Under the pieces are notes generated by a model. That model had not been told where the DNA came from. It made no database searches and was given only the letters and a program-made list of their open reading frames with translations. 64,000 nucleotides of DNA from an uncultured beta proteobacterium (GTDB taxonomy: Bacteria; Pseudomonadota; Gammaproteobacteria; Burkholderiales; SG8-41), in the NCBI GenBank assembly GCA_903933915.1, contig CAIZLW010000108.1, forward strand, positions 2,747 through 66,746, read 5' to 3'. Positions 1 to 64,000 of the stretch are shown here, piece by piece. How positions within the stretch are numbered: position 1 is the first letter of the stretch; each line of letters opens with the position of its first letter. A program made the position numbers and the translations under genes.

Positions 1-402
1 TTTCTTGTGGATGGTCAGCGTGTGTTTGTGGTCGGGATTGAAGGTCGAGGGAAACACGCCGCGCTCGTACAGATCCTCGTCGGGCACCATGCACACCAGA
101 TGGCCGCCGCGCTTGAGGATGCGCACCCAGTTCGCCAACGCGACATCGACCTTGCGCATATGCTCCAGACAGTGCGACGAGTGCACGAAATCGAAGCTCC
201 CGTCGGCGACGGTTTTCATTTTCTGCGCATCGCCGTCCTTCAGGTCCCAGGAACGGCAGGACTTCATCTGCGGGAAAAATTCGTAATACTGGGACAGCGG
301 ATCCGGTCCAGAACCGATATCGATGCCGTCACCGACAAAATAACGCGTCGCATAACGCGAGTCGTGCAGCCGGTGAAAGATGGATTTGCTGGTTTCGTGC
401 AT
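1..402 (-). CDS. class I SAM-dependent methyltransferase (start in window, 3-prime end runs off the window edge)
   Basis: Hand translation of the minus strand from ATG at 402-400 gives MHETSKSIFHRLHDSRYATRYFVGDGIDIGSGPDPL...DGSFDFVHSSHCLEHM...ILKRGGHLVCMVPDE. It has a glycine-rich SAM motif I (DIGSG) and an acidic/hydrophobic post-I pattern. It is not in the ORF track because it is open-ended. Confidence 0.7.
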   Translation of the reverse strand, partial: MHETSKSIFHRLHDSRYATRYFVGDGIDIGSGPDPLSQYYEFFPQMKSCRSWDLKDGDAQKMKTVADGSFDFVHSSHCLEHMRKVDVALANWVRILKRGGHLVCMVPDEDLYERGVFPSTFNPDHKHTLTIHKK

Positions 403-456
403 GGTGTTTACCGTCAGAAAGTGATGTGAGTTTAGCAGGCGCGTGCCGAACGCTCC

Positions 457-2004
457 TTACATCACCAGTTCGACCAGATAGGGGCCGGGCGTCGCCAGTC
501 CGCGTTTGAATTGCACCGCCAATTCATCGAGCGTCGTCGCCCGTCCTGCCGCCACACCGAAACCTTTGGCGAGCGACACCCAATCGAGGTCGGGCCGGTC
601 CAGCGTGAGCATGGCGGTGGCGTTATGCCCCGGCGCCGCCGCACCGACATTGGCCAGTTCACCGATGAGGATCTTGTAGGCGCGGTTGGCGAAGATCACC
701 ACCGTCACATCCAGATTCTCGCGGGCCATGGTCCACAGGGCCTGCTGCGTGTAAAGCGCGCTGCCGTCACCTTCAAAAGCGATGACTTTGCGGTCCGGCG
801 CGGCAATCGCCGCCCCCACTGCCGCCGCCAGCCCCCAGCCGATGGAGCCACCCATGATGTTCAGCCAGTCATGCGGGCGCGCGCCCAGCGTGGCGCCGGT
901 AAAAGCACGGCCGCTGGTCACCGCCTCGTCGATGATGACGGCGTGTTCCGGAATCAGCGCATTAAACAGCGCGCCCAAGCCATCAAGCGTGACCTTGCCC
1001 GTCGGCAGCGCCATGTCGTAAGCCGGCGCATTGACCCGCGGCGGTGTATTGCGCGCACCCAGCGCATCGGCCATCGCTTCCAGCGCGCCCTCAAGTTCCG
1101 CTTCAACCCCGGCGACCTTGGTTACCTGGCAGCCTTCCGGCACCAGCACGCTGGGTTTGCCGGGATAGGCAAAAAACGACACTGGCGATTTGGCGCCAAC
1201 CAGCAACAGTTGCCGCACGTCCTTCAGCATCGCCAGCGCGTTGTCGACGACGAAGGGCAGTTGTTTGACGACGGCACGCCCCGCGCCGCGTTCCATGCGC
1301 GCGTTGTTGTATTCGGAAATCAGTGTGCAGCCGGTTTTCGCGGCGATACGCGCCGCGTAATCCAGTGCCTTGCCGCGCAGCGCCGCGCCACCAAGCAGGA
1401 TCGCTGCGGTCTGACCGGACGTCAGCGCACGCACGCCATCGGCAATCGCAGATTCCGGCACACGCTCGCGCGGTGCCGGTGCATTCACGTTCACCGGACC
1501 TTCTGCTTCACCCCAGGCCGTATCGGCGGGCAGGATCAGCGTTGCGATCTGGCCCGGCGCCTTGCGCGCCGCCTCCACCGCCAGCGCACCGTCGGCAGCG
1601 ACTGCGCTTGATGAACGTGAGGTCTTGACCCAGTCCGACATCGGCCGCGCGACGCCTTCGATATCCGCGGTCAGCGGCGCATCGTGCTGGATGTGATAAC
1701 TCGCGTGCTCGCCAACAATATTGACGATGCCTGAGTGCGCTTTTTTTGCGTTATGCAGATTGGCGAGACCGTTGCCGAGGCCGGGCCCGAGGTGCAGCAG
1801 CGTCGCCGCCGGTTTGCCTGCCATACGGTAATAACCATCGGCTGAGCCGGTGACCACCCCCTCAAACAGACCGAGGATGCAGCGCACGCCTTCAACGCGA
1901 TCCAGCGCCGACACAAAATGCATTTCCGAAGTGCCGGGGTTGGCAAAACAGACATTCACATCGCCATTCAGCAGCGTGCGCACCAGGCTTTCCGCGCCAT
2001 TCAT
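457..2004 (-). CDS. thiamine-pyrophosphate-binding enzyme, acetolactate synthase large-subunit-like
   Basis: 515-aa ORF. The N-terminus MNGAESLVRTLL..GV..CFANPGTSEMHF is the typical TPP_enzyme_N signature, and the C-terminal GDGSALYT..ALWT motif is a TPP-binding GDG motif. Confidence 0.85.
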   Translation of the reverse strand: MNGAESLVRTLLNGDVNVCFANPGTSEMHFVSALDRVEGVRCILGLFEGVVTGSADGYYRMAGKPAATLLHLGPGLGNGLANLHNAKKAHSGIVNIVGEHASYHIQHDAPLTADIEGVARPMSDWVKTSRSSSAVAADGALAVEAARKAPGQIATLILPADTAWGEAEGPVNVNAPAPRERVPESAIADGVRALTSGQTAAILLGGAALRGKALDYAARIAAKTGCTLISEYNNARMERGAGRAVVKQLPFVVDNALAMLKDVRQLLLVGAKSPVSFFAYPGKPSVLVPEGCQVTKVAGVEAELEGALEAMADALGARNTPPRVNAPAYDMALPTGKVTLDGLGALFNALIPEHAVIIDEAVTSGRAFTGATLGARPHDWLNIMGGSIGWGLAAAVGAAIAAPDRKVIAFEGDGSALYTQQALWTMARENLDVTVVIFANRAYKILIGELANVGAAAPGHNATAMLTLDRPDLDWVSLAKGFGVAAGRATTLDELAVQFKRGLATPGPYLVELVM

Positions 2005-2013
2005 AAAAATCCC

Positions 2014-2032
2014 TTTAAAAACAATTACCTAT
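2014..2032 (+). repeat. AT-rich 19-nt motif TTTAAAAACAAWTACYTAT, copy A
   Basis: tttaaaaacaattacctat lies 9 nt from the start codon of the minus-strand TPP-enzyme gene. It is near-identical to copies at 13089, 24350 and 60315. Confidence 0.7.
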
Positions 2033-2229
2033 TATTATCTCTCGGCGAGTTCACCAACGCCGGTCAGTGTCGCGTCTTTTTCGCAGCATGGGCAACGCAG
2101 TGTATCGGTGGCGCCGCAGGCTGACCACTGCGCGCCGCTCAATCGAAGAATCTTCGCTCCACGTTCCGGACGCCTTGACGCTGTCGCCCGTTCGTCATTG
2201 AATCAGGCCTCCTGAAACCGGAGAACAAC

Positions 2230-3063
2230 ATGCTGATCGTCGACTCACAAGTACACATCTGGGGCGCCAATACCCCGGAACGGCCCTGGCCCGGGCGCGC
2301 GCATGCGCAGCGCGAAATCCCGCTCGGCCATGAGCAACTGCTCAAGGACATGGATGGCGCCGGCATTGACCGCGTCATCATCGTGCCGCCATCCTGGGAA
2401 GGCGATCGCAACGACCTCGCCACCGAAGCCGTCAAAAAACACCCCGACCGTTTTGCAATCATGGGGCGCTTCAATCCCGAAGCACCGGATGCGAAGACCA
2501 CGATCAAGACCTGGCTGCAGCAGCCCGGCATGCTCGGCATGCGTTTTTCCTTCCATATTCCCGTGCTGCAGCAGCCGCTGGTCGAAGGCAAGTTCGACTG
2601 GGTGTGGTCCGAAGCCGAAAGGCTCGGCATCAAGCTGATGATCCTGGTGCCGCAGAACTTTGTGCATGTCATCGACGACATCGCCGTACGATACCCCGGC
2701 CTGAAAATCATCATGGACCACATGTCGCTGACCAGCGGCAAACCCGAAGACGAAACCTTCCGCGATTTCGACAAGCTGCTGCCGATCGCCAAACGACTCA
2801 ATGTCGCGGTTAAGGCCAGCGCTCTGCCCAACTACATCGCCGATCCCTATCCCTTCAAGAAAATCCAGGTACACGCCAAACGCGCCTACGAGGCTTTCGG
2901 CCCGAAACGCCTGTTCTGGGGCAGCGACTGGTCGCGTTCCGCCGTGCCCTACCGCCAGCACATCGACATGTGGCTCAAGGATGCGCCGTGGGTCAAGGAA
3001 GAAGACAAGGAATGGATCATCGGCCGCGGCGTTTGCGAGTGGCTGGGCTGGAAAATGCCCTGA
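2230..3063 (+). CDS. amidohydrolase-family metal-dependent hydrolase (amidohydrolase_2 type)
   Basis: 277-aa ORF starting MLIVDSQVHIW (the HxH-like metal motif of TIM-barrel amidohydrolases), with WGSDW near the C-terminus. Confidence 0.75.
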   Translation: MLIVDSQVHIWGANTPERPWPGRAHAQREIPLGHEQLLKDMDGAGIDRVIIVPPSWEGDRNDLATEAVKKHPDRFAIMGRFNPEAPDAKTTIKTWLQQPGMLGMRFSFHIPVLQQPLVEGKFDWVWSEAERLGIKLMILVPQNFVHVIDDIAVRYPGLKIIMDHMSLTSGKPEDETFRDFDKLLPIAKRLNVAVKASALPNYIADPYPFKKIQVHAKRAYEAFGPKRLFWGSDWSRSAVPYRQHIDMWLKDAPWVKEEDKEWIIGRGVCEWLGWKMP

Positions 3064-3073
3064 AGCACCCCAT

Positions 3074-3110
3074 GCTGTGCCGGGCTGCTCCAGCCGGCAC
3101 AGCGTTTTTT
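3074..3110 (+). terminator. rho-independent terminator
   Basis: A 10-bp stem gctgtgccgg/ccggcacagc is followed by a TTTTTT run, 11 nt after the stop of 2230..3063. Confidence 0.7.
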
Positions 3111-3229
3111 GAGGACAACGGATTTGATATCCGTAACTTCAAATCCGTGACCTTTGCAGTCGCTGCGCCAGGATTGAATGGTGAATACACCCCGGAAGTT
3201 ACCGGGGGCTTCACTACCCGCCCTTCCAC

Positions 3230-4294
3230 TTGAAACCTCAAATGATCTCACGCCGTCGCCTGCTGCAATCGTTTTGCGCTTTACCCTCACTCTGCGCATG
3301 GCCTGCCGTCGGCCAAACCCGCGCAGGTCTGGACATCGAACAACTCAAGTCCGGCTACAAACAGCGGCTGAAAAAAATACTGGCCACTGGCACCCTGCCG
3401 TATATCGATATTGAAAGTTCATGCAACCCCGGTCGCGTCGATATCCGCGACATTGCCAAAGATCTGGACCGGCTGAACATCGGCCTGATGGCGCTGTCCT
3501 CTGACCTCGGGCGCAACCAGTTCGACAAACGCATCCGTTACGATGATTTCCCGCAGCGCCTGATGGCCGAATACGCTGACCGCTTCATTCCCGTCGGCAA
3601 CGGTGGCCAGCCGCCTTTCCTGACCGAGGCCGCAGATGAATTTCTGGAAGCCCAGGAAGCCGCAGCACGACAGAAAGCCATCCTGATGTTCGGCGAATAC
3701 GAACTGCGCCACTACCCCTCGCCCCGGCAAGTCAAACGCGGCGATACCGACCGGGATGTCGAAGTCATCATCGATGGCCCCACCGGTCAACGTCTGTTCA
3801 GCATGAGCGAAAAAACCGGGTTGGCGTTCCAGATTCACTACGAGATTGAAGACCGCTTCCTGCCGCCTCTGGAAAAAATGCTGGCGCAATATCCGAAGGC
3901 ACGAGTGATCTGGTGTCATGTCGCACAGGTCCGCTTCAGCGAGCGGGCGTCACAATACAGCGCAGCTTATGTCGACGGACTGATCCGCCGCTTCCCGAAT
4001 CTTTATTTCGATACCGCCTTCGGCGACGCCAGCTCGATATATCCAGTCAGCGGCCAGCGGCACTCCCGGATATGGTCCGATAACGGGGATATCAAACCGG
4101 AGTGGCGGGACCTCATCGCCGCCCATCCCGGACGCTTCCTTTCAGCGCTTGATCTGGGCCAGGACCGCCTGCACCGCATCGCCGAATACGACCAGAAACA
4201 CCGGCACTTCCTGTCACTGTTGCCGGAAAGTATCCGCCACGAGGTCGGTTATCGCAATGCGTGGAAATTGCTGTTCAACGAAGAGTTCGCCTGA
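3230..4294 (+). CDS. exported amidohydrolase-family protein with Tat-type signal peptide
   Basis: The N-terminus MISRRRLLQSF...AWPAVGQ is a twin-arginine signal. The rest resembles amidohydrolase_2 proteins (HYEIED, WCHV, DTAFGD). Confidence 0.6.
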   Translation: MKPQMISRRRLLQSFCALPSLCAWPAVGQTRAGLDIEQLKSGYKQRLKKILATGTLPYIDIESSCNPGRVDIRDIAKDLDRLNIGLMALSSDLGRNQFDKRIRYDDFPQRLMAEYADRFIPVGNGGQPPFLTEAADEFLEAQEAAARQKAILMFGEYELRHYPSPRQVKRGDTDRDVEVIIDGPTGQRLFSMSEKTGLAFQIHYEIEDRFLPPLEKMLAQYPKARVIWCHVAQVRFSERASQYSAAYVDGLIRRFPNLYFDTAFGDASSIYPVSGQRHSRIWSDNGDIKPEWRDLIAAHPGRFLSALDLGQDRLHRIAEYDQKHRHFLSLLPESIRHEVGYRNAWKLLFNEEFA

Positions 4295-4307
4295 ACAGCC
4301 ACATACC

Positions 4308-4979
4308 TTAGGCTTTATTCTTCTGATCCGCTTTTAATGCCGGAACATCAGGGCCTGACGGCGGCGTCAGCCCCATCGATACATAAATCTCCGTCAGCTT
4401 GTCGATGCCCATGTTCGCCGGCTTGACCCACTCCACCGGCACATACAGCAACCCGCCGCCGATCGGCACCGGCGCGGTCGGCACCAGTACTGCAAAATAC
4501 TGACGCCCCTCAATCTCGACCGGATCATGGCTGGGCGCCAAACCCAGCACGGCCACCCCCTCACCGCCGAAGAAACACCACACCGCACTCATCGCACCAA
4601 TGTCACCCTGCTTCTGCTCCAGCAGTCCGACAAAGCGGTGGGTGAAGTCATACAAGCTTCCGATCAGCGGAATGCGCCGCAAGGTGACATTGAGAAACTG
4701 CGACAGCGGCCGGCGCAGGCCCAGCCGCAGCGCCAGACCCAGCGGGTAGATGGCAACCACCAGCACCAGCGTGCCCAGCAGGTACGGCATCGGCGAATTT
4801 CCAGCCACTGAATAACCCAGCGCCTGGAACAGATAGCCGAGTTCGCTACCAGGCCCGGCGTATTGATTGAGCAGACCGATCAGCCAGCCGAGCACGGCAA
4901 AGGTCAGCGCCAGCGGCAGGAACACCACCAGGCCGGCGAGCCAGGTGGCGACGATTGTTTCGAGGCTGCGCTTGAACAT
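4308..4979 (-). CDS. DUF502-family membrane protein
   Basis: It has two N-terminal TM helices and the conserved C-terminal VLVPTAPVPIGGGLLYVP motif. The longest ORF extends to 5060, but the ATG at 4979 (MFKRSLE) has a GGAG upstream and leaves room for the divergent promoter. Confidence 0.65.
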   Translation of the reverse strand: MFKRSLETIVATWLAGLVVFLPLALTFAVLGWLIGLLNQYAGPGSELGYLFQALGYSVAGNSPMPYLLGTLVLVVAIYPLGLALRLGLRRPLSQFLNVTLRRIPLIGSLYDFTHRFVGLLEQKQGDIGAMSAVWCFFGGEGVAVLGLAPSHDPVEIEGRQYFAVLVPTAPVPIGGGLLYVPVEWVKPANMGIDKLTEIYVSMGLTPPSGPDVPALKADQKNKA

Positions 4980-5095
4980 GTTCTGGTACTCCGGTGGCAA
5001 CAGGGGTCCATTCATACCAGATGGCGCGATTGCGTCAAGACCGGACGCACGCCTGCTCAAGGCACAAAGCGCGGCTTCCTGTTAACTTGAGCGTC

Positions 5096-5713
5096 ATGTC
5101 CGCACCAACACTGTCACTACTCGCCACATCCGTGCTTACCTACTGGTTCGGCACACAGGCCGGCGACGCGGCCACGGCACAGGCACAACGCAAACTGTGG
5201 TGGAGCAAAGATGCCACAGTGGATGCGGATATCCGCATCCGTTTCGGCGCACTGATGCAGGCTGCCGCAGACGGCGCTCACGACGACTGGGTGATCACAC
5301 CGCGCGGGCGGCTGGCGCTGATCCTTCTGTTCGACCAGTTCCCGCGCAACATCCACCGCGACACGCCGCATGCGTTTGCCTGTGACCCCCGCGCGCTGCA
5401 ACTGGCGCTGGACGGCATCGCTGCCGGCATGGATCGTCAGCTAAGACCGGTCGAGCGTGTATTTGGCTATCTCCCGCTGGAACACGCCGAGTCAACGATC
5501 ATGCAGGAACGCAGCGTCGAACTGTTCACCGCGCTCGCGGCGGATGCACCGGACAACGAACGCGACACCTTCAAGGGTTTTGTCGATTACGCCGTACGTC
5601 ACCGCGAGGTGATCGCACGTTTCGGCCGTTTTCCGCATCGCAACCGCATCCTCGGCCGTATTTCGACCGTGGAAGAGATCGAATTCCTGAAACAACCGGG
5701 TTCGTCGTTCTGA
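5096..5713 (+). CDS. DUF924-family protein
   Basis: It contains the WFG...LWW...D.....RF pattern and LALILLFDQFPRNIHR, the DUF924 hallmark. I chose the ATG at 5096 because the longer ORF from 4994 overlaps the divergent gene. Confidence 0.7.
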   Translation: MSAPTLSLLATSVLTYWFGTQAGDAATAQAQRKLWWSKDATVDADIRIRFGALMQAAADGAHDDWVITPRGRLALILLFDQFPRNIHRDTPHAFACDPRALQLALDGIAAGMDRQLRPVERVFGYLPLEHAESTIMQERSVELFTALAADAPDNERDTFKGFVDYAVRHREVIARFGRFPHRNRILGRISTVEEIEFLKQPGSSF

Positions 5714-5719
5714 AACGCG

Positions 5720-6610
5720 TTACGGCAATACTTCAACCTTCACCTGCACGCCACGCTGATCACTGGATCGGATGCTGCGGCTATTGAGTATGCCGCTGCG
5801 GTCATCGCTGCGTTCTTCGCTGATGCCGCCGAGGCTGATCCATTCACCGAGACGGCCCGACACCGTGGTCGCCACCCGCTGCACATTGACCGCGCCGCGA
5901 CGCTGCTCGTCGAAGGCTTCGCGCTGCGGATCGATGTCGAGCGTGACACGGTCGCCCTGCAATCGCGGCCGCACGTTGAAGCCGGTGGTGGCGTCGCGGT
6001 AATCCGTGGTTTCAACGATACGATCAACCATCTGGCCGTTGACCATGGTACGCACCACCTGGCGGTTGCGCACCGGCCGCGATTCGCCGGCGCGGATGAA
6101 CGCGCTGTAGCCTTCCAGCACCTGCACCGTCTGCGCGGTGCGTTCGCTGCCGGCCTGACTGGAGTCCACCACCCGCGCGCGCAGCCGGTCATCGCCGTCG
6201 CGCAGCACCACATTGCCGCCCTCGCGCGAACCGCTGCCCGGCACCGTGACCCGGGCCTGATCGTTGCCGATGCTGCCGGAAACCTCGGCCTCGCGCCGGG
6301 TGCCGGTGACATCAGCATCCTGACGCACGGTGATCAGCAGCCGCCGCGGCGGTGTATCCAGGCTGGCCAGCACGTTTTTGACCTGCGCCAATTCGGCGGG
6401 GGTGGCGCGGATCACCAGCTGGTTCTGGAAATTGCTGATGCTGGCGTCTCGTCCCAGCAAGGGTTGAAGCACCGGAATCACCTGATCCGCTTGCCGGTAT
6501 TTGAGCGGAATGACTTCAACGGTAGTCTGCGCCAGCGCTGCGCCGGCCAGCACGATGCCCAGCAGCGCGGCCGCGAGTGCCTGCCGAAATGTTCTGTAGT
6601 GGATGTCCAT
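5720..6610 (-). CDS. secretin N-domain (NolW-like) exported protein, short orphan form
   Basis: A signal peptide is followed by VIPLKYRQADQVIPVLQPLL....QLVIRATPAELAQVKNVLASLD, the typical secretin N-terminal beta-alpha-beta-beta-alpha module. There is no C-terminal secretin pore domain. Confidence 0.6.
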   Translation of the reverse strand: MDIHYRTFRQALAAALLGIVLAGAALAQTTVEVIPLKYRQADQVIPVLQPLLGRDASISNFQNQLVIRATPAELAQVKNVLASLDTPPRRLLITVRQDADVTGTRREAEVSGSIGNDQARVTVPGSGSREGGNVVLRDGDDRLRARVVDSSQAGSERTAQTVQVLEGYSAFIRAGESRPVRNRQVVRTMVNGQMVDRIVETTDYRDATTGFNVRPRLQGDRVTLDIDPQREAFDEQRRGAVNVQRVATTVSGRLGEWISLGGISEERSDDRSGILNSRSIRSSDQRGVQVKVEVLP

Positions 6611-6716
6611 GGGCGAATAACGGCGCTGTGTCCGGAACAGTGTACGCCGCACAGCCGCGCTCGGCCGTTAAAAATTTCTCCTTTACAATCATGTGCTTGT
6701 TGATTACATTGCGCGC

Positions 6717-7208
6717 ATGCGACGCCCTTGGATCCCGATCATCCTGCTGGCCCTGCTGCCCTTGTCCGCCATGGCGAACGACAGCAGCGAAGCCACCGCA
6801 CCGCCCGTAACCGCGGACAGCGGCATGCTCGGCCAGGCTCAGGAAGTGGTGTTGCGCGCATTGAGCTTCATCGGTGTGCGCTACAAATGGGGCGGCGCCT
6901 CCCCGGATACCGGTTTCGACTGCAGCGGCCTGATCCGCTACGTCTACAGCCAGGTCACCGGCAAATCGCTACCCGGCAATGCCAAGGAAATCAGCCAGGT
7001 TGGCGAAAGCATCGAACGCTCGGAGCTGCAGCCCGGCGATCTGGTGTTCTTCAACACCCTGCGCCGGCCGTTTTCCCATGTCGGCATCTACCTCGGCGAA
7101 TCGCGCTTCGTGCATGCACCCAGCCGCGGCGGCAAAGTCGAGATCGTCGACATGAGCGAGCGCTACTGGAAGACGCGTTACAACGGCGCCCGCCGTCTAG
7201 CCATCTAG
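6717..7208 (+). CDS. NlpC/P60 (C40) family peptidoglycan peptidase
   Basis: It has a signal peptide, GVRYKWGG...GFDCSGLIRYVY (catalytic Cys) and HVGIYLG..RFVHAP (catalytic His). Confidence 0.85.
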   Translation: MRRPWIPIILLALLPLSAMANDSSEATAPPVTADSGMLGQAQEVVLRALSFIGVRYKWGGASPDTGFDCSGLIRYVYSQVTGKSLPGNAKEISQVGESIERSELQPGDLVFFNTLRRPFSHVGIYLGESRFVHAPSRGGKVEIVDMSERYWKTRYNGARRLAI

Positions 7209-7323
7209 CCAGCCGCACCACCCCGGCATTGCCCGGAAATCCCGTCTTCACTTGCTCCTGATCAACTCACCAGCTCTGTGCCGGCGATAGCCTTGGCCTT
7301 ACGCCTAAGGCTTTATTAACAAC

Positions 7324-7356
7324 GATTCTCATTTGAATTGCAATTGAGAACTGTTA
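7324..7356. promoter_or_regulatory. possible Fur-type operator upstream of the iron binding-protein gene
   Basis: gattctcatttgaattgcaattgagaactgtta is AT-rich with an inverted TTCTCA...TGAGAA and NATWAT-like hexamers. The match to the 19-bp Fur consensus is only partial. Confidence 0.3.
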
Positions 7357-7431
7357 TTGTTAGTATTTATCCAAGCCGTTCGACGGCCTCAGCGAATATC
7401 TAAATAAATTACTGTTTATTTTAGGATTTTT

Positions 7432-8454
7432 ATGCGTTTCGCCGGAATCATCAGTTGCGCTGTGCTCAGCGCACTCAGCCTCCCCGCGCTGGCCCAGGAA
7501 AACCTGCTGAACCTCTACTCGTCGCGCCATTACCAGACCGACGAGGCGCTCTACGCCAATTTCACCAAGACCACCGGCATCAAGCTGAACCGCATCGAAG
7601 CCGGCGAAGATCCGCTGATCGAACGCCTGAAAAATGAAGGCACCTCCAGCCCCGCCGACGTATTGGTCACCGTGGATGCCGGGAGGCTGTGGCGCGCCGA
7701 ACAGATGGGCCTGTTCCAGTCCATCGATTCGAAAGTGCTCACGGCACGCCTGCCCGACCACATGCGCACCCCCAACAACCAGTGGTTCGGCTTTTCGGCG
7801 CGGGCGCGCGTAATCATTTACAACAGAACTGCGCTCAAGGCCGCCGATGTGCAGAACTACGAAGACCTCGCCGATCCTAAACTCAAAGGCAAGGTCTGCA
7901 CCCGTTCAGGCAGCCATGTCTACAACCTGTCACTGATGAGCGCACTGATCGAACACTGGGGCGAAGCCAAGGCCGAGCAATGGGCCAGGGCTGTGGTGGC
8001 GAATTTCGCGCGCTCACCCAAAGGCGGCGACACCGACCAGATCCTCGCAGTGGCTGCCGGCGAATGCGGCGTGGCGATCAGCAACAGCTATTACTACGTG
8101 CGCCTGCTCGCCTCGGAAAAACCCGAAGACCGCAAAGCCCTCGCCAACATCGGCGTGGTCTGGCCCAACCAGAAAAGTTTCGGCACGCACATGAATGTCT
8201 CGGGTGCGGGCGTCGTCAAATACGCAAAAAACCGCGAAGCTGCAGTGAAATATCTCGAATACCTCTCCAGCGACCAGGCGCAGGGCTACTTCGCCGAGGG
8301 CAACAACGAATGGCCGGTGGTCAAAGGCGCGCCGCTGAACAACAAGGCACTGGCTTCGCTGGGCAGCTTCAAGATGGATACGCTGAATATCAGCGCGCTG
8401 GGGAAGAACCAGCCGCTGGCGCAGAAGATTTTCGACCGCGTCGGTTACAAATAA
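7432..8454 (+). CDS. fbpA: Fe(3+) ABC transporter periplasmic substrate-binding protein
   Basis: 340 aa with a signal peptide, then NLYSSRHYQTDEALY...RIEAG, typical of the FbpA/AfuA ferric-binding family. Confidence 0.8.
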   Translation: MRFAGIISCAVLSALSLPALAQENLLNLYSSRHYQTDEALYANFTKTTGIKLNRIEAGEDPLIERLKNEGTSSPADVLVTVDAGRLWRAEQMGLFQSIDSKVLTARLPDHMRTPNNQWFGFSARARVIIYNRTALKAADVQNYEDLADPKLKGKVCTRSGSHVYNLSLMSALIEHWGEAKAEQWARAVVANFARSPKGGDTDQILAVAAGECGVAISNSYYYVRLLASEKPEDRKALANIGVVWPNQKSFGTHMNVSGAGVVKYAKNREAAVKYLEYLSSDQAQGYFAEGNNEWPVVKGAPLNNKALASLGSFKMDTLNISALGKNQPLAQKIFDRVGYK

Positions 8455-8457
8455 GCG

Positions 8458-10152
8458 TCAATCTCGCTGCGACCCGCTGGCCGGCCGCAGGATCATCCGC
8501 GACAGTATGATCAACGGCAGCAGTCCCACCACGACAATGGTCAGCGCTGCCGTTGATGCTTCTGCAAGACGCTCGTCAGAGGCCAGGTTGTAAGCCTGCA
8601 CCGCGAGCGTGTCGAAATTGAAGGGGCGCATCACAAAAGTCGCCGGCAGCTCCTTCATCACATCCACAAACACCAGCAGCCCTGCCGACAGCGCGCTGCG
8701 CCACAGCAACGGTGCATGGACATGAATCAGCGTTGCGCCCGGTCCGTAACCGAGTGATCGCGCCGCATCATCCATCGATGGCGTGATCTTAGCCAGTCCG
8801 GCGTCCACTGCCTGCAGCGACACCGCAAAAAAACGCACCAGATAGGCATAGACCAGCGCGGCGATGCCGCCGGTGAGTATCAGCCCCGGCGCCACGCCGG
8901 TTGCCGCTTCGATCCAACCCGCCAGCACATGGTCGAAACGCGTCACCGGAATCAGCACACCCACCGCAATCACTGCGCCGGGCACTGCATAGCCGAGGCC
9001 GGCAATGCGATTGGACCAGCGCACCAGCGGTGTCTTTGAGGTGCGGCCGGCATAACCGACGACCAGCGCCAGCAACACCGCAAGCATTGCGGTCAACGCG
9101 GCCAGCGTCACCGTATTCCGTGTCAGCGTGACGTAGCGCGTGCCAAACTGGGCATCCCCCGAAGTCAGCGCCATATAAAGCATGATGCCGGCCGGCAACA
9201 GAAAACCGAACACCAGCGGCATCACGCAGAACGAGACCGCTGCGCCGGCGCGCCAGCCGCGCAACCGGTAGACATTGCGCAGCCGCTTGCGATGGGAGGC
9301 GCTGTGAAAGCTGGCGCCGCGCCGGCTCAGCTTTTCAATCAGCAACACGAGAAACACGAAGCTCAGCAGGATTGCCGACAACTGCGCGGCAGCCATGTGG
9401 TCGCCCAGCGAAAACCAGGCGCGGAAAATGCCCGTGGTGAAGGTCTGCACGCCGAAATAGGCGACCGTGCCGTAATCGGCCAGCGTCTCCATCAATGCCA
9501 GCGCGGTGCCTGCGACGATACCCGGACGCGCCAGCGGCAGCGCCACCTTGCGGAAGGTGCCCCACGGCCCGTAGCCGGAAACGCGCGCCACTTCGAGCAT
9601 GCTGTCGGACTGCTCGAGAAAAGCCGCGCGCGCCAGCAGGTAGACATAGGGATAAAGCACCAGCGACAGCATGATGATGGCGCCGCCCAGCGAGCGCACA
9701 TCAGGAAACCAGTAATCCTGCGCGCCCCACCCGGTCAATTCGCGCAACAGGCTCTGCACCGGACCGGCGAACTGCAGCAGATCGGTGTAGGCATACGCCA
9801 TCACGTACGCCGGCACCGCCATCGGCAACAGCAATGCCCATTCGAACAGGCGATGTCCGGGAAAGCGGCACATCGTGGTAATCCATGCGGTCGTCACACC
9901 GCCCACCATGACGCCCAGCGCAACGCCGCACATCAGCAGCAGCGAATTGCTGATGTAATCCGGCAGCACGGTTGAAGCCAGGTGATGCCAGGTATCGGTT
10001 GCCGGCGCCGTCAGATTGAACAGCACCACCAGCACCGGTAGCGCGAGCAGCGCCGCCAACCCCACCGCAAAGAGGGTCAACAAGCGCGGCCGTTGCCGGG
10101 GTGTTACCAGGGCAGTGTCTTGCAGCGTGGGCGGTAAGGTAGCGGTGGTCAC
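8458..10152 (-). CDS. fbpB: iron(III) ABC transporter permease (duplicated 2x6 TM FbpB type)
   Basis: A 564-aa polytopic membrane protein with two ABC permease EAA-like loops (EVARVSGYGPW... and DDAARSLGYGPG). It uses a GTG start. Confidence 0.8.
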   Translation of the reverse strand: MTTATLPPTLQDTALVTPRQRPRLLTLFAVGLAALLALPVLVVLFNLTAPATDTWHHLASTVLPDYISNSLLLMCGVALGVMVGGVTTAWITTMCRFPGHRLFEWALLLPMAVPAYVMAYAYTDLLQFAGPVQSLLRELTGWGAQDYWFPDVRSLGGAIIMLSLVLYPYVYLLARAAFLEQSDSMLEVARVSGYGPWGTFRKVALPLARPGIVAGTALALMETLADYGTVAYFGVQTFTTGIFRAWFSLGDHMAAAQLSAILLSFVFLVLLIEKLSRRGASFHSASHRKRLRNVYRLRGWRAGAAVSFCVMPLVFGFLLPAGIMLYMALTSGDAQFGTRYVTLTRNTVTLAALTAMLAVLLALVVGYAGRTSKTPLVRWSNRIAGLGYAVPGAVIAVGVLIPVTRFDHVLAGWIEAATGVAPGLILTGGIAALVYAYLVRFFAVSLQAVDAGLAKITPSMDDAARSLGYGPGATLIHVHAPLLWRSALSAGLLVFVDVMKELPATFVMRPFNFDTLAVQAYNLASDERLAEASTAALTIVVVGLLPLIILSRMILRPASGSQRD

Positions 10153-10214
10153 TCGATGCCGGCACCTGCAGTGCCGCAGTAGACGTAAGTTACGGAAAAA
10201 CCAAGAGAAATCAT

Positions 10215-10233
10215 TCTAACAAGAATCATTATC
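10215..10233. promoter_or_regulatory. Fur box in the divergent fbpB/fbpC intergenic region
   Basis: tctaacaagaatcattatc matches 14 of 19 positions of GATAATGATAATCATTATC by my hand alignment, with the 3-prime 13 nt matching 11/13. It sits between two iron-transport genes. Confidence 0.5.
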
Positions 10234-10258
10234 AGCAGCAAAACGGTATAATTTCGGC

Positions 10259-11329
10259 ATGCCAGCCCGTCTTGATTTCAATGACGTCTCCCACGCCTAT
10301 GAAAACACGCCCGTACTGCAAGGGGTGAGTTTTCATGTCGAACCCGGGGCGATCGCCTGCCTGCTCGGCGCCAGCGGCTGCGGCAAAACCACCGTTCTGC
10401 GCTGCATTGCCGGCTTTGAACCGATACTGGGCGGATCGGTCGCTCTGGACGGCGAGATCATGAGTGCTCCCGGCATATCCACGGCGCCGGAGCGACGGCG
10501 AATTGGCGTGGTGTTCCAGGACTACGCCCTGTTCCCCCACCTCACCGTGGCCGGCAATATCGCCTTCGGCCTGCGCCACGCAAGTACGGACGAAAGCGCC
10601 GCCCGTGTCGCCGAATTGCTGGAGATGGTCGGTCTCGGCAAAATGGGCAACAAATATGCGCACGAACTCTCCGGCGGCCAGCAGCAGCGCGTCGCACTGG
10701 CCCGGGCATTGGCGCCGCGACCGCGACTGCTGCTGCTCGACGAACCCTTCTCCAATCTTGATGTGGAAATGCGTGAACGGCTGAGCGTTGAAGTACGCGA
10801 CATTCTCAAACGTGAAAAAACCACCGCCATTCTGGTCACGCATGACCAGAATGAAGCCTTCAACATCGCCGACATGATCGGCATCATGCGCAATGGCCGC
10901 ATCGAGCAATGGGATACGCCGTACCAGCTCTATCACGAACCGCGAACGCGGTACGCCGCGGAGTTCATCGGCCAGGGCCTGTTTCTGCCCGGCGATGTGC
11001 TTGACGACGGCCGCATCCGGCTTGAAGTCGGCGAGTTCGTCCCTGATGTCGCACCGCAATGGCCCGCCGGAACGGCTGTGGATGTGCTGCTGCGACCGGA
11101 TGATGTGCTGCATGACGATTCCAGCGCCATGCAGGCCATGGTTCTGCACAAGGCCTTCCGCGGCGCCGCGTTTCTGTACACCCTGCAGCTGCCGCACGGC
11201 GGACAGGTGTATTCACTGGTGCCCAGCCATCACAACCACGCCATCGGCGAAAAAATCGGCATTCGCCTTGAACTCGACCATCTGGTCGCCTATCCGCGCG
11301 ACCCCGCGGCAGAACAGGTTCGCGGCTGA
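10259..11329 (+). CDS. fbpC: ABC transporter ATP-binding protein (iron/polyamine importer type)
   Basis: It has Walker A GASGCGKTT, the signature [15 protein letters not shown], Walker B LLLLDEP and a C-terminal TOBE-like domain. Confidence 0.85.
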   Translation: MPARLDFNDVSHAYENTPVLQGVSFHVEPGAIACLLGASGCGKTTVLRCIAGFEPILGGSVALDGEIMSAPGISTAPERRRIGVVFQDYALFPHLTVAGNIAFGLRHASTDESAARVAELLEMVGLGKMGNKYAHELSGGQQQRVALARALAPRPRLLLLDEPFSNLDVEMRERLSVEVRDILKREKTTAILVTHDQNEAFNIADMIGIMRNGRIEQWDTPYQLYHEPRTRYAAEFIGQGLFLPGDVLDDGRIRLEVGEFVPDVAPQWPAGTAVDVLLRPDDVLHDDSSAMQAMVLHKAFRGAAFLYTLQLPHGGQVYSLVPSHHNHAIGEKIGIRLELDHLVAYPRDPAAEQVRG

Positions 11330-11338
11330 TCGCTGCAG

Positions 11339-12394
11339 TCAGGGGGCGGCGCCTGCAGCAGACCGCTGACGGCGCAGTGAGGTCGCCAACTCATGCACCG
11401 CCATCGCATAGTTGATGCTGCGGTTGTATCGGGTAATTACATAAAAATTGTTCAGTCCCAGCCAGTATCGCGGCCCCGCTTCGGACTGCACCAGAAACAA
11501 TGTCGCCAGCGCCTCTTCGAGCGCAGGTTCCAGCGGCACAACGCCGCGCTTCCTGAATTCTGCGACTGCCAGATGCGGCGCAATGCCGGCGGCCAGCATC
11601 GCATCCAGCACCGTGTCGCCGACATCCACCGGCACGATCACCGGCTCGCCTTCGCGCCAGCCGAACTGGCGGTAATAATTGGCGACGCTGCCGATGGCAT
11701 CGGCAACGCGGCGCAGGTCACGCACCCCGTCGCCGTCAAAATCGACGGCATATTTGCGATAGCTGCTGGGCATGAACTGCGGAATGCCGATGGCGCCGGC
11801 GAAAGACCCCTTGAGGCTGTTCAGCGCAATACCGTTTTCGCGCGCCAGCAGCAGGTATTGCTCCAGTTCGCCGCGGAAAAATTCAGCCCTTCGCGGATAA
11901 CCGAACGCGAGTGTTGCCAGCGCATCCAGCACGCCGATGGTACCGGTGCGCCGGCCGAAGATAGTTTCAACGCCGATGGTGGACACGATCAGTTCGGGCG
12001 GCACGCGAAATTCAGCGGCAGCCTTTTCGAGCAGCGTCTGGTGTTCCGTCCAGAACTGCAGGCCAGCCTTGATGCGGGCATCGGTAATGTGGCGCAGACG
12101 GAATTCATGCCAGGGCAGCGCGGTCGCCGGCGCATCCATCGCACGAATGATCGAACCCAGATGCCGGGTCTCACGAAAGGCTTTTTCCAGAGCGGCGCGG
12201 TCAAAACCATGCCGGTCCGTCATATCCTGCACAAACGCACGGATCTCCGGCTCCAATTCACCCCTTGGCGCCGGTGTCGCAGCGATGGCATACGGCACCG
12301 CCATCAGCAGCAAGGCGGCCAGGGCCGGCAACAACCGGGAATATCGTTTCGTCACTCCGGATCGAGGCTGCCATGCACGGGGGATCACGTGCAC
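11339..12394 (-). CDS. mltB: lytic murein transglycosylase B
   Basis: It has a signal peptide, the GVETIFGRRTG motif, GAIGIPQFMPSSYRKYAVDFDGDG and NFYVITRYNRS, the hallmarks of the MltB family. Confidence 0.85.
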   Translation of the reverse strand: MHVIPRAWQPRSGVTKRYSRLLPALAALLLMAVPYAIAATPAPRGELEPEIRAFVQDMTDRHGFDRAALEKAFRETRHLGSIIRAMDAPATALPWHEFRLRHITDARIKAGLQFWTEHQTLLEKAAAEFRVPPELIVSTIGVETIFGRRTGTIGVLDALATLAFGYPRRAEFFRGELEQYLLLARENGIALNSLKGSFAGAIGIPQFMPSSYRKYAVDFDGDGVRDLRRVADAIGSVANYYRQFGWREGEPVIVPVDVGDTVLDAMLAAGIAPHLAVAEFRKRGVVPLEPALEEALATLFLVQSEAGPRYWLGLNNFYVITRYNRSINYAMAVHELATSLRRQRSAAGAAP

Positions 12395-12479
12395 GCAGAC
12401 CGCGCCTTAAATGGAATACCGGAGATTACCAAGCCGGGGCGGTCATACGCCACCGGTAATCCGCCACAGCGGAATCAGC

Positions 12480-12962
12480 CTAGCTGGATCGGGATGATGA
12501 GGAAGAACTGCCCGAGGATGCGCCGCCCTCTTCGAAACGCGGCGGCGGGGCAAGATTCGGATACGGATCAACCACAGCGCCCTTGCCTAAGGTATGCATC
12601 GACAACAGCGTGCGGCCGATGGCCAGCCATTGTTCGCGCGCCGGGGTCGGCATCGATTCGTAGGTCTTGATCAAACCGACAACGTCCCCGTCTGCGAGAT
12701 CTATCTGCGCGGGCGCCGTGTCGCCGACGGCCAGCCAGCGCGCGCGTACCTGCAGCGCATCGGCAACCTTGTAGAGGTTTTCATGGGTCATGTTCTTGGT
12801 GTCGCCGTTGATCCAGCGATGCACCGTCTGACGCGGCAGGCCGATGCGGCGCCCCAGTTCCGCAACCGATTTCATGCCGCAGGCTGACATTGCAGTACGA
12901 ATGCGCGCAGCGATTGATTTAGCGGGGTCAACCGGCTCTGCTTTGATGCGTCCTCGGCCCAT
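12480..12962 (-). CDS. XRE-family helix-turn-helix DNA-binding protein with Ser-rich C-terminal tail
   Basis: The HTH is MKSVAELGRRIGLPRQTVHRWINGD and the C-terminus ends GGASSGSSSSSSRSS. Confidence 0.65.
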   Translation of the reverse strand: MGRGRIKAEPVDPAKSIAARIRTAMSACGMKSVAELGRRIGLPRQTVHRWINGDTKNMTHENLYKVADALQVRARWLAVGDTAPAQIDLADGDVVGLIKTYESMPTPAREQWLAIGRTLLSMHTLGKGAVVDPYPNLAPPPRFEEGGASSGSSSSSSRSS

Positions 12963-13088
12963 GCGTCACACTCCAGTCATTCAACGAGTCACTCCCCGGT
13001 GACACTTTAATTCGCATGACTTACATCAGGCTTACTTTGGGCAGCATAAAAGCAAAAATTTACACCCTGAGAGCCTCACAATTTTTTG

Positions 13089-13107
13089 TTTAAAAACAAT
13101 TACTTAT
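13089..13107 (+). repeat. AT-rich 19-nt motif TTTAAAAACAAWTACYTAT, copy B
   Basis: tttaaaaacaattacttat lies in the intergenic region upstream of the minus-strand HTH gene. Confidence 0.7.
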
Positions 13108-13146
13108 ATAAAATATGTTGTACAAAAATGGCAATGGTTTTTTTAT

Positions 13147-14202
13147 CTACAAATCGATACGCCGCATTACCGCGCGACTGTTGCCGAAACAAGGGATGTA
13201 AACGGAGTGCGTCCCGGGCCCGCCCGCAACAATCAAATGAATGTCTTCCGGGCGCGGCGAAATCGGCAACAGCGTATCGTCGCGCAACTCGCCCAGTTCC
13301 GGTGTCCGCGAAGCGCGGGCGCGGTCGATCTCCTTGGCACTGAGATGTTTCACAGCCATCTTTGAGCGCTCCCACAACTCGCGTTTAACGGCGGCTTTAT
13401 CCCACCCCTCGCGGCGGAAAATTTCCGCGTGTTCGCTGCCGAGAATGAACCACGGCTCCCCGCCGTGCACATATTCATTACTGGTCGGGTGAATCATCGT
13501 CTCGGCGATGACCCGCGCCAGTTCAACGGCACCTTTGGCGTGGGTATTCATGTTCATCGTACCCTCGGCGCCGACCACCGTCACCGTGCTGTCGCCAATC
13601 GCAAAGCCGCGTTCGACGTGCAGTGGCTGCCAGGGATGATTTTGTTCATTCTCGGCACAGCAGAATGTGAATTTCCCGGGCTGCCCGTGCGTTGCGCGGT
13701 CCATTTCACCGGGCCAGGCGCCGCCGATGTTCTGCAGGATCAGGCGCAGCGCACGACCCAGCGTGGCGTTGGCCCAGTGGCCCTGGCCGATGCAGTTGAA
13801 GCTTGCGTTCACCTGCAGCTGCTGCGCGACCGGACCATTGAGCACCAGCCACACCGCAACCGGGTTGGTGGTCGCCTGGATGCCCTGCAGATTGAATTCG
13901 GGATCGGACACCGCCTCGGTCGCTGCAATCAGCACCGGCAGATATTCGGGATCACAACCGGCCATCACCGCATTGATGGCGATGCGCTCCACCGTGGCAG
14001 CGCCGAACCCCGGCGCCACACGTGCCACGAGTTCATGGCGGCCGCGGCGGCTGTGCGTCAGCATCCGTTCGACCCGCGCCGCCGTCGGCGGCACAATGGG
14101 CAAACCGTCGCTCCAGCGACGTTCACGGTAAAGCCGGTTGATGGCATCCAGATCGTCGGCAACGTCGAAGGAAGCGGCACGATCAATCATGGGTTCGCTC
14201 AT
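13147..14202 (-). CDS. uncharacterised partner protein of the UGSC selenoprotein (351 aa; DGLPIVPPT / NAVMAGC motifs)
   Basis: The ATG at 14202 overlaps the upstream stop as ATGA, with GGAGAG 7 nt upstream. It begins MSEPMIDR... It is clearly paralogous to residues ~215-567 of the fused protein at 18403..20106, sharing SDGLPIVPPT, A(I/V)N(A/G)VMAGC.PEY.PVL.AA.EA and (L/I)LNGPV. Confidence 0.8.
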   Translation of the reverse strand: MSEPMIDRAASFDVADDLDAINRLYRERRWSDGLPIVPPTAARVERMLTHSRRGRHELVARVAPGFGAATVERIAINAVMAGCDPEYLPVLIAATEAVSDPEFNLQGIQATTNPVAVWLVLNGPVAQQLQVNASFNCIGQGHWANATLGRALRLILQNIGGAWPGEMDRATHGQPGKFTFCCAENEQNHPWQPLHVERGFAIGDSTVTVVGAEGTMNMNTHAKGAVELARVIAETMIHPTSNEYVHGGEPWFILGSEHAEIFRREGWDKAAVKRELWERSKMAVKHLSAKEIDRARASRTPELGELRDDTLLPISPRPEDIHLIVAGGPGTHSVYIPCFGNSRAVMRRIDL

Positions 14203-14744
14203 CGCTGCTCTCCAGCCAGCAGTTTCGCGATGTCCGCCACACACTGCTCTGCGATCTTGCGTACATCCTCACGGCTGCGTCCGCCGAACGGATGCGGAAT
14301 CACCGCAATCGGCAACTTGCTGTTGCCCAGCGCACGCGCCTGCGCCCGGCCCAGGGTCTGAAACGCCGCGGAACAAACGGTCAGGGCCTGCTTGCCGTGT
14401 TTGGTCACTTCGATGCTGTCGTGGACACTCCACGACGCGCAGGATCCTCAGTCCCCGGATCCCGCAATCACCACATCACATTCAAGCGACAGCGCTGCAA
14501 TCACTGCCGGATCGGCAGGAATCGAGGCCGATGATTTGCGGCGTTTTATGACTTTGGCAACGCCATAACGCGACTGCAGAAGTTCGGCCAGGTCATCGGC
14601 CAGATGATTGAAATTCGGCTTTGCGTTGTCGATGAAGCCGACCGTCGCGCCAGCCAGTCCACGCAGGGTCGAGTGTGCAGCCGCAGCCTGCGTGTCGCCA
14701 GCGTGCGGCGCAGTCGGATCAAATAGCGTCAGAGTTCGCATCAT
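14199..14744 (-). CDS. UGSC-motif selenoprotein (181 codons; selenocysteine at codon 99 encoded by TGA 14450-14448)
   Basis: Two same-frame ORF-track pieces (14448..14783 and 14199..14408) are separated only by a TGA. Read-through gives ...DVVIAGSGD-U-GSCASWSVHDSIEVTKHG.... The ATG at 14744 has AGGA 5 nt upstream. The downstream piece has no SD or ATG of its own. A paralog at 19791 has the same U-G-S-C context. Confidence 0.8.
14418..14436 (-). promoter_or_regulatory. SECIS-like hairpin for the locus-1 UGA
   Basis: The mRNA reads GUCGUGGA-GUG-UCCACGAC, a perfect 8-bp stem with a GU-containing apical loop. It begins exactly 11 nt 3-prime of the UGA. Confidence 0.65.
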
Positions 14745-14772
14745 GTCATCCTGAAATGCCGATAAAAAATGC

Positions 14773-15750
14773 TCAGGGATCAAGCCGGATGTTGGCCTGC
14801 TTCACCAGCCGGGTCCACATCTGGATTTCCTTGCCGATGAAAGCCTGCAGTTCCTGCGGCGAGTTGCCGACCGGGGTTGCGCCCAGCGCGAGCAGCTGTT
14901 CGCGCATTTGCGACGCAGCCAGCGACTTCACGGTCTCGGCGTGGACGCGATTGATGACGGCGGGCGCAGTCCGCGCCGGCGCCAGCAACGCGTACCACAG
15001 CGTCGATTGATAACCCGGTACCGTCTCGGAAACTGCGGGAATGTCGGGATAAGCTGGTGACCGTGCGAGACTGGTCATGCCCAGTGCGCGCAACCGGCCA
15101 CTCTTCACATGGGGCATCGAAGGCAAGGGACTGGTGCAGATGATCTGCACCTGCCCAGCCACCACGTCGACCAGCGCGGGTCCCGCGCCCTTGTACGGAA
15201 TGTGTACAACGTTGATACCGGTCAGCGACTGCAGCAGCTCCACCGACATGTGACCGCCAGAACCGGGACCGGACGAGGCGTAATTGATACGGCCTGGCTG
15301 TGCCTTGGCCGCGGCAATCAGCTCCCGGATGCTGCCGACCTTGAGTGAAGGATGCGCCACAAACACCAGCGGCGACTCGGCCACCAGCGTGATCGGCACA
15401 AAATCCTTCAGCGTGTCGTAAGGCAGGTTATTACGCAGCGCCGGGTTGATCGAATGCGTCGCGCTCGCGAGGAACAGCGTGTAGCCATCCGGTGCCGCGC
15501 CTGCGGCAATTTGCGTGGCAATGACCTGCCCGCCGCCGCCACGGTTGTCATTGACCATCTGCTGTCCGAATGCCGTGCTCAGGCTACCAGCAAGCATGCG
15601 GCCGACGATGTCCCCCGCGCCACCGGGCGGATACGGGATGATCAGCCGGATCGGGCGTTGCGGATAACTGTCGGCGGCAAAAACTGAAAACGCGGCGCCT
15701 GACAACAATCCTGATACCAGGACGGTGCATAAAACGAGTTTTTTTACCAT
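14773..15750 (-). CDS. Bug-family (TctC-like) tripartite tricarboxylate transporter substrate-binding protein
   Basis: A signal peptide is followed by YPQRPIRLIIPYPPGGAGD, the canonical Bug N-terminal motif. Its stop is 29 nt upstream of the UGSC gene on the same strand. Confidence 0.9.
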   Translation of the reverse strand: MVKKLVLCTVLVSGLLSGAAFSVFAADSYPQRPIRLIIPYPPGGAGDIVGRMLAGSLSTAFGQQMVNDNRGGGGQVIATQIAAGAAPDGYTLFLASATHSINPALRNNLPYDTLKDFVPITLVAESPLVFVAHPSLKVGSIRELIAAAKAQPGRINYASSGPGSGGHMSVELLQSLTGINVVHIPYKGAGPALVDVVAGQVQIICTSPLPSMPHVKSGRLRALGMTSLARSPAYPDIPAVSETVPGYQSTLWYALLAPARTAPAVINRVHAETVKSLAASQMREQLLALGATPVGNSPQELQAFIGKEIQMWTRLVKQANIRLDP

Positions 15751-15965
15751 AACTCCACGCGCGCTGCGGTGTTTACGGAATGAACGCCGATCTTACCGCA
15801 GCCGACTCGCGCGCCGGGGCATGGCGTTACGATATGGACTGCAGTATCAGCCCTTGCAGGCAGCCGCCGCTCCAGTATTAACCTTGCACACGCTCTCCGA
15901 CAGCCGGCACCGGTGCCAATCATGCAGACATATGCAGACTTGATGTCGCTACACTTAAATGCATC

Positions 15966-16253
15966 TCAAAAATCGCGGATACGTGCGCGAATGATCGACT
16001 GCCTCGGCAACGCGGGTCCCTTGAAAAAACTTGGTCCTGCGGAATTAAAAGCAATGTATTTGATGCTGGTCATCGGAAAAACCATAAGCTGGCCCTCCGA
16101 CTCGACCACCACGTTCTTGCTGTTCATGAACTCCGACAGCTTGATCTGCTTCGCCGCGACGCTTTTGGCCTGCTCCGGAAACTCGAAAGTCATTTTGCTG
16201 CCGTCATTAAAATACAGCGTCATCGTCCGATCATGAGTCATGTCGCCCTCCAT
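15966..16253 (-). CDS. hypothetical small protein
   Basis: A 95-aa ORF in a locally AT-richer stretch. I recognise no family, and coding status is uncertain. Confidence 0.3.
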   Translation of the reverse strand: MEGDMTHDRTMTLYFNDGSKMTFEFPEQAKSVAAKQIKLSEFMNSKNVVVESEGQLMVFPMTSIKYIAFNSAGPSFFKGPALPRQSIIRARIRDF

Positions 16254-16354
16254 TTGGTTGCTCTGCCAGCAGCCAAGCTACCAAATCCACCCCCTGCTGT
16301 CACGATTGAGCCGGTGTAAACTCGTGTGACACCTCTACACCCTCCGGAGACTTG

Positions 16355-17143
16355 ATGATGAGCGCCTATCCCAATCACACCAAACAGCAGTTGGCTGCCG
16401 GCAAAATCGCCGTAGGCATGGGACTGCGCCTCGCCCGCACGGTGGATATCGCCACCATCGGAAAAACCTGCGGCTATGACTGGCTGTTCATCGACATGGA
16501 ACATAACTCGATGGATGTGGACACCGCTGCGCAAATCGCGATGGCCGCGCTGCCGGTGGGCATTACGCCGATCGTGCGCGTCCCCGGCAAGGAGCACCAC
16601 CATGCTTCGCGACTGCTGGATGCAGGCGCACAGGGCATCGTGGTGCCGCATGTCGATACCATCGAGGAGGCCGAGCGCGCCGTGGCCTACTGCAAATATC
16701 CGCCCATCGGCCACCGTTCGGTGATGGGCGTGCTGCCGCAGTTCGGCTATCGCAACCTGCCCGTTGCCGATTCAGCCCCGATCGCCAACGCCCAGACCAT
16801 GGTCATCATCATGCTCGAAACCCCCGATGCCATCGCACAGGCCGATGCCTTTGCCGCCGTACCCGGCGTCGACTCCATACTGATCGGCACCAATGATCTG
16901 TGCGCCGAGATGGGCATCCCCGGACAGTTCACCGACCCGCGCGTCGAAGACGCCTACCGCAAGGTGATTGCCGCCTGCCGCAAGAACAATATCCATCCTG
17001 GAATGGGCGGCGTCTATGAACCGAAGCTGCTCGAGAAATACATCGGCATGGGCATGCGCTTCATTCTCGGCGGCGGCGACATGAGTTTCCTGATGGCCGG
17101 CGCCCGCGATCGCGCCAGCTTTCTCCACGGCCTGAAACTGTAG
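16355..17143 (+). CDS. HpcH/HpaI-family 2-keto-3-deoxy-acid aldolase
   Basis: Contains GYDWLFIDMEHNSMD, RVPG....ASRLLDAGAQGIVVPHV and YPP.GHRS. The ATG follows a GGAGA SD. Confidence 0.85.
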   Translation: MMSAYPNHTKQQLAAGKIAVGMGLRLARTVDIATIGKTCGYDWLFIDMEHNSMDVDTAAQIAMAALPVGITPIVRVPGKEHHHASRLLDAGAQGIVVPHVDTIEEAERAVAYCKYPPIGHRSVMGVLPQFGYRNLPVADSAPIANAQTMVIIMLETPDAIAQADAFAAVPGVDSILIGTNDLCAEMGIPGQFTDPRVEDAYRKVIAACRKNNIHPGMGGVYEPKLLEKYIGMGMRFILGGGDMSFLMAGARDRASFLHGLKL

Positions 17144-17176
17144 GCCACTACGCAATCTTTAACGAGATATCTCCAC

Positions 17177-18343
17177 ATGGTCCGTATTGTCGACGTCCGC
17201 GAAGTCACCAAACCGATCGCCTCGCCGATCCGCAACGCCTATATCGATTTCAGCAAAATGACCACCAGCTTGGTCGCCGTGGTCACCGACGTCAAAGTCG
17301 ACGGTCGCACGGTGGTGGGCTACGGCTTTAACTCCAACGGCCGCTACGGTCAGGGCGGGCTGATCCGCGAACGTTTTGCGCCGCGCCTGTTGGAAGCCGA
17401 TCCGAAAAACCTGCTGGATGAAAGCGGCAGCAATATCGATCCGCACCGCGCGTGGGACGCGATGATGATCAACGAAAAACCCGGCGGCCACGGCGAACGT
17501 TCGGTTGCGGTCGGCACGCTGGACATGGCGATCTGGGATGCCGTCGCCAAAATCGCACGCAAACCGCTGTTTCGTCTGCTCGCCGAAAAACACGGCGTCA
17601 CCGCCAATCCGAAAGTATTCGTCTACGCCGCCGGCGGTTACTACTACCCCGGCAAGGACCTGCAGGCGTTGCGTGCAGAGATGCGCAGTTACCTCGACCG
17701 CGGCTACAACGTCGTCAAGATGAAAATCGGCGGCGCTGATCTGGCTGAAGATTGCCGCCGCATCGAAGCCGTGCTGACCGAGATCGGCACCAGCGCACAA
17801 CTGGCGGTCGACGCCAACGGGCGTTTTGATCTGGAAACCGGAATCGCCTATGCGAAGGCGCTGCGCGAATATCCGCTGTTCTGGTACGAGGAAGTCGGTG
17901 ACCCGCTGGATTTTGCACTGCAAGCCGCACTCGCCGAGTTCTACCCGGGGCCGATGGCCACCGGTGAAAACCTGTTCAGCCACCAGGACGCGCGCAATCT
18001 GCTGCGTTACGGCGGCATGCGCCCGGACCGCGACTGGCTGCAGTTCGACTGCGCACTGTCCTACGGCTTGTGCGAATACGAACGCACGTTGCGTGAACTC
18101 AATATTGCCGGCTGGTCGCCGTCACGCTGCATCCCCCACGGCGGCCACCAGATGTCGCTGAATATCGCCGCCGGACTGGGCTTGGGCGGTAATGAAAGTT
18201 ACCCCGACCTGTTCCAGCCCTACGGCGGATTCCCCGACGGCGTGCGTGTTGAAAACGGCAAGATCACCATGCCGGAACTGCCGGGCATCGGCTTTGAGGG
18301 CAAATCGGATCTGATCAAGGTGATGCGCGAACTGGCGGAGTAA
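17177..18343 (+). CDS. enolase-superfamily (mandelate racemase/muconate lactonizing) enzyme, D-tartrate dehydratase-like
   Basis: The N-terminus is VRIVDVREVTKPIASPIRNAYIDFSKMTTSLVAVVTD...GYGFNSNGRYGQGGLIRERF, followed by MINEKPGGHGERSVAVGTLDMA.WDAVAKIA.KPLF. From memory this closely resembles Bradyrhizobium TarD. The specific activity is inference. Confidence 0.7.
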   Translation: MVRIVDVREVTKPIASPIRNAYIDFSKMTTSLVAVVTDVKVDGRTVVGYGFNSNGRYGQGGLIRERFAPRLLEADPKNLLDESGSNIDPHRAWDAMMINEKPGGHGERSVAVGTLDMAIWDAVAKIARKPLFRLLAEKHGVTANPKVFVYAAGGYYYPGKDLQALRAEMRSYLDRGYNVVKMKIGGADLAEDCRRIEAVLTEIGTSAQLAVDANGRFDLETGIAYAKALREYPLFWYEEVGDPLDFALQAALAEFYPGPMATGENLFSHQDARNLLRYGGMRPDRDWLQFDCALSYGLCEYERTLRELNIAGWSPSRCIPHGGHQMSLNIAAGLGLGGNESYPDLFQPYGGFPDGVRVENGKITMPELPGIGFEGKSDLIKVMRELAE

Positions 18344-18360
18344 GGCAAAAGCACCAAAGA

Positions 18361-18386
18361 AAACGGGCGCCGCGGCGCCCGTTTTC
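18361..18386. terminator. bidirectional rho-independent terminator between convergent genes
   Basis: The stem acgggcgc/gcgcccgt has A-run and T-run flanks (aaacgggcgccgcggcgcccgtttt). Confidence 0.7.
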
Positions 18387-18402
18387 ATTTTAAGCATTCA
18401 GC

Positions 18403-20106
18403 TTATTGACCCGACATCTTGATGGCCTTGCAAACCGGGAAGCCCAGCACGCCGTTATGAGCGAATACGTAGATGCTGTTGCGTCCCAGATCGCCCGTCA
18501 CCACCACCTGAAAATCCTCCGACTTCCACACCAGCGGCACCAGGCGCTGCGGATCGTCGGATTCGTGGAACATCTGCGGAATCCGTCCGGCCTGATGTTC
18601 CTCGGCCAGATTCCAGGTCGGCTTCTGCGTCCAGTCGCGGAGGATTTTTTCGAACATGTGCGCTGGCATCCGCGCCTGCCTGAACAATTCTTCGCGGAAT
18701 TTCTCCTTCGACCAACCACCTGCGGCAATGGTCTCGGCAATGATCGGAGACAGCAGCAGCAGCGGCCGCAGCGTGTCATAACCCTGTCCCACCGAAAACA
18801 TAATCTGCCAGGAATACTGACGCACGACGGCATCCGCGATATACGGCATCAACTCTTCGGGCGTGGCGCCGGATACCGAGGAGATGTGATTTCCGCCGGT
18901 ATAACGGCCAACCGACAGCGCATTGCTGCCCGCAGCGAATCCGTAATCGACACAATTCGGCGTCCAGCCGATTTTTGCAACCACATCCTCGTTTTCTGCA
19001 ACCACGACTCGCCAGGTATTGCCGAACGTAGCCTTGTCATTCTTGTGCGGCAGGAAGCCGGCAACGTTACGCAGATACAGGCGCCAGAAACGACCGACGC
19101 TGGTGTTGGCCTGAAAGCCGTCACGCATCACGCCTTGGGTATAGTTGAATCCCAATGCTTTGATGACCGGTCCGTTGAGAATAATCAGGTTGTCACCACC
19201 CGGCGTATTGCCGCTGTGTTCAACACCGTAATCGTGATCGGCCATGGCCTCGACCGCGGCCACCAGCACCGGCATGTATTCGGGACGGCATCCCGCCATC
19301 ACGCCATTGACCGCCACGCTCCACACCGTCGCCGCACGGTTGTCGGGCAGCATCACGCCCAGCACCTCATCGGCCTTGCGGTCGGTGTGGCGCAGAAACG
19401 CTTCCACCTTCTCAACCGTCGGCGGCACGATGGGCAGACCGTCGGACAGCTCATGCTTGAGGAAATACTCGTTCACTTCCTCAAACGTGCCGCTGCAGAT
19501 GACATCACGAGCGCCGGGTTCACCGCCAACGGTCGCCGCGGCAGGCATTTTGAACAAAGCATTGAGCACGCCATCCAGCGTCAGTTCGCGCACATTCTGC
19601 TGCAGCGCTTTCTTGCTTTGCAGGCCGGGATGGCCGCGCACGGGCGCCACCGCGATATTGGGATACCCCAATCCCAGCGACGCCGCCTTGGCCAGCGTCA
19701 TGAAACTCTCGCACACCAGCGTCGCTGACGGAATACCCGCCGTTTCAGCCGCCACACTGGCCCGCAACACGGCGGGCGTGCAGCTCCCTCAACAACCCAT
19801 CCCGGAGACGACGGCGTCGGCTCCGAGTTCTTTGAGCTTTTGCGGAAGATTGGCAACCACATTGCGTTCGTCGCTGCCGTGGGTGTTGCCGAACAGATCC
19901 CAGTGCAGGAATTTCACGCCGGGGAAACATTCGCGCATGCTGGCCTCGAGTTGCTCGAACACCTCGTTGCCGCGAAACACGTAATCCCAGACCCACGCTA
20001 CCGTCTTGCCTTCGAGCGTGTCCAAGCGCTTGGCCAGCGGCTTGACCTTGGCCTGACGCGGGCCGCGCGGCCACAGCGCGGCGTATTGAGAAGCTGAATC
20101 TGTCAT
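18403..20106 (-). CDS. fused UGSC-selenoprotein / partner-domain protein (567 codons; selenocysteine at codon 106 encoded by TGA 19791-19789)
   Basis: ORF-track pieces 19789..20130 and 18403..19770 are in the same frame. Read-through gives ...DAVVSGMGC-U-GSCTPAVLRASVAAETAGIPSATLVCESF.... The N-terminal ~190 residues are homologous to the 14199..14744 product and the rest to the 13147..14202 product. The ATG at 20106 has AAGGAA upstream. Confidence 0.8.
19760..19777 (-). promoter_or_regulatory. SECIS-like hairpin for the locus-2 UGA
   Basis: The mRNA reads GCCCGC-CGUGUU-GCGGGC, a 6-bp GC stem extendable by CAC/GUG across a 2-nt bulge. It begins exactly 11 nt 3-prime of the UGA, and its loop shares GUGU with the locus-1 hairpin. 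Confidence 0.6.
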
Positions 20107-20253
20107 TTGAAAATTCCTTGCGTGTTGCAAAAAATACAGGATAACGGATCAGCCAATCAGCGACCAGTCGCAGCGCACGTGTTAGCCTTGGATTTCGTCA
20201 TCAGACATCGCAATGTTCCGCGATGCGGACACCGCAAACTTCTGGAGCTGTAA

Positions 20254-21027
20254 ATGTCCGTTCAATTTTCAGACAAGACCGCAATCGTGACCGGCAGCGG
20301 TAACGGTATTGGTGCCGCGATCGCCCATCGCCTCGCTGCAGCCGGTGCCAGTGTGATGCTGGCTGACAATAACGAGGAATCCGCGCATGCCGTTTGCGCT
20401 GAAATCACCGCAGCCGGCGGTCGGGCCGCTGCCTGCAAGGTCGATATCCGCATCCCCGAAGAAGTGCAGGCGATGATCGATTACTCGCGGGAAATGTTCG
20501 GCCCCGCCAACATCCTGATCAATAACGCAGGGCTCGGATCGCAGAAACACTTTCTGGAAACGCCGCTGGCGATGCTGCATCAGATGCTGGAGGTCAACGT
20601 CGTCGGCACCTTCCTCTGCTCGCAGGCCGCCGCACACGACATGATCGAAATGGGCGGCGGACGTATCGTCAACTTTTCATCGCATTCCGGCCTGCTGGGC
20701 AGCAGCGGACGCGCCGCCTATGCCGCCGCAAAAGGCGGGATCATCGCCATGACCCGTGCAATGGCCATCGACCTGGCTCAATACAACATCACAGTAAACG
20801 CCGTGGCGCCGGGACCGATCGACGTCCAGCGCAATCGCAATCAGCACTCGGAAGAGCGTCGGGAAGCATGGCGGCAAGCCGTGCCGCTGGGTCGTTACGG
20901 CGATCCGGATGAAGTTGCGGCAGTGGCGGTTTTTCTGGCTTCCGACGATGCCAGTTATGTCAACGGACAGACCATTTCGGTGGACGGTGGCTTTACGGCT
21001 GCGGGGCTTCGCGTCAAGAATCTCTGA
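20254..21027 (+). CDS. SDR-family oxidoreductase (FabG-like)
   Basis: TGSGNGIG cofactor motif, NNAG, and the YAAAKGG catalytic YxxxK motif. Confidence 0.9.
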
Positions 21028-21120
21028 CGCCAGCATTCAGCTGAATCGGCCTTGTCACCCGATGGGATTCAACAATCCCGTCATTTGGCAAACACTTCTC
21101 AGGATCATCACGCCCTATGG

Positions 21121-21339
21121 CTAATCATTGTTAAAAATCAGCAGCCAGATAATGATTAACGTGGTGATACCGATCATTACATAAACAAAGCCTATCATCT
21201 CCTGCCCGCTCGGGCTCGCCCGAAAGAGAGCAAGCGTGAGTGCATTGGTCAGCACCATGATCAAAGAGACGATAACGTTTTTCTTGTTCACTTTTCCGTC
21301 CGAAGCAAGCGCCGCTGGAATGCCGCAGTGATTACTCAA
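21121..21339 (-). CDS. hypothetical small membrane protein
   Basis: A 72-aa ORF with an alternative (TTG) start and two predicted hydrophobic helices, in an AT-rich segment. It overlaps the stop of the upstream ORF. Confidence 0.3.
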   Translation of the reverse strand: MSNHCGIPAALASDGKVNKKNVIVSLIMVLTNALTLALFRASPSGQEMIGFVYVMIGITTLIIIWLLIFNND

Positions 21340-21662
21340 GCGTTGCCAACAACACCCGGGTCATGCCGGGAATGTTCGGCCGCTGCCAGCGCAGTTGTTG
21401 CCAGATCGACCGCGAGCTGGCGCCCCACCTCAAATGGAGCATGCAGCATTGCCGTGCGGACAGCCAGCGCCATGGCCAGCGCCTGCATCACGTCGCCATT
21501 GGCCGTATTGCCAAGAACCCGAAGTTCGCGGTCCAGGGTTGCCAATACTGCATCGAGCAATTGTGAGACGCGTATCGCCGACTGGGTTTCCGCATGCAAC
21601 GGAAATTCAAAGGCAATTTTCTCGCCTGTTGCCGTTTTGACTTCATAGGGAAGATGATTCAT
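21336..21662 (-). CDS. hypothetical protein (108 aa)
   Basis: The ATG at 21662 begins MNHLPYEVKTATGEKIAFEFPLHAE.... I recognise no family. It lies directly 3-prime of tRNA-Ser. Confidence 0.4.
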   Translation of the reverse strand: MNHLPYEVKTATGEKIAFEFPLHAETQSAIRVSQLLDAVLATLDRELRVLGNTANGDVMQALAMALAVRTAMLHAPFEVGRQLAVDLATTALAAAEHSRHDPGVVGNA

Positions 21663-21787
21663 GGATTCGGCGTCCTTGATGAAGACTGATATGGGCCATC
21701 GTATCAGCCAACAGTCCGGTTTGCGGAATACCTGCGTGCAGGTCCGATACAAACAAAAACGACCCCGTTAGGGGCCGTTTCATATCC

Positions 21788-21877
21788 TGGCGGAGAGGGT
21801 GGGATTCGAACCCACGATACGCTTGCGCGTATTCCGGTTTTCGAGACCGGTACATTCAACCACTCTGCCACCTCTCC
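21788..21877 (-). tRNA. tRNA-Ser (anticodon CGA)
   Basis: Hand-folded cloverleaf: acceptor GGAGAGG/CCTCTCC plus discriminator G plus CCA; anticodon stem CCGGT/ACCGG with loop CU-CGA-AA; long variable arm ATACGC-GCAA-GCGTAT; T-arm GTGGG-TTCGAAT-CCCAC. Confidence 0.92.
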
Positions 21878-21929
21878 GGAAACCTGCATTGCCTGTGGCA
21901 AGGGGGCGAATTCTACCAGCGTCAGCGCC

Positions 21930-24254
<2,325 letters not shown>

Positions 24255-24349
24255 GTTTTTTTGCGGGATTTCAGTGAAGCCCCATATGGCGTAGCCACGT
24301 GATGTCGGGACGACAATCCTGCCCGCCTCTACGGCTTTAAATAAAATAC

Positions 24350-24368
24350 TTTAAAAACAAATACTTAT
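24350..24368 (+). repeat. AT-rich 19-nt motif TTTAAAAACAAWTACYTAT, copy C
   Basis: tttaaaaacaaatacttat overlaps the rarA stop codon region, between convergent genes. Confidence 0.7.
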
Positions 24369-25672
24369 TTATTTTTATCGCGGTCGAGTGCACGCAAATG
24401 TGCGAGCTTGTCGGCGATTTTAGCTTCCAGCCCGCGATCGGTCGGCTGATAAAGATCCGCTGACGGCATGCCGTCCGGCAAATAGGTTTCCCCGGCCGCA
24501 TAGGCGCCGGGTTCATCATGGGCGTAGCGGTACTCACGCCCATAACCCAGATCCTTCATCAGCTTCGTCGGCGCATTGCGCAAGTGTTCCGGTACCGGAC
24601 GCGACTGATCGCTGCGCACCAGTTCACGCGCACGGTTGTACGCGACGTAAGACGCATTGCTCTTCGGCGCCACCGCCAGATACAGCGCAGCCTGCGCCAG
24701 AGCCAGTTCGCCTTCCGGCGTGCCGAGGCGCTCGTAAGTCTCGCAGGCGTCCAGCGCCACGCGCAATGCACGCGGATCTGCGAGGCCGATGTCTTCAACG
24801 GCCATACGGATCAGGCGTCGCCCCATGTACAGCGGATCGGCGCCGCCATCGAGCATGCGCGTCAGCCAGTACAGCGCGGCATCGGGCGCCGAACCGCGCA
24901 CCGACTTATGCAGCGCCGAGATCTGGTCATAAAACGCATCGCCGCCCTTGTCGAAACGGCGCAGGCTTTGCGTCAGCGTCTGTTTGACAAAATCGTCATC
25001 GACGTCGGTGCGTTTGGTTTGCTCAGCGGCCGTGGCGATCTGCTCCACCATATTGAGCAAGCGGCGCGCATCGCCATCGGCGTAGGCCACCAGACTGTCG
25101 CGAGCGGAATCCGATAAAGTAAATAAAAACAATGACTTGGATGCGCCCCGCGTAACCAGTTCAGCGAGATCCGCCGCCGTCAGCGGTTGCAGCACGTACA
25201 CCGCCGCCCGTGACAACAGCGCGCCATTCACTTCGAACGAGGGGTTTTCGGTGGTCGCGCCGATAAACGTGATCAGCCCCTGCTCGACAAACGGCAGAAA
25301 GGCATCCTGCTGCGACTTGTTGAAGCGATGCACCTCATCGACAAACAGGATCGTGCGCCGGCCGGACTGCTGCAGTACGATTTCCGCGCGCGCTACGGCT
25401 TCGCGGATTTCCTTGACCCCCGCAAGCACTGCGGAGATGGCAATGAATTCGGCTTCAAATGCCTGGGCCATCAAGCGCGCCAGCGTAGTCTTGCCCACGC
25501 CCGGCGGTCCCCACAGGATCATCGAATGCGGTTTACCGGCTTCGAACGCCAGCCGCAACGGCTTGCCGGGCCCCAGCAGGTGTTGCTGACCGACAACTTC
25601 ATCCAGCGTGCGCGGTCGCAGGCGCTCGGCCAGCGGCGCATCAGGCTCGCGTTTGGCGAACAGGTCGCTCAC
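24365..25672 (-). CDS. rarA: replication-associated recombination protein A (AAA+ ATPase)
   Basis: Contains PLAERLRPRTLDEVVGQQHLLG, Walker A GPPGVGKTT, DEVHRFNK and the MgsA C-terminal domain. Confidence 0.92.
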   Translation of the reverse strand: MSDLFAKREPDAPLAERLRPRTLDEVVGQQHLLGPGKPLRLAFEAGKPHSMILWGPPGVGKTTLARLMAQAFEAEFIAISAVLAGVKEIREAVARAEIVLQQSGRRTILFVDEVHRFNKSQQDAFLPFVEQGLITFIGATTENPSFEVNGALLSRAAVYVLQPLTAADLAELVTRGASKSLFLFTLSDSARDSLVAYADGDARRLLNMVEQIATAAEQTKRTDVDDDFVKQTLTQSLRRFDKGGDAFYDQISALHKSVRGSAPDAALYWLTRMLDGGADPLYMGRRLIRMAVEDIGLADPRALRVALDACETYERLGTPEGELALAQAALYLAVAPKSNASYVAYNRARELVRSDQSRPVPEHLRNAPTKLMKDLGYGREYRYAHDEPGAYAAGETYLPDGMPSADLYQPTDRGLEAKIADKLAHLRALDRDKNK

Positions 25673-25688
25673 CGGGTATCAACCTGAC

Positions 25689-26297
25689 TCATTCGGAAAT
25701 CACATCGGCGCCCTTGGGCGGCGTAAAACGGAACACGTCGGCGGCCAGTCGCGGATTGCGCTCGACATCGGCAAAGGTAATCACGGTGACCTGGCCGAAC
25801 TGGTCACGAAGTTCCATCGCCTCCAGGCCTGACTTGCCGAAGCCCATGCGTACGCGCTCGAACACCGTGTCACGGTTTTTGGGAATAGCCTCCAGCCAGT
25901 CCAGCCCCTTGTCCATGCCGAGATTGGTCAGCTTGTAGTCCCGCTCCAGGTCATTGCTGCCGGAGAGCAGGGCGGCAGGACTGGCGCCCAGCGCACCGTC
26001 CAGTTTGCGCACCGTGACCTGATTGAGATCCTTGTCGTAGATCCACAGCCGGGTGCCGTCGCCGACAATGACCTGTTCATAGGGTTTGAGGTAATCCCAA
26101 CGGAACTTTCCAGGCCGCGAAAACTGCATCACGCCCTGCGCCTGCTGCAGCGGCTTCAGATTTTTATCGAGTACCATTTGCGCGAAGCGGGCTTTGACCG
26201 TCTGCGTCTGGGTCAGAAAAACCTTCAACGCATCGGTCGCTGCAGCAGAAACCGCCAGCGGCATCAGGAACATCAGAAATAACAGGATTCGCATCAC
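25689..26297 (-). CDS. lolA: outer-membrane lipoprotein chaperone LolA
   Basis: It has a signal peptide, FxQ...... G.....PGKFRW.Y..P..Q..V.DG...W.YD..L.Q, and the conserved position downstream of ftsK. Confidence 0.88.
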   Translation of the reverse strand: MMRILLFLMFLMPLAVSAAATDALKVFLTQTQTVKARFAQMVLDKNLKPLQQAQGVMQFSRPGKFRWDYLKPYEQVIVGDGTRLWIYDKDLNQVTVRKLDGALGASPAALLSGSNDLERDYKLTNLGMDKGLDWLEAIPKNRDTVFERVRMGFGKSGLEAMELRDQFGQVTVITFADVERNPRLAADVFRFTPPKGADVISE

Positions 26298-26584
26298 TGG
26301 CTCCGGCGCATGCGCTCGATATTGACGATCCGCCCTGAACGCAGCGTAATCGTTGTCAGGTGGGGATTGGCCGAAGTCGGATAGTAATAAAACGTCTTCA
26401 GGCCTTCACGGATATTGTCGTTGGAACGGTGGTCGGGTTTGCCCGCACGCAACAGCAGATCGCCCTCGGTCATGCCGTGCTCCAGCCGGATATAGACTTC
26501 GAAGGCCATGCCGCGCGACGGCTCTTCAGCCGCTTCGACGACCGGCACCAAAAACAGCAGACATAACAAAATACGGATAGTCAT
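26294..26584 (-). CDS. hypothetical exported small protein
   Basis: 96 aa with a signal peptide. It has a 4-nt overlap with the lolA start. I recognise no family. Confidence 0.45.
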   Translation of the reverse strand: MTIRILLCLLFLVPVVEAAEEPSRGMAFEVYIRLEHGMTEGDLLLRAGKPDHRSNDNIREGLKTFYYYPTSANPHLTTITLRSGRIVNIERMRRSQ

Positions 26585-26640
26585 GGAGAGTCAGATCACG
26601 CCCGGGGCAAAAAGTTTGGCCCTGCGCGTGAAATCAGCGC

Positions 26641-28941
26641 TCAGTCCGCATCCGAGGCGGAAGCCGGCGCCAGGACTTCGCGGTTGCCATTGGACTGCAT
26701 CGTCGACACCAGACCGGCCCGCTCCATCTGCTCAATCAACCGCGCCGCACGGTTATAACCGATGCGAAGATGTCGTTGCACCAGCGAAATCGACGGCCGG
26801 CGCGTCTTGAGCACGATCGCCACAGCCTGGTCATAAAGCGGATCGGCCTCGACGTCACCGCCCTCGGCGCCATCAACACCACTGTCAGTGGCGGCATCGG
26901 GACTCTCCAGCACCTCATCAATGTACTGTGGCTTGGCAAGACTCTTCAGATGCTCGACGACCTTGTGCACCTCCTGATCGTCGACAAACGCACCATGTAT
27001 TCGCTGCGGAAAACCATGACCCGGCGGCAGGAACAGCATGTCGCCCTGCCCCAGCAACGCCTCGGCCCCGCCCTGGTCAAGAATCGTACGCGAATCGACC
27101 TTTGCCGAAACCTGGAATGCAATCCGCGTCGGGATGTTGGCCTTGATCAAGCCGGTGATGACATCCACCGAAGGCCGTTGCGTGGCGAGGATCAGGTGAA
27201 TGCCGGCGGCACGCGCCTTCTGCGCGAGGCGCGCAATCAGTTCTTCGACCTTCTTGCCCACCACCATCATCAGGTCGGCCAACTCGTCGATGACCACCAC
27301 GATCAATGACATCTCCAGCAACGGCACCGGGTTATCCGGCGTCGAGGCAATCGGATTATTTAGCGGTGCTTTTTTCTTGATCGCGTCGCGCACCTTCTGA
27401 TTGAAGCCGGCCATGTTGCGCACGCCCAGCGCCGACATCAGTTTGTAGCGGCGCTCCATCTCGCCCACGCACCAGTTGAGCGCGTTCGCCGCATGCCGCA
27501 TGTCAGTCACCACCGGCGCCAGCAAATGCGGTATGCCCTCGTAGACCGAAAGCTCAAGCATCTTCGGATCAACCAGAATCAATCGTACCTGCGACGGCGG
27601 CGCCTTGTAGAGCAACGACAGGATCATCGCGTTGATCGCCACCGATTTGCCGGAACCCGTGGTGCCGGCAACCAGCAGGTGCGGCATGCGGGCCAGGTCC
27701 GCGACAATCGGGTTGCCGGCAATGTCCTTGCCCAGCGCCATGGTCAGCGGCGAAATCATGTCGGCATAAACCTGGGAGCTGAGAATCTCAGACAGGCGAA
27801 CCATCTGCCGCTTGGGATTGGGGATCTCGAGGCCCATGCAGCTCTTGCCGGGTATGGTCTCAACGACACGAATGCTCAGCACCGACAATGCCCGCGCCAA
27901 GTCACGAACCAGATTGATGATCTGGCTGCCTTTGACACCGACCGCAGGTTCGATTTCATAACGGGTCACCACCGGCCCCGGATAAGCTGCAAGCACTTTC
28001 ACCTCGACACCAAAGTCGAGCAGCTTTTTTTCGATCAGGCGCGACGTGAACTCCAGCGTATCGGCCGACACGGTCTCCACATTTTCGTCTGCCGGGTCCA
28101 GCAGATTGAGCGGTGGCAACAGGCTGTCGGGGAGTTCCTCGAACAGCGGTACCTGTTTTTCTTTCTGAACACGCACTGATTTCGGAATTTCGACACGCGG
28201 CGGTTCGATACGTACCGGCTCATGCGCCTCGATTTTTTTCTTGTTGTCTTCGACGGCATCCTTGCGCGCGACAACAGCCACCTCACCAGCCTTGCGATCC
28301 TCGCGTTCCTGCAGCTTGGCGATCACAAAATCGTAAAAGCGTTCGGACCAGCCGCCGACGCGCTCAATGACGGCAAGCCAGGAAGTGCCTGTGAACAGGC
28401 TGAGGCCCGCTGCGAACAGCGCCAGCAGCAGCAGCGTCGCCCCTGTAAAACCGGCCAGACTGGCCAGTCCGTTTCCGACAACGGCACCCAAGGCACCGCC
28501 CGGCGCACCGGGTAGCGCGGCTTTCAGGCTGTAAAGTCGCAGCGATTCCAGCCCGCAACTGGACACCAGCAACACCACAAATCCAACCAGTGCCACCGCA
28601 TAAGAGCGACGGTCGGTGTCCAGTATGGTTTCGATGCGCCGGAATCCCCAAAGCACCAGGGCGCCGCAGACCACAACCCACCAGTAGGCGGAAACCCCGA
28701 ATACGAACAGCATCAGGTCGGCGAGATAGGCACCGACAACGCCGCCGGCATTCTCGATGCGCTCCGGAACAACACTGTGTGACCAGCCCGGATCCCTCTT
28801 GTGGAACGTAAAAAGAACCAGCAGCAGATAAAGGGCAACGGCAAGAAACGCCAGCCACCACGACTCCCTGACCAACGCGGCAATCTTGGGCGGCAAGGGA
28901 TTGCGCGCCACCTTGGTATCAAGTGTTTTGTCGGCCGGCAT
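26641..28941 (-). CDS. ftsK: DNA translocase FtsK
   Basis: N-terminal TM helices, a linker, a motor domain with [14 protein letters not shown] and a C-terminal gamma winged-helix ([21 protein letters not shown]). Confidence 0.95.
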
Positions 28942-29035
28942 CAGGTTCGGTGGTCAATGGCATCAAATTGGATTAACCCGATGATTATAAGTGAAAAACC
29001 CTGCGCACCCGAAGAGTGGCGCGAATCCGTCCGTC

Positions 29036-29066
29036 ATCAAAAACAAACCCCGCCGGAGCGGGGTTT
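29036..29066 (-). terminator. rho-independent terminator
   Basis: On the minus strand, AAACCCCGC-TCCG-GCGGGGTTT is followed by TTTGTTTTTG, just 3-prime of the 29091..29795 gene. Confidence 0.7.
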
Positions 29067-29090
29067 GAGAAAGCACGTGAGCGCTCCGGA

Positions 29091-29795
29091 TTATTTGACC
29101 ATGCACTCCTGGCTTGTTGATCCGCCGCGGATTGCACCGCCACCGACGCCGAGGGTGAAAGGCAACTGGCTCAAATTCAGGCCCGGATCGCCGGGCAGCA
29201 GCACCGGGGGCCTCTTGGGATCCTGGGCAAAGCCAAACTGGCCTTCGCCGATCAATTGGGCGCCGCCCTGGTTCTGCATGATGTAGCTGCCAGAAAATGT
29301 CGTGTGATAAGTACCGGGCTGAAGATTCCCGCAATTGCTTTCACAGTGGTGACTTTCGCCAGTGGAGCCACGGATGCCGATCGTTGCGGTCGAAGTGCCG
29401 ATTTTGTAAACATCCTGGTCTCCGCGCTTACCGATCAGGCCGGTCACCGTGCGCAAACCGCCCTTGAGCAGACGCATGAACATCGCGTCGCCCTGCGGTT
29501 TTTCCTGGGTAAAAGAATAGGATTCCAGTTTCATCGTCGTGTTCGGACGCATGGTGGCTGCGCTGCCGTCGGTGAAATTGATCTGGGCGTAGCTGTCGCG
29601 CTGCGTGGTCAGGACGTCACCGGGCTGGACCTCGGATTTCTGCGACAGGATACGCACAGAACCGTCTAGTCGCTGCACAGACATCGTGCCGCTCAAATGG
29701 GTGATGACGCCGGCTCCAGCCGCAAACGCGGATGCAGCGACCAAGGTCAGCGCAAACGACGCAACAACCTTTAAAACCCCCTGGATCGTATACAT
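29091..29795 (-). CDS. FecR-domain exported protein
   Basis: The ATG at 29795 has an AGGGAGA SD. It has a signal peptide, then G.....G...V.R.DGS...L.....V..GD.L.T...S.A...F.DGS....RPNT. Confidence 0.6.
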   Translation of the reverse strand: MYTIQGVLKVVASFALTLVAASAFAAGAGVITHLSGTMSVQRLDGSVRILSQKSEVQPGDVLTTQRDSYAQINFTDGSAATMRPNTTMKLESYSFTQEKPQGDAMFMRLLKGGLRTVTGLIGKRGDQDVYKIGTSTATIGIRGSTGESHHCESNCGNLQPGTYHTTFSGSYIMQNQGGAQLIGEGQFGFAQDPKRPPVLLPGDPGLNLSQLPFTLGVGGGAIRGGSTSQECMVK

Positions 29796-29987
29796 GTCCC
29801 TATCTCCCTTTGGCGCACTCCCGGCACCACTCGGATAACCGAACGCAATCGTCCGGAATAGCTTATTTTTATACCATAAAGACCAGTCGCCACCAGGAAC
29901 AGTGCCACAACTGTTTGAATCAAATGTGAAAAAAATCACGTTATGCGCGTAATCCCGCGATTTTAACGGGACTCAACCCGCCGGCCT

Positions 29988-30674
29988 TCAGACGGAACCG
30001 CGGTGCGCCATCGACTGGCGGTCAAGGACGATAATCTTGCGTTTGTCAGTCCGGATCAGGTTTTTTTCCTGCAGATCCTTGATCACCCGGCTGACCATTT
30101 CCCGGGAAGCGCCGATCATGCGGGCGATTTCCTGCTTGGCCGGCGCCCGCGGCACGACCCACGAACCGTCGGTCAGTTCCGCCATATCGATAATCAACCG
30201 GGCCACGCGACCATAAACGTCGATCAAAGCCAAACTCTCGATCTTGCGGTCGGCGTCGCGCAACCGTTTGACGAGGTTTTTGAGTACCAGCATGGCTACT
30301 TCGCTATGGCTTTCCATGCAGGACAGAAACGCTGTGCGGGGAACACGCAGCATCTCGCAGGGCTCCAGCGTTTCGACGGTTGCCGAACTGGGCAAATCGT
30401 CCAGCAACCCCATCTCTCCAACGTAATCCTGCGAGCCGAGCATGGTCAGGATGACTTCCCGCCCCTCCTCATCGGGAATCAGCACCTTAACGCGGCCGGA
30501 CAGAATGATGTAAAGCGCGTCCGTCTCTTCCCCCGCCCTGAGAATCAGGGAGCCGCGTGGATAGCTGCGATGCTGCACGCAAGATGCCAGCGTTGCAATC
30601 TGCTGATCCGAAAAAGACGAAAGCAGCGGAACAGTTTTAAGGATTTGGGGGTTGGGAATAATGGGCGGTGGCAT
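29988..30674 (-). CDS. Crp/Fnr-family transcriptional regulator (cNMP-binding domain plus HTH)
   Basis: The cNMP-binding beta-roll (GE.ALL......RSATV-like: GEMGLLDDLPSSATVE) and a C-terminal HTH (QEIARMIGASREMVSRVIKDL). There is no N-terminal Cys cluster, so it is not a classical FNR. Confidence 0.8.
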   Translation of the reverse strand: MPPPIIPNPQILKTVPLLSSFSDQQIATLASCVQHRSYPRGSLILRAGEETDALYIILSGRVKVLIPDEEGREVILTMLGSQDYVGEMGLLDDLPSSATVETLEPCEMLRVPRTAFLSCMESHSEVAMLVLKNLVKRLRDADRKIESLALIDVYGRVARLIIDMAELTDGSWVVPRAPAKQEIARMIGASREMVSRVIKDLQEKNLIRTDKRKIIVLDRQSMAHRGSV

Positions 30675-30834
30675 TTTGATTTGTCAAAATCCGTCGGCTT
30701 TTTCAGTATGGCGAATTACCATCTCGTAGAAAGATGATGGTGCCAGATTACGCGGCAATAGTCATGTCCTGCCGCTTTGCGTTTATAGACCCGGCCGGCA
30801 ACGCTTAATCGCGGGAGCGGCCCCAACCTGCTAA

Positions 30835-31842
<1,008 letters not shown>

Positions 31843-31860
31843 ACCCAGGCCTGATACTCA

Positions 31861-32445
31861 GTGAGATGCGCTGTGAAACGGACCCAGCCGCGCAGCGCCT
31901 CCGTCGAGTCTGAAGAAAAAGAACTGCTGCGCGCCGCGCTAGCCGACGTCCAGCCGCTGGCACCCGCCAACCGCGCATCGTTGATACGACCCAAGCCACA
32001 CCCGCGCGCTGCGAAGCAAGTCCCCTTGGGGGGCGATGAACAGGAAATCCTGGGGGACACGCTCAGCGACAGCCCGGCCTGGCAACAGGGGCTCGAAAAC
32101 GGGGAAGAACTGCTGTTTCGCCGTGACGGGCTGTCACAGAAGCACATCCGCAAACTCAGGCGCGGCCACTGGAAAGTCCAGGACCATCTCGACCTGCACG
32201 GACTCATTGCAACGGAAGCACGCGCGCTTACCGCGGCTTTCCTCGCACATGCGATCCGCAACGGCCTGCGCTGCGTGCGTATCGTTCACGGCAAGGGCCT
32301 GAGCTCGCCGAACCGCGAACCGGTATTGAAGAAAAAACTGTCGGGATGGCTGGCGCAGCGCGACGAAGTGCTGGCCTACTGCCAGGCACCGCAACCCGAA
32401 GGCGGCGGCGGTGCGGTGCTGGTGCTGCTACGCGCCACGAAGTAA
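31861..32445 (+). CDS. Smr/MutS2-family (Smr domain) protein
   Basis: The C-terminal Smr domain is LDLHGL...EA...L..F......GLRCVRIVHGKG. GTG start. Confidence 0.75.
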   Translation: MRCAVKRTQPRSASVESEEKELLRAALADVQPLAPANRASLIRPKPHPRAAKQVPLGGDEQEILGDTLSDSPAWQQGLENGEELLFRRDGLSQKHIRKLRRGHWKVQDHLDLHGLIATEARALTAAFLAHAIRNGLRCVRIVHGKGLSSPNREPVLKKKLSGWLAQRDEVLAYCQAPQPEGGGGAVLVLLRATK

Positions 32446-32490
32446 GTCCCCTTGGGGACGCTGCGAAGTAAGTCCCCCTTAAGGGGGGGG
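32438..32490. repeat. two tandem copies of GAAGTAAGTCCCC-palindrome units (bidirectional terminator-like) between smr and glnB
   Basis: cgaagtaagtccccttgggga is followed by gcgaagtaagtcccccttaaggggggg. Each unit ends in a C-run/G-run palindrome. A third related copy lies inside smr at 32008-32036. Confidence 0.6.
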
Positions 32491-32524
32491 CGGATCGCGC
32501 AGCAGCACCGAAAAAGATTCGAAC

Positions 32525-32887
<363 letters not shown>

Positions 32888-32944
32888 TTATCGCCTGAAA
32901 AGAATAGCACAACAACCGGTCGTCGGAATCCTCCCCGGGAGACC

Positions 32945-34543
32945 TCAGTGCCGGAACTTGTTGGTAATCGGATATCGCCAGTCCTTGCCGAATCCGCGAT
33001 TGGTGATTCGGATACCCACCGGGGCCTGGCGCCGCTTGTATTCGCTGATCCGCAGCAGGCGCACCACCTTGTCGACATCGGCCCGGGCAAACCCCATGGC
33101 GATGATTTCCTGCGGGCTGCGGTACTGCTCGACATAGGCTTCCATGATTGCATCCAGAACATCGTAGGGCGGCAGGCTGTCCTGATCCTTCTGATCCGGC
33201 CGCAATTCGGCCGACGGGGGGCGATCGATGACCCGACGCGGGATCACCGCGCTCAGCGTGTTGCGATATTCACAAAGCCGGTAAACCAGCGTTTTCTTGA
33301 TGTCCTTGAGCACCGCAAAGCCGCCCGCCATGTCGCCATACAGCGTGGCGTAACCCGTGCCCATTTCGCTCTTGTTGCCGGTGGTCAGCACGATGGCGCC
33401 GGTCTTGTTCGACATCGCCATCAGCAGGGTGCCACGGATGCGCGCCTGCAGGTTCTCCGCGGTGACAGCCTCCTTCAACCCGCGAAACTCGTCTGCCAGG
33501 GCGGTGAGGAAGCCATCAAACATCGGACGAATCGCAATTTCCGAATACTTCGTGCCCATGATCTGCGCCTGCGCCTTGGCATCCTCGCAACTCATGTCCG
33601 CGGTGTACTGCGACGGCATCATCACCGCATGCACCTTGTCTGCACCCAGCGCATCCACGGCGACCGCCAGCGTCAGCGCCGAATCAATGCCGCCGGACAG
33701 GCCCAGCAATGCGCCGGGAAATCCGTTCTTGCCGAGGTAGTCGCGCACCCCCAGGGTCAACGCGGAGTACACATCCTCCTCCAGCGTCGTCACCGGAGCG
33801 ATTTGCCCCTTCAGCGGAACCCCGCCGGCCACCTCGATCAGCGCAACCACTTCCTTGAACGCCGGAAACTGGTGCGTCAGTTCGCCGTGGCCATCGACCG
33901 CAAACGATGCGCCATCGAACACCAGTTCATCCTGCCCCCCGACCTGATTGGCATAGATAACGGCCATACCAGTCTTGCCGATGCGTTCGCGCACCACCTC
34001 ATAACGCGTCAACTGCTTGTTGATGTGATAAGGCGAAGCATTGAGCACCAGCAGCAGTTGGGCGCCGGCATCGCGAGCCGCTCGTGCCGCCGGCTCCTCC
34101 CAGACGTCCGCACAGATATTGATGCCGACACGCACGCCTTCGTGCTCGAACACGCAAGGGGAATCGCCGGAATCGAAATACCGCTCCTCATCGAACACCG
34201 TGTAGTTGGGCAGCGTGCGCTTGAGGTAGGTGGCAATGACCTTACCGTCACGAATCACCGACGCTGCGTTATAACGCTTGCCGCCGATCTGATGCGGATG
34301 GCCCAGCACCACGGTGATTCCCGCAAGCTCTGCAACCAGGCGCTGGAACACCTTGTCGCAAGCGTGGAAAAAATCATCCCGCAGCAGCAGATCTTCCGGC
34401 GGATAACCGGACAAAGCGAGTTCGGTGGTCAACAACAGACTGGCACCCGACGCTTTTGCGCGACGCGCGGCATCGCTGATTTTTGTGGCATTGCCGTCGA
34501 GGTCGCCAACCGTGACATTCAGCTGTGCAATCGCTATTTTCAT
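32945..34543 (-). CDS. nadE: glutamine-dependent NAD(+) synthetase
   Basis: An N-terminal nitrilase/CN-hydrolase domain (MKIAIAQLN, ELALSGYPPEDL, ICADVW) and a C-terminal NAD synthetase domain (LGLSGGIDSA PP-loop). Confidence 0.92.
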   Translation of the reverse strand: MKIAIAQLNVTVGDLDGNATKISDAARRAKASGASLLLTTELALSGYPPEDLLLRDDFFHACDKVFQRLVAELAGITVVLGHPHQIGGKRYNAASVIRDGKVIATYLKRTLPNYTVFDEERYFDSGDSPCVFEHEGVRVGINICADVWEEPAARAARDAGAQLLLVLNASPYHINKQLTRYEVVRERIGKTGMAVIYANQVGGQDELVFDGASFAVDGHGELTHQFPAFKEVVALIEVAGGVPLKGQIAPVTTLEEDVYSALTLGVRDYLGKNGFPGALLGLSGGIDSALTLAVAVDALGADKVHAVMMPSQYTADMSCEDAKAQAQIMGTKYSEIAIRPMFDGFLTALADEFRGLKEAVTAENLQARIRGTLLMAMSNKTGAIVLTTGNKSEMGTGYATLYGDMAGGFAVLKDIKKTLVYRLCEYRNTLSAVIPRRVIDRPPSAELRPDQKDQDSLPPYDVLDAIMEAYVEQYRSPQEIIAMGFARADVDKVVRLLRISEYKRRQAPVGIRITNRGFGKDWRYPITNKFRH

Positions 34544-34590
34544 GGCGCTAATATATCATCGACGCGCATGTCTTTTGACGCGACACCGCC

Positions 34591-35709
34591 GTGAATCTGC
34601 TAGTAGCAACATCCCTTGATGCGGTTGATCCTCAGGCTTGGAACCGGCTCGCCGGTGACGACCCGTTCCTGCAATACGCCTTCCTGCACGCCCTGCACGA
34701 CACCGGATGCGCCTGTGCCGCCACCGGCTGGACACCGCAATACCTGCTGCTCCAGGACCGGGACACACTGCTCGGTGCCATGCCGCTGTACTTGAAACAG
34801 CATTCCTACGGCGAATATGTGTTCGACTGGGCCTGGGCCGATGCCTATCAGCGCCATGGACTGACCTATTACCCGAAGCTGCTCTGCGCCATCCCTTTCA
34901 CGCCGGTAGTCGGCAGCCGCATTCTCGCCCGCGAATCCGCCCATCGCGACCGGCTGATTGCCGGCGCGCTGGAACTGGCCAATCGCAGCGGCATCTCGTC
35001 GCTGCATATCCTGTTTCCGTCAGATACCGACCTGGGCGACCTCACCCGTCATGGACTGATGCTGCGCCAGGGCCTGCAGTTTCACTGGAATAACGACCAC
35101 TACACCGACTTTGAACAGTTTTTGTCACGACTCAGTCACGACAAACGCAAAAAAATCCGCCAGGAACGGCGCAAGGTGCGCGACACCGGCATTACCTTCG
35201 ACTGGCTCGAAGGCACGGCGATCGGCGATGACGATTGGCAGTTCTTTCATCGCTGCTACCGTCAGACCTATCGCGAACACCATTCGTCGCCATATCTGAA
35301 TCTGGAGTTTTTCCGGCGCATCGGTGCGGCCATGCCCGAAAGCTTCGTGCTGGTGCGCGCCCTGAGCGAAAATCGTCCGGTTGCAGCCTCGCTGCTGGTG
35401 CGTAACGCAACCCGGCTCTATGGCCGGCACTGGGGCGCCATCGAACATCATCCCATGCTGCATTTTGAAACCTGCTATTACCAGGCCATCGAATTCGCCA
35501 TTGCTCGCGGCCTGCAGGTGTTCGAGGGCGGCGCGCAGGGCGAACACAAGATGGCGCGCGGCCTGCTGCCGGTCGCCACGCAGTCGGCGCACTGGCTGGC
35601 GCATCCCGAATTTACCGCCGCCGTCGGCAAATATCTGGAGCGCGAAACAGCCCTGCTCGACGAACACGGCCGCACACTGGCCGCGCGGAATCCGTTCAAG
35701 TCGGGCTGA
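34591..35709 (+). CDS. GNAT-fold acetyltransferase, FemAB-like (DUF482/COG3146 type)
   Basis: Contains PFL.Y.FL.ALH.....A..GW.PQYL, KQHSYGEYVFDW.WA and HFE.CYYQ.IE. GTG start. Confidence 0.65.
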   Translation: MNLLVATSLDAVDPQAWNRLAGDDPFLQYAFLHALHDTGCACAATGWTPQYLLLQDRDTLLGAMPLYLKQHSYGEYVFDWAWADAYQRHGLTYYPKLLCAIPFTPVVGSRILARESAHRDRLIAGALELANRSGISSLHILFPSDTDLGDLTRHGLMLRQGLQFHWNNDHYTDFEQFLSRLSHDKRKKIRQERRKVRDTGITFDWLEGTAIGDDDWQFFHRCYRQTYREHHSSPYLNLEFFRRIGAAMPESFVLVRALSENRPVAASLLVRNATRLYGRHWGAIEHHPMLHFETCYYQAIEFAIARGLQVFEGGAQGEHKMARGLLPVATQSAHWLAHPEFTAAVGKYLERETALLDEHGRTLAARNPFKSG

Positions 35710-35795
35710 ACAGCCGGAATCCGCGAAACGCCACAAAACGTGACCGGCAAAACCATCTTCCCGTATAGTTACGGCCTCAAAACCCGGATTCACCC

Positions 35796-36341
35796 ATGAA
35801 GTTCTGCAGCAACTGCGGCGCCGCCGTCGCGCTCAAAATCCCGCCTGGCGACAGCCTGCCCCGGCATGTCTGCGATGCCTGCAGCACGATCCATTATCAG
35901 AACCCGAAAATGATCGTCGGCTGCATCGCTGAATGGGAACATCGCATCCTGCTGTGCCGTCGCGCGATTGAACCGCGCCACGGCCTGTGGACCGTCCCCG
36001 CCGGCTTCATGGAAAACGGCGAAACCACGGCACAGGGCGCGGCACGCGAAACGCTGGAAGAGGCCAATGCCCGCGTCGAAATCGGCCCGCTGTATGCGAT
36101 GTACAACATTCCTCACATCAACCAGGTCTACATCCTGTTCCGCGCCCGCCTGCTTGATCTGGATTTCAGTGCCGGCGCGGAATCGCTGGAAGTGCAACTG
36201 TTCGACGAAGCCGACGTACCGTGGGAAACGCTTGCCTTTGCCACGGTGCGCAACACGCTGACCCACTACTACGCCGACCGCAAGACCGGCGAATACCGCT
36301 TTCACCTCGGCACCATCGAGCGCACGCCCGCACGCAGCTGA
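35796..36341 (+). CDS. NUDIX hydrolase with N-terminal zinc ribbon
   Basis: CxxC...CxxC (FCSNCG...CDAC) plus the Nudix box GFMENGETTAQGAARETLEEA. Confidence 0.85.
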   Translation: MKFCSNCGAAVALKIPPGDSLPRHVCDACSTIHYQNPKMIVGCIAEWEHRILLCRRAIEPRHGLWTVPAGFMENGETTAQGAARETLEEANARVEIGPLYAMYNIPHINQVYILFRARLLDLDFSAGAESLEVQLFDEADVPWETLAFATVRNTLTHYYADRKTGEYRFHLGTIERTPARS

Positions 36342-36354
36342 CGGCTTCGCGGTA

Positions 36355-37521
36355 TCAGGCTGCGCGCAACGCGTCGACGATGCTCAGTCGCGCGGCACGC
36401 ACCGCCGGCAGAAAACCACCGACCACCCCCATCAGTACCGCAAACAGCATCGACGTGACGATGATGCGCGGCGTCAGCGTAAAACTGAAAGCCAGTTCGG
36501 AAAACGATTGCCAGTTCAGCGTCGAGATGTGAATGAACTGCATCAGCGACGCCAGCATCAGGCCGGCAATCCCACCCACGATGCCGAGTAATACCGCCTC
36601 CAGCAGAAAGGTGGCGAGGATGCTGGTACGGCGAAATCCGAGTGCGCGCAACGTGCCGATCTCCCCGGTGCGGTTGGCCACCGCCGCATACATGGTGATC
36701 ATCGCGCCAATCATCGCCCCCACCGAAAAAATCACCGACAGCGTCAGGCCGAGATAGCTGATGAAATTGGACAGCGCTTTCGACTGATCCTCGAAAAACT
36801 CGCGCTCGGCTTTGACGTCGAGTGTCAGTCGCGGATCATTCTCCAGCCGCGCTTTCATCGCCGGCAGCGCCGCCAGATCCGCCAGCCGCGCCACCACCGC
36901 CGACCAGGCATTGCGCCGGAACGACTGCAGCAACTGGTCGGCATCCGTCCAGACTTCAGAATCGTACGCCGAGCCTTTGGCCTCAAACACACCGACCACA
37001 CGCCATTCCCGGCCGCCGAAACGCAATAAAGAACCGATGGCCGCTCCTTCAAAACGCTGGGCAATGCTTGACCCGACAATGACTTCAGCCGAGCCTGGCC
37101 GGAATGTGCGGCCTTCGGCAATCCGCAATTGCGGCCGCAATTCGAACGCCGCAACGCCGACACCGCGCGTGGTGACATTGGTGGCCACGCCGGAGTCGCG
37201 CTTGGGCAGCGTGATCAGCACCACAACTTCTTTGGAAACCAGTCGCAGGCCATTGCCGCCGATGGCAATCTCCGGCTGGGTTTCAACCACCGCAGCCTGC
37301 ATGCGGTCAACGACACTGGAAATTTCAGCGCCGGAGGCGCGGCGCGTGACATGCACGTTGTCAGGCTGACCAGTGGCGATCAGCGTCTGCCGCAAACCGG
37401 TGTCGAGCATCTGCACCGCCGCGAACACAAACACCACCAGCGCCATGCCGCCGGCGGTCAGTGCCGTGGTCAGCTTGCGCGTCCATAAATTGCGCAGCGT
37501 GTAGGAAAACGGCAGCGCCAT
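36355..37521 (-). CDS. ABC transporter permease, FtsX/MacB-type
   Basis: An N-terminal TM helix, a large periplasmic domain and a C-terminal FtsX 3-TM bundle (RTGEIGTLRALGFRR). Confidence 0.85.
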   Translation of the reverse strand: MALPFSYTLRNLWTRKLTTALTAGGMALVVFVFAAVQMLDTGLRQTLIATGQPDNVHVTRRASGAEISSVVDRMQAAVVETQPEIAIGGNGLRLVSKEVVVLITLPKRDSGVATNVTTRGVGVAAFELRPQLRIAEGRTFRPGSAEVIVGSSIAQRFEGAAIGSLLRFGGREWRVVGVFEAKGSAYDSEVWTDADQLLQSFRRNAWSAVVARLADLAALPAMKARLENDPRLTLDVKAEREFFEDQSKALSNFISYLGLTLSVIFSVGAMIGAMITMYAAVANRTGEIGTLRALGFRRTSILATFLLEAVLLGIVGGIAGLMLASLMQFIHISTLNWQSFSELAFSFTLTPRIIVTSMLFAVLMGVVGGFLPAVRAARLSIVDALRAA

Positions 37522-38678
37522 CAGCCCACCGCCCTCAGGCCTTCAACGATGCGCACCTGCGCGGCGCGATACGCCGGCACCACGGCTGCCGCCACACCCA
37601 CCACCAGCGCGCAGGCGAACTGCAGCCATACCGTTTCGCCACTGACTTCAAACACCGGAAACAGCGTGCCCATCTTGGCACCAAACCACTGCGCCACCGG
37701 AAACGTCAGCAGCACGCCCAGCGCCGATCCGGCAAACGCAATCGCCAGCGATTCGCCATAAATCAGGCCACCTAGAAAACCCGGGCCGAAACCCAATGCC
37801 TTCAGCGTCGCGTGTTCGGCGATACGCTCGCGCGCCGTCATTGCCATGGTATTGGCCATCACCGCGAGGATGATGAAGATGACGACAAACGACACGATGC
37901 GGATGGCGATGACGATGGCCTCGGTCTGCTTGATGAAACCGATCTGGAATGCCTTCTCGGTTTCAGTCAGCGTTTCCGCCGGCGAATTGCGGAACTGCGC
38001 GTCAATGGCCGCGCTGATTTCGGCTGCGCGTGACACATCGCGGACCTGCACCACGAACACGCCGACCTGGTTGGCGCGCTGCGGCGCACGGGTACGCACG
38101 GTTTCGTTCAGATATTCCCAGTGAAAGAAAAACTGCGAAGTGTCGGTCTTCGGCGTGGCACCCTCGTAGATCGCCCGCACCACAAATTCCCAGTTGCCGG
38201 CGAAAATCGTGCCCTTGAGCGGTACCACGTCACCCAGTTTGAAACCATAGGTATCCGCCAGCTTGCGGCCGACGACAGCGCCCTTGCGGTCGCGCATGAA
38301 ATCGCGCAACTGGTCGGGATGGATACGGTATTCCGGATACATCGCGAGGTACGTCACCGGATCAATGGCGAATTGCGGGAAAAAATTCTTCGGTTCCTGA
38401 TACACGCCGGCAAACCAGTTCGCCGACGCCACTGAACGCACACCATCAATGGCGCGGATCTTGTCGCGGTAATGCACCGGCAGCGGCACCACCAGCGACA
38501 CCGCGCTGCGTGTCACCAGCCGGTCCGGCGCCGCGGAATTGGCGCCGGTGTACCAGGCGTCGACTACGGTTTGCAGCAATCCGAAAGACAAAATCGCCAC
38601 CAGCAGCCCCAGGACCGTCAGCAATGTGCGCAGCCTGTGGCGCAAGGCGTTGCGCAAGATCAGCTTCAGCAGATACAT
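37521..38678 (-). CDS. ABC transporter permease, FtsX/MacB-type (second copy)
   Basis: Same architecture (RERIAEHATLKALGF). Its stop overlaps the start of the downstream permease. Confidence 0.85.
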   Translation of the reverse strand: MYLLKLILRNALRHRLRTLLTVLGLLVAILSFGLLQTVVDAWYTGANSAAPDRLVTRSAVSLVVPLPVHYRDKIRAIDGVRSVASANWFAGVYQEPKNFFPQFAIDPVTYLAMYPEYRIHPDQLRDFMRDRKGAVVGRKLADTYGFKLGDVVPLKGTIFAGNWEFVVRAIYEGATPKTDTSQFFFHWEYLNETVRTRAPQRANQVGVFVVQVRDVSRAAEISAAIDAQFRNSPAETLTETEKAFQIGFIKQTEAIVIAIRIVSFVVIFIILAVMANTMAMTARERIAEHATLKALGFGPGFLGGLIYGESLAIAFAGSALGVLLTFPVAQWFGAKMGTLFPVFEVSGETVWLQFACALVVGVAAAVVPAYRAAQVRIVEGLRAVG

Positions 38679-38726
38679 GGCGTCGAGATGTCGTTATTTT
38701 TTATCAATAAAAACAGTTACTTACAA

Positions 38727-39410
38727 TCAATCGGTCAACACGCCTTTTTCCAGATGACGGATGTGATGCGCGCGCTCTGCCGCATGCGGATCGTGGGTGA
38801 CCATGATGATGGTCTTGCCCAGTTCGTCATTCAGCCGCTCCATCAACGCCAGAATGTCGTCAGCCGAAACGCGGTCGAGATCGCCGGTCGGTTCATCCGC
38901 AACGAGAATGGTCGGGTCAGTAATGATCGCGCGCGCGATGGCCACGCGCTGCTGCTGCCCGCCCGACAGCTCCGACGGGTAATGCGTCATGCGGTCAGCC
39001 AGCCCGACCATGCCCAGCGCAACCTCCACGCGTTCGCGCCGGTCGCGCGACGGCAAACCGGTCAGCAGCAGCGGCAGCTCGACGTTTTCCAGCGCGGTCA
39101 GCACCGGCATCAGGTTATAGAACTGGAAAATAAATCCGACGTTACGCGCGCGCCAGTCAGCCAGCCCCGCCTCGTCGAGCGCCATGATGTCGACATCAGC
39201 CACACGCAATTCGCCGCTGTCGGGCCGGTCGATGCCGGCGATCAGGTTGAGCAAAGTGCTTTTGCCGGAACCCGACGGCCCCATCAGCGCGACGAAATCG
39301 CCTGCGGCAATATCAAAGCTGATGTTCTCCAGCACCGACACCACCTGCCCGCCGCGGCGGTAGGACTTGGTGAGATGGCGGATCGCGACCGCAGGTGCAG
39401 ACTGCGACAT
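38727..39410 (-). CDS. ABC transporter ATP-binding protein (MacB/LolD-like)
   Basis: The ATG at 39410 begins [17 protein letters not shown]. It has Walker [10 protein letters not shown], signature [14 protein letters not shown] and Walker B ILVADEPT. The ORF-track N-terminal extension runs through a repeat element and is spurious. Confidence 0.9.
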
Positions 39411-39720
39411 GGCGTTCAGCAATAAAAAACCAACATGCCGACGGGTTGATCCCCTTGTGAACCGCCGAGCAGCGCAGTCGGACCGGGGGTCGTCGGCGAG
39501 CACTGTCTGAGCCCTCGCGTCGTTTGCGAGGGCGAGTTGCGCGCCCCGAAGGAAGTCGCCTTGGGCGGCAGCCGCCCGGTACGACGAGCAGCACAGGGAA
39601 GCCCGCAGGGCCGGTGAACCGGGGCGGCATTTTCTTTGGTTACTTTCTTTTGGCCGCACAAAAGAAAGTAACCGGCCGCCGGGCCGCCCCCGGCGAATTG
39701 ATCAGACCAGAAGCAACGAA
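39411..39720. repeat. REP/MITE-like GC-rich palindromic element filling the intergenic gap inside the efflux operon
   Basis: The core is a perfect 15-bp inverted repeat, ggttactttcttttg-gccgca-caaaagaaagtaacc (39638-39673), flanked by further imperfect GC-rich inverted arms (ccggggcggc / gccgcccccgg). Additional hairpins include ccctcgc-gtcgtt-gcgaggg. It carries no coding signal. Confidence 0.6.
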
Positions 39721-40929
39721 TCATTTGGTAGCAATTTTGATTGCCGAACCATCCCGCAACCCCGCCGGCGGCCTTAACACCAGCTTGTCGCCGGCGGCCA
39801 CCTTGCCGGTGACCTCAACAAGGTCGCCGATCTTCATGCCGGTTTTCACGCCGACCTGCGCCGCCTTGCCTTCGCGAATCACGAACACCGTGCTGCCGCC
39901 GTCGCGTTCCACCACCGCAGACGGCTGCACCACGTTGCGCGCATTACGCTCCTCCTGCGGCAGTTCCTTCTCCAGGAACGCCACCTTCGCACTCATTTCG
40001 GGCAACACCCGCGCATCGACATCGACAAAGCGCACCTTGACCATCACCGTCGCCTTGGCACGGTCCACGGTGGGCACCGTGCGCTGCACGACGCCGCGAA
40101 AGCGCTGATCGGGCAAGGCATCGAGCTGGATTTCACAGGGCTGGCCAACTTTGACCTTGGCCAGATTCGCTTCCGACACATCGGCTTCGACTTCCAGCGT
40201 CGACATGTCGGCCATCGTCACCACCGCCGCCTGCGAACCCAGTGCCGACGAGAACGGCGTGATGACATCGCCGACGTTGGCATTTTTGGTCAGCACCACG
40301 CCGTCAAACGGCGCGCGGATCAGCGTCTGCTCGACGGCCACCTGGGCGACGCGCAGATTGGCCTCCGCAACCGCGATGGATGCCTTGTAACTGCTCAGCG
40401 CCGCCTGCGCCTTCTCCTGGCGGGCGACCACGGTGTCGTGTGCCGCAGCCGATACGAATTTTTTCTCCAGCAGATCACTCGACCGCCCCATCGCCCGCAC
40501 CGCCTCCTTCAATTCGGCGTCGCCCTGCTCGAGATTGGCCCGGGCCACCCGCACGCTGGCCGCGGCCTGCTGCATCTGCGCGGTGACATCATTGCTCTCG
40601 AGGCGCGCGAGAATTTCACCCGCCTTGACCTGACTGCCTTCGCGCACGTTGAGCCACTCCAGCCGGCCGGTTGCCTTTGAAGCAACGGCCGCCTTGCGCT
40701 GGGCCACGACGTAGCCGGTGGCATTGAGCAGCGTGTGCGCCTGCGAGGGATACGCCTGCGAAACCGTGGCCGTTTCGACGGCCAGCGGCGCATTGCGCGC
40801 ATACAGCAAATAGCCGGCGCCAATGGCCAGCACGGCAGGCAACAGCCACCACCAGCGGAAACGGCGCCGTCGGGTTGCACGAGGTGCATCCCGGTCAATG
40901 CGCAGGCGGGAGAGGTCTTGGTCAGTCAA
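39721..40929 (-). CDS. efflux transporter periplasmic adaptor (HlyD/MacA family)
   Basis: An N-terminal TM anchor, lipoyl/coiled-coil hairpin segments (A...A.A.L..A...L) and a beta-barrel C-terminal domain. Confidence 0.85.
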
Positions 40930-40983
40930 AATGATCTAGAATCGAAAAAACCTTCACAACCTGCATTGTATCCGGAGACCCCC

Positions 40984-42177
40984 ATGAGCGCCGCGAAGTC
41001 ATCGACCAAAGCCACATTCCAATGGGATGACCCGTTGCTGCTCGACGAACTGCTGACCGACGAAGAACGTATGGTGCGCGACGCGGCCCGTGCCTACTGC
41101 CAGGAAAAACTGATGCCGCGGGTACTCGAAGCCAACCGTCACGAGAAATTCCACCGCGAAATCATGAACGAGATGGGCGAACTGGGCTTCCTCGGACCGA
41201 CCATCGAAGGTTATGGCTGCGCCGGCGTCAACCATGTCTGCTATGGCCTGATCTCGCGCGAAGTCGAGCGCGTCGACAGCGGCTACCGTTCGGCGATGTC
41301 GGTGCAGTCCAGCCTGGTGATGTATCCGATCTTCGCCTTTGGCAGTGAAGCACAGAAAAACAAATATTTACCGAAACTGGCCACCGGCGAATGGATGGGT
41401 TGTTTCGGTCTGACCGAACCCAATGCCGGCTCCGATCCGGCAGGCATGGCGACGCGCGGCCGCAAGACCGACGGCGGCTATCTCGTCAGCGGCGCAAAAA
41501 TGTGGATCACCAACGCCCCGCTCGCCGACGTGCTGCTGGTCTGGGCCAAGGACGACGGCGGCGTGATCCGCGGCTTCATCCTCGAAAAAGGCATGAAGGG
41601 GCTGACGACACCGAAAATCGAAGGCAAGTTCAGTCTGCGCTCTTCAGTCACCGGCGAAGTGGTGATGGACAACGTGTTCGTGCCCGAAGAAAACGTATTG
41701 CCCGACGTGTCGGGTCTGAAAGGACCGTTCTCCTGCCTCAACAAGGCGCGCTACGGCATCGCCTGGGGCGCGCTGGGCGCGGCGGAATTTTGCTGGGATG
41801 CCGCCCGCAAATACACGCTGGACCGCAAACAATTCGGCCGTCCGCTCGCCGCCAACCAGCTGGTGCAACTGAAGCTGGTCAACATGCAGACCGAAATCAC
41901 GCTGGGCCTGCACGCCGTGCTGCGCCTGGGCCGGCTGATCGACGAAAACCGCGTCGCACCGGAAATGATTTCCCTGCTCAAGCGCAACTCCTGCGGCAAG
42001 GCGCTGGAGATTGCCCGGATCGCCCGCGACATGCATGGCGGCAACGGCATTTCCGACGAGTTCCACGTGATCCGCCATGTAATGAATCTTGAGGCGGTCA
42101 ATACTTACGAAGGTACTCACGACATCCACGCGCTAATCCTTGGCCGCGCGCTGACAGGAATACCCGCGTTCGGCTGA
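40984..42177 (+). CDS. gcdH: glutaryl-CoA dehydrogenase (acyl-CoA dehydrogenase family)
   Basis: Contains [41 protein letters not shown] and [14 protein letters not shown]. Confidence 0.8.
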
Positions 42178-42214
42178 CACACCCCAAAAAGGCAATCTTC
42201 GAAGGAGACACACT

Positions 42215-43078
42215 ATGCTGAACATCCGTCCCAGCGGCGCAGCAGTGGGGGCTGAGATCCGCGGCATTGATCTCGCACAGCCGCTGGACGAGCAGACCTT
42301 TCGTGCCATCGAGGACGCGCTGCACGAACACGAAGTGGTTTTTTTCCGCGACCAGAAACTCACCCCGGAGCAGCACATCATCTTCAGCCAGCGGTTCGGC
42401 GAAATGGAACTGCATTTACGCAAGGACTGCTACAAGCCAGGTTATCCGGAAATCTTCGTGGTTTCCAACGTCATCGAAAACGGCAAACCCATCGGCACCC
42501 AGGATGCCGGCCTGTTCTGGCATTCCGACCTTGCCTATATGGCAGTGCCCAGCCGCGGCTCGCTGTTTTACGCACTGGAAGTGCCGCACGACGACAGCGG
42601 CAAACCCCTAGGCGACACCCTGTTCGCCAGCACCACCGCGGCGTGGAATACGCCCTCCGAAAGCATCAAGAGCATCGTTGCCGGACGCCGCGCGGTGACC
42701 TCGTACGCCAAGGGTTATTACCGCGACCGCAACAGCGGGCCGCGACCGCCGCTGACCGAGGCACAAAAGGCGCGCACGCCGGATGTCGAACACCCGATCA
42801 TGCGCACTCACCCATACACCAAAAAACCATGCCTGTTCATCAACGAGGACTACACCGCGCGCATCGCTGACCTGCCGCAGCAAGAATCCGACAGCGTGCT
42901 GAACCTGCTGTCCGAACATGTATCGCGCCCGGAATTCGTCTACAGCCACCAGTGGCGCGCCGGCGATTTCCTGATCTGGGACAACTGCTCCACCCAGCAT
43001 CGCTCGGTGTTCAACTACGCCCTGCCGCACCGCCGGCGCATGGAACGCACAACGCTGACCGGTTCAGCGCCGTTCTGA
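42215..43078 (+). CDS. TauD/TfdA-family Fe(II)/2-oxoglutarate dioxygenase
   Basis: Contains GAEI.G.DL......F..I..AL..H.V..FRDQ, the WHSD facial-triad motif and a distal H..R. Confidence 0.85.
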   Translation: MLNIRPSGAAVGAEIRGIDLAQPLDEQTFRAIEDALHEHEVVFFRDQKLTPEQHIIFSQRFGEMELHLRKDCYKPGYPEIFVVSNVIENGKPIGTQDAGLFWHSDLAYMAVPSRGSLFYALEVPHDDSGKPLGDTLFASTTAAWNTPSESIKSIVAGRRAVTSYAKGYYRDRNSGPRPPLTEAQKARTPDVEHPIMRTHPYTKKPCLFINEDYTARIADLPQQESDSVLNLLSEHVSRPEFVYSHQWRAGDFLIWDNCSTQHRSVFNYALPHRRRMERTTLTGSAPF

Positions 43079-43085
43079 ACGGGTC

Positions 43086-43970
43086 ATGACCAATCGCCTG
43101 CACCTGGCAGCGCTGCTCGCGCTGCTCTGCCTGGCCAATGCCCTTGGCGCCGAACCCTATACCGTCGGCAGTAGCCGGCGCAGCGTCAGCATCGACGGCG
43201 AAAGCATCGAGCTGTTCGCCTACAAGCCGGCACAGTACAAGGGCGGCCCGGTGCTGCTGGTGCTGCACGGCCTCGGCACCAATGCACCAGGTTACCGAAA
43301 TTACGCAATTCCGATCGCCGATCAGCTCGGCATGCTGGTCATCGCACCCTTGTTCGACCGCGAACGCTTTCCGACTTGGCGTTACCAGACCGGTGGCATC
43401 GTCCGCGACCAGCGTGTTGAAGGCGACTTCACGGTCGAGCCCGAAGCGCGCCGGATGGGCCGGACCTTCCTCGACATCATCGACAGCGTGCGCGCCGCCG
43501 AAGGCCGCCCCGACCTCGGCTACTCGCTGATCGGCCATTCCGCCGGCGGCCAGACCCTGTCGCGTTTTGCGGCGTTCGTGCCGCATGCCGCGAAACATAT
43601 CGTTATCGCCAATCCATCGACTTATTTATGGCCGTCCCCCGATGAACGTTTCCCGTACGGCTTCGGCGGCCTGCCGCCCCAGCTATTCGATGACACAATA
43701 CTGCGCCGCTATCTGGCGCAACCGGTAACCGTACTGCTGGGCACCGCCGACATCGAGCGCAGCGCCGACCTCAACGTGCAGGAAGGTGCCGAACGCCAGG
43801 GTTACTACCGGCTGGAGCGCGGCCGCAATGCATGGCGCGCGGCACAGCAGCTGGCGCAGCAGCGCGGCTGGGCCTTCAACTGGAAACTGGTCGAAGTGCC
43901 GGATGTCGGCCACAGCGCGCGGCTCATGTTCGGCAGCGCACAGGCGCTGCAGGCACTGACCGCGGACTGA
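43086..43970 (+). CDS. exported alpha/beta-hydrolase-fold protein
   Basis: A signal peptide, the LVLHG oxyanion region, the nucleophile elbow GHSAGG and a distal DVGH. Confidence 0.7.
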   Translation: MTNRLHLAALLALLCLANALGAEPYTVGSSRRSVSIDGESIELFAYKPAQYKGGPVLLVLHGLGTNAPGYRNYAIPIADQLGMLVIAPLFDRERFPTWRYQTGGIVRDQRVEGDFTVEPEARRMGRTFLDIIDSVRAAEGRPDLGYSLIGHSAGGQTLSRFAAFVPHAAKHIVIANPSTYLWPSPDERFPYGFGGLPPQLFDDTILRRYLAQPVTVLLGTADIERSADLNVQEGAERQGYYRLERGRNAWRAAQQLAQQRGWAFNWKLVEVPDVGHSARLMFGSAQALQALTAD

Positions 43971-43986
43971 CGCCGCCAGCGCCCGC

Positions 43987-44733
43987 TCAGGGCAGTTGCT
44001 TGTGCAACTCCACCGGCGGCGCCCGTTTCGCGCGCATCCGCAGATTGAGCATTTCGACACCCACCGCAAACGCCATCGCGAAGTAGATGTAGCCTTTGGG
44101 AATGTGCATCTCCCAACCCTCGCCGATCAGCGCAACACCGACCAGGATCAGGAACGACAGCGCCAGCATCTTGATCGTCGGATGACGGTCGACAAAAGTG
44201 CCAATCGGCCCGGCGGCGAACAGCATCACGCCCACCGCAATGACAATGGCAACCACCATGATCGACAGTTCATCGACCATGCCCACTGCCGTAATCACCG
44301 AATCCAGTGAAAACACGATGTCGATCACCGCGATCTGCGCAATCACCGCGCCGAACGTCGCTGTCACCGCTGCGGTGGCAGTACCGTGACCGTCCACCGG
44401 GCCCTCCAGTGAATTGTGGATCTCATGCACACTTTTCCACAGCAAGAACAGCCCGCCGCCGATCAGGATCAGGTCGCGGCCGGACAATTCGTGCGCAAAC
44501 AGCGCAAACAACGGCGCGGTCAGCGTCATCAGCCATGTCAGCGTGAACAGCAGACCGATGCGCGTCAGCATCGCAAACATCAGGCCGATGTTGCGCGCCT
44601 TCGCTCGCTGATGCTCCGGCAGGCGGCCGCAGAGGATGGAAATAAAAATGATGTTGTCGACGCCGAGCACGATCTCCAGTGCCGTCAGTGTCGCCAGCGC
44701 CACCCATGCATTAGGATCTGACAGCCATTCCAT
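43987..44733 (-). CDS. TerC-family integral membrane protein
   Basis: A polytopic protein with E..LG.DN.IFI and the repeat D.VFSLDSV. Confidence 0.85.
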   Translation of the reverse strand: MEWLSDPNAWVALATLTALEIVLGVDNIIFISILCGRLPEHQRAKARNIGLMFAMLTRIGLLFTLTWLMTLTAPLFALFAHELSGRDLILIGGGLFLLWKSVHEIHNSLEGPVDGHGTATAAVTATFGAVIAQIAVIDIVFSLDSVITAVGMVDELSIMVVAIVIAVGVMLFAAGPIGTFVDRHPTIKMLALSFLILVGVALIGEGWEMHIPKGYIYFAMAFAVGVEMLNLRMRAKRAPPVELHKQLP

Positions 44734-44965
44734 ATCCCCCCCCTTTTTTTCAATAAAAACATAAAGTTAAATTTATCATTAGACGCCGGACGGCACCGTG
44801 CGTTCAAGCCGCGCCATTATAGGTGAGACGCGCCTGGCCGATCATTACACCTCACAACAGAATCATGCACTAATTGCGATCACGCCCAGATTGCGAAACC
44901 GCAGCCGACCCGCGTACAGGAAGCTGCTAAAGTCGTCGCTCGCCATTCACGCTGGAATCACCGCC

Positions 44966-46384
44966 ATGTCGACACAGCCCGCGCCCGCCGCAGCCGCCGC
45001 AACCACACTATCCATTTCGCAGCAGATTGCCGAATTCGCCGCCAACCTGACGGCGGACGCCATCCCGGCCGATGTGCGCGAATGCGCCAAGCTGCATGTG
45101 CTCGATGTCGCCGGCACTGCACTGGCCGCAACCCGTTTCGATTTTGCCCAGCATGCGCTGGCGGGCATCATGAATCTCGCCGAAGGCGGCAACAACAGCG
45201 TCATCGGCATGAACGTCAAACTGCCGATGCGCGATGCGGTGCTGATGAACGGCATCCTCGCCCACGGCCTCGATTACGATGACACCCACCCCGGCGCCAT
45301 TGTGCATCCGACCGCCAGTGCGTTTCCCTGCTCACTGGGCGTCGCCGAAAAACGCGACGCCTCCGGCGCCGATCTGCTGATGGCGTACATCCTCGGCGTT
45401 GAAATCGCAACGCGCCTGGGCGTCGCCGCCGCGGGCACCATGCATACCCAGGGCTTCCATACCACCGGCATTGCCGGCCATTTCGGCTGCGCCGTCGCCG
45501 CCGGCAAACTATTCAACTTGAGCCCGCAGCGCCTGCAGTATGCGCAGGGATTCGCCGGCAGCACCGCCTCGGCAATTTCCGAACACCGCGCCGACGGCGC
45601 CTGGAACAAACGCCTGCACCCGGCCTGGGCCGGCGTCGGCGGCATTACCGCTGCGGGTTTGGCCAGCGGCGGCTTTGTCGGCACCCGCAAAATCTACGAA
45701 GGCGAAGACGGCATTTTCCGTTCGCACACCGGCACGCGCTTCAACGAAGTCGACATGGGCGCGATGACGCGCCGGCTCGGCGAGGAATGGCTGCTCAAGG
45801 AAGTCGCGATCAAACCGTTCCCGATCTGCCATTTACTCCATGCCTGTGCCGATTCCGCGCTAGCGATCCGCCGCAAGCACAATCTCAAACCCGAAGACAT
45901 CGTCAAGGTGCGCGCGCTGCTGCATCCGGAGACCTTTCACTACATCGCCGAGCCGCCGGAAATGCGCCGCCGCCCGGTGTCGGACTACATGGCAAAATTC
46001 AGCGTGCAGTTCGTGCTCGCCGCCTGCTTCGTCCGCGGCAAGTTCGGTTTCGCCGAACTCGAAACCGAAGCCCTCAATGACGCGGAAATCCTTGCACTGG
46101 CGCAAAAAGTGCACCATGAGGCCGATCCGGACTCAGCGTTCCCCAAATATTTCTCCGGCGGCGTTGTAGTCACCACCAAAGACGGCCGCGAACTGGTGCA
46201 CATGGAAAAAATCAACCGCGGCGCCGGTGAACGCGCGCTGTCAGCCGAAGACATCACCGAAAAGTTCTACGACAACGCATCGCTGGTGATTTCAAAACCG
46301 CAGGCCACGCGCATCCGCGACGCCGTGCTCGGCATGGACCGCCACAGCGCGCGCGACCTCGCCCGAGTGCTGGCACTGAACTGA
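44966..46384 (+). CDS. MmgE/PrpD-family protein (2-methylcitrate dehydratase-like)
   Basis: The ATG at 44966 begins MSTQPAP. It has the typical PrpD N-terminus (..A.F...L....IP..V......H.LD..G.ALA), HG.DYDD.H and HPTA. Confidence 0.85.
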   Translation: MSTQPAPAAAAATTLSISQQIAEFAANLTADAIPADVRECAKLHVLDVAGTALAATRFDFAQHALAGIMNLAEGGNNSVIGMNVKLPMRDAVLMNGILAHGLDYDDTHPGAIVHPTASAFPCSLGVAEKRDASGADLLMAYILGVEIATRLGVAAAGTMHTQGFHTTGIAGHFGCAVAAGKLFNLSPQRLQYAQGFAGSTASAISEHRADGAWNKRLHPAWAGVGGITAAGLASGGFVGTRKIYEGEDGIFRSHTGTRFNEVDMGAMTRRLGEEWLLKEVAIKPFPICHLLHACADSALAIRRKHNLKPEDIVKVRALLHPETFHYIAEPPEMRRRPVSDYMAKFSVQFVLAACFVRGKFGFAELETEALNDAEILALAQKVHHEADPDSAFPKYFSGGVVVTTKDGRELVHMEKINRGAGERALSAEDITEKFYDNASLVISKPQATRIRDAVLGMDRHSARDLARVLALN

Positions 46385-46389
46385 ACACC

Positions 46390-47247
46390 ATGACCAACCA
46401 GACCATCGACATCGCCCATCTGCGCACCTGGATTGGCAAACAGGAAAGTCACAACGATATCGCCACGGCATTCCCGGTCGCGGCGCTGGCCGCAACGCTG
46501 GACCGCAAGGACCCGCCGCCGCAAACCGGCGACGCCATTCCGCTGAGCGGTCACTGGCTGTATTTTCTCGAGACCGCACCCAACAGCGAACTCGGTCACG
46601 ACGGTCATCCCAAACGCGGCGGCTTCCTGCCGCCGGTTTCACTGCCACGGCGCATGTGGGCCGGCGGACGCATCGATTTCCGCGCACCGGTACGCGTCGG
46701 GGATGCGATACGCCGCGACTCTGAAATCCTCTCGGTCGAGGCCAAATCCGGCAACAGCGGCAATCTGGTGTTTGTCACCGTGCGCCATACCGTGAGCGCA
46801 AACGGCACAATCGCCATCGTCGAAGAACACGACATCGTCTACCGCGATGCCGCAAAAAAAAGTGAAACCCCGCCCGTCGGCAAACCGGCGCCATCGACCG
46901 CCATGTGGCGGCGTGAAGTCGAAACCAACCAGGGCGTATTGTTCCGTTATTCAGCGCTGATTTTCAACGCCCACCGCATTCACTACGACATCGACTACTG
47001 CCGCGATGTCGAGGGCTATCCGGGCCTGATCGTGCATGGACCGCTGCAGACGACGCTGCTGCTGGACCTGTGCCGGCGCCATGACCCGCGGCCAGTACGC
47101 ACGCTCGATTACCGCGCCACGCACCCGGTGTTTCATCAGGAAAAATTCAGCGTGAATGGCCAGCCTTCAAGCGATGGTAAATCCGTGGAACTTTGGACTG
47201 CGAACGCCGCGGGGAATTATGCGATGCGAGGTACTGCGACGTTTTGA
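46390..47247 (+). CDS. hotdog-fold acyl-CoA hydratase/dehydratase (MaoC / FAS1-like double hotdog)
   Basis: Contains MWAGGRI.F..P..VGD, NAHRIHYD..Y......YPGL.VHGPL. It lies immediately downstream of the PrpD-like gene. Confidence 0.7.
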   Translation: MTNQTIDIAHLRTWIGKQESHNDIATAFPVAALAATLDRKDPPPQTGDAIPLSGHWLYFLETAPNSELGHDGHPKRGGFLPPVSLPRRMWAGGRIDFRAPVRVGDAIRRDSEILSVEAKSGNSGNLVFVTVRHTVSANGTIAIVEEHDIVYRDAAKKSETPPVGKPAPSTAMWRREVETNQGVLFRYSALIFNAHRIHYDIDYCRDVEGYPGLIVHGPLQTTLLLDLCRRHDPRPVRTLDYRATHPVFHQEKFSVNGQPSSDGKSVELWTANAAGNYAMRGTATF

Positions 47248-47435
47248 ACTACACCATCGCCTCAACCCGCGAACGCCGAGATCCGTAACGACATCATCAA
47301 AACGCAACTACCAGACTAGATGTCGATCGCGGTTTTAAGCGCTACATAAATGAAGCCGCTGGCAAGCGCAGAACTGATCAGTTGGGTAAACACGCTGGTC
47401 GGAATCTAAAAACATACGGGTTATTTGGCAGAGAT

Positions 47436-48032
47436 TCACGATGATCGTAATAGCCATATTCTGGCAAGTTTGCGAACGTGTTTTGCCCACTCCTTCTGAA
47501 ACTTCGGATCAGATCCAGGCTTCCCAGTTACCAGGCGAGTCACTTGATTAAAGACCAAAGGATAAGTCGCGACAGCGATTATGGTCAGGTGAATCATGCG
47601 GTGATCCATATCGGCAGACAGCAAGCCATCCTCCTGCAACATTTTTATCTTTGAACCATAAGCGGCAATACGCTCCAGGCGCTCCTGCTCCCCCGGTACA
47701 GGACCGTTGCGCACGCTGGCCGCCTCCCAAGCGAGCACTCTCATGTAGTTGGGGTTCAAGGCGCGCCTCTCGAAGCGATCAGCGATTAGCTCCTCCAGGT
47801 CGGTCGGTATCTCTACTTCCCACGGAGTATTCGGACGGTAAAGTTTTTCGTTGACTGCCTTCAAAAGGCCTGCCTTGGAGGGAAAGTAATGATGCACGAG
47901 CTGCCGGCTCAGCCGTGCCCGCTTTGCAATCTGGGCCATCGTTACGCCATTGAAGCCCTTTTCCACAAATTCTCGTGCAGCAGCACGCAATATGCGCTCG
48001 ATGCTCGCATCAACCATATTCTTTCTGATCAT
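47436..48032 (-). CDS. TetR/AcrR-family transcriptional regulator
   Basis: The N-terminal HTH is RILRAAAREFVEKGFNGVTMAQIAKRARLSRQLVHHYFPSK. It is divergent from a catabolic cluster. Confidence 0.9.
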   Translation of the reverse strand: MIRKNMVDASIERILRAAAREFVEKGFNGVTMAQIAKRARLSRQLVHHYFPSKAGLLKAVNEKLYRPNTPWEVEIPTDLEELIADRFERRALNPNYMRVLAWEAASVRNGPVPGEQERLERIAAYGSKIKMLQEDGLLSADMDHRMIHLTIIAVATYPLVFNQVTRLVTGKPGSDPKFQKEWAKHVRKLARIWLLRSS

Positions 48033-48266
48033 ATTTTTATCACTAATGTTAAAGACGCGTGCACTATACCCGGCAAGATTGTACGTGCAACTGCCGTTTG
48101 GCTATTCCCCGGAATCCCAGCAATAACAACGCCCTCCCGCAACCTGATGGCAAGGTGCTGAATTTTCATTTGACAAATGTAAAATGAATAATTATTATTT
48201 GCGCACTGTATCTCATCAGCCGCCGGATTGACTTCATGGCTGAAACTACTCGCAGAGGTGAAAAAT

Positions 48267-49679
48267 ATGGACCAATACGAGAAACCAATCGCCAAACCCA
48301 CCGCGACACTCGCAGAGTTCGTCGTGAACCTCGAATACGCAACTCTCCCCGCTCCTGTCGGAGACCGGGCCAGAATTGCGTTATTGGACACTCTCAGTTG
48401 CGGCATCGCGGGCCACCAAAGCGCGGCCGCTCAGTCGAGCAGGAAAACGCTGCGGCGATTTGGCCCGGTGCAACACGGCAGCGTAGTCTGGGGGACTTCA
48501 GAAATATTGCCCTCCCCCTGGGCCGCGTTGGCAAATGCGATCGCGGCCCGCTCGCCGAAAATGGACGACACTCACCTGGGCGGAAAGCTGCACCCAGGCT
48601 CATTTGTCATTCCTGCCATCCTTGCCGTTGCCGAAGAACGGGAGCGTGATGGGCGGGCTGTAAGCGGTCAATTGCTGATAGAGGCAATTACAGCAGGCTA
48701 TGAGATTGCAGTCAGGGTAAGCAGAGCGGCAGGTGCTGCCGAGCAAAGGCTCAGGGGCTGGCATCCGACTGGTACCTGCGGCCCCATTGGGGCGGCCGCT
48801 GCCGTCGCCAAGATTCTAGGGCTAGACGCGAAGACAACATTGTCTGCCTTGGGGCTAGGTGGCGATCAGGCTGCGGGCCTCTCCCTTCATCATACCGATG
48901 GGTCGATGGTGGGATTTTTCCACTCAGGCCATGCGGCGGCAGGAGGCATATTGGGCGCCTACCTCGCTGCCGATGGCTTTCGTGGCCCAGGAGAAGTGCT
49001 GGCTTCTGCGGATGCAGGCCTATGCCGCGCACTGACTGGCAGCTGTGATATAGACCAATTGACATCCGGTCTGGGGGAGCGATTTTCGCTTCTCGAAACC
49101 GGCATGAAACCCTACGCAAGCTGCCGCAGCACGCACGGCGCCGTGGAGTCGTCCATTCTCCTGCGCACGCAACGTGGGTTTACACCAGAATCGGTTCGCC
49201 GCGTCTCGGTCTTTACCAATCGCATTGCAAATATGCAGTGCCGCCACGTAGTACAGCCAGGCAACAAGGTTCCGGGCGGCTCAACCAGCATGGCATACAG
49301 CGTTGCTGCCGCCATTTGTGATCTGACTGTTGGCCCAAAGCAGTTTCATCCAGATCGCATGGCACAGGCGGATGTTCAGCAATTGGCGCAAAAAGTGGGC
49401 ATGGTTGTAGATCCTGACTTTGACGCCGTGTACCCGCAGCAGTGGCCCTGCAAAATCGAGATTGAGCTTGAAAACGGAGAAACGCTTTCCCGGTCTGTAG
49501 ACAATCCTCCTTGGGAGCCTGAGGACACCGCGGTTAATTGGCATGCCGTACAGGAACGCGCGAGGCACATGACAGAGGGCTTCATGGACTCCTACCGTCT
49601 CACCAGACTGATCTCGCTTGTCGAGGATCTGCCGAACCTGAAGACGATCACACCGCTGACACAAACCCTTGGCGGATAA
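48267..49679 (+). CDS. MmgE/PrpD-family protein (second copy)
   Basis: The ATG at 48267 is preceded by GAGGTG. It has PrpD motifs (LDTLSCGIAG, DDTH, HPGS). Confidence 0.85.
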   Translation: MDQYEKPIAKPTATLAEFVVNLEYATLPAPVGDRARIALLDTLSCGIAGHQSAAAQSSRKTLRRFGPVQHGSVVWGTSEILPSPWAALANAIAARSPKMDDTHLGGKLHPGSFVIPAILAVAEERERDGRAVSGQLLIEAITAGYEIAVRVSRAAGAAEQRLRGWHPTGTCGPIGAAAAVAKILGLDAKTTLSALGLGGDQAAGLSLHHTDGSMVGFFHSGHAAAGGILGAYLAADGFRGPGEVLASADAGLCRALTGSCDIDQLTSGLGERFSLLETGMKPYASCRSTHGAVESSILLRTQRGFTPESVRRVSVFTNRIANMQCRHVVQPGNKVPGGSTSMAYSVAAAICDLTVGPKQFHPDRMAQADVQQLAQKVGMVVDPDFDAVYPQQWPCKIEIELENGETLSRSVDNPPWEPEDTAVNWHAVQERARHMTEGFMDSYRLTRLISLVEDLPNLKTITPLTQTLGG

Positions 49680-49745
49680 CCCGCCAATGGCTCGATTCGA
49701 CACAAAATCAGACGATAAATGTTAACGGGGGCAGGGAGATATTGG

Positions 49746-50708
49746 ATGCGTCGTGTTATCGCTAAATGTTTAGTCGTCTTGGTCGGCACAACACTTTTCC
49801 AGGTTGTATTCGCCAATGCACAGGCTTACCCCAGCAAACCCATACGCATTATTACCAATGCTGCGGGAGGCGGAAATGATTTCATTGCCCGCCTGGTGGG
49901 ACCGCCCCTTTCAAAATTGCTTGGACAATCGATCGTTATCGAAAATCGCCCTGCGGCCGCTTTTCCTGCGCAGGTCGTAGCAAAATCGCCACCCGATGGC
50001 TACACGCTGCTCATCAGCGGCGGCACCTTCTGGATCGGCACTCTGCTGCAAGACGATCTTCCCTACAATATTTCCACTGACTTCTTACCAATAACGCTTC
50101 TCGGCACTTCACCAAACATACTTGTCGTTCACCCCTCGCTTCCCGTAAAAAACGTCAAAGATCTGATCGCTCTGGCCAAAGCAAAGCCTGGTCAACTGAA
50201 CTACGCATCGCCAAGCATAGGTGCGGCCCAACATCTGGCTGCCGAACTTCTGAAGTCAATGGCCAAAGTTGATATTGTCCGCATCAGTTACCGTGGAACA
50301 GCTCCCGCCCTTATGGCGGTGGTCTCCGGCGAGACGCACATCACTTTTGCCACCGCATCCGCAGCGCCGATCATTAAGTCTTCAAAACTTCGAGCACTGG
50401 CAGTTACCGATACGAAGCGGTCGTCTTTTTTCCCTGAATTGCCGACTATGGCTGAGTCAGGATTCCCGGGTTACGAAGCGAACGCGATGCAAGGCATATT
50501 TGCACCCGCAAAGACTCCGGCAGCGATTGTTAACCGTCTCCATGATGACCTCGCATCGGTATTGCGAAGCAGCGATGTGAAAGAACGGCTTGCAACATTT
50601 GGCATAGAGGCTGGCGGAAGCTCTCCAGCCGCTTTTTCGTTGATGGTGAGTTCAGAAATGTCGCGAATGGGCAAGGTAATCAAGGAAGCAAAAATTCGCG
50701 CAGAGTGA
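49746..50708 (+). CDS. Bug-family (TctC-like) substrate-binding protein
   Basis: A signal peptide followed by YPSKPIRIITNAAGGGNDF. The ATG is preceded by GGGAGA. Confidence 0.88.
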   Translation: MRRVIAKCLVVLVGTTLFQVVFANAQAYPSKPIRIITNAAGGGNDFIARLVGPPLSKLLGQSIVIENRPAAAFPAQVVAKSPPDGYTLLISGGTFWIGTLLQDDLPYNISTDFLPITLLGTSPNILVVHPSLPVKNVKDLIALAKAKPGQLNYASPSIGAAQHLAAELLKSMAKVDIVRISYRGTAPALMAVVSGETHITFATASAAPIIKSSKLRALAVTDTKRSSFFPELPTMAESGFPGYEANAMQGIFAPAKTPAAIVNRLHDDLASVLRSSDVKERLATFGIEAGGSSPAAFSLMVSSEMSRMGKVIKEAKIRAE

Positions 50709-50778
50709 ATCTCCTCTACTGCTTTTATCGCGAAGTCTGATTTTTTGATTTTGTAATTCTTTTAAAAATGGAGCATTT

Positions 50779-51567
50779 ATGAGCAGGCTTTTCGAGCGTC
50801 TCAATGCAGGTCAAACAGCAGTTGGTGTTTGGATTAAAGGTGGGCCGGTTTGGGTCAACACATTAGCGCGCGCCGGATTCGACTTTGTCCGCCCGGATAT
50901 GATGTTTTCGGCCATGGACTGGCGCGAACTTGATCACATCCACCGCACTGCGCAAAGTGTGGGGCTCACGACCTGGGTTCGCGTACCCAGCAACCCCTGG
51001 CTTGGCGGCACTGACTCATTGCAAGTGACTGTAGAGGTTCAACGCGCCTTCAGCCTGGGCATTCCGATAGTTGGTGCTTCTATCGCGTCTGCGAAGCAGG
51101 CTGCAGCCTGTGTAGCCGTTTCAAAAGACTGGCATCGTTCGGGAACAGGGGAATATCCAAACTCGGAAGATTCCTTCAAAGCCATGAACAAAAAACTAGA
51201 AAACGTGGCTACTTTCGTACCGCACATAGAAGCTGGAACTGCAATTAACGAAATCGATGAAATTCTCGAAATCGACGGATTGCGCATAATCATGCTTGCC
51301 ATGACAGACCTGAGTGCGGCAATTGGATACTCCTTTCAATATGATCATCCAGAAGTGTGGAAGCTGGTTGACAGTATCGTTGCGAAGGCAAAATCACGCG
51401 ACATCATCGTGGCGGCAAATATGGGGTATGCGTTTACGACTCACCAGACCATGCTCGAACGTGTTCACAAGATGCAGCAACACGGCATCCGGATTTGCCT
51501 GATGCAAGGGGCCGACAATATGCTGGAAAATTTTGCAAAGCCGCTTCTTCAGGATATTCGCATCTAA
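50779..51567 (+). CDS. HpcH/HpaI-family aldolase/citrate-lyase-like protein (second copy)
   Basis: Contains GFDFVRPDMMFSAMDW, WVRVPS and a TIM-barrel aldolase pattern. It is more divergent than the copy at 16355. Confidence 0.65.
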   Translation: MSRLFERLNAGQTAVGVWIKGGPVWVNTLARAGFDFVRPDMMFSAMDWRELDHIHRTAQSVGLTTWVRVPSNPWLGGTDSLQVTVEVQRAFSLGIPIVGASIASAKQAAACVAVSKDWHRSGTGEYPNSEDSFKAMNKKLENVATFVPHIEAGTAINEIDEILEIDGLRIIMLAMTDLSAAIGYSFQYDHPEVWKLVDSIVAKAKSRDIIVAANMGYAFTTHQTMLERVHKMQQHGIRICLMQGADNMLENFAKPLLQDIRI

Positions 51568-51613
51568 GCTGAAGGAAAAATTTAAACCGCCACAAAAACC
51601 GAGATTCCGACTT

Positions 51614-52609
51614 ATGGCTATTGCTATATACGGTATTACTGCTGACTGTCGCGCACTAGCGAGATTTGTTGGCACCGCTCTTTTCCTAGCTTCCTTGTCG
51701 GCGCTCGCACAGACTTGGCCCAACCGGCCCATCCGCATGATCATTCCGGCGGCCCCCGGGGGCGGGGTCGACACTATCGGACGGATTGTGGGCCTTTCAT
51801 TATCAACAGCGCTTGGGCAACCGGTGGTTGTCGATAATCGCCCCGGCGCCGGCACGATGCTGGGTTCCGAGCTTGTGGCGAAGGCCCCACCTGATGGCTA
51901 CACGCTCTTGATGATGACCAACAGCCATGCCATCAATGCCGGAATCCAGAAGAGCCTCCGTTACGATCCCGTTAAGGATTTCACGACCATCTGTTCGATT
52001 GCGACACTGCCCTATCTTTTGATTGTCCACCCAAGCGTCCCCGCTCGCTCGGCTAAGGAACTCATCGCACTGGCAAAACGCCGCCCCGGAGACCTTGCCT
52101 TTTCGTCTGCGGGGCCAGGATCCGGCACGCATTTAGCCTTTGAGCTGTTCGTGTACATGGCCGGCATAAAAGCATTGCATGTTCCCTATCGCAGCGGATC
52201 AGCTGCGCTCACGGACCTCGCCGGGGGGCGCGTTCAAATGATGTTCAGTAATCTGATCAATTCCATGCCCTACGTCAGTAACAAGCGACTTGTCGCGCTT
52301 GCCATCACGACACCGAAACCCTCCCAGTTGTACCCTGAATTACCTACGGTGTCACAATCAGGATTGCCCGGATATGAATCGGATGCTTGGTATGGGCTGG
52401 TAGGGCCGGCGAACATGCCGGCAGATGCAGTGTCTCGCCTGAATCGGGAAGTGCTTGCAATAATTCGTACCGGCAAGGCAAGAGAGTTGCTCGCCACCCA
52501 GGGTGCGGACGTTACTGGAAGTACTCCAGAGCAATTCAACACCATACTCCGCCGCGACGTGGAGAAATGGACAAAAGTAGCCGCAAAGCTGAATATCCAG
52601 ATGGAATAG
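51614..52609 (+). CDS. Bug-family (TctC-like) substrate-binding protein
   Basis: A signal peptide followed by WPNRPIRMIIPAAPGGGVDT. Confidence 0.88.
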   Translation: MAIAIYGITADCRALARFVGTALFLASLSALAQTWPNRPIRMIIPAAPGGGVDTIGRIVGLSLSTALGQPVVVDNRPGAGTMLGSELVAKAPPDGYTLLMMTNSHAINAGIQKSLRYDPVKDFTTICSIATLPYLLIVHPSVPARSAKELIALAKRRPGDLAFSSAGPGSGTHLAFELFVYMAGIKALHVPYRSGSAALTDLAGGRVQMMFSNLINSMPYVSNKRLVALAITTPKPSQLYPELPTVSQSGLPGYESDAWYGLVGPANMPADAVSRLNREVLAIIRTGKARELLATQGADVTGSTPEQFNTILRRDVEKWTKVAAKLNIQME

Positions 52610-52738
52610 CCGAGCATCCCCTTTTGCAATGCCCCACTTGGCAAGGTAAATGGGGCCAATGTGCGCTTTTTTTACCGATCATCCGGGATAATCGCAAAAA
52701 CCATTCCCCAGATTCTGCACTTTGCGTTGGGTTTGAAG

Positions 52739-53938
52739 CTACCAGCCCTCATGCTCCGAAGTCGCACCAATCTTGTGGATCGACAGATCGGAACCGTTGA
52801 ATTCCTGCTCACGATCCAGGCGTATGCCTACCGTCGCCTTGAGCACGCCGTAGACGACAAAACCGCCGACCAGCGCAATCAGCACGCCGAGCCCGGTGCC
52901 GATCAGCTGCGCCGTCATGTTGACGCCGCCAAGGCCGCCCAGCGCCTTTGAACCGAAGATGCCGCAGGCAATGCCGCCCCAGGCGCCGCACAGGCCATGC
53001 AGCGGCCACACACCGAGCACGTCGTCGATCTTCAGCTTGTTCTGGGTCAGCGTGAACATATAGACAAACAGCCCGCCGGCAATGCCGCCGGTGGCCAGCG
53101 CGCCGGCCGGATGCATGACGTCGGAGCCGGCACAAACCGCGACCAGCCCGGCCAGCGGCCCGTTGTGCACAAAGCCCGGATCGTTGCGGCCCACCACCAG
53201 CGCGACCACGATACCGCCGGACATCGCCATCAGCGAATTGACCGCGACCAGGCCTGAAATCTTGTCGATGGTCTGCGCCGACATCACGTTGAAGCCGAAC
53301 CAGCCCACGGTGAGTATCCACGCGCCCAATGCAAGAAACGGGATGCTCGACGGCGGATGCGCCATCACGCCGCCTTCCTTCGGATAACGGCCAATGCGCG
53401 GTCCGAGCAAAATCACCGCACCCAGCGCCAGCCAGCCGCCGACGGCGTGCACCACCACCGAACCTGCGAAATCATGGAATTTGGCGCCGGTCGTCGCCTC
53501 GATCCACGGCTGAATGCCGTAGCGGTCGTTCCAGGCAATGCCTTCGAAGAAGGGATAGATGAAGCCGACGATCACCATCGTCGCAATCAGCTGCGGGTTG
53601 AATTTGGCGCGTTCGGCAATGCCGCCGGAAATGATCGCTGGCACCGCAGCGGCAAACGTCAGCAGAAAAAAGAACTTGGTGACTTCGAAGCCGCTTTTCT
53701 CGGCCAGTTGCTCTGCTCCGACCATGAACGACACGCCGTAGGCAACGCCGTAACCGATGAAAAAATACACAATCGTCGAGACCGCAAAATCGCTGAGAAT
53801 TTTGACCAGCGCATTGACCTGATTCTTGCGCCGCACCGTGCCCAATTCCAGAAACGCAAACCCCGAATGCATGGCCAGCACCATGATTGCGCCCAGCAGA
53901 ATAAACAGCGTGTCGGTACTGACTTTGACGGCTTCCAT
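52739..53938 (-). CDS. amtB: ammonium transporter
   Basis: A 399-aa, 11-TM protein with Amt/MEP motifs (FAGS.VVH..GG, GWFGFN, D...V..HG.CG.WG). Confidence 0.92.
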   Translation of the reverse strand: MEAVKVSTDTLFILLGAIMVLAMHSGFAFLELGTVRRKNQVNALVKILSDFAVSTIVYFFIGYGVAYGVSFMVGAEQLAEKSGFEVTKFFFLLTFAAAVPAIISGGIAERAKFNPQLIATMVIVGFIYPFFEGIAWNDRYGIQPWIEATTGAKFHDFAGSVVVHAVGGWLALGAVILLGPRIGRYPKEGGVMAHPPSSIPFLALGAWILTVGWFGFNVMSAQTIDKISGLVAVNSLMAMSGGIVVALVVGRNDPGFVHNGPLAGLVAVCAGSDVMHPAGALATGGIAGGLFVYMFTLTQNKLKIDDVLGVWPLHGLCGAWGGIACGIFGSKALGGLGGVNMTAQLIGTGLGVLIALVGGFVVYGVLKATVGIRLDREQEFNGSDLSIHKIGATSEHEGW

Positions 53939-54041
53939 TATTGTTCTCCCCCTGAAAATGACCGGCCAAGTTAAGCAATTACTGTTCTACATTTTAATCC
54001 TTTGTTTTTATTGAACATTATTCAGGCCACCCACCGTTGTT

Positions 54042-54088
54042 TGCACTTTAATAGTGCGTAGCGATGAATTAAGCACATTAATGGTGCA
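54042..54088. promoter_or_regulatory. two tandem NtrC-type binding sites upstream of amtB
   Basis: TGCACtttaatAGTGCg (54042-54058) and aGCACattaatGGTGCA (54072-54088) each fit TGCACY-N5-RGTGCA with 1-2 mismatches. Their centres are 30 bp apart (same helical face), 105-150 bp upstream of the amtB start. Confidence 0.5.
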
Positions 54089-54179
54089 AACAAATCCTGT
54101 GACATCAAAACCGCCCACGACCCGGCCCGCACTCGCAAAATCATCCGTAAATCATTGAATATTGGTATATTCCTGAGTC

Positions 54180-56003
54180 ATGGCTACCGTTCAACCTCTG
54201 CCACCCTCCCCGCCAGATCAAGGCGACCGTCCGTTAACGCTGGCCCAGGCCGTCGCCGACCTGATCGCCGACAACATGGTGCCGCGGGAAGAAGCCGAAA
54301 AGCTGGTCGCCAACCGCCGCTTCAGCAAGTCCGATGCACATCCCCTGGTCGTCATCGCCGACCAGAAATGGAAAGACCCGCGCAATCCGCGCAAGCTGCT
54401 GGGTCTGGAAACACTGACGCAATGGCTTGCCGACAAGTCGACGCTGCCCTATCTGCATATTGATCCGTTCAAGATCGACTTCACTGCGGTGACCAAGGTG
54501 ATGTCGAATGCCTACGCCGCGCGCTACAAAATCCTGCCGATCGCCGTCAACACGCGCGAGGCGACCATCGCCACCGCCGATCCCGGGGTGCGCAGCTGGG
54601 AAGCTTCGCTGAAACAGGTGCTGCGGCTGGACATCAAGCGGGTGGTCGCCAATCCGGTCGACATCCAGGGCTACATCGTCGAGTTCTACAACCTCGCCCG
54701 CTCGGTCAAAGGCGCCACCGACAAGGACAAGGGCAGTTCGGTCTCGGATATCGCCAACTTCGAGCAACTGGTGCAACTGGGGCGCAGCGGCCAGCTCGAC
54801 GCCAACGACCAGCACATCGTCCATATCTGCGACTGGCTGTTCAACTACGCCTTTGAACAGCGCGCCAGTGACATCCATATCGAACCGCGCCGCGAAGTCG
54901 GCAACGTGCGCTTCCGCATCGACGGCGCCCTGCACCTGGTCTACCAGATCCCGACGCCGGTGATGGCGGCGATGACCTCGCGCATCAAGATTCTCGGCCG
55001 CATGGACGTCGTCGAAAAACGCCGCCCGCAGGACGGCCGCCTTAAAACCATCACGCCCGACGGCGACGAAGTCGAACTGCGGCTGTCGACCATGCCCACC
55101 GCATTCGGCGAAAAGCTGGTGATGCGGATCTTCAGCCCGGAAAACCTGGTCAAGGATTACCGCGAACTCGGCTTTTCCGAGGAAGAAGAAAAAAAATGGG
55201 CACAGATCTCCGGCGCCCCGCACGGCATCATCCTCGTCACCGGCCCCACTGGCTCGGGCAAAACAACGACGCTGTACTCGACGCTGAAAAAGCTCGCCGC
55301 GCCCGACGTCAATGTCTGCACCATCGAAGACCCGATCGAGATGGTCGAGCCCAGCTTCAACCAGATGCAGGTGCAATCGGCGATCGGCGTCGACTTTGCT
55401 GCCGGCATCCGCACGCTGATGCGCCAGGATCCGGACATCGTCATGGTCGGCGAGATCCGCGATCTGGAGACCGCCGAAATGGCCATCCAGGCGGCGCTGA
55501 CCGGCCACCTGGTGCTGTCGACGCTGCATACCAATGATGCGCCGTCCGCGGTCACCCGCCTGCTTGACCTCGGCGTGCCGCCGTACCTGCTGCAGTCGAC
55601 GCTGCTCGGCGTGATGGCGCAGCGCCTGGTGCGCACGTTATGCCCGCACTGCAAGGAAAAGCACGACTACGACGATGATGTATGGAATGCACTCGTCGCG
55701 CCGTGGAAAGCCGCCAACCCGAAAGGCAAGACCTATATCAACAAGGGCTGCCTCGAATGCCGGATGACCGGCTACCTGGGCCGCATCGGCATTTATGAAA
55801 TGATGGTGATGAGCCCGGCGCTGCGTGAGAATCTGGTCGTATCCGCAGACCTCGAAGTCATGCGCGAAGCGGCGTTCAAGGACGGCATGAAACCGCTGCG
55901 CATCAGCGGCGCGCAGAAAATTGCCGCCGGCCTGACCACCATCGATGAAATCATGAAAGTCGCGCCACCGCCGTCCGGCGACCGCCGCAAGCTGCCGCGA
56001 TAA
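54180..56003 (+). CDS. GspE/PulE/PilB-family secretion ATPase (orphan)
   Basis: A T2SSE N-terminal domain, Walker A GPTGSGKTT, Asp box, Walker B DPDIVMVGEIRD, His box STLHTN and a tetracysteine motif CPHC...CLEC. Confidence 0.88.
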   Translation: MATVQPLPPSPPDQGDRPLTLAQAVADLIADNMVPREEAEKLVANRRFSKSDAHPLVVIADQKWKDPRNPRKLLGLETLTQWLADKSTLPYLHIDPFKIDFTAVTKVMSNAYAARYKILPIAVNTREATIATADPGVRSWEASLKQVLRLDIKRVVANPVDIQGYIVEFYNLARSVKGATDKDKGSSVSDIANFEQLVQLGRSGQLDANDQHIVHICDWLFNYAFEQRASDIHIEPRREVGNVRFRIDGALHLVYQIPTPVMAAMTSRIKILGRMDVVEKRRPQDGRLKTITPDGDEVELRLSTMPTAFGEKLVMRIFSPENLVKDYRELGFSEEEEKKWAQISGAPHGIILVTGPTGSGKTTTLYSTLKKLAAPDVNVCTIEDPIEMVEPSFNQMQVQSAIGVDFAAGIRTLMRQDPDIVMVGEIRDLETAEMAIQAALTGHLVLSTLHTNDAPSAVTRLLDLGVPPYLLQSTLLGVMAQRLVRTLCPHCKEKHDYDDDVWNALVAPWKAANPKGKTYINKGCLECRMTGYLGRIGIYEMMVMSPALRENLVVSADLEVMREAAFKDGMKPLRISGAQKIAAGLTTIDEIMKVAPPPSGDRRKLPR

Positions 56004-56156
56004 CCGGCACCGCAAGTACCGGGTCGCCGCAAGGGCTCGCCCGCAGTGTTCTGCGCGGCATGATTACGGCCTGCACGAAAACACAACTCGGGTTAACATG
56101 CGGCCGTTTGAGACTTTTTCACCGCACTTTCCAATGCCGTATCCAGGGAGACCGCA

Positions 56157-56963
56157 ATGAACATACAGAACATCATGGACACCATCACCACCACGCTGAC
56201 CGCACTCGGACTGAAGATCCTCGGCGCGATCGCCGTCTGGATCATCGGCCGCTGGCTGATTGGCGTTGCCGTACGGCTGGTGTCCGTCGCGCTGACCAAA
56301 CAAAAGGTTGACCCGACGCTGCTGCGCTACATCGGCAACATCGTCAGCGTCGCGCTGAACATCGTCCTCGTCGTCGCCATCCTCGGTTACTTCGGCGTCG
56401 AAACCACGTCGTTCGCCGCACTGGTTGCCGCGATGGGCATCGCCATCGGCGCCGCCTGGGGCGGACTGCTGTCGAACTTTGCCGCCGGCGCGTTCCTGAT
56501 CACGCTGCGGCCGTTCAAGGTCGGTGACTACATCAAGGCCGGCGGCGTTGAAGGCACGGTGATGGAAATCGGCCTTTTCGGCACCACCATCAACAGCCCG
56601 GACAACGTGCACAACATCGTCGGCAACAACAAGATCTTCTCCGACAATATCCAGAACTATTCAACCAACCCGTACCGCCGCGTCGACCGCTCCGCGCAAC
56701 TCGCGCACGGCGTCAACGTGCACGATGCCATCAAGCGGCTGAAGGAATCGCTGGCGCGCATCCCCAACGTGATCACCACCCCCGCGCCCGATGTCGAAGT
56801 CATCGACTTCACGCCGCTGGGCCCGGTGCTGGCGGTGCGTCCGTACACCCACACCAGTCACTACTGGCAGGTCTACTTCGACACCAACAAGGCGATCACC
56901 GACACCTTCGGCGCAGCCGCCTATCCGGTACCGGAAGCGCATTACCACATCAATCGCGGATGA
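56157..56963 (+). CDS. small-conductance mechanosensitive channel (MscS family)
   Basis: Three N-terminal TM helices, then RPF.VGD.I...G..G.V..I....T. Confidence 0.85.
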   Translation: MNIQNIMDTITTTLTALGLKILGAIAVWIIGRWLIGVAVRLVSVALTKQKVDPTLLRYIGNIVSVALNIVLVVAILGYFGVETTSFAALVAAMGIAIGAAWGGLLSNFAAGAFLITLRPFKVGDYIKAGGVEGTVMEIGLFGTTINSPDNVHNIVGNNKIFSDNIQNYSTNPYRRVDRSAQLAHGVNVHDAIKRLKESLARIPNVITTPAPDVEVIDFTPLGPVLAVRPYTHTSHYWQVYFDTNKAITDTFGAAAYPVPEAHYHINRG

Positions 56964-56970
56964 CCCGGCG

Positions 56971-57396
56971 ATGAGTCGGTTGCTGCTTGCAATCGCGGCA
57001 GGCGCGCTGATCGCCAGTTGCGCGCAGACGCAGGGTTCGCAGGCGCGACTCATCGAGACCTACTGGAAAGCCGTTGAACTCGAAAGCAAACCGGTCGAAG
57101 TCAAAGCCGGCGCCCGCGAGCCCCATCTCGTGCTGCGCGCCGAAAACAGCTTCGCCAACGGATATTCGGGTTGCAATACTTTCCGCGGCGGATATGAACT
57201 GGAGGGCAGCAAACTGCGCTTCAAGGCACTGGCGACGACCCGGATGGCCTGCCTGTCCGACGGAAGCGATGTGGAAACCCGCTTCCACGCCGCGCTTAAC
57301 GCGACCGCCGAACAACGCGTCGCCGGAGAAACCCTCGAACTGCGCGACCAGGACGGCAAGGTCCGCGCGCGTTTCGAATCACGCTACATGAAGTAA
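56971..57396 (+). CDS. META-domain (HslJ-like) lipoprotein
   Basis: The ATG at 56971, the lipobox LIASC, and W.......P.....R.P.L........G..GCN...G.Y.....L.F....TRMAC. Confidence 0.75.
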   Translation: MSRLLLAIAAGALIASCAQTQGSQARLIETYWKAVELESKPVEVKAGAREPHLVLRAENSFANGYSGCNTFRGGYELEGSKLRFKALATTRMACLSDGSDVETRFHAALNATAEQRVAGETLELRDQDGKVRARFESRYMK

Positions 57397-57405
57397 TTTA
57401 CTGAA

Positions 57406-57446
57406 GTAATGAACAGCAGCCGCAGCAAGCGGCTGCTGTTCATTAC
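57406..57446. terminator. strong bidirectional hairpin terminator
   Basis: An 18-bp perfect stem, gtaatgaacagcagccgc-agcaa-gcggctgctgttcattac, lies between convergent genes. Confidence 0.7.
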
Positions 57447-57452
57447 GCACGG

Positions 57453-57540
57453 CTCATTTTGCGCGACTCATTTTGCGCGACTCATTTCGCGCGACTCATT
57501 TCGCGCGACTCATTTCGCGCGACTCATTTCGCGCGACTCA
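57453..57540. repeat. 14-bp direct tandem repeat, 6 full copies plus a 4-nt partial
   Basis: ctcattttgcgcga x2 then ctcatttcgcgcga x4 then ctca. The last unit contains the final codons and TGA stop of the minus-strand VWA gene (AGT CGC GCG AAA TGA). Confidence 0.9.
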
Positions 57541-58726
57541 GCAGCCGCATGCCGCGCTCGAGGCCGTCGAGCGTCAGCGGAAACATGCGTCCACCCATCA
57601 GCTCGCGGGTGATGCCAATCGACTCGTGGTAATTCCACACCGCTTCGGGTTGCGGATTAAGCCAGATCGCATTCGCATACACATCCAGCGCGCGCTGCAG
57701 CCACAGCGCGCCGGGCTCCTCATTGCTGTGTTCGACGCTGCCGCCGGGATAGGTGATCTCATACGGGCTCATCGTCGCATCACCAATAAATATCACTTTG
57801 TAATCATGTGGATACGTATGGAATACATCCCAGGTCGCGATGCGCTCGGTGGCGCGGCGACGATTGTCCTTCCATACCCGCTCGTATAAAAAATTGTGGA
57901 AGTAGAAATATTCCAGATGCTTGAACTCGGTGCGCGTCGCCGAAAACAACTGCTCACAGACGCGGATGTGGTCATCCATTGAGCCGCCGATGTCGAAGAA
58001 CAGCAGCACCTTAACTGCGTTGTGCCGCTCCGGCACCATTTTCAGATCTAGCCAGCCGGCGTTTTTCGCGGTCGAACGGATGGTGTCGTCCATGTCCAGC
58101 ACTTCGGGTGCACCGGTGCGCGCGAACTTGCGCAGCTTGCGTAACGCCACCTTGATGTTGCGCGTGCCGAGTTCGACCTGGTCATCCAGATTCCTGAACT
58201 CGCGCTGGTCCCACACCTTCACCGCGCGGCGGTTGCGCGATTCGTGCTGGCCGATGCGGATACCTTCCGGGTTGTAGCCGTAGGCGCCAAACGGGCTGGT
58301 GCCGCCCGTGCCGATCCACTTGCTGCCGCCCTGATGTCGGCCCTTCTGTTCTTCGAGACGTTTTTTCAGCGTCTCCATCAGCTGCTCCCAGCCGCCCAGC
58401 GACTCGATCAGCTTCTTTTCCTCATCAGTAAGATTCTTTTCAACCAGCTTGCGCAGCCAGTCCTCGGGAATCACCGCCGCTGCGGCATCAATGCCGACCA
58501 CGCCCTTGAAGTAGGCTGCGAACACCAGGTCGTAACGGTCGAAGAATTTTTCATCCTTGACCAGGCAAGTGCGCGCCAGGTGATAGAACTCCTCGACGCT
58601 GCCGAAGGCGACCTGTTTCTCCAATGCCTGAATCAGCATCAGGAATTCCTTGATCGACGCCGGAATGCCGCCCTGGCGCAGCTTGAGGAAAAATTCGATT
58701 AGCAATGCTGTCTCCGCAACAAGCAC
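57524..58726 (-). CDS. VWA-domain protein, CoxE-like
   Basis: A 400-aa ORF with the conserved N-terminus FF..LR..G.P.S..E.......L and a C-terminal VWA fold with MIDAS-like D.GGSM. Confidence 0.8.
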   Translation of the reverse strand: MLVAETALLIEFFLKLRQGGIPASIKEFLMLIQALEKQVAFGSVEEFYHLARTCLVKDEKFFDRYDLVFAAYFKGVVGIDAAAAVIPEDWLRKLVEKNLTDEEKKLIESLGGWEQLMETLKKRLEEQKGRHQGGSKWIGTGGTSPFGAYGYNPEGIRIGQHESRNRRAVKVWDQREFRNLDDQVELGTRNIKVALRKLRKFARTGAPEVLDMDDTIRSTAKNAGWLDLKMVPERHNAVKVLLFFDIGGSMDDHIRVCEQLFSATRTEFKHLEYFYFHNFLYERVWKDNRRRATERIATWDVFHTYPHDYKVIFIGDATMSPYEITYPGGSVEHSNEEPGALWLQRALDVYANAIWLNPQPEAVWNYHESIGITRELMGGRMFPLTLDGLERGMRLLSRAK

Positions 58727-58731
58727 ATGGC

Positions 58732-59451
58732 TCAGGCCTTCGTCGAAACCACAGTAGGCGGCGACATCGACTTTTTGTCGATCACCAGCATGCTGTCGTA
58801 GTAATGCATCGCATACGCCGAGCGCGTGAAATCATCCACTGCAAATTCTGCCGGACCTTTGGCATGCCAGGCGTTCAACTGATCGATCAGCGCCTTGCTG
58901 TATTCGACGAACGTTCCGGGCTTGCGGTAAGCGCCGTCGAACTCCGCCCAATACGAGGTGTGCATGTCTTCGCACAGATAAATCCCGTCGTCGGCGACCA
59001 TCGAATACAGCTCCTCGAAGGTCGCGATCTGCTGGTGCATGTGGTGGCCGCCGTCGTCGATCAGGATATCGACCTGCCCGATTTCCTGGCGCAGCCGCTT
59101 GAGAAAATCGCGGTCACCCTGGTCGCCGATGATGATCGTGGTGTCGGGCGCGGCAAAAGCACTGCAGCGCGCATCGACATCGACACCATAGATACGCGTG
59201 CCCGGCCCAAAATAGTCGCGCCACATGTCGAGTGAGCCGCCATCAAACACGCCGATCTCCAGCACCACCGGCGAGCGGCCGCGGTAACGGGAAAAATGGC
59301 GGTGATAGACCTCAAGGTAATGCAGCAGCTTCACCAGCCGCCGGCCGCGGCGTTTGGCAAACCAGTAGACCAGCGGGTTGTCCTCCACCGCCTCGGGCGA
59401 CGGCACGGCCGCGGGACGGCGAAACAAACCCTTGAGCAGATCCAGCAGCAT
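58732..59451 (-). CDS. class I SAM-dependent methyltransferase
   Basis: Contains VLEIGVFDGGSLDMWRDYFG (motif I), IYGVDVD, IIGDQGD and ILIDDGGH. It is tightly packed between the MoxR and VWA genes, with gaps of 9 and 5 nt. Confidence 0.75.
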   Translation of the reverse strand: MLLDLLKGLFRRPAAVPSPEAVEDNPLVYWFAKRRGRRLVKLLHYLEVYHRHFSRYRGRSPVVLEIGVFDGGSLDMWRDYFGPGTRIYGVDVDARCSAFAAPDTTIIIGDQGDRDFLKRLRQEIGQVDILIDDGGHHMHQQIATFEELYSMVADDGIYLCEDMHTSYWAEFDGAYRKPGTFVEYSKALIDQLNAWHAKGPAEFAVDDFTRSAYAMHYYDSMLVIDKKSMSPPTVVSTKA

Positions 59452-59460
59452 CGAGCAGGC

Positions 59461-60306
59461 CTATTTCTGGCGCCGCGACATGAACACCAGCCGCTCGAAC
59501 AGATGCACGTCCTGCTCGTTCTTGATCAGCGCGCCATGCAGCGGCGGCACGATCTTGTGCGTGTCCTGGCTGTGCAGCGCTTCCGGCGGAATGTCTTCCG
59601 CCATCAGCAATTTCAGCCAGTCGAGCAATTCGGAAGTCGTCGGCTTTTTCTTCAGGCCCGGCACATCGCGGATTTCGAAAAAGGCGTTGAGCGCCTGCGA
59701 CAGCAGTTGCTTCTTGATGCCGGGGAAGTGCACCTCGACAATTTGCGCCATGGTGTTGGCATCGGGGAAGCGAATGTAGTGAAAGAAGCAGCGGCGCAGG
59801 AACGCATCGGGCAGTTCCTTTTCGTTGTTGCTGGTGATGATCACCAGCGGGCGGTGTTTGGCCTTGATCAACTGTTGCGTCTCGTAGACATAGAACTCCA
59901 TGCGATCGAGTTCGCGCAGCAGATCGTTCGGAAATTCGATGTCGGCCTTGTCCACCTCGTCGATCAGCAGCACTGCCGGCTCGTCGGCTGTAAACGCTTT
60001 CCACAACATGCCCTGCACGATGTAGTTGCCGATGTCCTTGACCTTGGGGTCGCCGAGCTGCGAATCGCGCAGCCGCGATACGGCGTCGTATTCATACAGG
60101 CCGTTCTGCGCCTTGGTCGTCGACTTGACATGCCATTCATACAACGGGCGCTTTAAGGCTTTCGCCACTTCCAGCGCGAGCATGGTCTTGCCGGTGCCGG
60201 GTTCGCCCTTGATCAGCAACGGGCGCTCCAGCGCCAGCGCGGCGTTGACCGCCATCATCAGGTCGTCGGTGGCGACGTAGTTTTCGGTACCGGTAAAACG
60301 TGACAT
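59461..60306 (-). CDS. MoxR-type AAA+ ATPase (CoxD-like)
   Basis: Walker A GEPGTGKT, Walker B LLIDEVDKA, TSN sensor-1 and a short 281-aa single AAA module. Confidence 0.88.
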   Translation of the reverse strand: MSRFTGTENYVATDDLMMAVNAALALERPLLIKGEPGTGKTMLALEVAKALKRPLYEWHVKSTTKAQNGLYEYDAVSRLRDSQLGDPKVKDIGNYIVQGMLWKAFTADEPAVLLIDEVDKADIEFPNDLLRELDRMEFYVYETQQLIKAKHRPLVIITSNNEKELPDAFLRRCFFHYIRFPDANTMAQIVEVHFPGIKKQLLSQALNAFFEIRDVPGLKKKPTTSELLDWLKLLMAEDIPPEALHSQDTHKIVPPLHGALIKNEQDVHLFERLVFMSRRQK

Positions 60307-60314
60307 AATTTTCC

Positions 60315-60333
60315 TTTAAAAACAAATACTTAT
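60315..60333 (+). repeat. AT-rich 19-nt motif TTTAAAAACAAWTACYTAT, copy D
   Basis: tttaaaaacaaatacttat lies 8 nt from the start codon of the minus-strand MoxR gene, in the same geometry as copy A. Confidence 0.7.
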
Positions 60334-60399
60334 ATAAATTCGTTGGTCCCACGTCCTTCGGCAAGCTCAGGACAGGCTTGTCGAAAGACGCGCTTCAGA

Positions 60400-60993
60400 T
60401 CAAGCCGAGCGCGCGAGGTCATCGCGGCGGTCGATATCGAGCAACACACCGGGGTCATCGCCATCGACCAGCTTCACCAGCGCCTGGTTGCGCTGCACGA
60501 TGGCGCGCGCGCCGCTGTCGCCGCCCAGCAACTGCAGCTCGTGCAGAAACCGGCGGCCGAACGCGACCGGATGGCCGCGGTCGCCCTGATACGCCGGCGC
60601 CACGATGTCGGCGCCCGCCATCAGCACCCGCGCCACGCGGGCAATGGTATCGGGACGGATACGCGGCATGTCGGCCAGAGCAACAATCCACCCCGCCGCG
60701 TCATGCGTCATGCGCACGCCATGGGAGAGACTGACGCCCATGCCCAGCGCCGCATCGCTGCAGACGGTGACGCTGCAGCCTTCCTGCTCCAGCAGTTCGC
60801 GCAACGGAAAATCGCCGGGCCGGATCACCGCGGTCACCTCCAGTCCGGCGGCGATCAGGTTGCGCGCGGCATGCGCGGCAATCGCAACGCCGTCGTCGAG
60901 CGGATGCAGCAGCTTGCCGCCGCCGAAGCGCGAACCCGCGCCGGCGGCCAGCAATATCGCCATCGGAAGTTTTTCTGAACCGGCCATGCCCAT
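60400..60993 (-). CDS. MobA/MocA-like nucleotidyltransferase (molybdenum cofactor cytidylyltransferase-like)
   Basis: Contains AILLAAGAGSRFGG.KLL and ADMP.I. The true start may be the internal Met (MAILLAAG). Confidence 0.75.
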   Translation of the reverse strand: MGMAGSEKLPMAILLAAGAGSRFGGGKLLHPLDDGVAIAAHAARNLIAAGLEVTAVIRPGDFPLRELLEQEGCSVTVCSDAALGMGVSLSHGVRMTHDAAGWIVALADMPRIRPDTIARVARVLMAGADIVAPAYQGDRGHPVAFGRRFLHELQLLGGDSGARAIVQRNQALVKLVDGDDPGVLLDIDRRDDLARSA

Positions 60994-61055
60994 GATTATA
61001 ATGGCCCATCCCCGCTGTCAGCGGTCCGCGTCCACACTATCCATCCGGTCCAGCC

Positions 61056-61841
<786 letters not shown>

Positions 61842-61961
61842 TATCGGCGGCTTGACGCGCCGGGGGCTACCCCACACAATCATCGAGCAGATCGTCAGTA
61901 ACGACTGGGCCCAATAAAAACCAAACGGGCCCGCCCTGGAACACAACCAGTAGGAGGAGTC

Positions 61962-62906
61962 ATGAAAGCATCACGCATTGCGTCCGCGCTCGGCCTCGCC
62001 ATTGCCGCAGCCTTCCCCGGAGTTTCCTCAGCGCAGCAGATGACACTGATGACCGGCCCACAGGGCGGCGTCTGGGTGCCGCTGGGCGGGCAACTCAAAA
62101 GCATGTGGGAAAAAGCCATCCCCGGCCTGAATATCACCGCGACACCGGGCGCCGGCATCGCCAACGTCCGCGGCGTCGATGAAGGCAAGGCGCAGATCGG
62201 CTTCGGCAACTCCAGCAGCACCGTCGACGGCCTCGCCGGCGTCGCGCCGTATCCGAAAAAGATCACCAAGGTTTGCCAGATGGCCAACCTCTATCCGCAG
62301 TACTTCCAGGTGGTCGCGCTGGCCGACGCCAAGGTCAACACTTTCGCCGACTTCAAGGGCAAATCAGTGGTCACCCAGCCCAAGGGCAACACCGGCGAAC
62401 TGCTGACCGACATCACGCTCAAGCTCAACGGACTCAACTACCAGTCACTGTCGAAAATCAACTTCCAGTCGTACACCGACGCGGTGTCGATGATGAAGGA
62501 CGGCCATGCCCAGGTATTCACACTCGGCACCACCATCCCCGCCTCGTCGGTGATGGACCTCGCCAGCGCGCGCGACATCAACCTGGTGCCGGTGGATGAC
62601 AAGACCATGGCCGCATTGCGCAAGGCCAACCCCGGCTACCAGCGCCTGATCGTCAAGGCCGGCACTTATCCGAAACAGGACAAGGACGTGGCGCAGATCG
62701 GCTATTCGGCACACCTCGTCGTCTCCTGCGACCTGCCCGAGCAGACGGTGTACACCATGACCAAGACCGTGGCCGCCAACGTCAACGACATGGCCTCGGT
62801 GAACAAGGCGATGGCCGGACTCACGCCCAAGGAAATGGCCGCCGACATCGGCGTGCCCTTCCATCCGGGCGCGGCGAAGTTCTACAAGGAAGCCGGAGCA
62901 CTGTAA
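61962..62906 (+). CDS. TAXI-family TRAP transporter solute-binding subunit
   Basis: A signal peptide, TG..GG.......L, the PYPKKITKVCQMANLYPQYFQVV pattern and FHPGA.KFYKEAG at the C-terminus. Confidence 0.85.
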   Translation: MKASRIASALGLAIAAAFPGVSSAQQMTLMTGPQGGVWVPLGGQLKSMWEKAIPGLNITATPGAGIANVRGVDEGKAQIGFGNSSSTVDGLAGVAPYPKKITKVCQMANLYPQYFQVVALADAKVNTFADFKGKSVVTQPKGNTGELLTDITLKLNGLNYQSLSKINFQSYTDAVSMMKDGHAQVFTLGTTIPASSVMDLASARDINLVPVDDKTMAALRKANPGYQRLIVKAGTYPKQDKDVAQIGYSAHLVVSCDLPEQTVYTMTKTVAANVNDMASVNKAMAGLTPKEMAADIGVPFHPGAAKFYKEAGAL

Positions 62907-62975
62907 GACCCAGCGCTTTGCAGTCTCCACGGGGCGGCGCAAGCCGCCCCGTTCCACATCCAGCCGGGGAACTCG

Positions 62976-64000
62976 ATGACTTCCGCAGAAAAAGAACTGA
63001 CAATCAAAGTCAAGTCCGACGAAAAAGAAGCCACTGCACCGCAAAGCGCGATGCTGAAAGCAGTGGTCGCGATCATCGCCATCGCGATGTCGCTGTACCA
63101 CATGTACGTCGCCGGCTTCGGCCCGCCCGAAGCAATGATCTTCCGCGGCACCCATCTGCTGTTTGCACTGACGCTGGTGTTCCTGCTCTACCCGCTCAAA
63201 CCCGGCGGCGGCTGGCAGTGGCGCGTCCTCGACGCGGTGATGCTGCTCGCAGCATGGGCGTTCATTTTCCACATCTTCCTGAACTACCAGGCCATCACCA
63301 ATCGCATCATCTACATCGACGACCTGACGCAGATGGACAAGTTCTACACCGTCGTCGCCGTGCTGATCATCCTCGAAGCCACGCGCCGCGTGCTCGGCTG
63401 GGCCTTGCCGCTGACCGCGCTGGCCTTTCTCGTCTACGCATTGGGTTTTACCAATGTCGCAACGCCGGTATTGATGGAACAGCTCTATCTGTCCACCGAA
63501 GGCATTTTCGGTTCGACGCTGGGTGTGTCGGCCTCGTACGTGATGCTGTTCGTGCTTTTCGGCGCGTTCATGGAAAAAAGCGGCACCGGCCAGTTGTTCA
63601 TGGATTTCGCACTGTCGATCACCGGCCACACCGCCGGCGGCCCTGGCAAAGTCGCGGTGGTCAGTTCCAGCCTGTTCGGCACAGTCTCCGGCTCCGCCGT
63701 TGCCAACGTCATGGTCGACGGCCCGATGACCATCCCGCTGATGAAACGCACCGGCTTCCGGCCGCCCTTTGCCGCTGCGGTTGAGGCCACCGCCTCCACC
63801 GGTGGACAGATCATGCCGCCAGTGATGGGCGCCGCGGCGTTCGTGATGGCGGAATTCCTCGCCGTGCCCTATGCCACGGTCGCGTTGTGGGCGGTGATCC
63901 CCGCCATACTCTATTACCTCGCAGTGTTTTTCGCGGTGCATTTCGAAGCCAAGCGCTACGGCCTGCACGGCGTACCCAAAAACGAACTGCCGGTGCTCGG
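62976..64000 (+). CDS. TRAP transporter fused permease (TAXI-associated, DctQM-like), 3-prime end beyond the window
   Basis: Hand translation from ATG 62976 gives MTSAEKELTIKVKSDEKEATAPQSAMLKAVVAIIAIAMSLYHMYVAGFGPPEAMIFRGTHLLFALTLVFLLYPL.... The frame stays open to the window end. It is absent from the ORF track because it is open-ended. Confidence 0.8.
   Translation, partial: MTSAEKELTIKVKSDEKEATAPQSAMLKAVVAIIAIAMSLYHMYVAGFGPPEAMIFRGTHLLFALTLVFLLYPLKPGGGWQWRVLDAVMLLAAWAFIFHIFLNYQAITNRIIYIDDLTQMDKFYTVVAVLIILEATRRVLGWALPLTALAFLVYALGFTNVATPVLMEQLYLSTEGIFGSTLGVSASYVMLFVLFGAFMEKSGTGQLFMDFALSITGHTAGGPGKVAVVSSSLFGTVSGSAVANVMVDGPMTIPLMKRTGFRPPFAAAVEATASTGGQIMPPVMGAAAFVMAEFLAVPYATVALWAVIPAILYYLAVFFAVHFEAKRYGLHGVPKNELPVL

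What the first reader, a model, noticed from the sequence alone, without database searches (positions are those of the whole stretch)
14199..14783. Selenocysteine-encoding in-frame UGA in a U-G-S-C motif (locus 1), hidden by ORF calling
The ORF track shows two fragments, 14448..14783 and 14199..14408. They are in the same frame and are separated only by TGA (14450-14448) plus 13 sense codons. The downstream fragment has no Shine-Dalgarno sequence and begins at an internal GTG.

Reading through gives ...CDVVIAGSGD-U-GSCASWSVHDSIEVTKHGKQALTVC..., a UxxC redox-type motif. A perfect 8-bp hairpin (GUCGUGGA-GUG-UCCACGAC) starts exactly 11 nt after the UGA. That is the spacing known to be required between the UGA and the minimal upper stem-loop of the E. 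coli fdhF SECIS.

An independent paralog 5 kb away has the same TGA-GGN-AGC-TGC context (see the finding at 18403-20130). From memory, NCBI family models include a 'UGSC family (seleno)protein' of unknown function. I cannot verify membership here.
Basis: partly seen in the sequence, partly recalled or inferred. Interest (0 to 1): 0.85.

Follow-up and report, generated by a model that had tools for sequence, protein, structure and literature searches.

The report
Selenocysteine UGA in a UGSC-family gene
The apparent stop codon at 14450-14448 almost certainly encodes selenocysteine in a 181-residue protein of the known "UGSC" selenoprotein family, so this is a correct call of an ordinary, known kind of gene that automatic gene finders cut in two.

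Summary
On the minus strand one frame runs from ATG 14744 to stop 14201-14199, broken only by TGA 14450-14448. A perfect 8-bp hairpin starts exactly 11 nt after that TGA.

The read-through protein matches Pfam UGSC (PF24696) end to end at 158 bits. In 80 related species genomes the same column is always TGA. The frame continues 79-92 codons, with the same codon-position diversity downstream as upstream. Synonymous variation collapses only over the hairpin codons. More distant homologues carry Cys there (CGSC).

The paralogue at 20106-18403 has its own TGA with a different hairpin at the same offset. In 8 of the 80 related loci, tRNA-Sec lies just downstream of the operon; in the one locus read (L045), SelB is there too.

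Not shown: selABCD and tRNA-Sec are absent from this window, and selenium incorporation is untested.

The family has been described since 2007-2008 with unknown function. New context found here:
- a conserved operon (tctC, then UGSC, then an unannotated 351-aa partner);
- an ATGA overlap between the UGSC stop and the partner start;
- a natural UGSC-partner fusion.

Already known kind, modest interest.

The parts
14199..14744 (-). UGSC-family selenoprotein gene, 181 codons plus stop. Start ATG 14744-14742 (a second ATG lies at 14741), Sec codon 99 at 14450-14448, stop TGA 14201-14199.
   Evidence: Translation. Pfam PF24696 158 bits spanning the UGA. 80 orthologous loci have the same architecture.
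14448..14450 (-). In-frame UGA read as selenocysteine (U of the U-G-S-C motif).
   Evidence: TGA in 82 of 82 locus-1-type loci and in 160 of 160 U-column stops over both subfamilies. Cys occupies this column in 136 of 150 family representatives.
14412..14441 (-). Putative SECIS. Lower stem nt 10-14/35-39, bulged A34, upper stem nt 15-22/26-33 (14436-14418), apical loop G23 U24 G25.
   Evidence: Fold. The upper stem is invariant in 75 distinct sequences, with 3 changes from G-C to G-U. Normalised codon entropy is 0.052 here against 0.698 elsewhere, p=1.8e-5. Third-position diversity is 0.014 against 0.53.
13147..14202 (-). Partner gene, 351 aa, no annotated family (the 'Unknown_1' domain of the 2008 GOS paper, by inference). 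Its ATG 14202-14200 overlaps the UGSC stop as ATGA, and GGAG lies 7 nt upstream.
   Evidence: Sequence. Directly downstream of UGSC in 68 of 70 loci with room, and within 1 kb in the other 2. No Pfam or NCBIfam hit. More than 6000 database homologues, all 'hypothetical'.
14773..15750 (-). TctC/Bug-type periplasmic solute-binding protein gene, first gene of the apparent operon.
   Evidence: PF03401 on the orthologue in L001. Upstream on the same strand in 50 of 72 loci.
18403..20106 (-). Paralogous locus 2: UGSC domain fused to a partner-type domain (567 codons). UGA at 19791-19789; own SECIS at 19784-19751 with upper stem GCCCGC/GCGGGC and loop CGUGUU.
   Evidence: All orthologues have TGA. 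95.6% of cells are paired in 52 distinct sequences, against 23-48% when the partner columns are slid.

Best explanation
The minus-strand gene 14744..14199 encodes one 181-residue selenoprotein of the UGSC family.

**Recoding (inferred).** During translation, the UGA at 14450-14448 is decoded as selenocysteine. Sec-tRNA(Sec) would be delivered by the elongation factor SelB, which is tethered to the mRNA hairpin at nt 15-33 after the UGA (14436-14418, loop G23-U24-G25). This is the bacterial SECIS mechanism.

**Product.** The protein carries a U99-G-S-C102 selenol/thiol redox pair.

**Coupling to the partner.** The stop codon overlaps the start of the next gene (ATGA at 14202-14199). Ribosomes therefore reach the partner's start only if Sec insertion succeeds, which should couple the amounts of the two proteins.

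**Function (inferred).** The two proteins work as one unit. They are adjacent in essentially all relatives and fused in the paralogue at 20106-18403. I infer that UGSC is the redox-active module serving a catalytic partner whose only invariant cysteine is C83 (VMAGC). The substrate is probably a carboxylate imported through the TctC-type binding protein encoded just upstream.

**Shown versus inferred.** Shown: one conserved reading frame through the UGA, Sec/Cys pairing with homologues, the constrained hairpin, and the gene linkage. Inferred: SelB dependence in this organism, selenium in the product, and the biochemical role.
For: 1. **Family match.** The Pfam UGSC match spans the UGA at 158 bits. 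NCBIfam UGSC_fam gives E=1.8e-35.
2. **Conserved TGA and frame.** 80 species-level genome loci, with pairwise protein identity 55-99%, all have TGA at this column. All keep 79-92 further codons before a stop.
3. **Coding selection downstream.** Diversity at codon positions 1/2/3 is 0.26/0.19/0.52 upstream and 0.22/0.18/0.53 downstream, so selection acts on the same frame.
4. **No code change.** TGA is also the normal terminal stop of 76 of 80 of these genes.
5. **Cys homologues.** P0002 and 136 of 150 representatives, mostly CGSC.
6. **Constrained hairpin.** Synonymous sites are frozen only in codons +4 to +10: Ser always UCG, Ser always AGU, Val GUC, Asp GAC. Entropy is 0.052 against 0.698, the lowest of 130 sliding windows, p=1.8e-5.
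7. **Same offset in other members.** The locus-2 family carries a different hairpin starting at the same nucleotide 15. A third type in L091/L101 differs from locus 1 by a G-C to C-G swap. L147 has an unrelated stem at about the same place, starting 12-13 nt after the UGA.
8. **Match to E. coli geometry.** The E. coli fdhF SECIS has its upper stem-loop at nt 15-31, 11 nt from UGA, with G23 and U24 in the loop (PMC8659212).
9. **Linkage to Sec genes.** tRNA-Sec lies 1.3-2.4 kb downstream of UGSC in 8 of the 80 locus-1-type loci, and right behind the fused gene in L128 and L132. SelB is adjacent in L045.
10. **Operon.** Conserved tctC-UGSC-partner order and the ATGA overlap.
11. **Literature.** UGSC-containing proteins are recognised selenoproteins: 255 Sec against 21 Cys forms in GOS, plus a UGSC/Unknown_1 fusion (PMC2398784; PMC1976440).
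Against: - No tRNA-Sec, SelB or other sel gene is in the 64-kb window, so the machinery is unverified for this genome.
- No Rfam family matches the hairpin, either at gathering thresholds or at E<=10.
- The hairpin lacks the bulged U17 of the E. coli element.
- Within each orthologue group the stems are nearly invariant, so true compensatory changes are few: one pair each, and the shuffling controls are not exceeded.
- The local folding energy is not unusual for this G+C content (z=-0.89).
- The NCBIfam score is 2.9 bits under the curated cutoff, with Cys typed for Sec.
- The functional part is inference only. The partner model has no significant structural neighbour. The UGSC model is poor in its C-terminal half.
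Confidence: 0.92

Rival explanations
1. The TGA is a real stop. The locus makes a 98-residue protein, and the downstream 69-codon ORF is separate or untranslated (a split gene or pseudogene).
For: Gene callers annotate it this way everywhere: 119 of the 120 best database hits end at ...GSGD. The downstream ORF has a possible GTG start.
Against: TGA, never TAA or TAG, occupies this column in 160 of 160 loci. The downstream frame shows the same codon-position pattern as the upstream one and a conserved length. Cys-containing homologues are continuous. The Pfam profile spans the site. There is no Shine-Dalgarno sequence before the GTG at 14408.
Confidence: 0.02
2. The UGA is read through without selenocysteine. 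This could be near-cognate insertion of Trp, Cys or Arg, or a reassigned genetic code, with the hairpin merely slowing ribosomes.
For: The Sec machinery was not seen in the window. Stem-loops can stimulate stop-codon read-through in general (own knowledge).
Against: TGA is the ordinary terminal stop of 76 of 80 orthologues, so the code is standard. The column pairs specifically with Cys in a CxxC-type motif, the classical Sec signature. tRNA-Sec is physically linked to the operon in 10 related loci, and SelB is adjacent in the one locus read, L045. The family is an accepted selenoprotein family.
Confidence: 0.03
3. This genome has lost the Sec machinery, and both UGSC genes are recent relics that no longer yield full-length protein.
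For: No sel genes were found in the 64 kb examined. Their presence elsewhere could not be tested.
Against: Two independent UGA and SECIS pairs are both intact here, identical or near-identical to those of many relatives. Decay would be expected to hit hairpins or frames first. The closest relatives (99% and 94% identity) keep the same arrangement.
Confidence: 0.03

Closest known systems
UGSC-containing selenoprotein family (Pfam PF24696; NCBIfam NF041046; Zhang and Gladyshev 2007/2008, PMC1976440, PMC2398784)
   Same: Full-length profile match. U-G-S-C motif at the conserved column. Sec forms outnumber Cys forms among close relatives. Occurs in non-marine aquatic bacteria. Exists both alone and fused to an unknown C-terminal domain.
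   Different: Nothing essential; this is a member. Added here: the conserved tctC-UGSC-partner operon in Burkholderiales, the ATGA overlap with the partner, and the nucleotide-level description of its SECIS.
E. coli fdhF SECIS (SelB-binding mRNA hairpin)
   Same: Lies immediately downstream of the UGA inside the coding sequence. The upper stem starts at nt 15 (11-nt spacer). G23 and U24 are in the apical loop (PMC8659212).
   Different: No bulged U17. The stem is a continuous 8 bp with a 3-nt loop (or 7 bp with a 5-nt loop). A single bulged A sits on the 3' side between the upper and lower stems. There is no sequence similarity and no Rfam hit.
Two-subunit selenoenzymes with a UxxC selenoprotein subunit (D-proline reductase PrdA/PrdB, glycine reductase GrdB/GrdE)
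   Same: A UxxC selenoprotein obligatorily paired with a second, larger protein. Plausibly reduces a small organic acid. This is analogy only.
   Different: No sequence similarity: the Pfam scan at E<=10 returns only UGSC. No PrdB or GrdB appears among structural matches. The partner has no detectable relation to PrdA/GrdE. The hosts appear to be freshwater Burkholderiales, not Stickland fermenters.

Membership tests
UGSC family (Pfam PF24696) | Whole-protein score above the Pfam gathering threshold, match covering the profile | tested here: met
   158 bits against a cutoff of 25; residues 7-177 on profile positions 2-171 of 172, with Cys typed for Sec.
UGSC family (NCBIfam NF041046, equivalog) | Score at or above the curated cutoff of 125 bits | tested here: inconclusive
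   122.1 bits, E=1.8e-35, profile positions 2-146 of 147. This is 2.9 bits short. The tool would not accept U, so Cys was substituted.
UGSC family | U/C-G-S-C motif at the conserved column after the ...V(I/V)xGxGD strand | tested here: met
   ...VVIAGSGD-U-GSC.... CGSC occupies the same column in 100 of 150 representatives.
Bacterial selenoprotein gene (SelB/SECIS recoding) | In-frame UGA that aligns with Cys in homologues, with a conserved coding frame on both sides | tested here: met
Bacterial selenoprotein gene (SelB/SECIS recoding) | Conserved stem-loop directly downstream of the UGA with G/U in a small apical loop | tested here: met
   Hairpin at nt 15-33, loop GUG or GUA. Synonymous-site constraint. 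Paralogues have hairpins at the same offset. SelB binding itself was not tested.
Bacterial selenoprotein gene (SelB/SECIS recoding) | selA, selB, selC (tRNA-Sec) and selD present in the same genome | not testable with these tools
   None is in the window, and the rest of the genome is not available. In relatives, tRNA-Sec is adjacent in 10 loci, and SelB is adjacent in L045.
Bacterial selenoprotein gene (SelB/SECIS recoding) | Selenium in the full-length product | not testable with these tools
   Needs 75Se labelling or mass spectrometry.
E. coli fdhF-type SECIS | 11-nt spacer between UGA and the minimal upper stem-loop, with G23 and U24 in the loop | tested here: met
   Stem starts at nt 15; loop is G23 U24 G25. 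Reference values from PMC8659212.
E. coli fdhF-type SECIS | Bulged U17 on the 5' side of the upper stem | tested here: not met
   Nt 15-22 pair continuously with nt 26-33. The only bulge is A34 on the 3' side.
Rfam SECIS families | Covariance-model match | tested here: not met
   No SECIS family hit at gathering score over the window, nor at E<=10 over 14300-14550.
Thioredoxin-fold oxidoreductases (suggested for UGSC in PMC2398784) | Thioredoxin-like fold with the redox motif at the start of a helix | tested here: inconclusive
   In the AlphaFold model of the Cys homologue P0002 (pLDDT 64.5), the C-terminal half is unreliable, partly because the input alignment was misaligned. The 50 best PDB matches are weak alpha/beta folds and none is a thioredoxin.
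GrdB/PrdB selenoprotein B family (Pfam GRDB) | Detectable sequence or fold similarity | tested here: not met
   Only UGSC is found at E<=10 in Pfam. There are no such PDB matches by sequence profile or by fold.

The most novel reading that the evidence does not exclude
UGSC and its unannotated 351-residue partner together form a previously uncharacterised two-component selenoenzyme, fused into one chain in the paralogue. The partner would have a fold not represented among solved structures. The enzyme would act on a carboxylate delivered by a TctC-type transporter, and partner synthesis would be gated by successful Sec insertion through the ATGA overlap.
Probability: 0.3. Interest if true: 0.6.

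Novelty: already known. Interest (0 to 1): 0.3.

Why it matters
- **Annotation.** Almost every database copy of this gene is split or truncated at the UGA. The window's two loci are four mechanical ORFs but two real genes.
- **Biology.** UGSC is one of the most abundant aquatic selenoprotein families, and its function is still unknown.
- **A route to function.** Three things make the function testable in cultivable Burkholderiales: the strict pairing with a large partner family that has no Pfam, NCBIfam or PDB relative, the natural fusion, and the linkage to TctC-type uptake genes.
- **SECIS models.** The very strongly constrained hairpin is a clean example for training bacterial SECIS models in betaproteobacteria, where Rfam currently finds nothing.

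Tried and rejected
- **Rfam.** cmscan over the window and, permissively, over 14300-14550 gave no SECIS hit.
- **Folding energy.** Z-scores of the 61-nt segments are not significant at this G+C content, so I did not use them as evidence.
- **Covariation within orthologue groups.** The stems are almost invariant and the shuffling controls are not exceeded. I rely on synonymous-site constraint and on comparison between subfamilies instead.
- **Sec genes in the window.**
  - ARAGORN found only tRNA-Ser.
  - tblastn with ORFs of 200 aa or more from five loci that carry tRNA-Sec found no sel-gene match; the only SelB identified, in L045, was among the queries.
  - Pfam on ten large ORFs found nothing.
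  - A scan for other in-frame TGA sites with good coding signal on both sides found only locus 2 and shadow frames.
- **Structure of the natural fusion.** I tried to predict it to see the Sec-to-partner geometry.
- **Structure of the two proteins.**
  - Partner model: pLDDT 79, pTM 0.83. No PDB match reaches E<=1e-3. The best is class I fumarate hydratase at TM 0.25, followed by weak SelD/ThiL-like hits that I regard as noise.
  - UGSC model from the Cys homologue is poor in the C-terminal half and gives only weak generic alpha/beta matches.
- **PDB sequence searches.** Single-sequence and profile searches found nothing.
- **GrdB/PrdB idea.** The hypothesis that UGSC is a distant GrdB/PrdB relative has no support.
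Full report
**What is in the sequence**

On the minus strand a single reading frame runs from ATG 14744-14742 (a second ATG follows at 14741, and AGGA lies just upstream) to TGA 14201-14199. It is interrupted only by TGA 14450-14448. The two ORFs in the mechanical list (14783..14448 and 14408..14199) are the two halves of this frame. Thirteen sense codons lie between the TGA and the internal GTG. Read-through gives a 181-residue protein with ...CDVVIAGSGD-U-GSCASWSVHDSIE....

Counting the U of UGA as nucleotide 1, nt 15-22 (GUCGUGGA) pair perfectly with nt 26-33 (UCCACGAC) around the loop G23-U24-G25. A weaker lower stem (nt 10-14 with nt 35-39) flanks a bulged A34.

**Is the hairpin more than chance?**

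The window holds 1972 TGA trinucleotides on both strands. Only three are followed at exactly 11 nt by a perfect stem of 8 bp or more with a 3-8 nt loop. One is this site. The other two are intrinsic terminators behind stop codons (18400 on the minus strand, 57402 on the plus strand). With a 6-bp threshold, the UGA of the second locus (19791) also appears. The folding energy of the segment is not unusual for 60% G+C (z=-0.89), so I give it no weight.

**Family**

With Cys typed for Sec (the tools refuse U), the protein matches Pfam PF24696 'UGSC family' at 158 bits over profile positions 2-171 of 172. The match runs straight through the UGA. It also matches NCBIfam NF041046 'UGSC family (seleno)protein' at 122.1 bits, just under the curated 125.

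**Do homologues have Sec, Cys or a stop here?**

In the protein database, 119 of the 120 best hits stop at ...GSGD and cover 51-54% of the query. It is an artefact of gene calling, as the DNA shows.

- I fetched 80 species-representative genome loci, nearly all freshwater 'Burkholderiales/Betaproteobacteria bacterium' MAGs, with pairwise protein identity 55-99%. Together with three loci fetched earlier, 82 loci have TGA at that column followed by GSC[AST]SWS[VI]HDS[VI]E.
- All 80 aligned gene sequences keep 79-92 further codons before a stop.
- Nucleotide diversity at codon positions 1/2/3 is 0.26/0.19/0.52 upstream of the UGA and 0.22/0.18/0.53 downstream. Both halves are under the same protein-coding selection in the same frame.
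- The terminal stop of 76 of these 80 genes is itself TGA, so the genetic code is standard.
- The one full-length hit, P0002, has ...GMGDCGGCTTWSIHDG..., with Cys opposite the UGA.
- An exhaustive HMMER search with P0002 found 1300 cluster representatives. Of the best 150, 136 have Cys in this column (CGSC in 100), 8 end exactly before it, and 17 are fusions of 450 aa or more.

This is the classical Sec/Cys signature.

**The SECIS**

Within the 80 orthologues the string GUCGUGGAGU(G/A)UCCACGAC is almost invariant, including positions free to vary. Ser is always UCG (80/80), Ser always AGU (80/80), Val always GUC (47/47), Asp always GAC (80/80), and His is CAC (77) or CAU (3). The CAU variant turns a G-C pair into G-U.

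Normalised codon entropy over codons +4 to +10 is 0.052, against 0.698 for 129 other columns. That is the lowest of 130 sliding windows (Mann-Whitney p=1.8e-5). Third-position diversity there is 0.014.

Because the stem hardly varies, formal covariation is weak: one pair with changes on both sides, and the shuffling controls are not exceeded.

Independent support comes from other family members.

- The paralogue in the window (UGA 19791-19789) has a different hairpin, GCCCGC-CGUGUU-GCGGGC. Its upper stem also starts at nt 15, above a 7-bp lower stem and a 2-nt bulge.
- In 52 distinct sequences of that subfamily, from a metagenome scan, 95.6% of cells are paired, against 23-48% when the 3' partners are slid. 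There are many one-sided G-C/G-U and U-G/U-A changes and one G-C to A-U exchange.
- A third type (second gene in L091/L101) reads GUCGUGCA-GUC-UGCACGAC, a G-C to C-G swap relative to locus 1.
- L147 and L146 have unrelated stems at about the same place, starting 12-13 nt after the UGA.
- All 160 stops at the U column across all loci are TGA.

The geometry matches what is described for E. coli fdhF: an upper stem-loop at nt 15-31, 11 nt from the UGA, with G23 and U24 in the loop (PMC8659212). The bulged U17 is missing here. No Rfam family matches.

**Sec machinery**

The window contains only tRNA-Ser(CGA). tblastn with ORFs of 200 aa or more from five loci that carry tRNA-Sec, including the SelB gene of L045, found no sel-gene match in the window. 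Ten large ORFs contain no sel genes by Pfam.

In relatives the linkage is striking.

- tRNA-Sec(UCA) lies 1.3-2.4 kb downstream of the UGSC gene in 8 of the 80 species loci: L045, L048, L055, L059, L075, L076, L080 and L081.
- It lies directly behind the fused gene in L128 and L132.
- In L045 it is followed by a thioredoxin-reductase-like gene and SelB.

**Surroundings and likely function**

The UGSC stop overlaps the ATG of the next gene (ATGA, 14202-14199), with GGAG 7 nt upstream. This 351-residue partner (14202..13147) follows UGSC directly in 68 of 70 loci with room, and within 1 kb in the other two. A TctC/Bug solute-binding protein gene precedes UGSC on the same strand in 50 of 72 loci.

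The paralogue at 20106..18403 is a natural fusion of a UGSC domain and a partner-type domain, about 31-33% identical to the separate partner. The 2008 GOS study already noted a 'UGSC/Unknown_1' fusion (PMC2398784).

The partner family has more than 6000 database homologues. All are 'hypothetical', with no Pfam or NCBIfam model and no PDB relative by sequence or profile. Its AlphaFold model (pLDDT 79.4, pTM 0.83) has no structural neighbour at E<=1e-3. Its only invariant cysteine is C83, in VMAGC.

The UGSC model, made from the Cys homologue because the tool rejects the substituted window sequence, is reliable only in its N-terminal beta-alpha-beta-alpha-beta half. It gives only weak generic matches. 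The input alignment was partly misaligned.

My functional reading is inference from linkage and fusion, not a demonstrated result. UGSC would be a selenol/thiol redox module serving a catalytic partner that acts on an imported carboxylate.

Between the two loci lie an HpcH/HpaI aldolase, an enolase-superfamily enzyme and a short-chain dehydrogenase. MmgE/PrpD genes recur near the operon in other genomes.

**Comparison with what is known, and verdict**

UGSC-containing proteins have been listed as selenoproteins of unknown function since 2007 (PMC1976440). They were among the most abundant selenoprotein families in the GOS data, especially in non-marine samples, with 255 Sec and 21 Cys forms (PMC2398784). 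They remain uncharacterised in a 2026 review (PMC13188914). NCBI already names some orthologues 'UGSC family (seleno)protein'.

The finding is therefore a correct recognition of a known kind of gene. The novelty is low.

What this analysis adds is the nucleotide-level constraint on the SECIS, the conserved tctC-UGSC-partner operon with its ATGA overlap, the repeated linkage to selC (with selB alongside in L045), and the fact that the partner is a large family without any annotation or structural relative.

Noticed in passing
window 18403-20106 (-), UGA 19791-19789: A second UGSC gene, fused to a partner-type domain (567 codons). It has its own in-frame UGA and a different SECIS hairpin (GCCCGC-CGUGUU-GCGGGC) starting at the same nt 15. 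All 120 best database hits are 406-471-aa C-terminal fragments cut at the UGA.
   Followed up: yes
window 13147-14202 (-): The 351-aa partner of UGSC belongs to a family with more than 6000 homologues. It has no Pfam, NCBIfam or PDB relative and no significant structural neighbour for a fairly confident model (pTM 0.83). Its single invariant Cys is in the motif VMAGC.
   Followed up: partly
L045 7646-11418; also L048, L055, L059, L075, L076, L080, L081, L128, L132: In these relatives, tRNA-Sec sits right next to the UGSC-partner operon or the fused gene. In L045 it is accompanied by a PIN-domain gene, a TrxB-like gene and SelB.
   Followed up: partly
L091 and L101 (second TGA-containing gene); L115: Some contigs carry two different UGSC-type selenoprotein genes side by side. 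One is a third sequence type (…ATGD-U-GSCSSCSLHDAIE…) whose hairpin differs from locus 1 by a compensatory G-C to C-G swap.
   Followed up: partly
window 57440-57540 (+): Tandem array of a 14-nt unit (TCATTTCGCGCGAC), 7.2 copies, 94% matches. It begins within the 3' arm of a strong terminator-like hairpin (about 57411-57444).
   Followed up: no
window 18357-18385 (-): Intrinsic-terminator-like hairpin (AAAACGGGCGC-CGCG-GCGCCCGTTTT) right after the TAA stop of the fused UGSC gene. It accounts for one of the three 'TGA plus 8-bp hairpin at 11 nt' cases in the window.
   Followed up: no
window 32738-34594 (+): A 618-codon ORF with no Pfam match at E<=1e-5. It overlaps by 4 nt the start of a FemAB-like (PF04339) gene at 34591-35709.
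   Followed up: no
window 44798-46384, 48228-49679, 49719-50708, 51533-52609 (+): Two MmgE/PrpD-family genes lie in this region. Two stretches there also match TctC-type binding proteins from related loci by tblastn (42-44% identity). The same gene types recur beside UGSC operons in other genomes, so this looks like a general carboxylate-catabolism neighbourhood.
   Followed up: partly

Follow-up and report, generated by a model that had tools for sequence, protein, structure and literature searches.

What are two selenocysteine (Sec) modules doing among genes for the uptake and breakdown of small carboxylic acids? The question arises from a stretch of DNA of 64,000 nucleotides from an uncultured beta proteobacterium, the whole of which we call the window. 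An initial annotation had described two paralogous Sec modules here and proposed that they act, as a two-component or fused unit, in a reductive or isomerising step on an imported acid. The genes it described exist, at or near the places it gave them, with both modules on the minus strand and the aldolase, enolase-superfamily and SDR genes on the plus strand:

12480..12962, minus strand: XRE/CI-type HTH protein, 160 aa (PF13443, PF01381, PF07022)
13147..14202, minus strand: locus-1 partner protein, 351 aa, its ATG overlapping the UGSC stop (ATGA)
14199..14744, minus strand: locus-1 UGSC selenoprotein, about 181 aa including Sec (read-through translation, PF24696)
14418..14436, minus strand: locus-1 SECIS-type hairpin GUCGUGGA-GUG-UCCACGAC, beginning 11 nt past the UGA
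14448..14450, minus strand: locus-1 in-frame TGA, read as Sec, context VVIAGSGD-U-GSCASWSVHD
14773..15750, minus strand: Bug/TctC-type periplasmic solute-binding protein, 325 aa, with signal peptide (PF03401 TctC, 221.5 bits)
16352..17143, plus strand: HpcH/HpaI-type aldolase (PF03328, 121 bits)
17177..18343, plus strand: enolase-superfamily (MR/MLE) enzyme, convergent with locus 2 (PF13378, 106.8 bits)
18403..20106, minus strand: locus-2 fused UGSC-partner selenoprotein, 567 aa including Sec, a single frame with one TGA
19760..19777, minus strand: locus-2 SECIS-type hairpin GCCCGC-CGUGUU-GCGGGC, beginning 11 nt past the UGA
19789..19791, minus strand: locus-2 in-frame TGA, read as Sec, context VVSGMGC-U-GSCTPAV
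20254..21027, plus strand: SDR oxidoreductase, divergent from locus 2 (PF13561, 220.6 bits)

Locus 1 is an operon of Bug/TctC, UGSC and partner genes, in which the Bug/TctC gene comes first and ends 28 nt upstream of the UGSC start. Locus 2 carries the same two domains in one chain, whose C-terminal 340 residues share 32% identity with the locus-1 partner (E 2e-46). With an in-frame TGA and a SECIS-type hairpin in both, the pair are indeed paralogous Sec modules, and they are best explained as ancient copies of one UGSC/partner system, split and translationally coupled at locus 1 and fused at locus 2. The window is not alone in this arrangement: a type-2 fused paralogue also adjoins a type-1 module in L032, L037, L047 and L077.

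Is the TGA really read as Sec? Our comparative set comprised 80 species-level loci holding 95 partner domains and 84 UGSC domains. At the U column of those 84 UGSC domains, 78 have TGA, two have Cys, two are degenerate and two are partial, and the reading frame on both sides of the TGA is conserved across many phyla. Cys homologues (P0242, P0372, P0391, P0401, P0423, L009 and L042) supply the expected counterpart, the window motifs GSGD-U-GSC and GMGC-U-GSC aligning with their CGGC or CGSC. The hairpin behaves as a conserved RNA element should. Pairing holds in 93.4% of cells across 47 homologues, compared with 18–50% in slid controls; 11 sequences carry compensatory G-C to C-G swaps; G23 and U24 of the loop never vary; and in L009, the sole TGC variant in the set, the hairpin is lost. 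Two homologues of the same type, L032 and L047, place a hairpin at the locus-2 offset, although peptide and sequence differ from the locus-1 type, and an extended lower stem can be drawn for the locus-2 hairpin. A search against Rfam returned no model at threshold. Because both proteins match PF24696, TGA and frame are kept in 78 of 84 domains and a hairpin lies 11 nt downstream of both TGAs, these modules are not chance occurrences. In-frame UGA, frame conserved on either side, homologues with Cys in the column and a downstream SECIS stem-loop, the features by which bacterial selenoproteins are recognized, are all present, and at the level of sequence they show Sec insertion at the UGA, putatively through a canonical bacterial SECIS hairpin 11 nt downstream.

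The Sec-bearing domain belongs to a family already catalogued, as the "UGSC-containing protein" of Zhang & Gladyshev 2007/2008, Pfam PF24696 and NCBIfam NF041046. By profile comparison both window copies are members: against PF24696 (cut-off 25) the locus-1 protein scores 158 bits and locus 2 scores 86.4 bits over residues 11–175. Against NF041046 (cut-off 125) locus 1, with U scored as C, falls marginally under at 122.1 bits, and locus 2, a member of a divergent fused subfamily, reaches 42.9. The habitat is consistent with the family, which has been reported to rank first among the selenoproteins of non-marine aquatic samples (PMC2398784). Reviews up to 2026 give its function as unknown (PMC13188914).

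A thioredoxin-like fold was guessed for UGSC in 2008. The predicted structure does not bear this out. In the AlphaFold model of a fused Cys homologue (pLDDT 93.2, pTM 0.93), Foldseek matches to the PDB are confined to the UGSC domain and are lumazine synthase, flavodoxin and azoreductase, with TM 0.5–0.6 on the target; thioredoxin-fold proteins are absent from the top 50. The predicted domain has five strands in a flavodoxin-like alpha/beta arrangement, (beta-alpha)5, with Sec at the N terminus of a helix in a U-x-x-C motif. The U position sits two residues past strand 89–95, at the start of helix 98–113, in agreement with the strand-helix junction proposed from the sequence. The E..GIP described for locus 2 is likewise present, 15 residues past U. 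The U/CxxC motif is kept in 74 of 78 Sec forms, a few lacking the +3 Cys (UGSS, UGTS).

The partner is the stranger of the two. The locus-1 protein has no match in Pfam or NCBIfam, yet it has 5195 relatives at the 50%-cluster level. Its AF2 model is confident (pLDDT 95.7), and a search of that model against the PDB found no fold match, the best having E 0.13 and TM 0.18. Among diverse representatives C83, in a VMAGC motif, is conserved in 138 of 147, C181 in 135 of 148 and R150 in all 149; E184 is also conserved, and Arg, Asn and Glu residues are invariant. Alignment and modelling together show a domain of about 340 aa, predicted to be cytoplasmic, with no solved structural relative, a near-invariant C83 and a second conserved Cys, C181. 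A "UGSC/Unknown_1" fusion with a conserved Cys-containing domain has been reported previously, and Unknown_1 is probably our partner.

How tightly do the two belong together? Of the 95 partner domains, 85 have a same-strand UGSC domain no more than 600 nt away, in three gene architectures: 28 are fused, 39 have UGSC upstream and 18 have it downstream. Fusions in the reverse order, partner before UGSC, occur too. This near-obligate pairing supports the idea, already put forward for the window, that UGSC and partner are one functional unit made as two genes or one. There are exceptions. Both redox residues have been lost from some fused homologues (P0366, P0383, P0412, L068, L077), and there are tandem partner-partner proteins with no UGSC at all (P0367, P0451). 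Together with the UGSS and UGTS forms, these indicate that in some lineages the partner can work without the U/CxxC centre.

Pointers to chemistry come from what else the partner is joined to. Fusions link it to a TrxR-like Pyr_redox_2 domain (P0450), to AhpC/TSA (P0482) and to FeThRed_B, the catalytic chain of ferredoxin-thioredoxin reductase (P0502), and in four lineages (L032, L034, L061, L077) the modules adjoin genes for TrxB-like proteins that are about 310 aa long and carry a CAxCDG motif. These associations support a thiol/selenol reductase and fit the initial annotation, which had suggested a reductive role served by thioredoxin and TrxB. The best explanation, which we hold with slightly more belief than doubt, is that the Sec-containing system is a thiol-dependent reductase in which UGSC is the redoxin. 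The partner would be the catalytic, substrate-binding subunit, and its active-site Cys would be oxidised at each turnover to a disulfide or a mixed Se-S bond. The UGSC domain would then act as a dedicated selenium-containing redoxin, regenerating the partner through a selenenylsulfide and being re-reduced in turn by a flavoprotein of the thioredoxin-reductase type or by thioredoxin.

In the glycine and D-proline reductases, GrdB and PrdB are UxxC selenoproteins working with a second catalytic polypeptide on small carboxylate substrates, and thioredoxin-type electron donors recycle them. The initial annotation had been reminded of these proteins, and the likeness to GrdB of glycine/sarcosine/betaine reductase and PrdB of D-proline reductase does extend to a UxxC selenoprotein with a second polypeptide. 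Neither sequence nor fold supports a closer kinship. Neither window UGSC protein matches PF07355 or PF09338 at E <= 0.1, 70 family members give no PF07355 match at E <= 0.01, and Grd/Prd structures are missing from the fold and profile matches, the profile search of PDB sequences yielding chance matches only. GrdA, GrdC and GrdD are not among the window neighbours, and the partner, unmatched in Pfam and NCBIfam, has no evidence of a pyruvoyl-forming cleavage site as a GrdE/PrdA-type subunit would. A GrdB/PrdB-type selenoprotein B is thus not supported.

Another analogy may be the redoxin-coupled thiol reductases. Their catalytic Cys, in many cases accompanied by a resolving Cys, is restored by a CxxC or UxxC redoxin, separate or fused, with electrons from TrxR. 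MsrA/MsrB-Trx fusions, ArsC, PAPS reductase and Prx-Grx fusions would share with our system this logic and the habit of fusing to alternative redoxin modules. The resemblance is one of design: the catalytic domains of MsrA/MsrB, ArsC, PAPS reductase and Prx share neither sequence nor fold with the partner, and their redoxins have the thioredoxin fold where UGSC is predicted to be flavodoxin-like.

If the module is a reductase, what does it reduce? The first gene of locus 1 encodes a standard TctC-family receptor of the tripartite tricarboxylate transporter family, comparable to the orphan Bug/TctC receptors; TctA/TctB membrane genes are absent from the genes scanned, a subset of window ORFs covering 5.7–29 kb. 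In Betaproteobacteria Bug/TctC genes typically sit beside cytoplasmic enzymes that presumably process the ligand. TctC is adjacent on the same strand at 13 of 25 betaproteobacterial loci; since Bug genes are very common in these loci (0.18 per kb), this is an enrichment of only about threefold. TctC leads the families among 96 operon neighbours (14), followed by SBP_bac_5 (6) and NMT1 (3), with MmgE/PrpD, CoA-transferase III, DHDPS-like and Amidohydro_2 also prominent; outside Betaproteobacteria DctM and HMGL-like proteins recur as well. The expectation that Bug, aldolase and dehydratase genes would travel with UGSC thus held in part: Bug/TctC does so in Betaproteobacteria, and elsewhere other solute-binding proteins and organic-acid enzymes take its place, but the aldolase, enolase and SDR genes do not follow. 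An HpcH aldolase occurs in one of 80 loci, and is absent even from L081 (partner 87% identical), where the segment matching window positions 15841–17177 has been replaced. The enolase-superfamily neighbour is present in L081 and kept in close relatives only, with two of 80 distant loci having one; the window protein matches the talarate/galactarate dehydratase model weakly, at 114.8 bits against a cut-off of 500. An SDR gene lies within 3 kb at nine of 80 loci, adjacent in one, and is split by an IS element in L081–L083. Context varies so greatly among lineages that a single substrate is not indicated. More loosely, the substrate may be a small imported organic or organosulfur acid, which the Bug protein would deliver here, and the two paralogues may serve one pathway.

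The same variability feeds the strongest competing explanation, that the module performs general thiol-redox maintenance or repair in the manner of a peroxiredoxin or methionine sulfoxide reductase, with oxidised proteins or small oxidants as targets in place of an imported acid. The AhpC/TSA, TrxR and FTR fusions would suit an antioxidant system equally well, redox homeostasis is the role assigned to the majority of bacterial UxxC selenoproteins (PMC2398784, PMC13188914), and oxic aquatic samples are rich in the UGSC family (PMC2398784). Against this, the module recurs in operons alongside solute-binding proteins and enzymes of acid metabolism. Two or three paralogous modules at a locus suggest steps of a pathway and not one housekeeping function, and the partner is unlike any known repair enzyme. 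We regard this explanation as unlikely, if far from fanciful.

Does the system use electrons at all? A racemase, epimerase, isomerase or lyase could employ Sec and the partner Cys on a carboxylate, either as a nucleophile or as an acid-base pair, and use up no electrons overall. Such chemistry would account for the Sec forms with no resolving Cys, for the partner Cys being kept where the UGSC domain is degenerate, and for neighbours from families rich in epimerases and dehydratases (MmgE/PrpD and the enolase superfamily). Three different disulfide-reductase fusions and dedicated TrxB-like genes next door are hard to explain without a redox cycle, however, and nearly all Sec forms keep the second Cys of the motif, which makes a non-redox enzyme distinctly improbable.

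We give very little credence to a role in binding, trafficking or detoxifying metals, metalloids or selenium/sulfur species, with the Sec/Cys cluster as ligand. Sec and Cys residues are clustered, and the partner's top fold matches include selenophosphate synthetases (E 0.2–0.7, weak and non-significant), but these have TM of only 0.12–0.16, mer, ars and sel genes were not found among the neighbours, and the conserved Arg, Asn and Glu look more like a site for an organic anion. That the TGAs are true stops in broken or split genes is effectively refuted: public gene calls do split all homologues at the TGA (every public homologue of locus 2 is annotated as a 455-aa fragment beginning after it), and selA, selB, selC/tRNA-Sec and selD were not seen in the 64-kb window, where tRNA-Ser(CGA) is the only tRNA, but frame, motif and hairpin persist past the TGA across phyla, homologues have Cys in its column, and UGSC is an accepted selenoprotein family (NF041046; PMC1976440).

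Returning to the thiol-dependent reductase, the census of pairing and of TGA use, the flavodoxin-like UGSC model, a partner outside known folds and Pfam families, the redox-domain fusions and the TrxB-like neighbours are the new elements here. They raise a larger prospect, tentative and in our judgement short of probable: a new class of selenoenzyme, in which a selenium redoxin of flavodoxin fold, together with a TrxR-type flavoprotein, would recycle a thiol/selenol-driven small-molecule reductase with a catalytic fold new to the PDB. Aquatic and soil bacteria would use it to break down organic or organosulfur acids that they import. Were this true, one of the most abundant selenoprotein families of fresh water would have a function.

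One smaller matter concerns control. No dedicated regulator had been recognized beside either locus. That needs correcting: there is an XRE/CI-type HTH gene at 12962–12480 adjoining locus 1, 185 nt downstream of the partner gene and in the equivalent position in relatives L081–L083, and its product is a possible candidate regulator.

The window contributes two further members, the split locus 1 and the fused locus 2, to a selenoprotein family that is already catalogued, and is no discovery in itself. The 'UGSC-containing protein' was described in 2007 as a selenoprotein of unknown function (PMC1976440), and PMC2398784 (2008) places UGSC among the major GOS families (255 Sec versus 21 Cys sequences), ranks it the commonest selenoprotein family of non-marine samples, guesses a thioredoxin-like fold and reports a 'UGSC/Unknown_1' fusion with a conserved Cys-containing domain. 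A UGSC selenoprotein has also been reported in Hyphomonas neptunium. Reviews from 2022 and 2026 give the family no function (PMC9312934, PMC13188914). UGSC has thus been listed as a major selenoprotein of aquatic communities since 2007-2008, and the question of what it does dates from then. Our comparative results sharpen that question by naming the working unit, the disulfide-reducing modules of which the partner is probably a client, its genomic company and an isolate that carries it, all of which make it experimentally approachable.

Genes of the two loci and their neighbours
15750-14773, minus strand: Bug/TctC solute-binding protein of locus 1 (PF03401, 221 bits)
14744-14199, minus strand: UGSC ORF of locus 1, read-through VVIAGSGD-TGA-GSCASWSVHD, starting 28 nt past the TctC gene
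14202-13147, minus strand: partner ORF of locus 1, 351 aa, its ATG overlapping the UGSC stop (ATGA)
12962-12480, minus strand: XRE/CI-type HTH gene, directly downstream of locus 1
20106-18403, minus strand: fused ORF of locus 2, in one frame, VVSGMGC-TGA-GSCTPAVLRAS
16352-17143, plus strand: HpcH/HpaI aldolase, neighbour
17177-18343, plus strand: enolase-superfamily protein, neighbour
20254-21027, plus strand: SDR, neighbour

The initial annotation had described two loci with aldolase, enolase-superfamily and SDR neighbours, and all three neighbours are indeed present, on the plus strand. It had also seen no regulator beside either locus, overlooking the HTH gene at 12962-12480 that adjoins locus 1. 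In a betaproteobacterial MAG, the module is preceded at about 0.2 kb by a gene for a YheO-like PAS plus HTH_22 regulator (L001:7171-7797, plus strand). A scan for promoters and terminators was uninformative.

The N-terminal parts of locus 1 and locus 2 match PF24696, 'UGSC family', at 158 and 86 bits (cut-off 25); locus 1 scores 122 bits against NF041046, 'UGSC family (seleno)protein', just under its cut-off of 125, with C in place of U. Public gene calls break every homologue at the TGA, typically into 99 aa + 61 aa or 105 aa + 455 aa. Exactly 11 nt past the TGA a hairpin begins in both loci, GUCGUGGA-GUG-UCCACGAC in locus 1 and GCCCGC-CGUGUU-GCGGGC in locus 2. For comparison we drew 80 loci from one-genome-per-species contigs. 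The critical codon is TGA in 51 of their 52 strict UGSC motif matches, and an HMM scan of the 84 UGSC domains found there gave 78 TGA, 2 Cys, 2 degenerate and 2 partial forms. Across 47 locus-1-type sequences, 93.4% of the cells of the 8-bp stem are paired, compared with 18-50% in slid controls, where the partner strand was shifted by 1-3 columns; the stem swaps G-C for C-G in 11 sequences and for A-U in 4, and loop residues G23-U24 are invariant. In E. coli fdhF, too, the essential G and U of the SECIS loop occupy positions 23 and 24 when numbering starts at the U of the UGA. The sole TGC (Cys) variant among the strict matches (L009:8190-8237, plus strand) has lost the hairpin, which is kept in all 47 TGA homologues of its type, making this locus a neat internal control. 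A second Cys form, L042, came from the HMM scan. The locus-2-type genes of L032 and L047 carry a hairpin at the same offset despite encoding a different peptide. Part of the hairpin conservation signal is confounded by the need to encode SWSVHD; even with that constraint the overall case that both TGAs are selenocysteine codons is strong. Rfam returned no SECIS family at threshold, and no Sec machinery was seen within the window, where the only tRNA is tRNA-Ser(CGA).

The real unit is UGSC together with a partner of about 340 aa that has neither a Pfam or NCBIfam entry nor a relative of solved fold. The 351-aa partner of locus 1 matched nothing in either family database, and 70 diverse relatives gave no Pfam match beyond UGSC save one with an added AhpC/TSA domain. 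The final ~340 residues of locus 2 are 32% identical to it (E 2e-46). The 80 loci contain 95 partner domains, and for 85 of these a UGSC domain lies on the same strand no more than 600 nt away: 28 form a fusion with it, 39 follow a separate upstream UGSC gene and 18 precede one. Of the other ten, several adjoin the end of a contig or form the second member of a tandem pair. Fusions of either order and permuted gene order are a classic mark of two parts that interact physically. The 'Unknown_1' of PMC2398784 is probably our partner domain.

The partner family is large. At 50% identity its relatives form 5195 clusters (E <= 1e-3) or 1306 (E <= 1e-30), and they are encoded on more than 596 species-level genome stretches from Beta-, Alpha-, Gamma- and Deltaproteobacteria, Chloroflexota/Dehalococcoidia, Methylomirabilota/Rokubacteria, Binatia, Actinomycetota, Acidobacteriota, Bacillaceae and one Methanobacterium MAG. 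The Bacillaceae member, Robertmurraya sp. 2P01SA, is an isolate that carries the UGSC/partner system. Partners occur as stand-alone proteins of about 350 aa, as UGSC-partner fusions with a CGSC or degenerate motif, as reverse-order partner-UGSC fusions and as tandem partner-partner proteins. Across 150 representatives, the conserved polar residues include two cysteines.

Residue conservation among 150 partner representatives (numbering of the locus 1 partner)
D32 (WxDGLPxxPPT motif): 141/144
C83 (VMAGC motif): 138/147
T112: 138/149
N145: 145/149
R150: 149/149
R153: 134/149
C181: 135/148
E184: 147/148
W191: 142/148

We modelled the fused form through a full-length Cys homologue of 528 aa (P0391) in place of the window's own selenoproteins (pLDDT 93.2, pTM 0.93). 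In the model, a five-stranded beta-alpha domain spans residues 33-173, with a conserved N-x-K-x-N loop after strand 1; Cys97, at the U position, sits two residues past strand 89-95, where helix 98-113 begins. Foldseek matches to the PDB were weak (best E 2.5e-3) and all on the UGSC domain, to lumazine synthase, flavodoxin and azoreductase at target TM-scores of 0.5-0.6, so the UGSC domain is predicted to be flavodoxin-like rather than thioredoxin-like. The partner from the window itself gave a confident model (pLDDT 95.7, pTM 0.93); a fold search of the PDB found nothing meaningful for it (best E 0.13, TM 0.18), and PDB sequence and profile searches were empty. The top hits of the partner fold search, to cyanuric acid hydrolase, chorismatase and selenophosphate synthetase, were rejected as relatives (E 0.13-0.7, TM < 0.2). 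A single alignment of UGSC fragments, truncated fused proteins and partner-only homologues was dropped, MAFFT having put the UGSC fragments on the partner domain; the local tests were fragile.

What the partner might do is hinted at by the company it keeps within its own polypeptide. In partner fusions, other redox modules stand in for UGSC or accompany it: a TrxR-like pyridine-nucleotide disulfide oxidoreductase in P0450 (Pyr_redox_2, 141 bits), an AhpC/TSA thioredoxin-fold domain in P0482, the ferredoxin-thioredoxin reductase catalytic chain in P0502 (FeThRed_B, 76 bits) and, weakly, a NifU-like CxxC tail in P0427. The partner is probably a client of disulfide-reducing modules. A TrxB-like gene of about 310 aa with a CAxCDG motif adjoins the module in four distant loci, L032 (Betaproteobacteria), L034 (Alphaproteobacteria), L061 (Acetobacteraceae) and L077 (Acidobacteriota), and L027 has a partial copy at its edge; a rough estimate puts the chance expectation for this normally single-copy gene at well below one such neighbour in 80 loci. 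The trxB-like gene of the window itself (30880-31842, plus strand) was rejected as a dedicated reductase; it sits in the usual serS-rarA-lolA-ftsK...trxB housekeeping arrangement.

These fusions and neighbours fit a partner whose Cys is oxidised and then reduced by a redoxin. Turnover would oxidise the partner's catalytic Cys, and a redoxin module, in the window the Sec-containing UGSC domain, would reduce it again. We consider it most likely, with moderate confidence, that the pair works as a thiol/selenol reductase, in two parts or fused, with UGSC as its dedicated selenium redoxin. Against such a cycle stand a few homologues without redox residues, tandem partners entirely without UGSC, and four Sec-containing UGSC domains (L014, L019, L022, L030) that read UGSS or UGTS and, lacking the +3 Cys, cannot form an intradomain selenenylsulfide. 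That the pair acts on an organic acid taken up from outside is plausible, not established. The reductase reading of the initial annotation thus gains support from the redox fusions and TrxB-like neighbours; the link it drew to aldolase, enolase and SDR genes does not hold. Across the 80 loci and a close relative that association failed, with HpcH in 1/80 and an enolase-superfamily gene in 2/80.

Nor did the suggested resemblance to the GrdB and PrdB reductase components gain support: there were no matches to PF07355 or PF09338 at E <= 0.1, no Grd or Prd structures among fold or profile matches and no grd or prd accessory genes nearby. What the systems may have in common, a UxxC selenoprotein with a second catalytic polypeptide, a small carboxylate substrate and thioredoxin-type recycling, would be functional analogy only.

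Solute-binding proteins and organic-acid enzymes are the usual company of UGSC and its partner.

Most frequent Pfam families among 96 putative operon neighbours
TctC: 14/96
Divergent UGSC pieces: 7/96
SBP_bac_5: 6/96
DUF6282: 4/96
CoA-transferase III: 3/96
MmgE/PrpD: 3/96
Luciferase-like monooxygenase: 3/96
NMT1: 3/96

Checks of single loci added TRAP DctM permease, HMGL-like, FMN-dependent 2-hydroxy-acid dehydrogenase, DHDPS-like and Amidohydro_2 genes. The proposed Bug/TctC neighbourhood was borne out in Betaproteobacteria, where such a gene lies on the same strand no further than 300 nt away in 13 of 25 loci, an enrichment of only about threefold because Bug genes are dense there (0.18 per kb); none of the 55 loci outside Betaproteobacteria has one. 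The close relative, Burkholderiales MAG GCA_030833315.1 (L081-L083; partner protein 87% identical), has retained both modules along with TctC, the enolase gene and the HTH gene. It is without the aldolase because the counterpart of window 15841-17177 has been replaced by about 0.9 kb (L081:7506-8367) holding an 88-aa ORF and a 111-aa cNMP-binding fragment, and its SDR gene is interrupted by an IS (rve transposase). A theme of small organic-acid uptake and metabolism therefore recurs, and the window's aldolase, dehydratase and SDR neighbours are local. A locus-2-type fused paralogue lies within a few kb of a locus-1-type module in L032, L037, L047, L077 and the window, which suggests that the two paralogues may act together.

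In the window's stretch 15841-17177, a 95-aa ORF without family match (15966-16253) accompanies the aldolase. In Dehalococcoidia (L053, L055, L057, L063 and related loci), partner, UGSC (Sec, UGSCTACSV), an NHL/SGL-repeat protein, a luciferase-like monooxygenase and an FMN-dependent 2-hydroxy-acid dehydrogenase recur as a block, unlike the betaproteobacterial context. Elsewhere in the window, an ABC importer occupies 7432-11329, with an SBP_bac_8/6/1 binding protein (7432-8454), a 564-aa permease (8458-10152, minus strand) and an ATPase with a TOBE domain (10259-11329), followed by an SLT_2 lytic transglycosylase (11339-12394, minus strand). A housekeeping cluster in enterobacteria-like order, tRNA-Ser(CGA) included, fills 21788-31842, with serS (21930-23477, minus strand), rarA/mgsA (24365-25672), lolA (25689-26297) and ftsK (26641-28941), and an Amidohydro_2 gene (23379-24254) inserted between serS and rarA. 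A second organic-acid cluster (44798-52609) holds MmgE/PrpD paralogues (44798-46384 and 48228-49679), TctC/Bug genes (49719-50708 and 51533-52609) and an HpcH-like gene (50779-51567), and around 48-52 kb G+C falls to 0.52-0.55.

What the first reader, a model, noticed from the sequence alone, without database searches (positions are those of the whole stretch)
18403..20130. Rosetta-stone fusion: second UGSC selenoprotein fused to the partner-protein domain (locus 2)
ORF fragments 19789..20130 and 18403..19770 share a frame across TGA 19791-19789. Read-through gives ...GADAVVSGMGC-U-GSCTPAVLRASVAAETAGIPSATLVCESF....

The N-terminal ~190 residues align with the locus-1 selenoprotein: L.G.TV..., D.V(I/V).G.G.UGSC, and hydrophobic-V-P...HP(F/G)G. 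Residues ~215-567 align with the separate 351-aa locus-1 partner: SDGLPIVPPT, VN.VMAGC.PEY.PVL.AA.EA and ILNGPV.

Two genes that are translationally coupled in locus 1 (ATGA overlap at 14202-14199) are therefore one polypeptide here. This is strong evidence that the two modules act together physically. The hairpin GCCCGC-CGUGUU-GCGGGC again begins exactly 11 nt after the UGA, and its loop shares GUGU with locus 1. A 567-codon selenoprotein of this architecture is, as far as I know, functionally uncharacterised.
Basis: partly seen in the sequence, partly recalled or inferred. Interest (0 to 1): 0.9.

Follow-up and report, generated by a model that had tools for sequence, protein, structure and literature searches.

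The report
UGSC selenoprotein fused to its partner
This is a real 567-codon selenocysteine-containing gene in which a small "UGSC" redox module is fused to the protein that it always accompanies elsewhere. The family and this fusion were already described in 2008, and what the enzyme does is still unknown.

Summary
On the minus strand, 20106..18403 is one 567-codon frame with a single in-frame TGA (19791-19789) in the motif GMGC-U-GSC.

- **Domains.** Residues 11-175 match Pfam UGSC (PF24696). Residues 208-547 match the separate 351-aa locus-1 partner (32% identity, E 2e-46).
- **SECIS.** A hairpin starts exactly 11 nt after the UGA. Across 47 relatives, synonymous sites are frozen only inside that hairpin.
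- **Pairing.** In two surveys (160 public loci plus this window), essentially every UGSC module sits next to this partner. The partner lies downstream, upstream or fused. Most instances in the first survey carry TGA at the U position.

The Rosetta-stone reading is therefore supported, but it is not new. Zhang & Gladyshev (2008) reported a "UGSC/Unknown_1" fusion, and NCBI already names full-length Cys forms "UGSC family (seleno)protein". Function remains uncharacterised.

New leads from this work:
- The Sec core resembles that of GrdB/PrdB reductase selenoproteins (hhalign probability 94%).
- The module looks flavodoxin-like rather than thioredoxin-like.
- The partner folds confidently (AF2) but has no Pfam or PDB relative.
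- Thioredoxin-reductase-like genes share an operon with it in several lineages.

My best guess is a Sec/Cys-dependent reductase acting on imported organic acids.

The parts
18403..20106 (-). Fused UGSC-partner selenoprotein gene: 567 sense codons (Sec at codon 106) plus stop
   Evidence: Translation. Pfam UGSC hit at residues 11-175. Partner similarity at residues 208-547. The same continuous frame occurs in 68 other fused genes.
19789..19791 (-). In-frame UGA read as selenocysteine (U of the UGSC motif)
   Evidence: TGA aligns with TGA in 72 related UGSC modules and with TGC/TGT (Cys) in 17. Full-length Cys-form proteins have CG(S/T/A/G)C here.
19751..19784 (-). SECIS-like hairpin. The inner stem GCCCGC/GCGGGC (19777-19772 / 19765-19760) has loop CGUGUU and begins 11 nt after the UGA. 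The outer stem is GCUGCAC/GUGUGGC.
   Evidence: Fold. The inner stem is paired in 91.5% of cells across 47 relatives, against 36-54% when the register is slid. Synonymous-codon entropy is 0.37-0.94 bits inside the hairpin and 1.46-1.82 bits in flanking codons. A Cys form with the same TPAVLRA peptide uses CGC for Arg, which breaks the stem.
19582..20076 (-). UGSC module (residues 11-175): alternating beta/alpha fold, with the U-x-x-C between a beta strand and the following helix
   Evidence: Pfam PF24696, 86.4 bits. AF2 secondary structure of the Cys homolog P0122. Weak flavodoxin-like Foldseek matches. hhalign to GrdB/PrdB-like reads gives probability 93.8%.
18406..19485 (-). Partner ('Unknown_1'-type) domain (residues 208-567), with conserved DGLP..PPT, N(G/A)VMAGC, NGP, AN..GR and AENE motifs
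   Evidence: BLASTP to the locus-1 partner. Invariant columns. No Pfam hit, even at E<5. No PDB relative by sequence or fold.
18355..18382 (-). GC-rich palindrome ACGGGCGCCGCGGCGCCCGT followed by a T-tract: a likely intrinsic terminator shared with the convergent gene
   Evidence: Read directly from the sequence. The consensus scan did not report it, probably because the loop is too short.
14199..14744 (-). Locus-1 stand-alone UGSC selenoprotein (181 codons, UGA at 14450-14448, SECIS stem 14436-14418)
   Evidence: Translation. Pfam UGSC E 3e-46 and NCBIfam NF041046 122 bits. The hairpin type shows compensatory changes in 6 of 8 pairs, and 0 of 500 shuffles reach the observed values.
13147..14202 (-). 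Locus-1 stand-alone partner protein (351 aa), with a start that overlaps the UGSC stop (ATGA)
   Evidence: Translation. AF2 pLDDT 85, pTM 0.89. More than 6000 homologs; all named ones among the 120 listed are 'hypothetical protein'.
14773..15750 (-). TctC/Bug-family solute receptor directly upstream of locus 1
   Evidence: Pfam PF03401, E 2e-65. TctC genes occur in 22 of 81 related loci.
16352..18343 (+). HpcH/HpaI-type aldolase (16352..17143) and enolase-superfamily acid-sugar-dehydratase-like gene (17177..18343), convergent with the fused gene
   Evidence: Pfam and NCBIfam hits. A close relative has the same gene order.
20254..21027 (+). SDR-family dehydrogenase, divergent from the fused gene
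   Evidence: Pfam adh_short_C2, E 3e-65. An SDR is also adjacent in Chelativorans and in 8 of 81 loci.

Best explanation
The gene encodes one cytoplasmic two-module selenoenzyme.

**Step 1 (shown by comparative data).** UGA-106 is recoded to selenocysteine by a SelB-type SECIS hairpin that starts 11 nt downstream. Translation therefore continues through the whole 567-codon frame.

**Step 2 (shown).** The N-terminal UGSC module and the C-terminal partner domain form an obligate functional pair. In other genomes they are encoded as adjacent genes in either order, as at locus 1 of this window, or as one chain.

**Step 3 (inferred).**
- The UGSC module is an alternating beta/alpha, flavodoxin-like domain.
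- Its U-x-x-C sits just before a helix.
- This core is distantly homologous to the Sec-containing core of the GrdB/PrdB selenoproteins of the glycine and proline reductases.
- It would cycle between selenol/thiol and selenenylsulfide.

**Step 4 (inferred).** The partner domain has a fold with no solved relative and an invariant Cys in N(G/A)VMAGC, plus conserved Asp, Thr, Asn, Arg and Glu. It would bind the substrate and perform the chemistry together with the selenol.

**Step 5 (inferred from gene neighbourhoods).**
- Reducing equivalents would come from NAD(P)H through a dedicated thioredoxin-reductase-like flavoprotein where one is encoded in the operon. Here they would come from the general thioredoxin system (TrxB at 30880..31842).
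- The substrates would be di- or tri-carboxylic or sugar acids taken up by TctC-type transporters. They would be processed alongside aldolase, dehydratase, SDR and MmgE/PrpD enzymes.
For: **Read-through and SECIS.**
- One continuous frame with a single TGA.
- TGA at this column in 72 of 90 related modules, and Cys codons in 17.
- Continuous 560-590-aa Cys forms are abundant.
- The hairpin sits at a fixed 11-nt spacing in both subtypes.
- Mean MFE of the 45 nt after the codon is -19.3 for TGA forms and -12.6 for Cys forms.
- Synonymous-site freezing is confined to the hairpin.
- Covariation in the sister subtype: 6 of 8 pairs, 0 of 500 shuffles.

**Obligate pair.** AF2 of a full-length Cys form gave pLDDT 93.8 and pTM 0.93, which indicates one compact two-domain body.

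**GrdB/PrdB relation.**
- hhalign gave probability 93.8%, E 1.7e-7, over 68 columns, with U on U and C on C.
- 21 reversed or shuffled controls scored 18.9 or less, against 57.4.
- Two of the three comparison reads tested are GRDB PF07355 members.

**Fold.** The only matches to the N-terminal module with Foldseek probability of about 0.9-0.99 are flavodoxin-like domains, and no thioredoxin fold is among the top 50.

**Redox partner.**
- TrxR-like genes with a CAxC motif score TIGR01292 216-320 bits, below the 343 cutoff.
- They lie directly upstream of the fused gene, or in line downstream of it, in L010, L011, L012, L013, L015, L022 and L032.
- They lie divergent to it in L084 and L086.

**Substrate context.** TctC occurs in 22 loci, MmgE/PrpD in 9, SDR in 8 and ThDP enzymes in 6. 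In the window and in Chelativorans the order is HpcH - fused gene - SDR.
Against: - No experiment exists on any member.
- No Sec machinery (selA/B/C/D) was seen in the window, although only 30 of its ORFs were scanned.
- The GrdB/PrdB similarity covers only about 68 residues, and Pfam GRDB itself does not hit.
- The partner shows no similarity to the pyruvoyl subunits PrdA/GrdE, so the analogy may stop at the redox motif.
- Most loci lack a dedicated TrxR-like gene.
- Many Cys forms in Bacteroidales, Lentisphaeria and Bacillota carry signal peptides or wall anchors (P0159, P0199, P0219). An NAD(P)H-driven cycle would not work outside the cell.
- Some members keep Sec but have Ser at the resolving-Cys position (uGSS/uGTS in L050, L063, L075), or have lost the motif altogether (P0128). 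The partner Cys is invariant throughout.
- I could not read model coordinates, so the distance between the Sec and the partner's Cys is unknown.
Confidence: 0.55

Rival explanations
1. The UGA is a true stop. The locus would make a 105-aa N-terminal fragment and a separate 455-aa protein started at GTG 19770, as automatic gene callers annotate it.
For: Public gene calls for close relatives are split in exactly this way: a 105-aa ORF and a 455-aa ORF. A GAGGGAG stretch lies 13 nt upstream of GTG 19770.
Against: - The break falls inside one Pfam domain, between a beta strand and the helix that carries the motif.
- The frame is maintained across the TGA in 51 other fused genes.
- Cys-codon homologs are continuous.
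- RNA-level constraint exists precisely on the hairpin after the UGA.
- GTG 19770 lies inside that hairpin, and the GAGGGAG stretch spans the UGA and the conserved Gly-Ser codons that follow it.
Confidence: 0.03
2. The pair is a non-redox enzyme, such as an isomerase, epimerase, lyase or hydrolase for organic acids. The Sec/Cys and the partner's invariant Cys would act as nucleophile or acid-base catalysts, with no net electron transfer and no external reductant needed.
For: - Most loci lack a dedicated reductase.
- Predicted secreted or wall-anchored Cys forms exist.
- Variants keep Sec but lose the resolving Cys.
- The neighbours are mostly non-redox carbon-skeleton enzymes: MmgE/PrpD, enolase superfamily and HpcH.
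- The weak top fold hits for the partner are hydrolases and isomerase-like folds.
Against: - The U/C-x-x-C motif just before a helix is a classic redox arrangement, and it is retained in at least 90% of members.
- TrxR-like genes are operon-linked in at least 7 loci from several phyla.
- There is homology to the redox core of GrdB/PrdB.
- Bacterial Sec is used overwhelmingly in redox sites (reviews).
Confidence: 0.2
3. The UGSC module is a dedicated thioredoxin-like electron carrier. It would only reduce a disulfide or sulfenate on the partner's invariant Cys, for example to reactivate it, and would not touch the substrate.
For: - It is a small separate protein in most genomes.
- The order TrxR-like, then UGSC, then partner resembles a TrxR-Trx-target relay.
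- The partner Cys is more conserved than the UGSC motif.
- Stand-alone partner paralogs lie next to fused genes and could share a single carrier.
Against: The strict 1:1 adjacency and the repeated fusion suggest a stable complex rather than a diffusible carrier. GrdB/PrdB, the closest relatives, use their Sec directly on the substrate (established biochemistry, from my own knowledge).
Confidence: 0.17
4. The gene is a pseudogene, or the TGA is an assembly error.
For: None beyond the presence of an in-frame stop.
Against: The same TGA occurs in 72 independent assemblies from several phyla. Dozens of 93-97% identical copies occur in public metagenomes. There are no other frame disruptions.
Confidence: 0.01

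Closest known systems
UGSC-containing (seleno)protein family (Pfam PF24696, NCBIfam NF041046), and the 'UGSC/Unknown_1' fusion of Zhang & Gladyshev 2008 (PMC2398784)
   Same: - The U-G-S-C motif, with Sec or Cys at the first position.
- Abundance in non-marine aquatic bacteria.
- An N-terminal UGSC module fused to a conserved domain that carries a conserved Cys and also exists as a separate protein.
- Unknown function.
   Different: Nothing essential: this gene is a member. The stand-alone equivalog model NF041046 scores only 42.9 bits on the fused form (cutoff 125). The fused 'TPAV(L/M)RA' subtype is therefore a distinct subfamily from the stand-alone 'TSWSVHD' subtype at locus 1. The published guess of a thioredoxin-like fold is not borne out by the AF2 model.
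Selenoprotein B components of glycine/sarcosine/betaine reductase and D-proline reductase (GrdB, PrdB; Pfam GRDB PF07355)
   Same: - The same local architecture: hydrophobic strand, U-x-x-C, helix, G-I-P-(T/S)-V strand, helix, then a P...(H/Y)P.G loop.
- Significant profile-profile similarity, with Sec aligned to Sec.
- Thioredoxin-reductase-type genes in the neighbourhood.
- Function together with a second, larger subunit.
   Different: - Only about 68 residues align, and there is no Pfam GRDB hit.
- The large N-terminal GRDB region is absent.
- The partner is unrelated to the pyruvoyl proproteins PrdA/GrdE.
- The hosts are mostly aerobic Proteobacteria, Actinomycetota and Chloroflexota rather than amino-acid-fermenting clostridia.
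- The genomic context points to organic acids, not Stickland substrates.
Thioredoxin / thioredoxin reductase relay
   Same: A C(U)-x-x-C motif just before a helix. A TrxR-like flavoprotein with a CAxC motif is encoded beside it in several lineages.
   Different: The fold is flavodoxin-like rather than a thioredoxin fold. The module is tied to one specific partner protein rather than serving many targets.
E. coli fdhF-type bacterial SECIS element
   Same: A stem-loop inside the coding region, immediately 3' of the UGA. Its upper stem starts 11 nt after the UGA, and a G/U-rich apical loop contains GU.
   Different: The sequence differs, and no Rfam family matched. Binding by SelB is untested.

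Membership tests
UGSC family (Pfam PF24696) | Match to the family HMM above the gathering score | tested here: met
   86.4 bits against a cutoff of 25, residues 11-175. Locus 1 scores 158 bits.
UGSC family (Pfam PF24696) | U/C-G-S-C motif, with Sec or Cys at the first position | tested here: met
   GMGC-U-GSC at codons 102-109. The column holds TGA in 72 relatives and Cys codons in 17.
UGSC_fam equivalog (NCBIfam NF041046, stand-alone ~150-185 aa form) | Score at or above the curated cutoff of 125 bits | tested here: not met
   The fused gene scores 42.9 bits. The locus-1 gene scores 122.1 bits, just under the cutoff. NCBI nevertheless names full-length fused Cys forms 'UGSC family (seleno)protein'.
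UGSC/Unknown_1 fusion (Zhang & Gladyshev 2008) | UGSC module fused to a conserved domain that has a conserved Cys and stand-alone homologs | tested here: met
   Architecture. Invariant Cys in VMAGC. Stand-alone homologs.
UGSC/Unknown_1 fusion (Zhang & Gladyshev 2008) | Sequence identity of 'Unknown_1' with the domain found here | not testable with these tools
   Figure S1A is held only as an image, and the stored dataset is truncated before the UGSC entries. In my surveys every fused UGSC module is fused to this same domain.
Bacterial SelB-dependent selenoprotein gene | In-frame UGA aligned with Cys in homologs | tested here: met
Bacterial SelB-dependent selenoprotein gene | Stem-loop immediately 3' of the UGA, conserved at the RNA level | tested here: met
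   11-nt spacing and 91.5% pairing. Synonymous-site constraint limited to the hairpin. Covariation in the sister subtype.
Bacterial SelB-dependent selenoprotein gene | selA, selB, selC (tRNA-Sec) and selD present in the genome | tested here: inconclusive
   No tRNA-Sec in the window, and none of the 30 window ORFs scanned is a sel gene. The rest of the genome is not available.
Bacterial SelB-dependent selenoprotein gene | Selenium actually incorporated into the protein | not testable with these tools
   Needs 75Se labelling or mass spectrometry.
GrdB/PrdB selenoprotein B (Pfam GRDB PF07355) | Match to the GRDB HMM | tested here: not met
   No GRDB hit, even at E<10 or among 22 members at E<5.
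GrdB/PrdB selenoprotein B (Pfam GRDB PF07355) | Homologous Sec-containing U-x-x-C core | tested here: met
   hhalign probability 93.8%, E 1.7e-7. Controls gave probability below 1%.
GrdB/PrdB selenoprotein B (Pfam GRDB PF07355) | Works with a pyruvoyl proprotein subunit (PrdA/GrdE, Pfam PF09338) | tested here: not met
   The partner domain has no Pfam hit at all. No direct profile comparison with PF09338 was possible.
Thioredoxin-fold oxidoreductases (the published guess for UGSC) | Thioredoxin fold | tested here: not met
   The AF2 model (pLDDT 93.8) shows an alternating beta/alpha domain. The best Foldseek matches are flavodoxin-like domains, and none of the top 50 is a thioredoxin fold. All matches are weak, with E at or above 1e-3.

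The most novel reading that the evidence does not exclude
The UGSC module and its partner domain would together form a previously unrecognised class of selenium- or thiol-dependent reductases.

- It would be evolutionarily linked to the B components of the clostridial glycine and proline reductases.
- It would be widespread in aerobic freshwater, soil and groundwater bacteria, and in Cys form in gut anaerobes.
- A catalytic domain of new fold would reductively transform imported organic acids.
- Electrons would come from a dedicated thioredoxin-reductase-like flavoprotein.
Probability: 0.3. Interest if true: 0.75.

Novelty: new member of a known kind. Interest (0 to 1): 0.4.

Why it matters
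UGSC proteins are among the most abundant selenoproteins in non-marine aquatic metagenomes (PMC2398784), yet nearly 20 years after their prediction no function is known. The gene here adds nothing new as an object.

The comparative work around it does turn "unknown selenoprotein" into testable statements:
- It is one half of an obligate two-protein enzyme.
- Its Sec core is related to GrdB/PrdB.
- Its partner is a large family, with more than 4000 representative clusters, that has no Pfam model and no solved structure.
- A dedicated TrxR-like reductase and organic-acid catabolic genes travel with it.

Cultured carriers exist: Vineibacter terrae carries a Sec form, and Chelativorans alearense, Nocardioides sediminis and Actinacidiphila reveromycinica carry Cys forms. 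Biochemistry is therefore feasible. The locus is also a reminder that gene callers split these genes into two ORFs.

Tried and rejected
1. **Direct family assignment of the partner domain.** All of these were negative:
   - Pfam and NCBIfam at default thresholds;
   - Pfam at E<10 and on 22 members at E<5;
   - phmmer and profile searches of PDB sequences;
   - Foldseek against the PDB for the whole fused model and for the isolated partner model.
   The best Foldseek hits were E 1e-3 to 1e-2 with TM about 0.2 (FtsZ, Toblerone-fold cyanuric acid hydrolases, PurM-like proteins). I treat these as noise.
2. **Partner as a permuted relative of GrdB/PrdB.** hhalign of the partner profile against PrdB-like reads gave probability 0.8%. 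Rejected.
3. **Reading 'Unknown_1' from Figure S1A and Dataset S1 of the 2008 paper.** The panel is an image and the stored dataset is cut, so identity with the domain here is inferred, not shown.
The 455-aa ORF and a Cys-form homolog (P0122) were used instead.
5. **Covariation test on this locus's own hairpin type.** The stem is too invariant to show covariation. I replaced the test with a synonymous-codon entropy analysis.
6. **Sec machinery in the window.** None was found among the ORFs scanned.
7. **Distance between the Sec position and the partner's invariant Cys in the AF2 model.** Coordinates are not exposed.
8. **Rfam.** No SECIS family matched.
Full report
**1. The observation.**

On the minus strand, ATG 20106 (preceded by AAGGA) opens a frame that runs to the stop at 18405-18403. 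It contains one internal stop codon, TGA 19791-19789, at codon 106 within GADAVVSGMGC-U-GSCTPAVLRA.

- Residues 11-175 match Pfam PF24696 'UGSC family' (E 3e-24). The NCBIfam equivalog NF041046 scores only 42.9 bits against a cutoff of 125.
- Locus 1 consists of a 181-codon UGSC gene (14744..14199, TGA at 14450-14448, PF24696 E 3e-46) and a 351-aa gene (14202..13147). The second gene's ATG overlaps the UGSC stop.
- BLASTP aligns fused residues 208-547 with partner residues 18-336 (32% identity, E 2e-46). It aligns fused residues 93-178 with locus-1 UGSC residues 86-171 (29% identity, E 6e-7).
- Both UGAs are followed, after exactly 11 nt, by a GC-rich hairpin.

**2. Is the UGA decoded?**

Single-sequence folding is unimpressive (z-scores -1.8 and -2.0), and Rfam has no matching family. 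The comparative evidence is strong.

I fetched 80 genome loci that encode relatives of the partner domain. I then scanned six-frame translations with HMMs of my own for the two modules. Among 90 UGSC modules, including the two in this window, the U column is TGA in 72 and TGC/TGT in 17.

In 51 TGA cases and all 17 Cys cases, the partner domain follows in the same frame. The 45 nt after the codon fold to a mean of -19.3 kcal/mol in TGA forms and -12.6 in Cys forms.

For this gene's subtype (motif G.G.UGSCTPAV(L/M)RA; 47 sequences):
- The 6-bp inner stem is paired in 91.5% of cells, against 36-54% when the register is slid. It is too invariant to show covariation.
- I therefore measured synonymous-codon entropy. 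It is 1.68 and 1.46 bits in the Gly and Ser codons of the spacer, and 0.37-0.94 bits in the six codons (T P A V L R) that form the hairpin. It is 1.69-1.82 bits in the next five codons.
- A Cys-form relative with the same TPAVLRA peptide (L042, Nocardioides sediminis) uses CGC for Arg, which breaks the stem.

For the locus-1 subtype (22 sequences), the 8-bp stem is 94.3% paired. Six of its eight pairs show compensatory changes, and 0 of 500 shuffles reach the observed values.

An upper stem-loop starting 11 nt after the UGA matches the minimal fdhF SECIS of E. coli (my own knowledge). I conclude that the UGA encodes Sec. The rival reading of two separate products is improbable. It would cut a single domain between a strand and the helix that bears the motif.

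**3. Are the two modules a pair?**

The first survey was seeded on the partner, so I ran a second one seeded on the UGSC motif alone (pattern DCG[SG]CT[ST]W, which finds Cys forms; metagenome contigs). Of 84 UGSC modules:

| Arrangement | Count |
|---|---|
| Partner gene immediately downstream | 48 |
| Partner gene immediately upstream (gaps 14-74 nt) | 22 |
| Fused | 7 |
| Too little contig downstream to tell | 5 |
| No partner seen, module within 100 nt of the contig's upstream end | 2 |

Every evaluable UGSC gene is therefore paired with this partner, in either order or fused.

Fusion occurs in both subtypes. Examples are P0258, L059, L062, L065, L067 and L071 for the locus-1 subtype.

AlphaFold2 of a full-length Cys form was confident: pLDDT 93.8, pTM 0.93. 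The model used P0122, which is 573 aa and 49% identical to the window protein, with a 100-sequence alignment. A pTM that high for two modules implies a defined mutual arrangement. The Rosetta-stone inference is supported.

**4. What is known already.**

- UGSC-containing proteins were predicted as selenoproteins in the mid-2000s. They were noted as 'of unknown function'.
[quoted passage not shown] - I could not read the figure, which is an image. In my surveys this is the only domain ever fused to UGSC.
- Reviews from 2022 and 2026 still list the family as uncharacterised.
- Full-length Cys forms in Chelativorans alearense, Actinacidiphila reveromycinica, Nocardioides sediminis and Aquamicrobium are named 'UGSC family (seleno)protein' by NCBI or UniRef.
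- Close relatives of the window gene (93-97% identical) are common in Burkholderiales and Betaproteobacteria metagenome bins. They are called there as 455-aa ORFs truncated at the UGA.

So this is a new member of a known kind.

**5. What the modules are.**

*UGSC module.* The AF2 model shows alternating strands and helices, with the U-x-x-C between strand 104-110 and helix 115-128. Foldseek against the PDB finds nothing at E<1e-3. The local matches with a probability of about 0.9-0.99 are flavodoxin-like domains: the flavodiiron flavodoxin domain, FMN azoreductases and the MetH B12 domain. None is a thioredoxin fold.

The segment around the Sec looked like the GrdB/PrdB selenoproteins, so I took 20 'proline reductase/GrdB' reads from the 2008 paper's dataset. 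Two of the three I tested are bona fide Pfam GRDB members.

I compared profiles of these reads and of UGSC. hhalign gave probability 93.8%, E 1.7e-7, over 68 columns, with Sec on Sec and Cys on Cys. One reversed and 20 column-shuffled controls scored at most 18.9, against 57.4. Pfam GRDB itself does not hit UGSC, so this is a distant relationship of the Sec core only.

*Partner domain.*
- The family exceeds 4000 representative clusters at E<1e-3, which is the listing cap, and 518 clusters at E<1e-30.
- The window copy has more than 6000 homologs. All named ones among the 120 listed are 'hypothetical protein'.
- It has no Pfam or NCBIfam model and no relative among PDB sequences.
- The isolated locus-1 partner folds with pLDDT 85 and pTM 0.89. 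Its best Foldseek hit has E 0.01 and TM about 0.2. It therefore has no solved structural neighbour.
- Conserved columns include DGLP..PPT, N(G/A)VMAGC.PEY.P, NGP, AN..GR, N and AE(N/D)E. The Cys of MAGC is invariant in all 100 aligned sequences. The UGSC cysteines are only at least 90% conserved.

**6. Context.**

Both loci in the window sit in one ~8-kb cluster:

| Coordinates | Strand | Gene |
|---|---|---|
| 12962..12480 | - | HTH regulator |
| 14202..13147 | - | partner |
| 14744..14199 | - | UGSC |
| 15750..14773 | - | TctC/Bug receptor |
| 16352..17143 | + | HpcH/HpaI aldolase |
| 17177..18343 | + | enolase-superfamily acid-sugar-dehydratase-like |
| 20106..18403 | - | fused gene |
| 20254..21027 | + | SDR |

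A 97%-identical relative has the same gene order.

Clustering the neighbours over 81 loci gave these counts:

| Neighbour family | Loci |
|---|---|
| TctC/Bug (53 genes) | 22 |
| MmgE/PrpD | 9 |
| SDR | 8 |
| Thioredoxin-reductase-like flavoprotein with CAxC | 8 |
| ThDP enzymes | 6 |
| PEP-mutase/isocitrate-lyase family | 4 |

The TrxR-like genes score 216-320 bits on TIGR01292, below the 343 cutoff. The window's housekeeping TrxB at 30880..31842 scores 388.7. The TrxR-like genes lie directly upstream of the fused gene, or downstream behind a stand-alone partner paralog, in several lineages:
- Acidobacteria (L010);
- Alphaproteobacteria (L011, L013, L015, and L032 = Vineibacter terrae);
- Burkholderiales (L012);
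- Lachnospiraceae (L022).

They lie divergent to it in Actinacidiphila and Aquamicrobium.

In Chelativorans the fused gene sits between an HpcH-type lyase and an SDR. That cluster also holds CoA-transferase, MaoC hydratase, acyl-CoA dehydrogenase and MmgE/PrpD genes, and a second fused copy lies nearby.

**7. Mechanism proposed.**

*Shown:* Sec recoding and obligate pairing.

*Inferred:* a selenol/thiol to selenenylsulfide cycle on the UGSC module. It would be re-reduced by a TrxR-like flavoprotein or by the general thioredoxin system. It would act together with the partner's Cys-containing pocket on an imported carboxylate.

The analogy is with GrdB/PrdB, where Sec attacks the substrate bound on the large subunit and a Cys resolves the adduct (established biochemistry, my own knowledge).

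*Caveats:*
- Predicted secreted or wall-anchored Cys forms exist (P0159 with LPxTG, P0199, P0183, P0219).
- Some variants carry U-G-S-S or U-G-T-S (L050, L063, L075).
- Motif-less paralogs exist (P0128; L022).
- Most loci lack a dedicated reductase.
- The partner shows no similarity to PrdA/GrdE.

A non-redox catalytic role, or a pure electron-carrier role for UGSC, remains possible.

**8. Verdict.**

The finding is real and correctly interpreted, but the family and the fusion are already in the literature and in RefSeq naming. Interest is moderate. It lies in the unexplained function of a very abundant selenoprotein pair, and in the leads obtained here:
- the GrdB/PrdB-like core;
- a fold that is not thioredoxin-like;
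- a partner with no Pfam or PDB neighbour;
- TrxR-like operon partners.

Noticed in passing
L011, L012, L014, L015, L018, L019, L032 (about 200 nt downstream of each fused gene): A second, stand-alone partner-domain paralog follows the fused gene. In L011, L012, L015 and L032 it is in turn followed by a thioredoxin-reductase-like gene. This looks like a conserved three-gene operon, and it includes the cultured Vineibacter terrae.
   Followed up: partly
L050, L063, L075 (UGSC motif column): These relatives keep the TGA (Sec) but have Ser instead of the second Cys (U-G-T-S / U-G-S-S). A selenenylsulfide within the motif is therefore impossible there. The invariant Cys of the partner might be the real redox mate.
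   Followed up: no
P0159, P0199, P0183, P0219; L047-L049, L053-L057, L060, L064, L066, L074, L079, L080: Cys forms with the motif GNGGCG(L/I)CTPKE occur in Bacillota, Bacteroidales, Lentisphaeria, Verrucomicrobia, Planctomycetota and Treponema. The four long proteins carry signal peptides. Some also have an LPxTG anchor, extra partner-domain copies or copper-amine-oxidase-like stalk domains. These are apparently extracytoplasmic versions of the same pair.
   Followed up: no
P0200, P0245, P0261: Proteins of about 710-740 aa consist of two tandem partner domains and no UGSC module.
   Followed up: no
L022 (Lachnospiraceae MAG), 661..11605: Three fused paralogs lie within 12 kb: one with Cys (CCGTC), one without the motif and one with Sec (TGA). 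A TrxR-like gene lies immediately upstream of the Sec copy.
   Followed up: partly
window 21788..21877 and 21930..23477 (minus strand): tRNA-Ser(CGA) lies next to a 515-aa seryl-tRNA synthetase. Its Pfam domains start only at residue 91, so the ORF as listed has an N-terminal extension of about 90 residues or a mis-set start.
   Followed up: no
window 44798..46384 and 48228..49679 (plus strand): Two MmgE/PrpD-family genes. The same family is a recurrent neighbour of UGSC-partner genes elsewhere (9 of 81 loci).
   Followed up: no
window 32738..34594 (plus strand): A 618-aa ORF with no Pfam hit. It overlaps by 4 nt the start of a FemAB-like gene (34591..35709).
   Followed up: no
window 48001..52000: GC content dips to 0.52-0.55, against about 0.60 elsewhere in the window.
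   Followed up: no
window 18403..19770 and 19789..20130; relatives P0001-P0120: Public gene calls systematically split this selenoprotein into a ~105-aa ORF and a 455-aa ORF. Protein databases therefore hold hundreds of N-terminally truncated entries for the Sec forms.
   Followed up: yes
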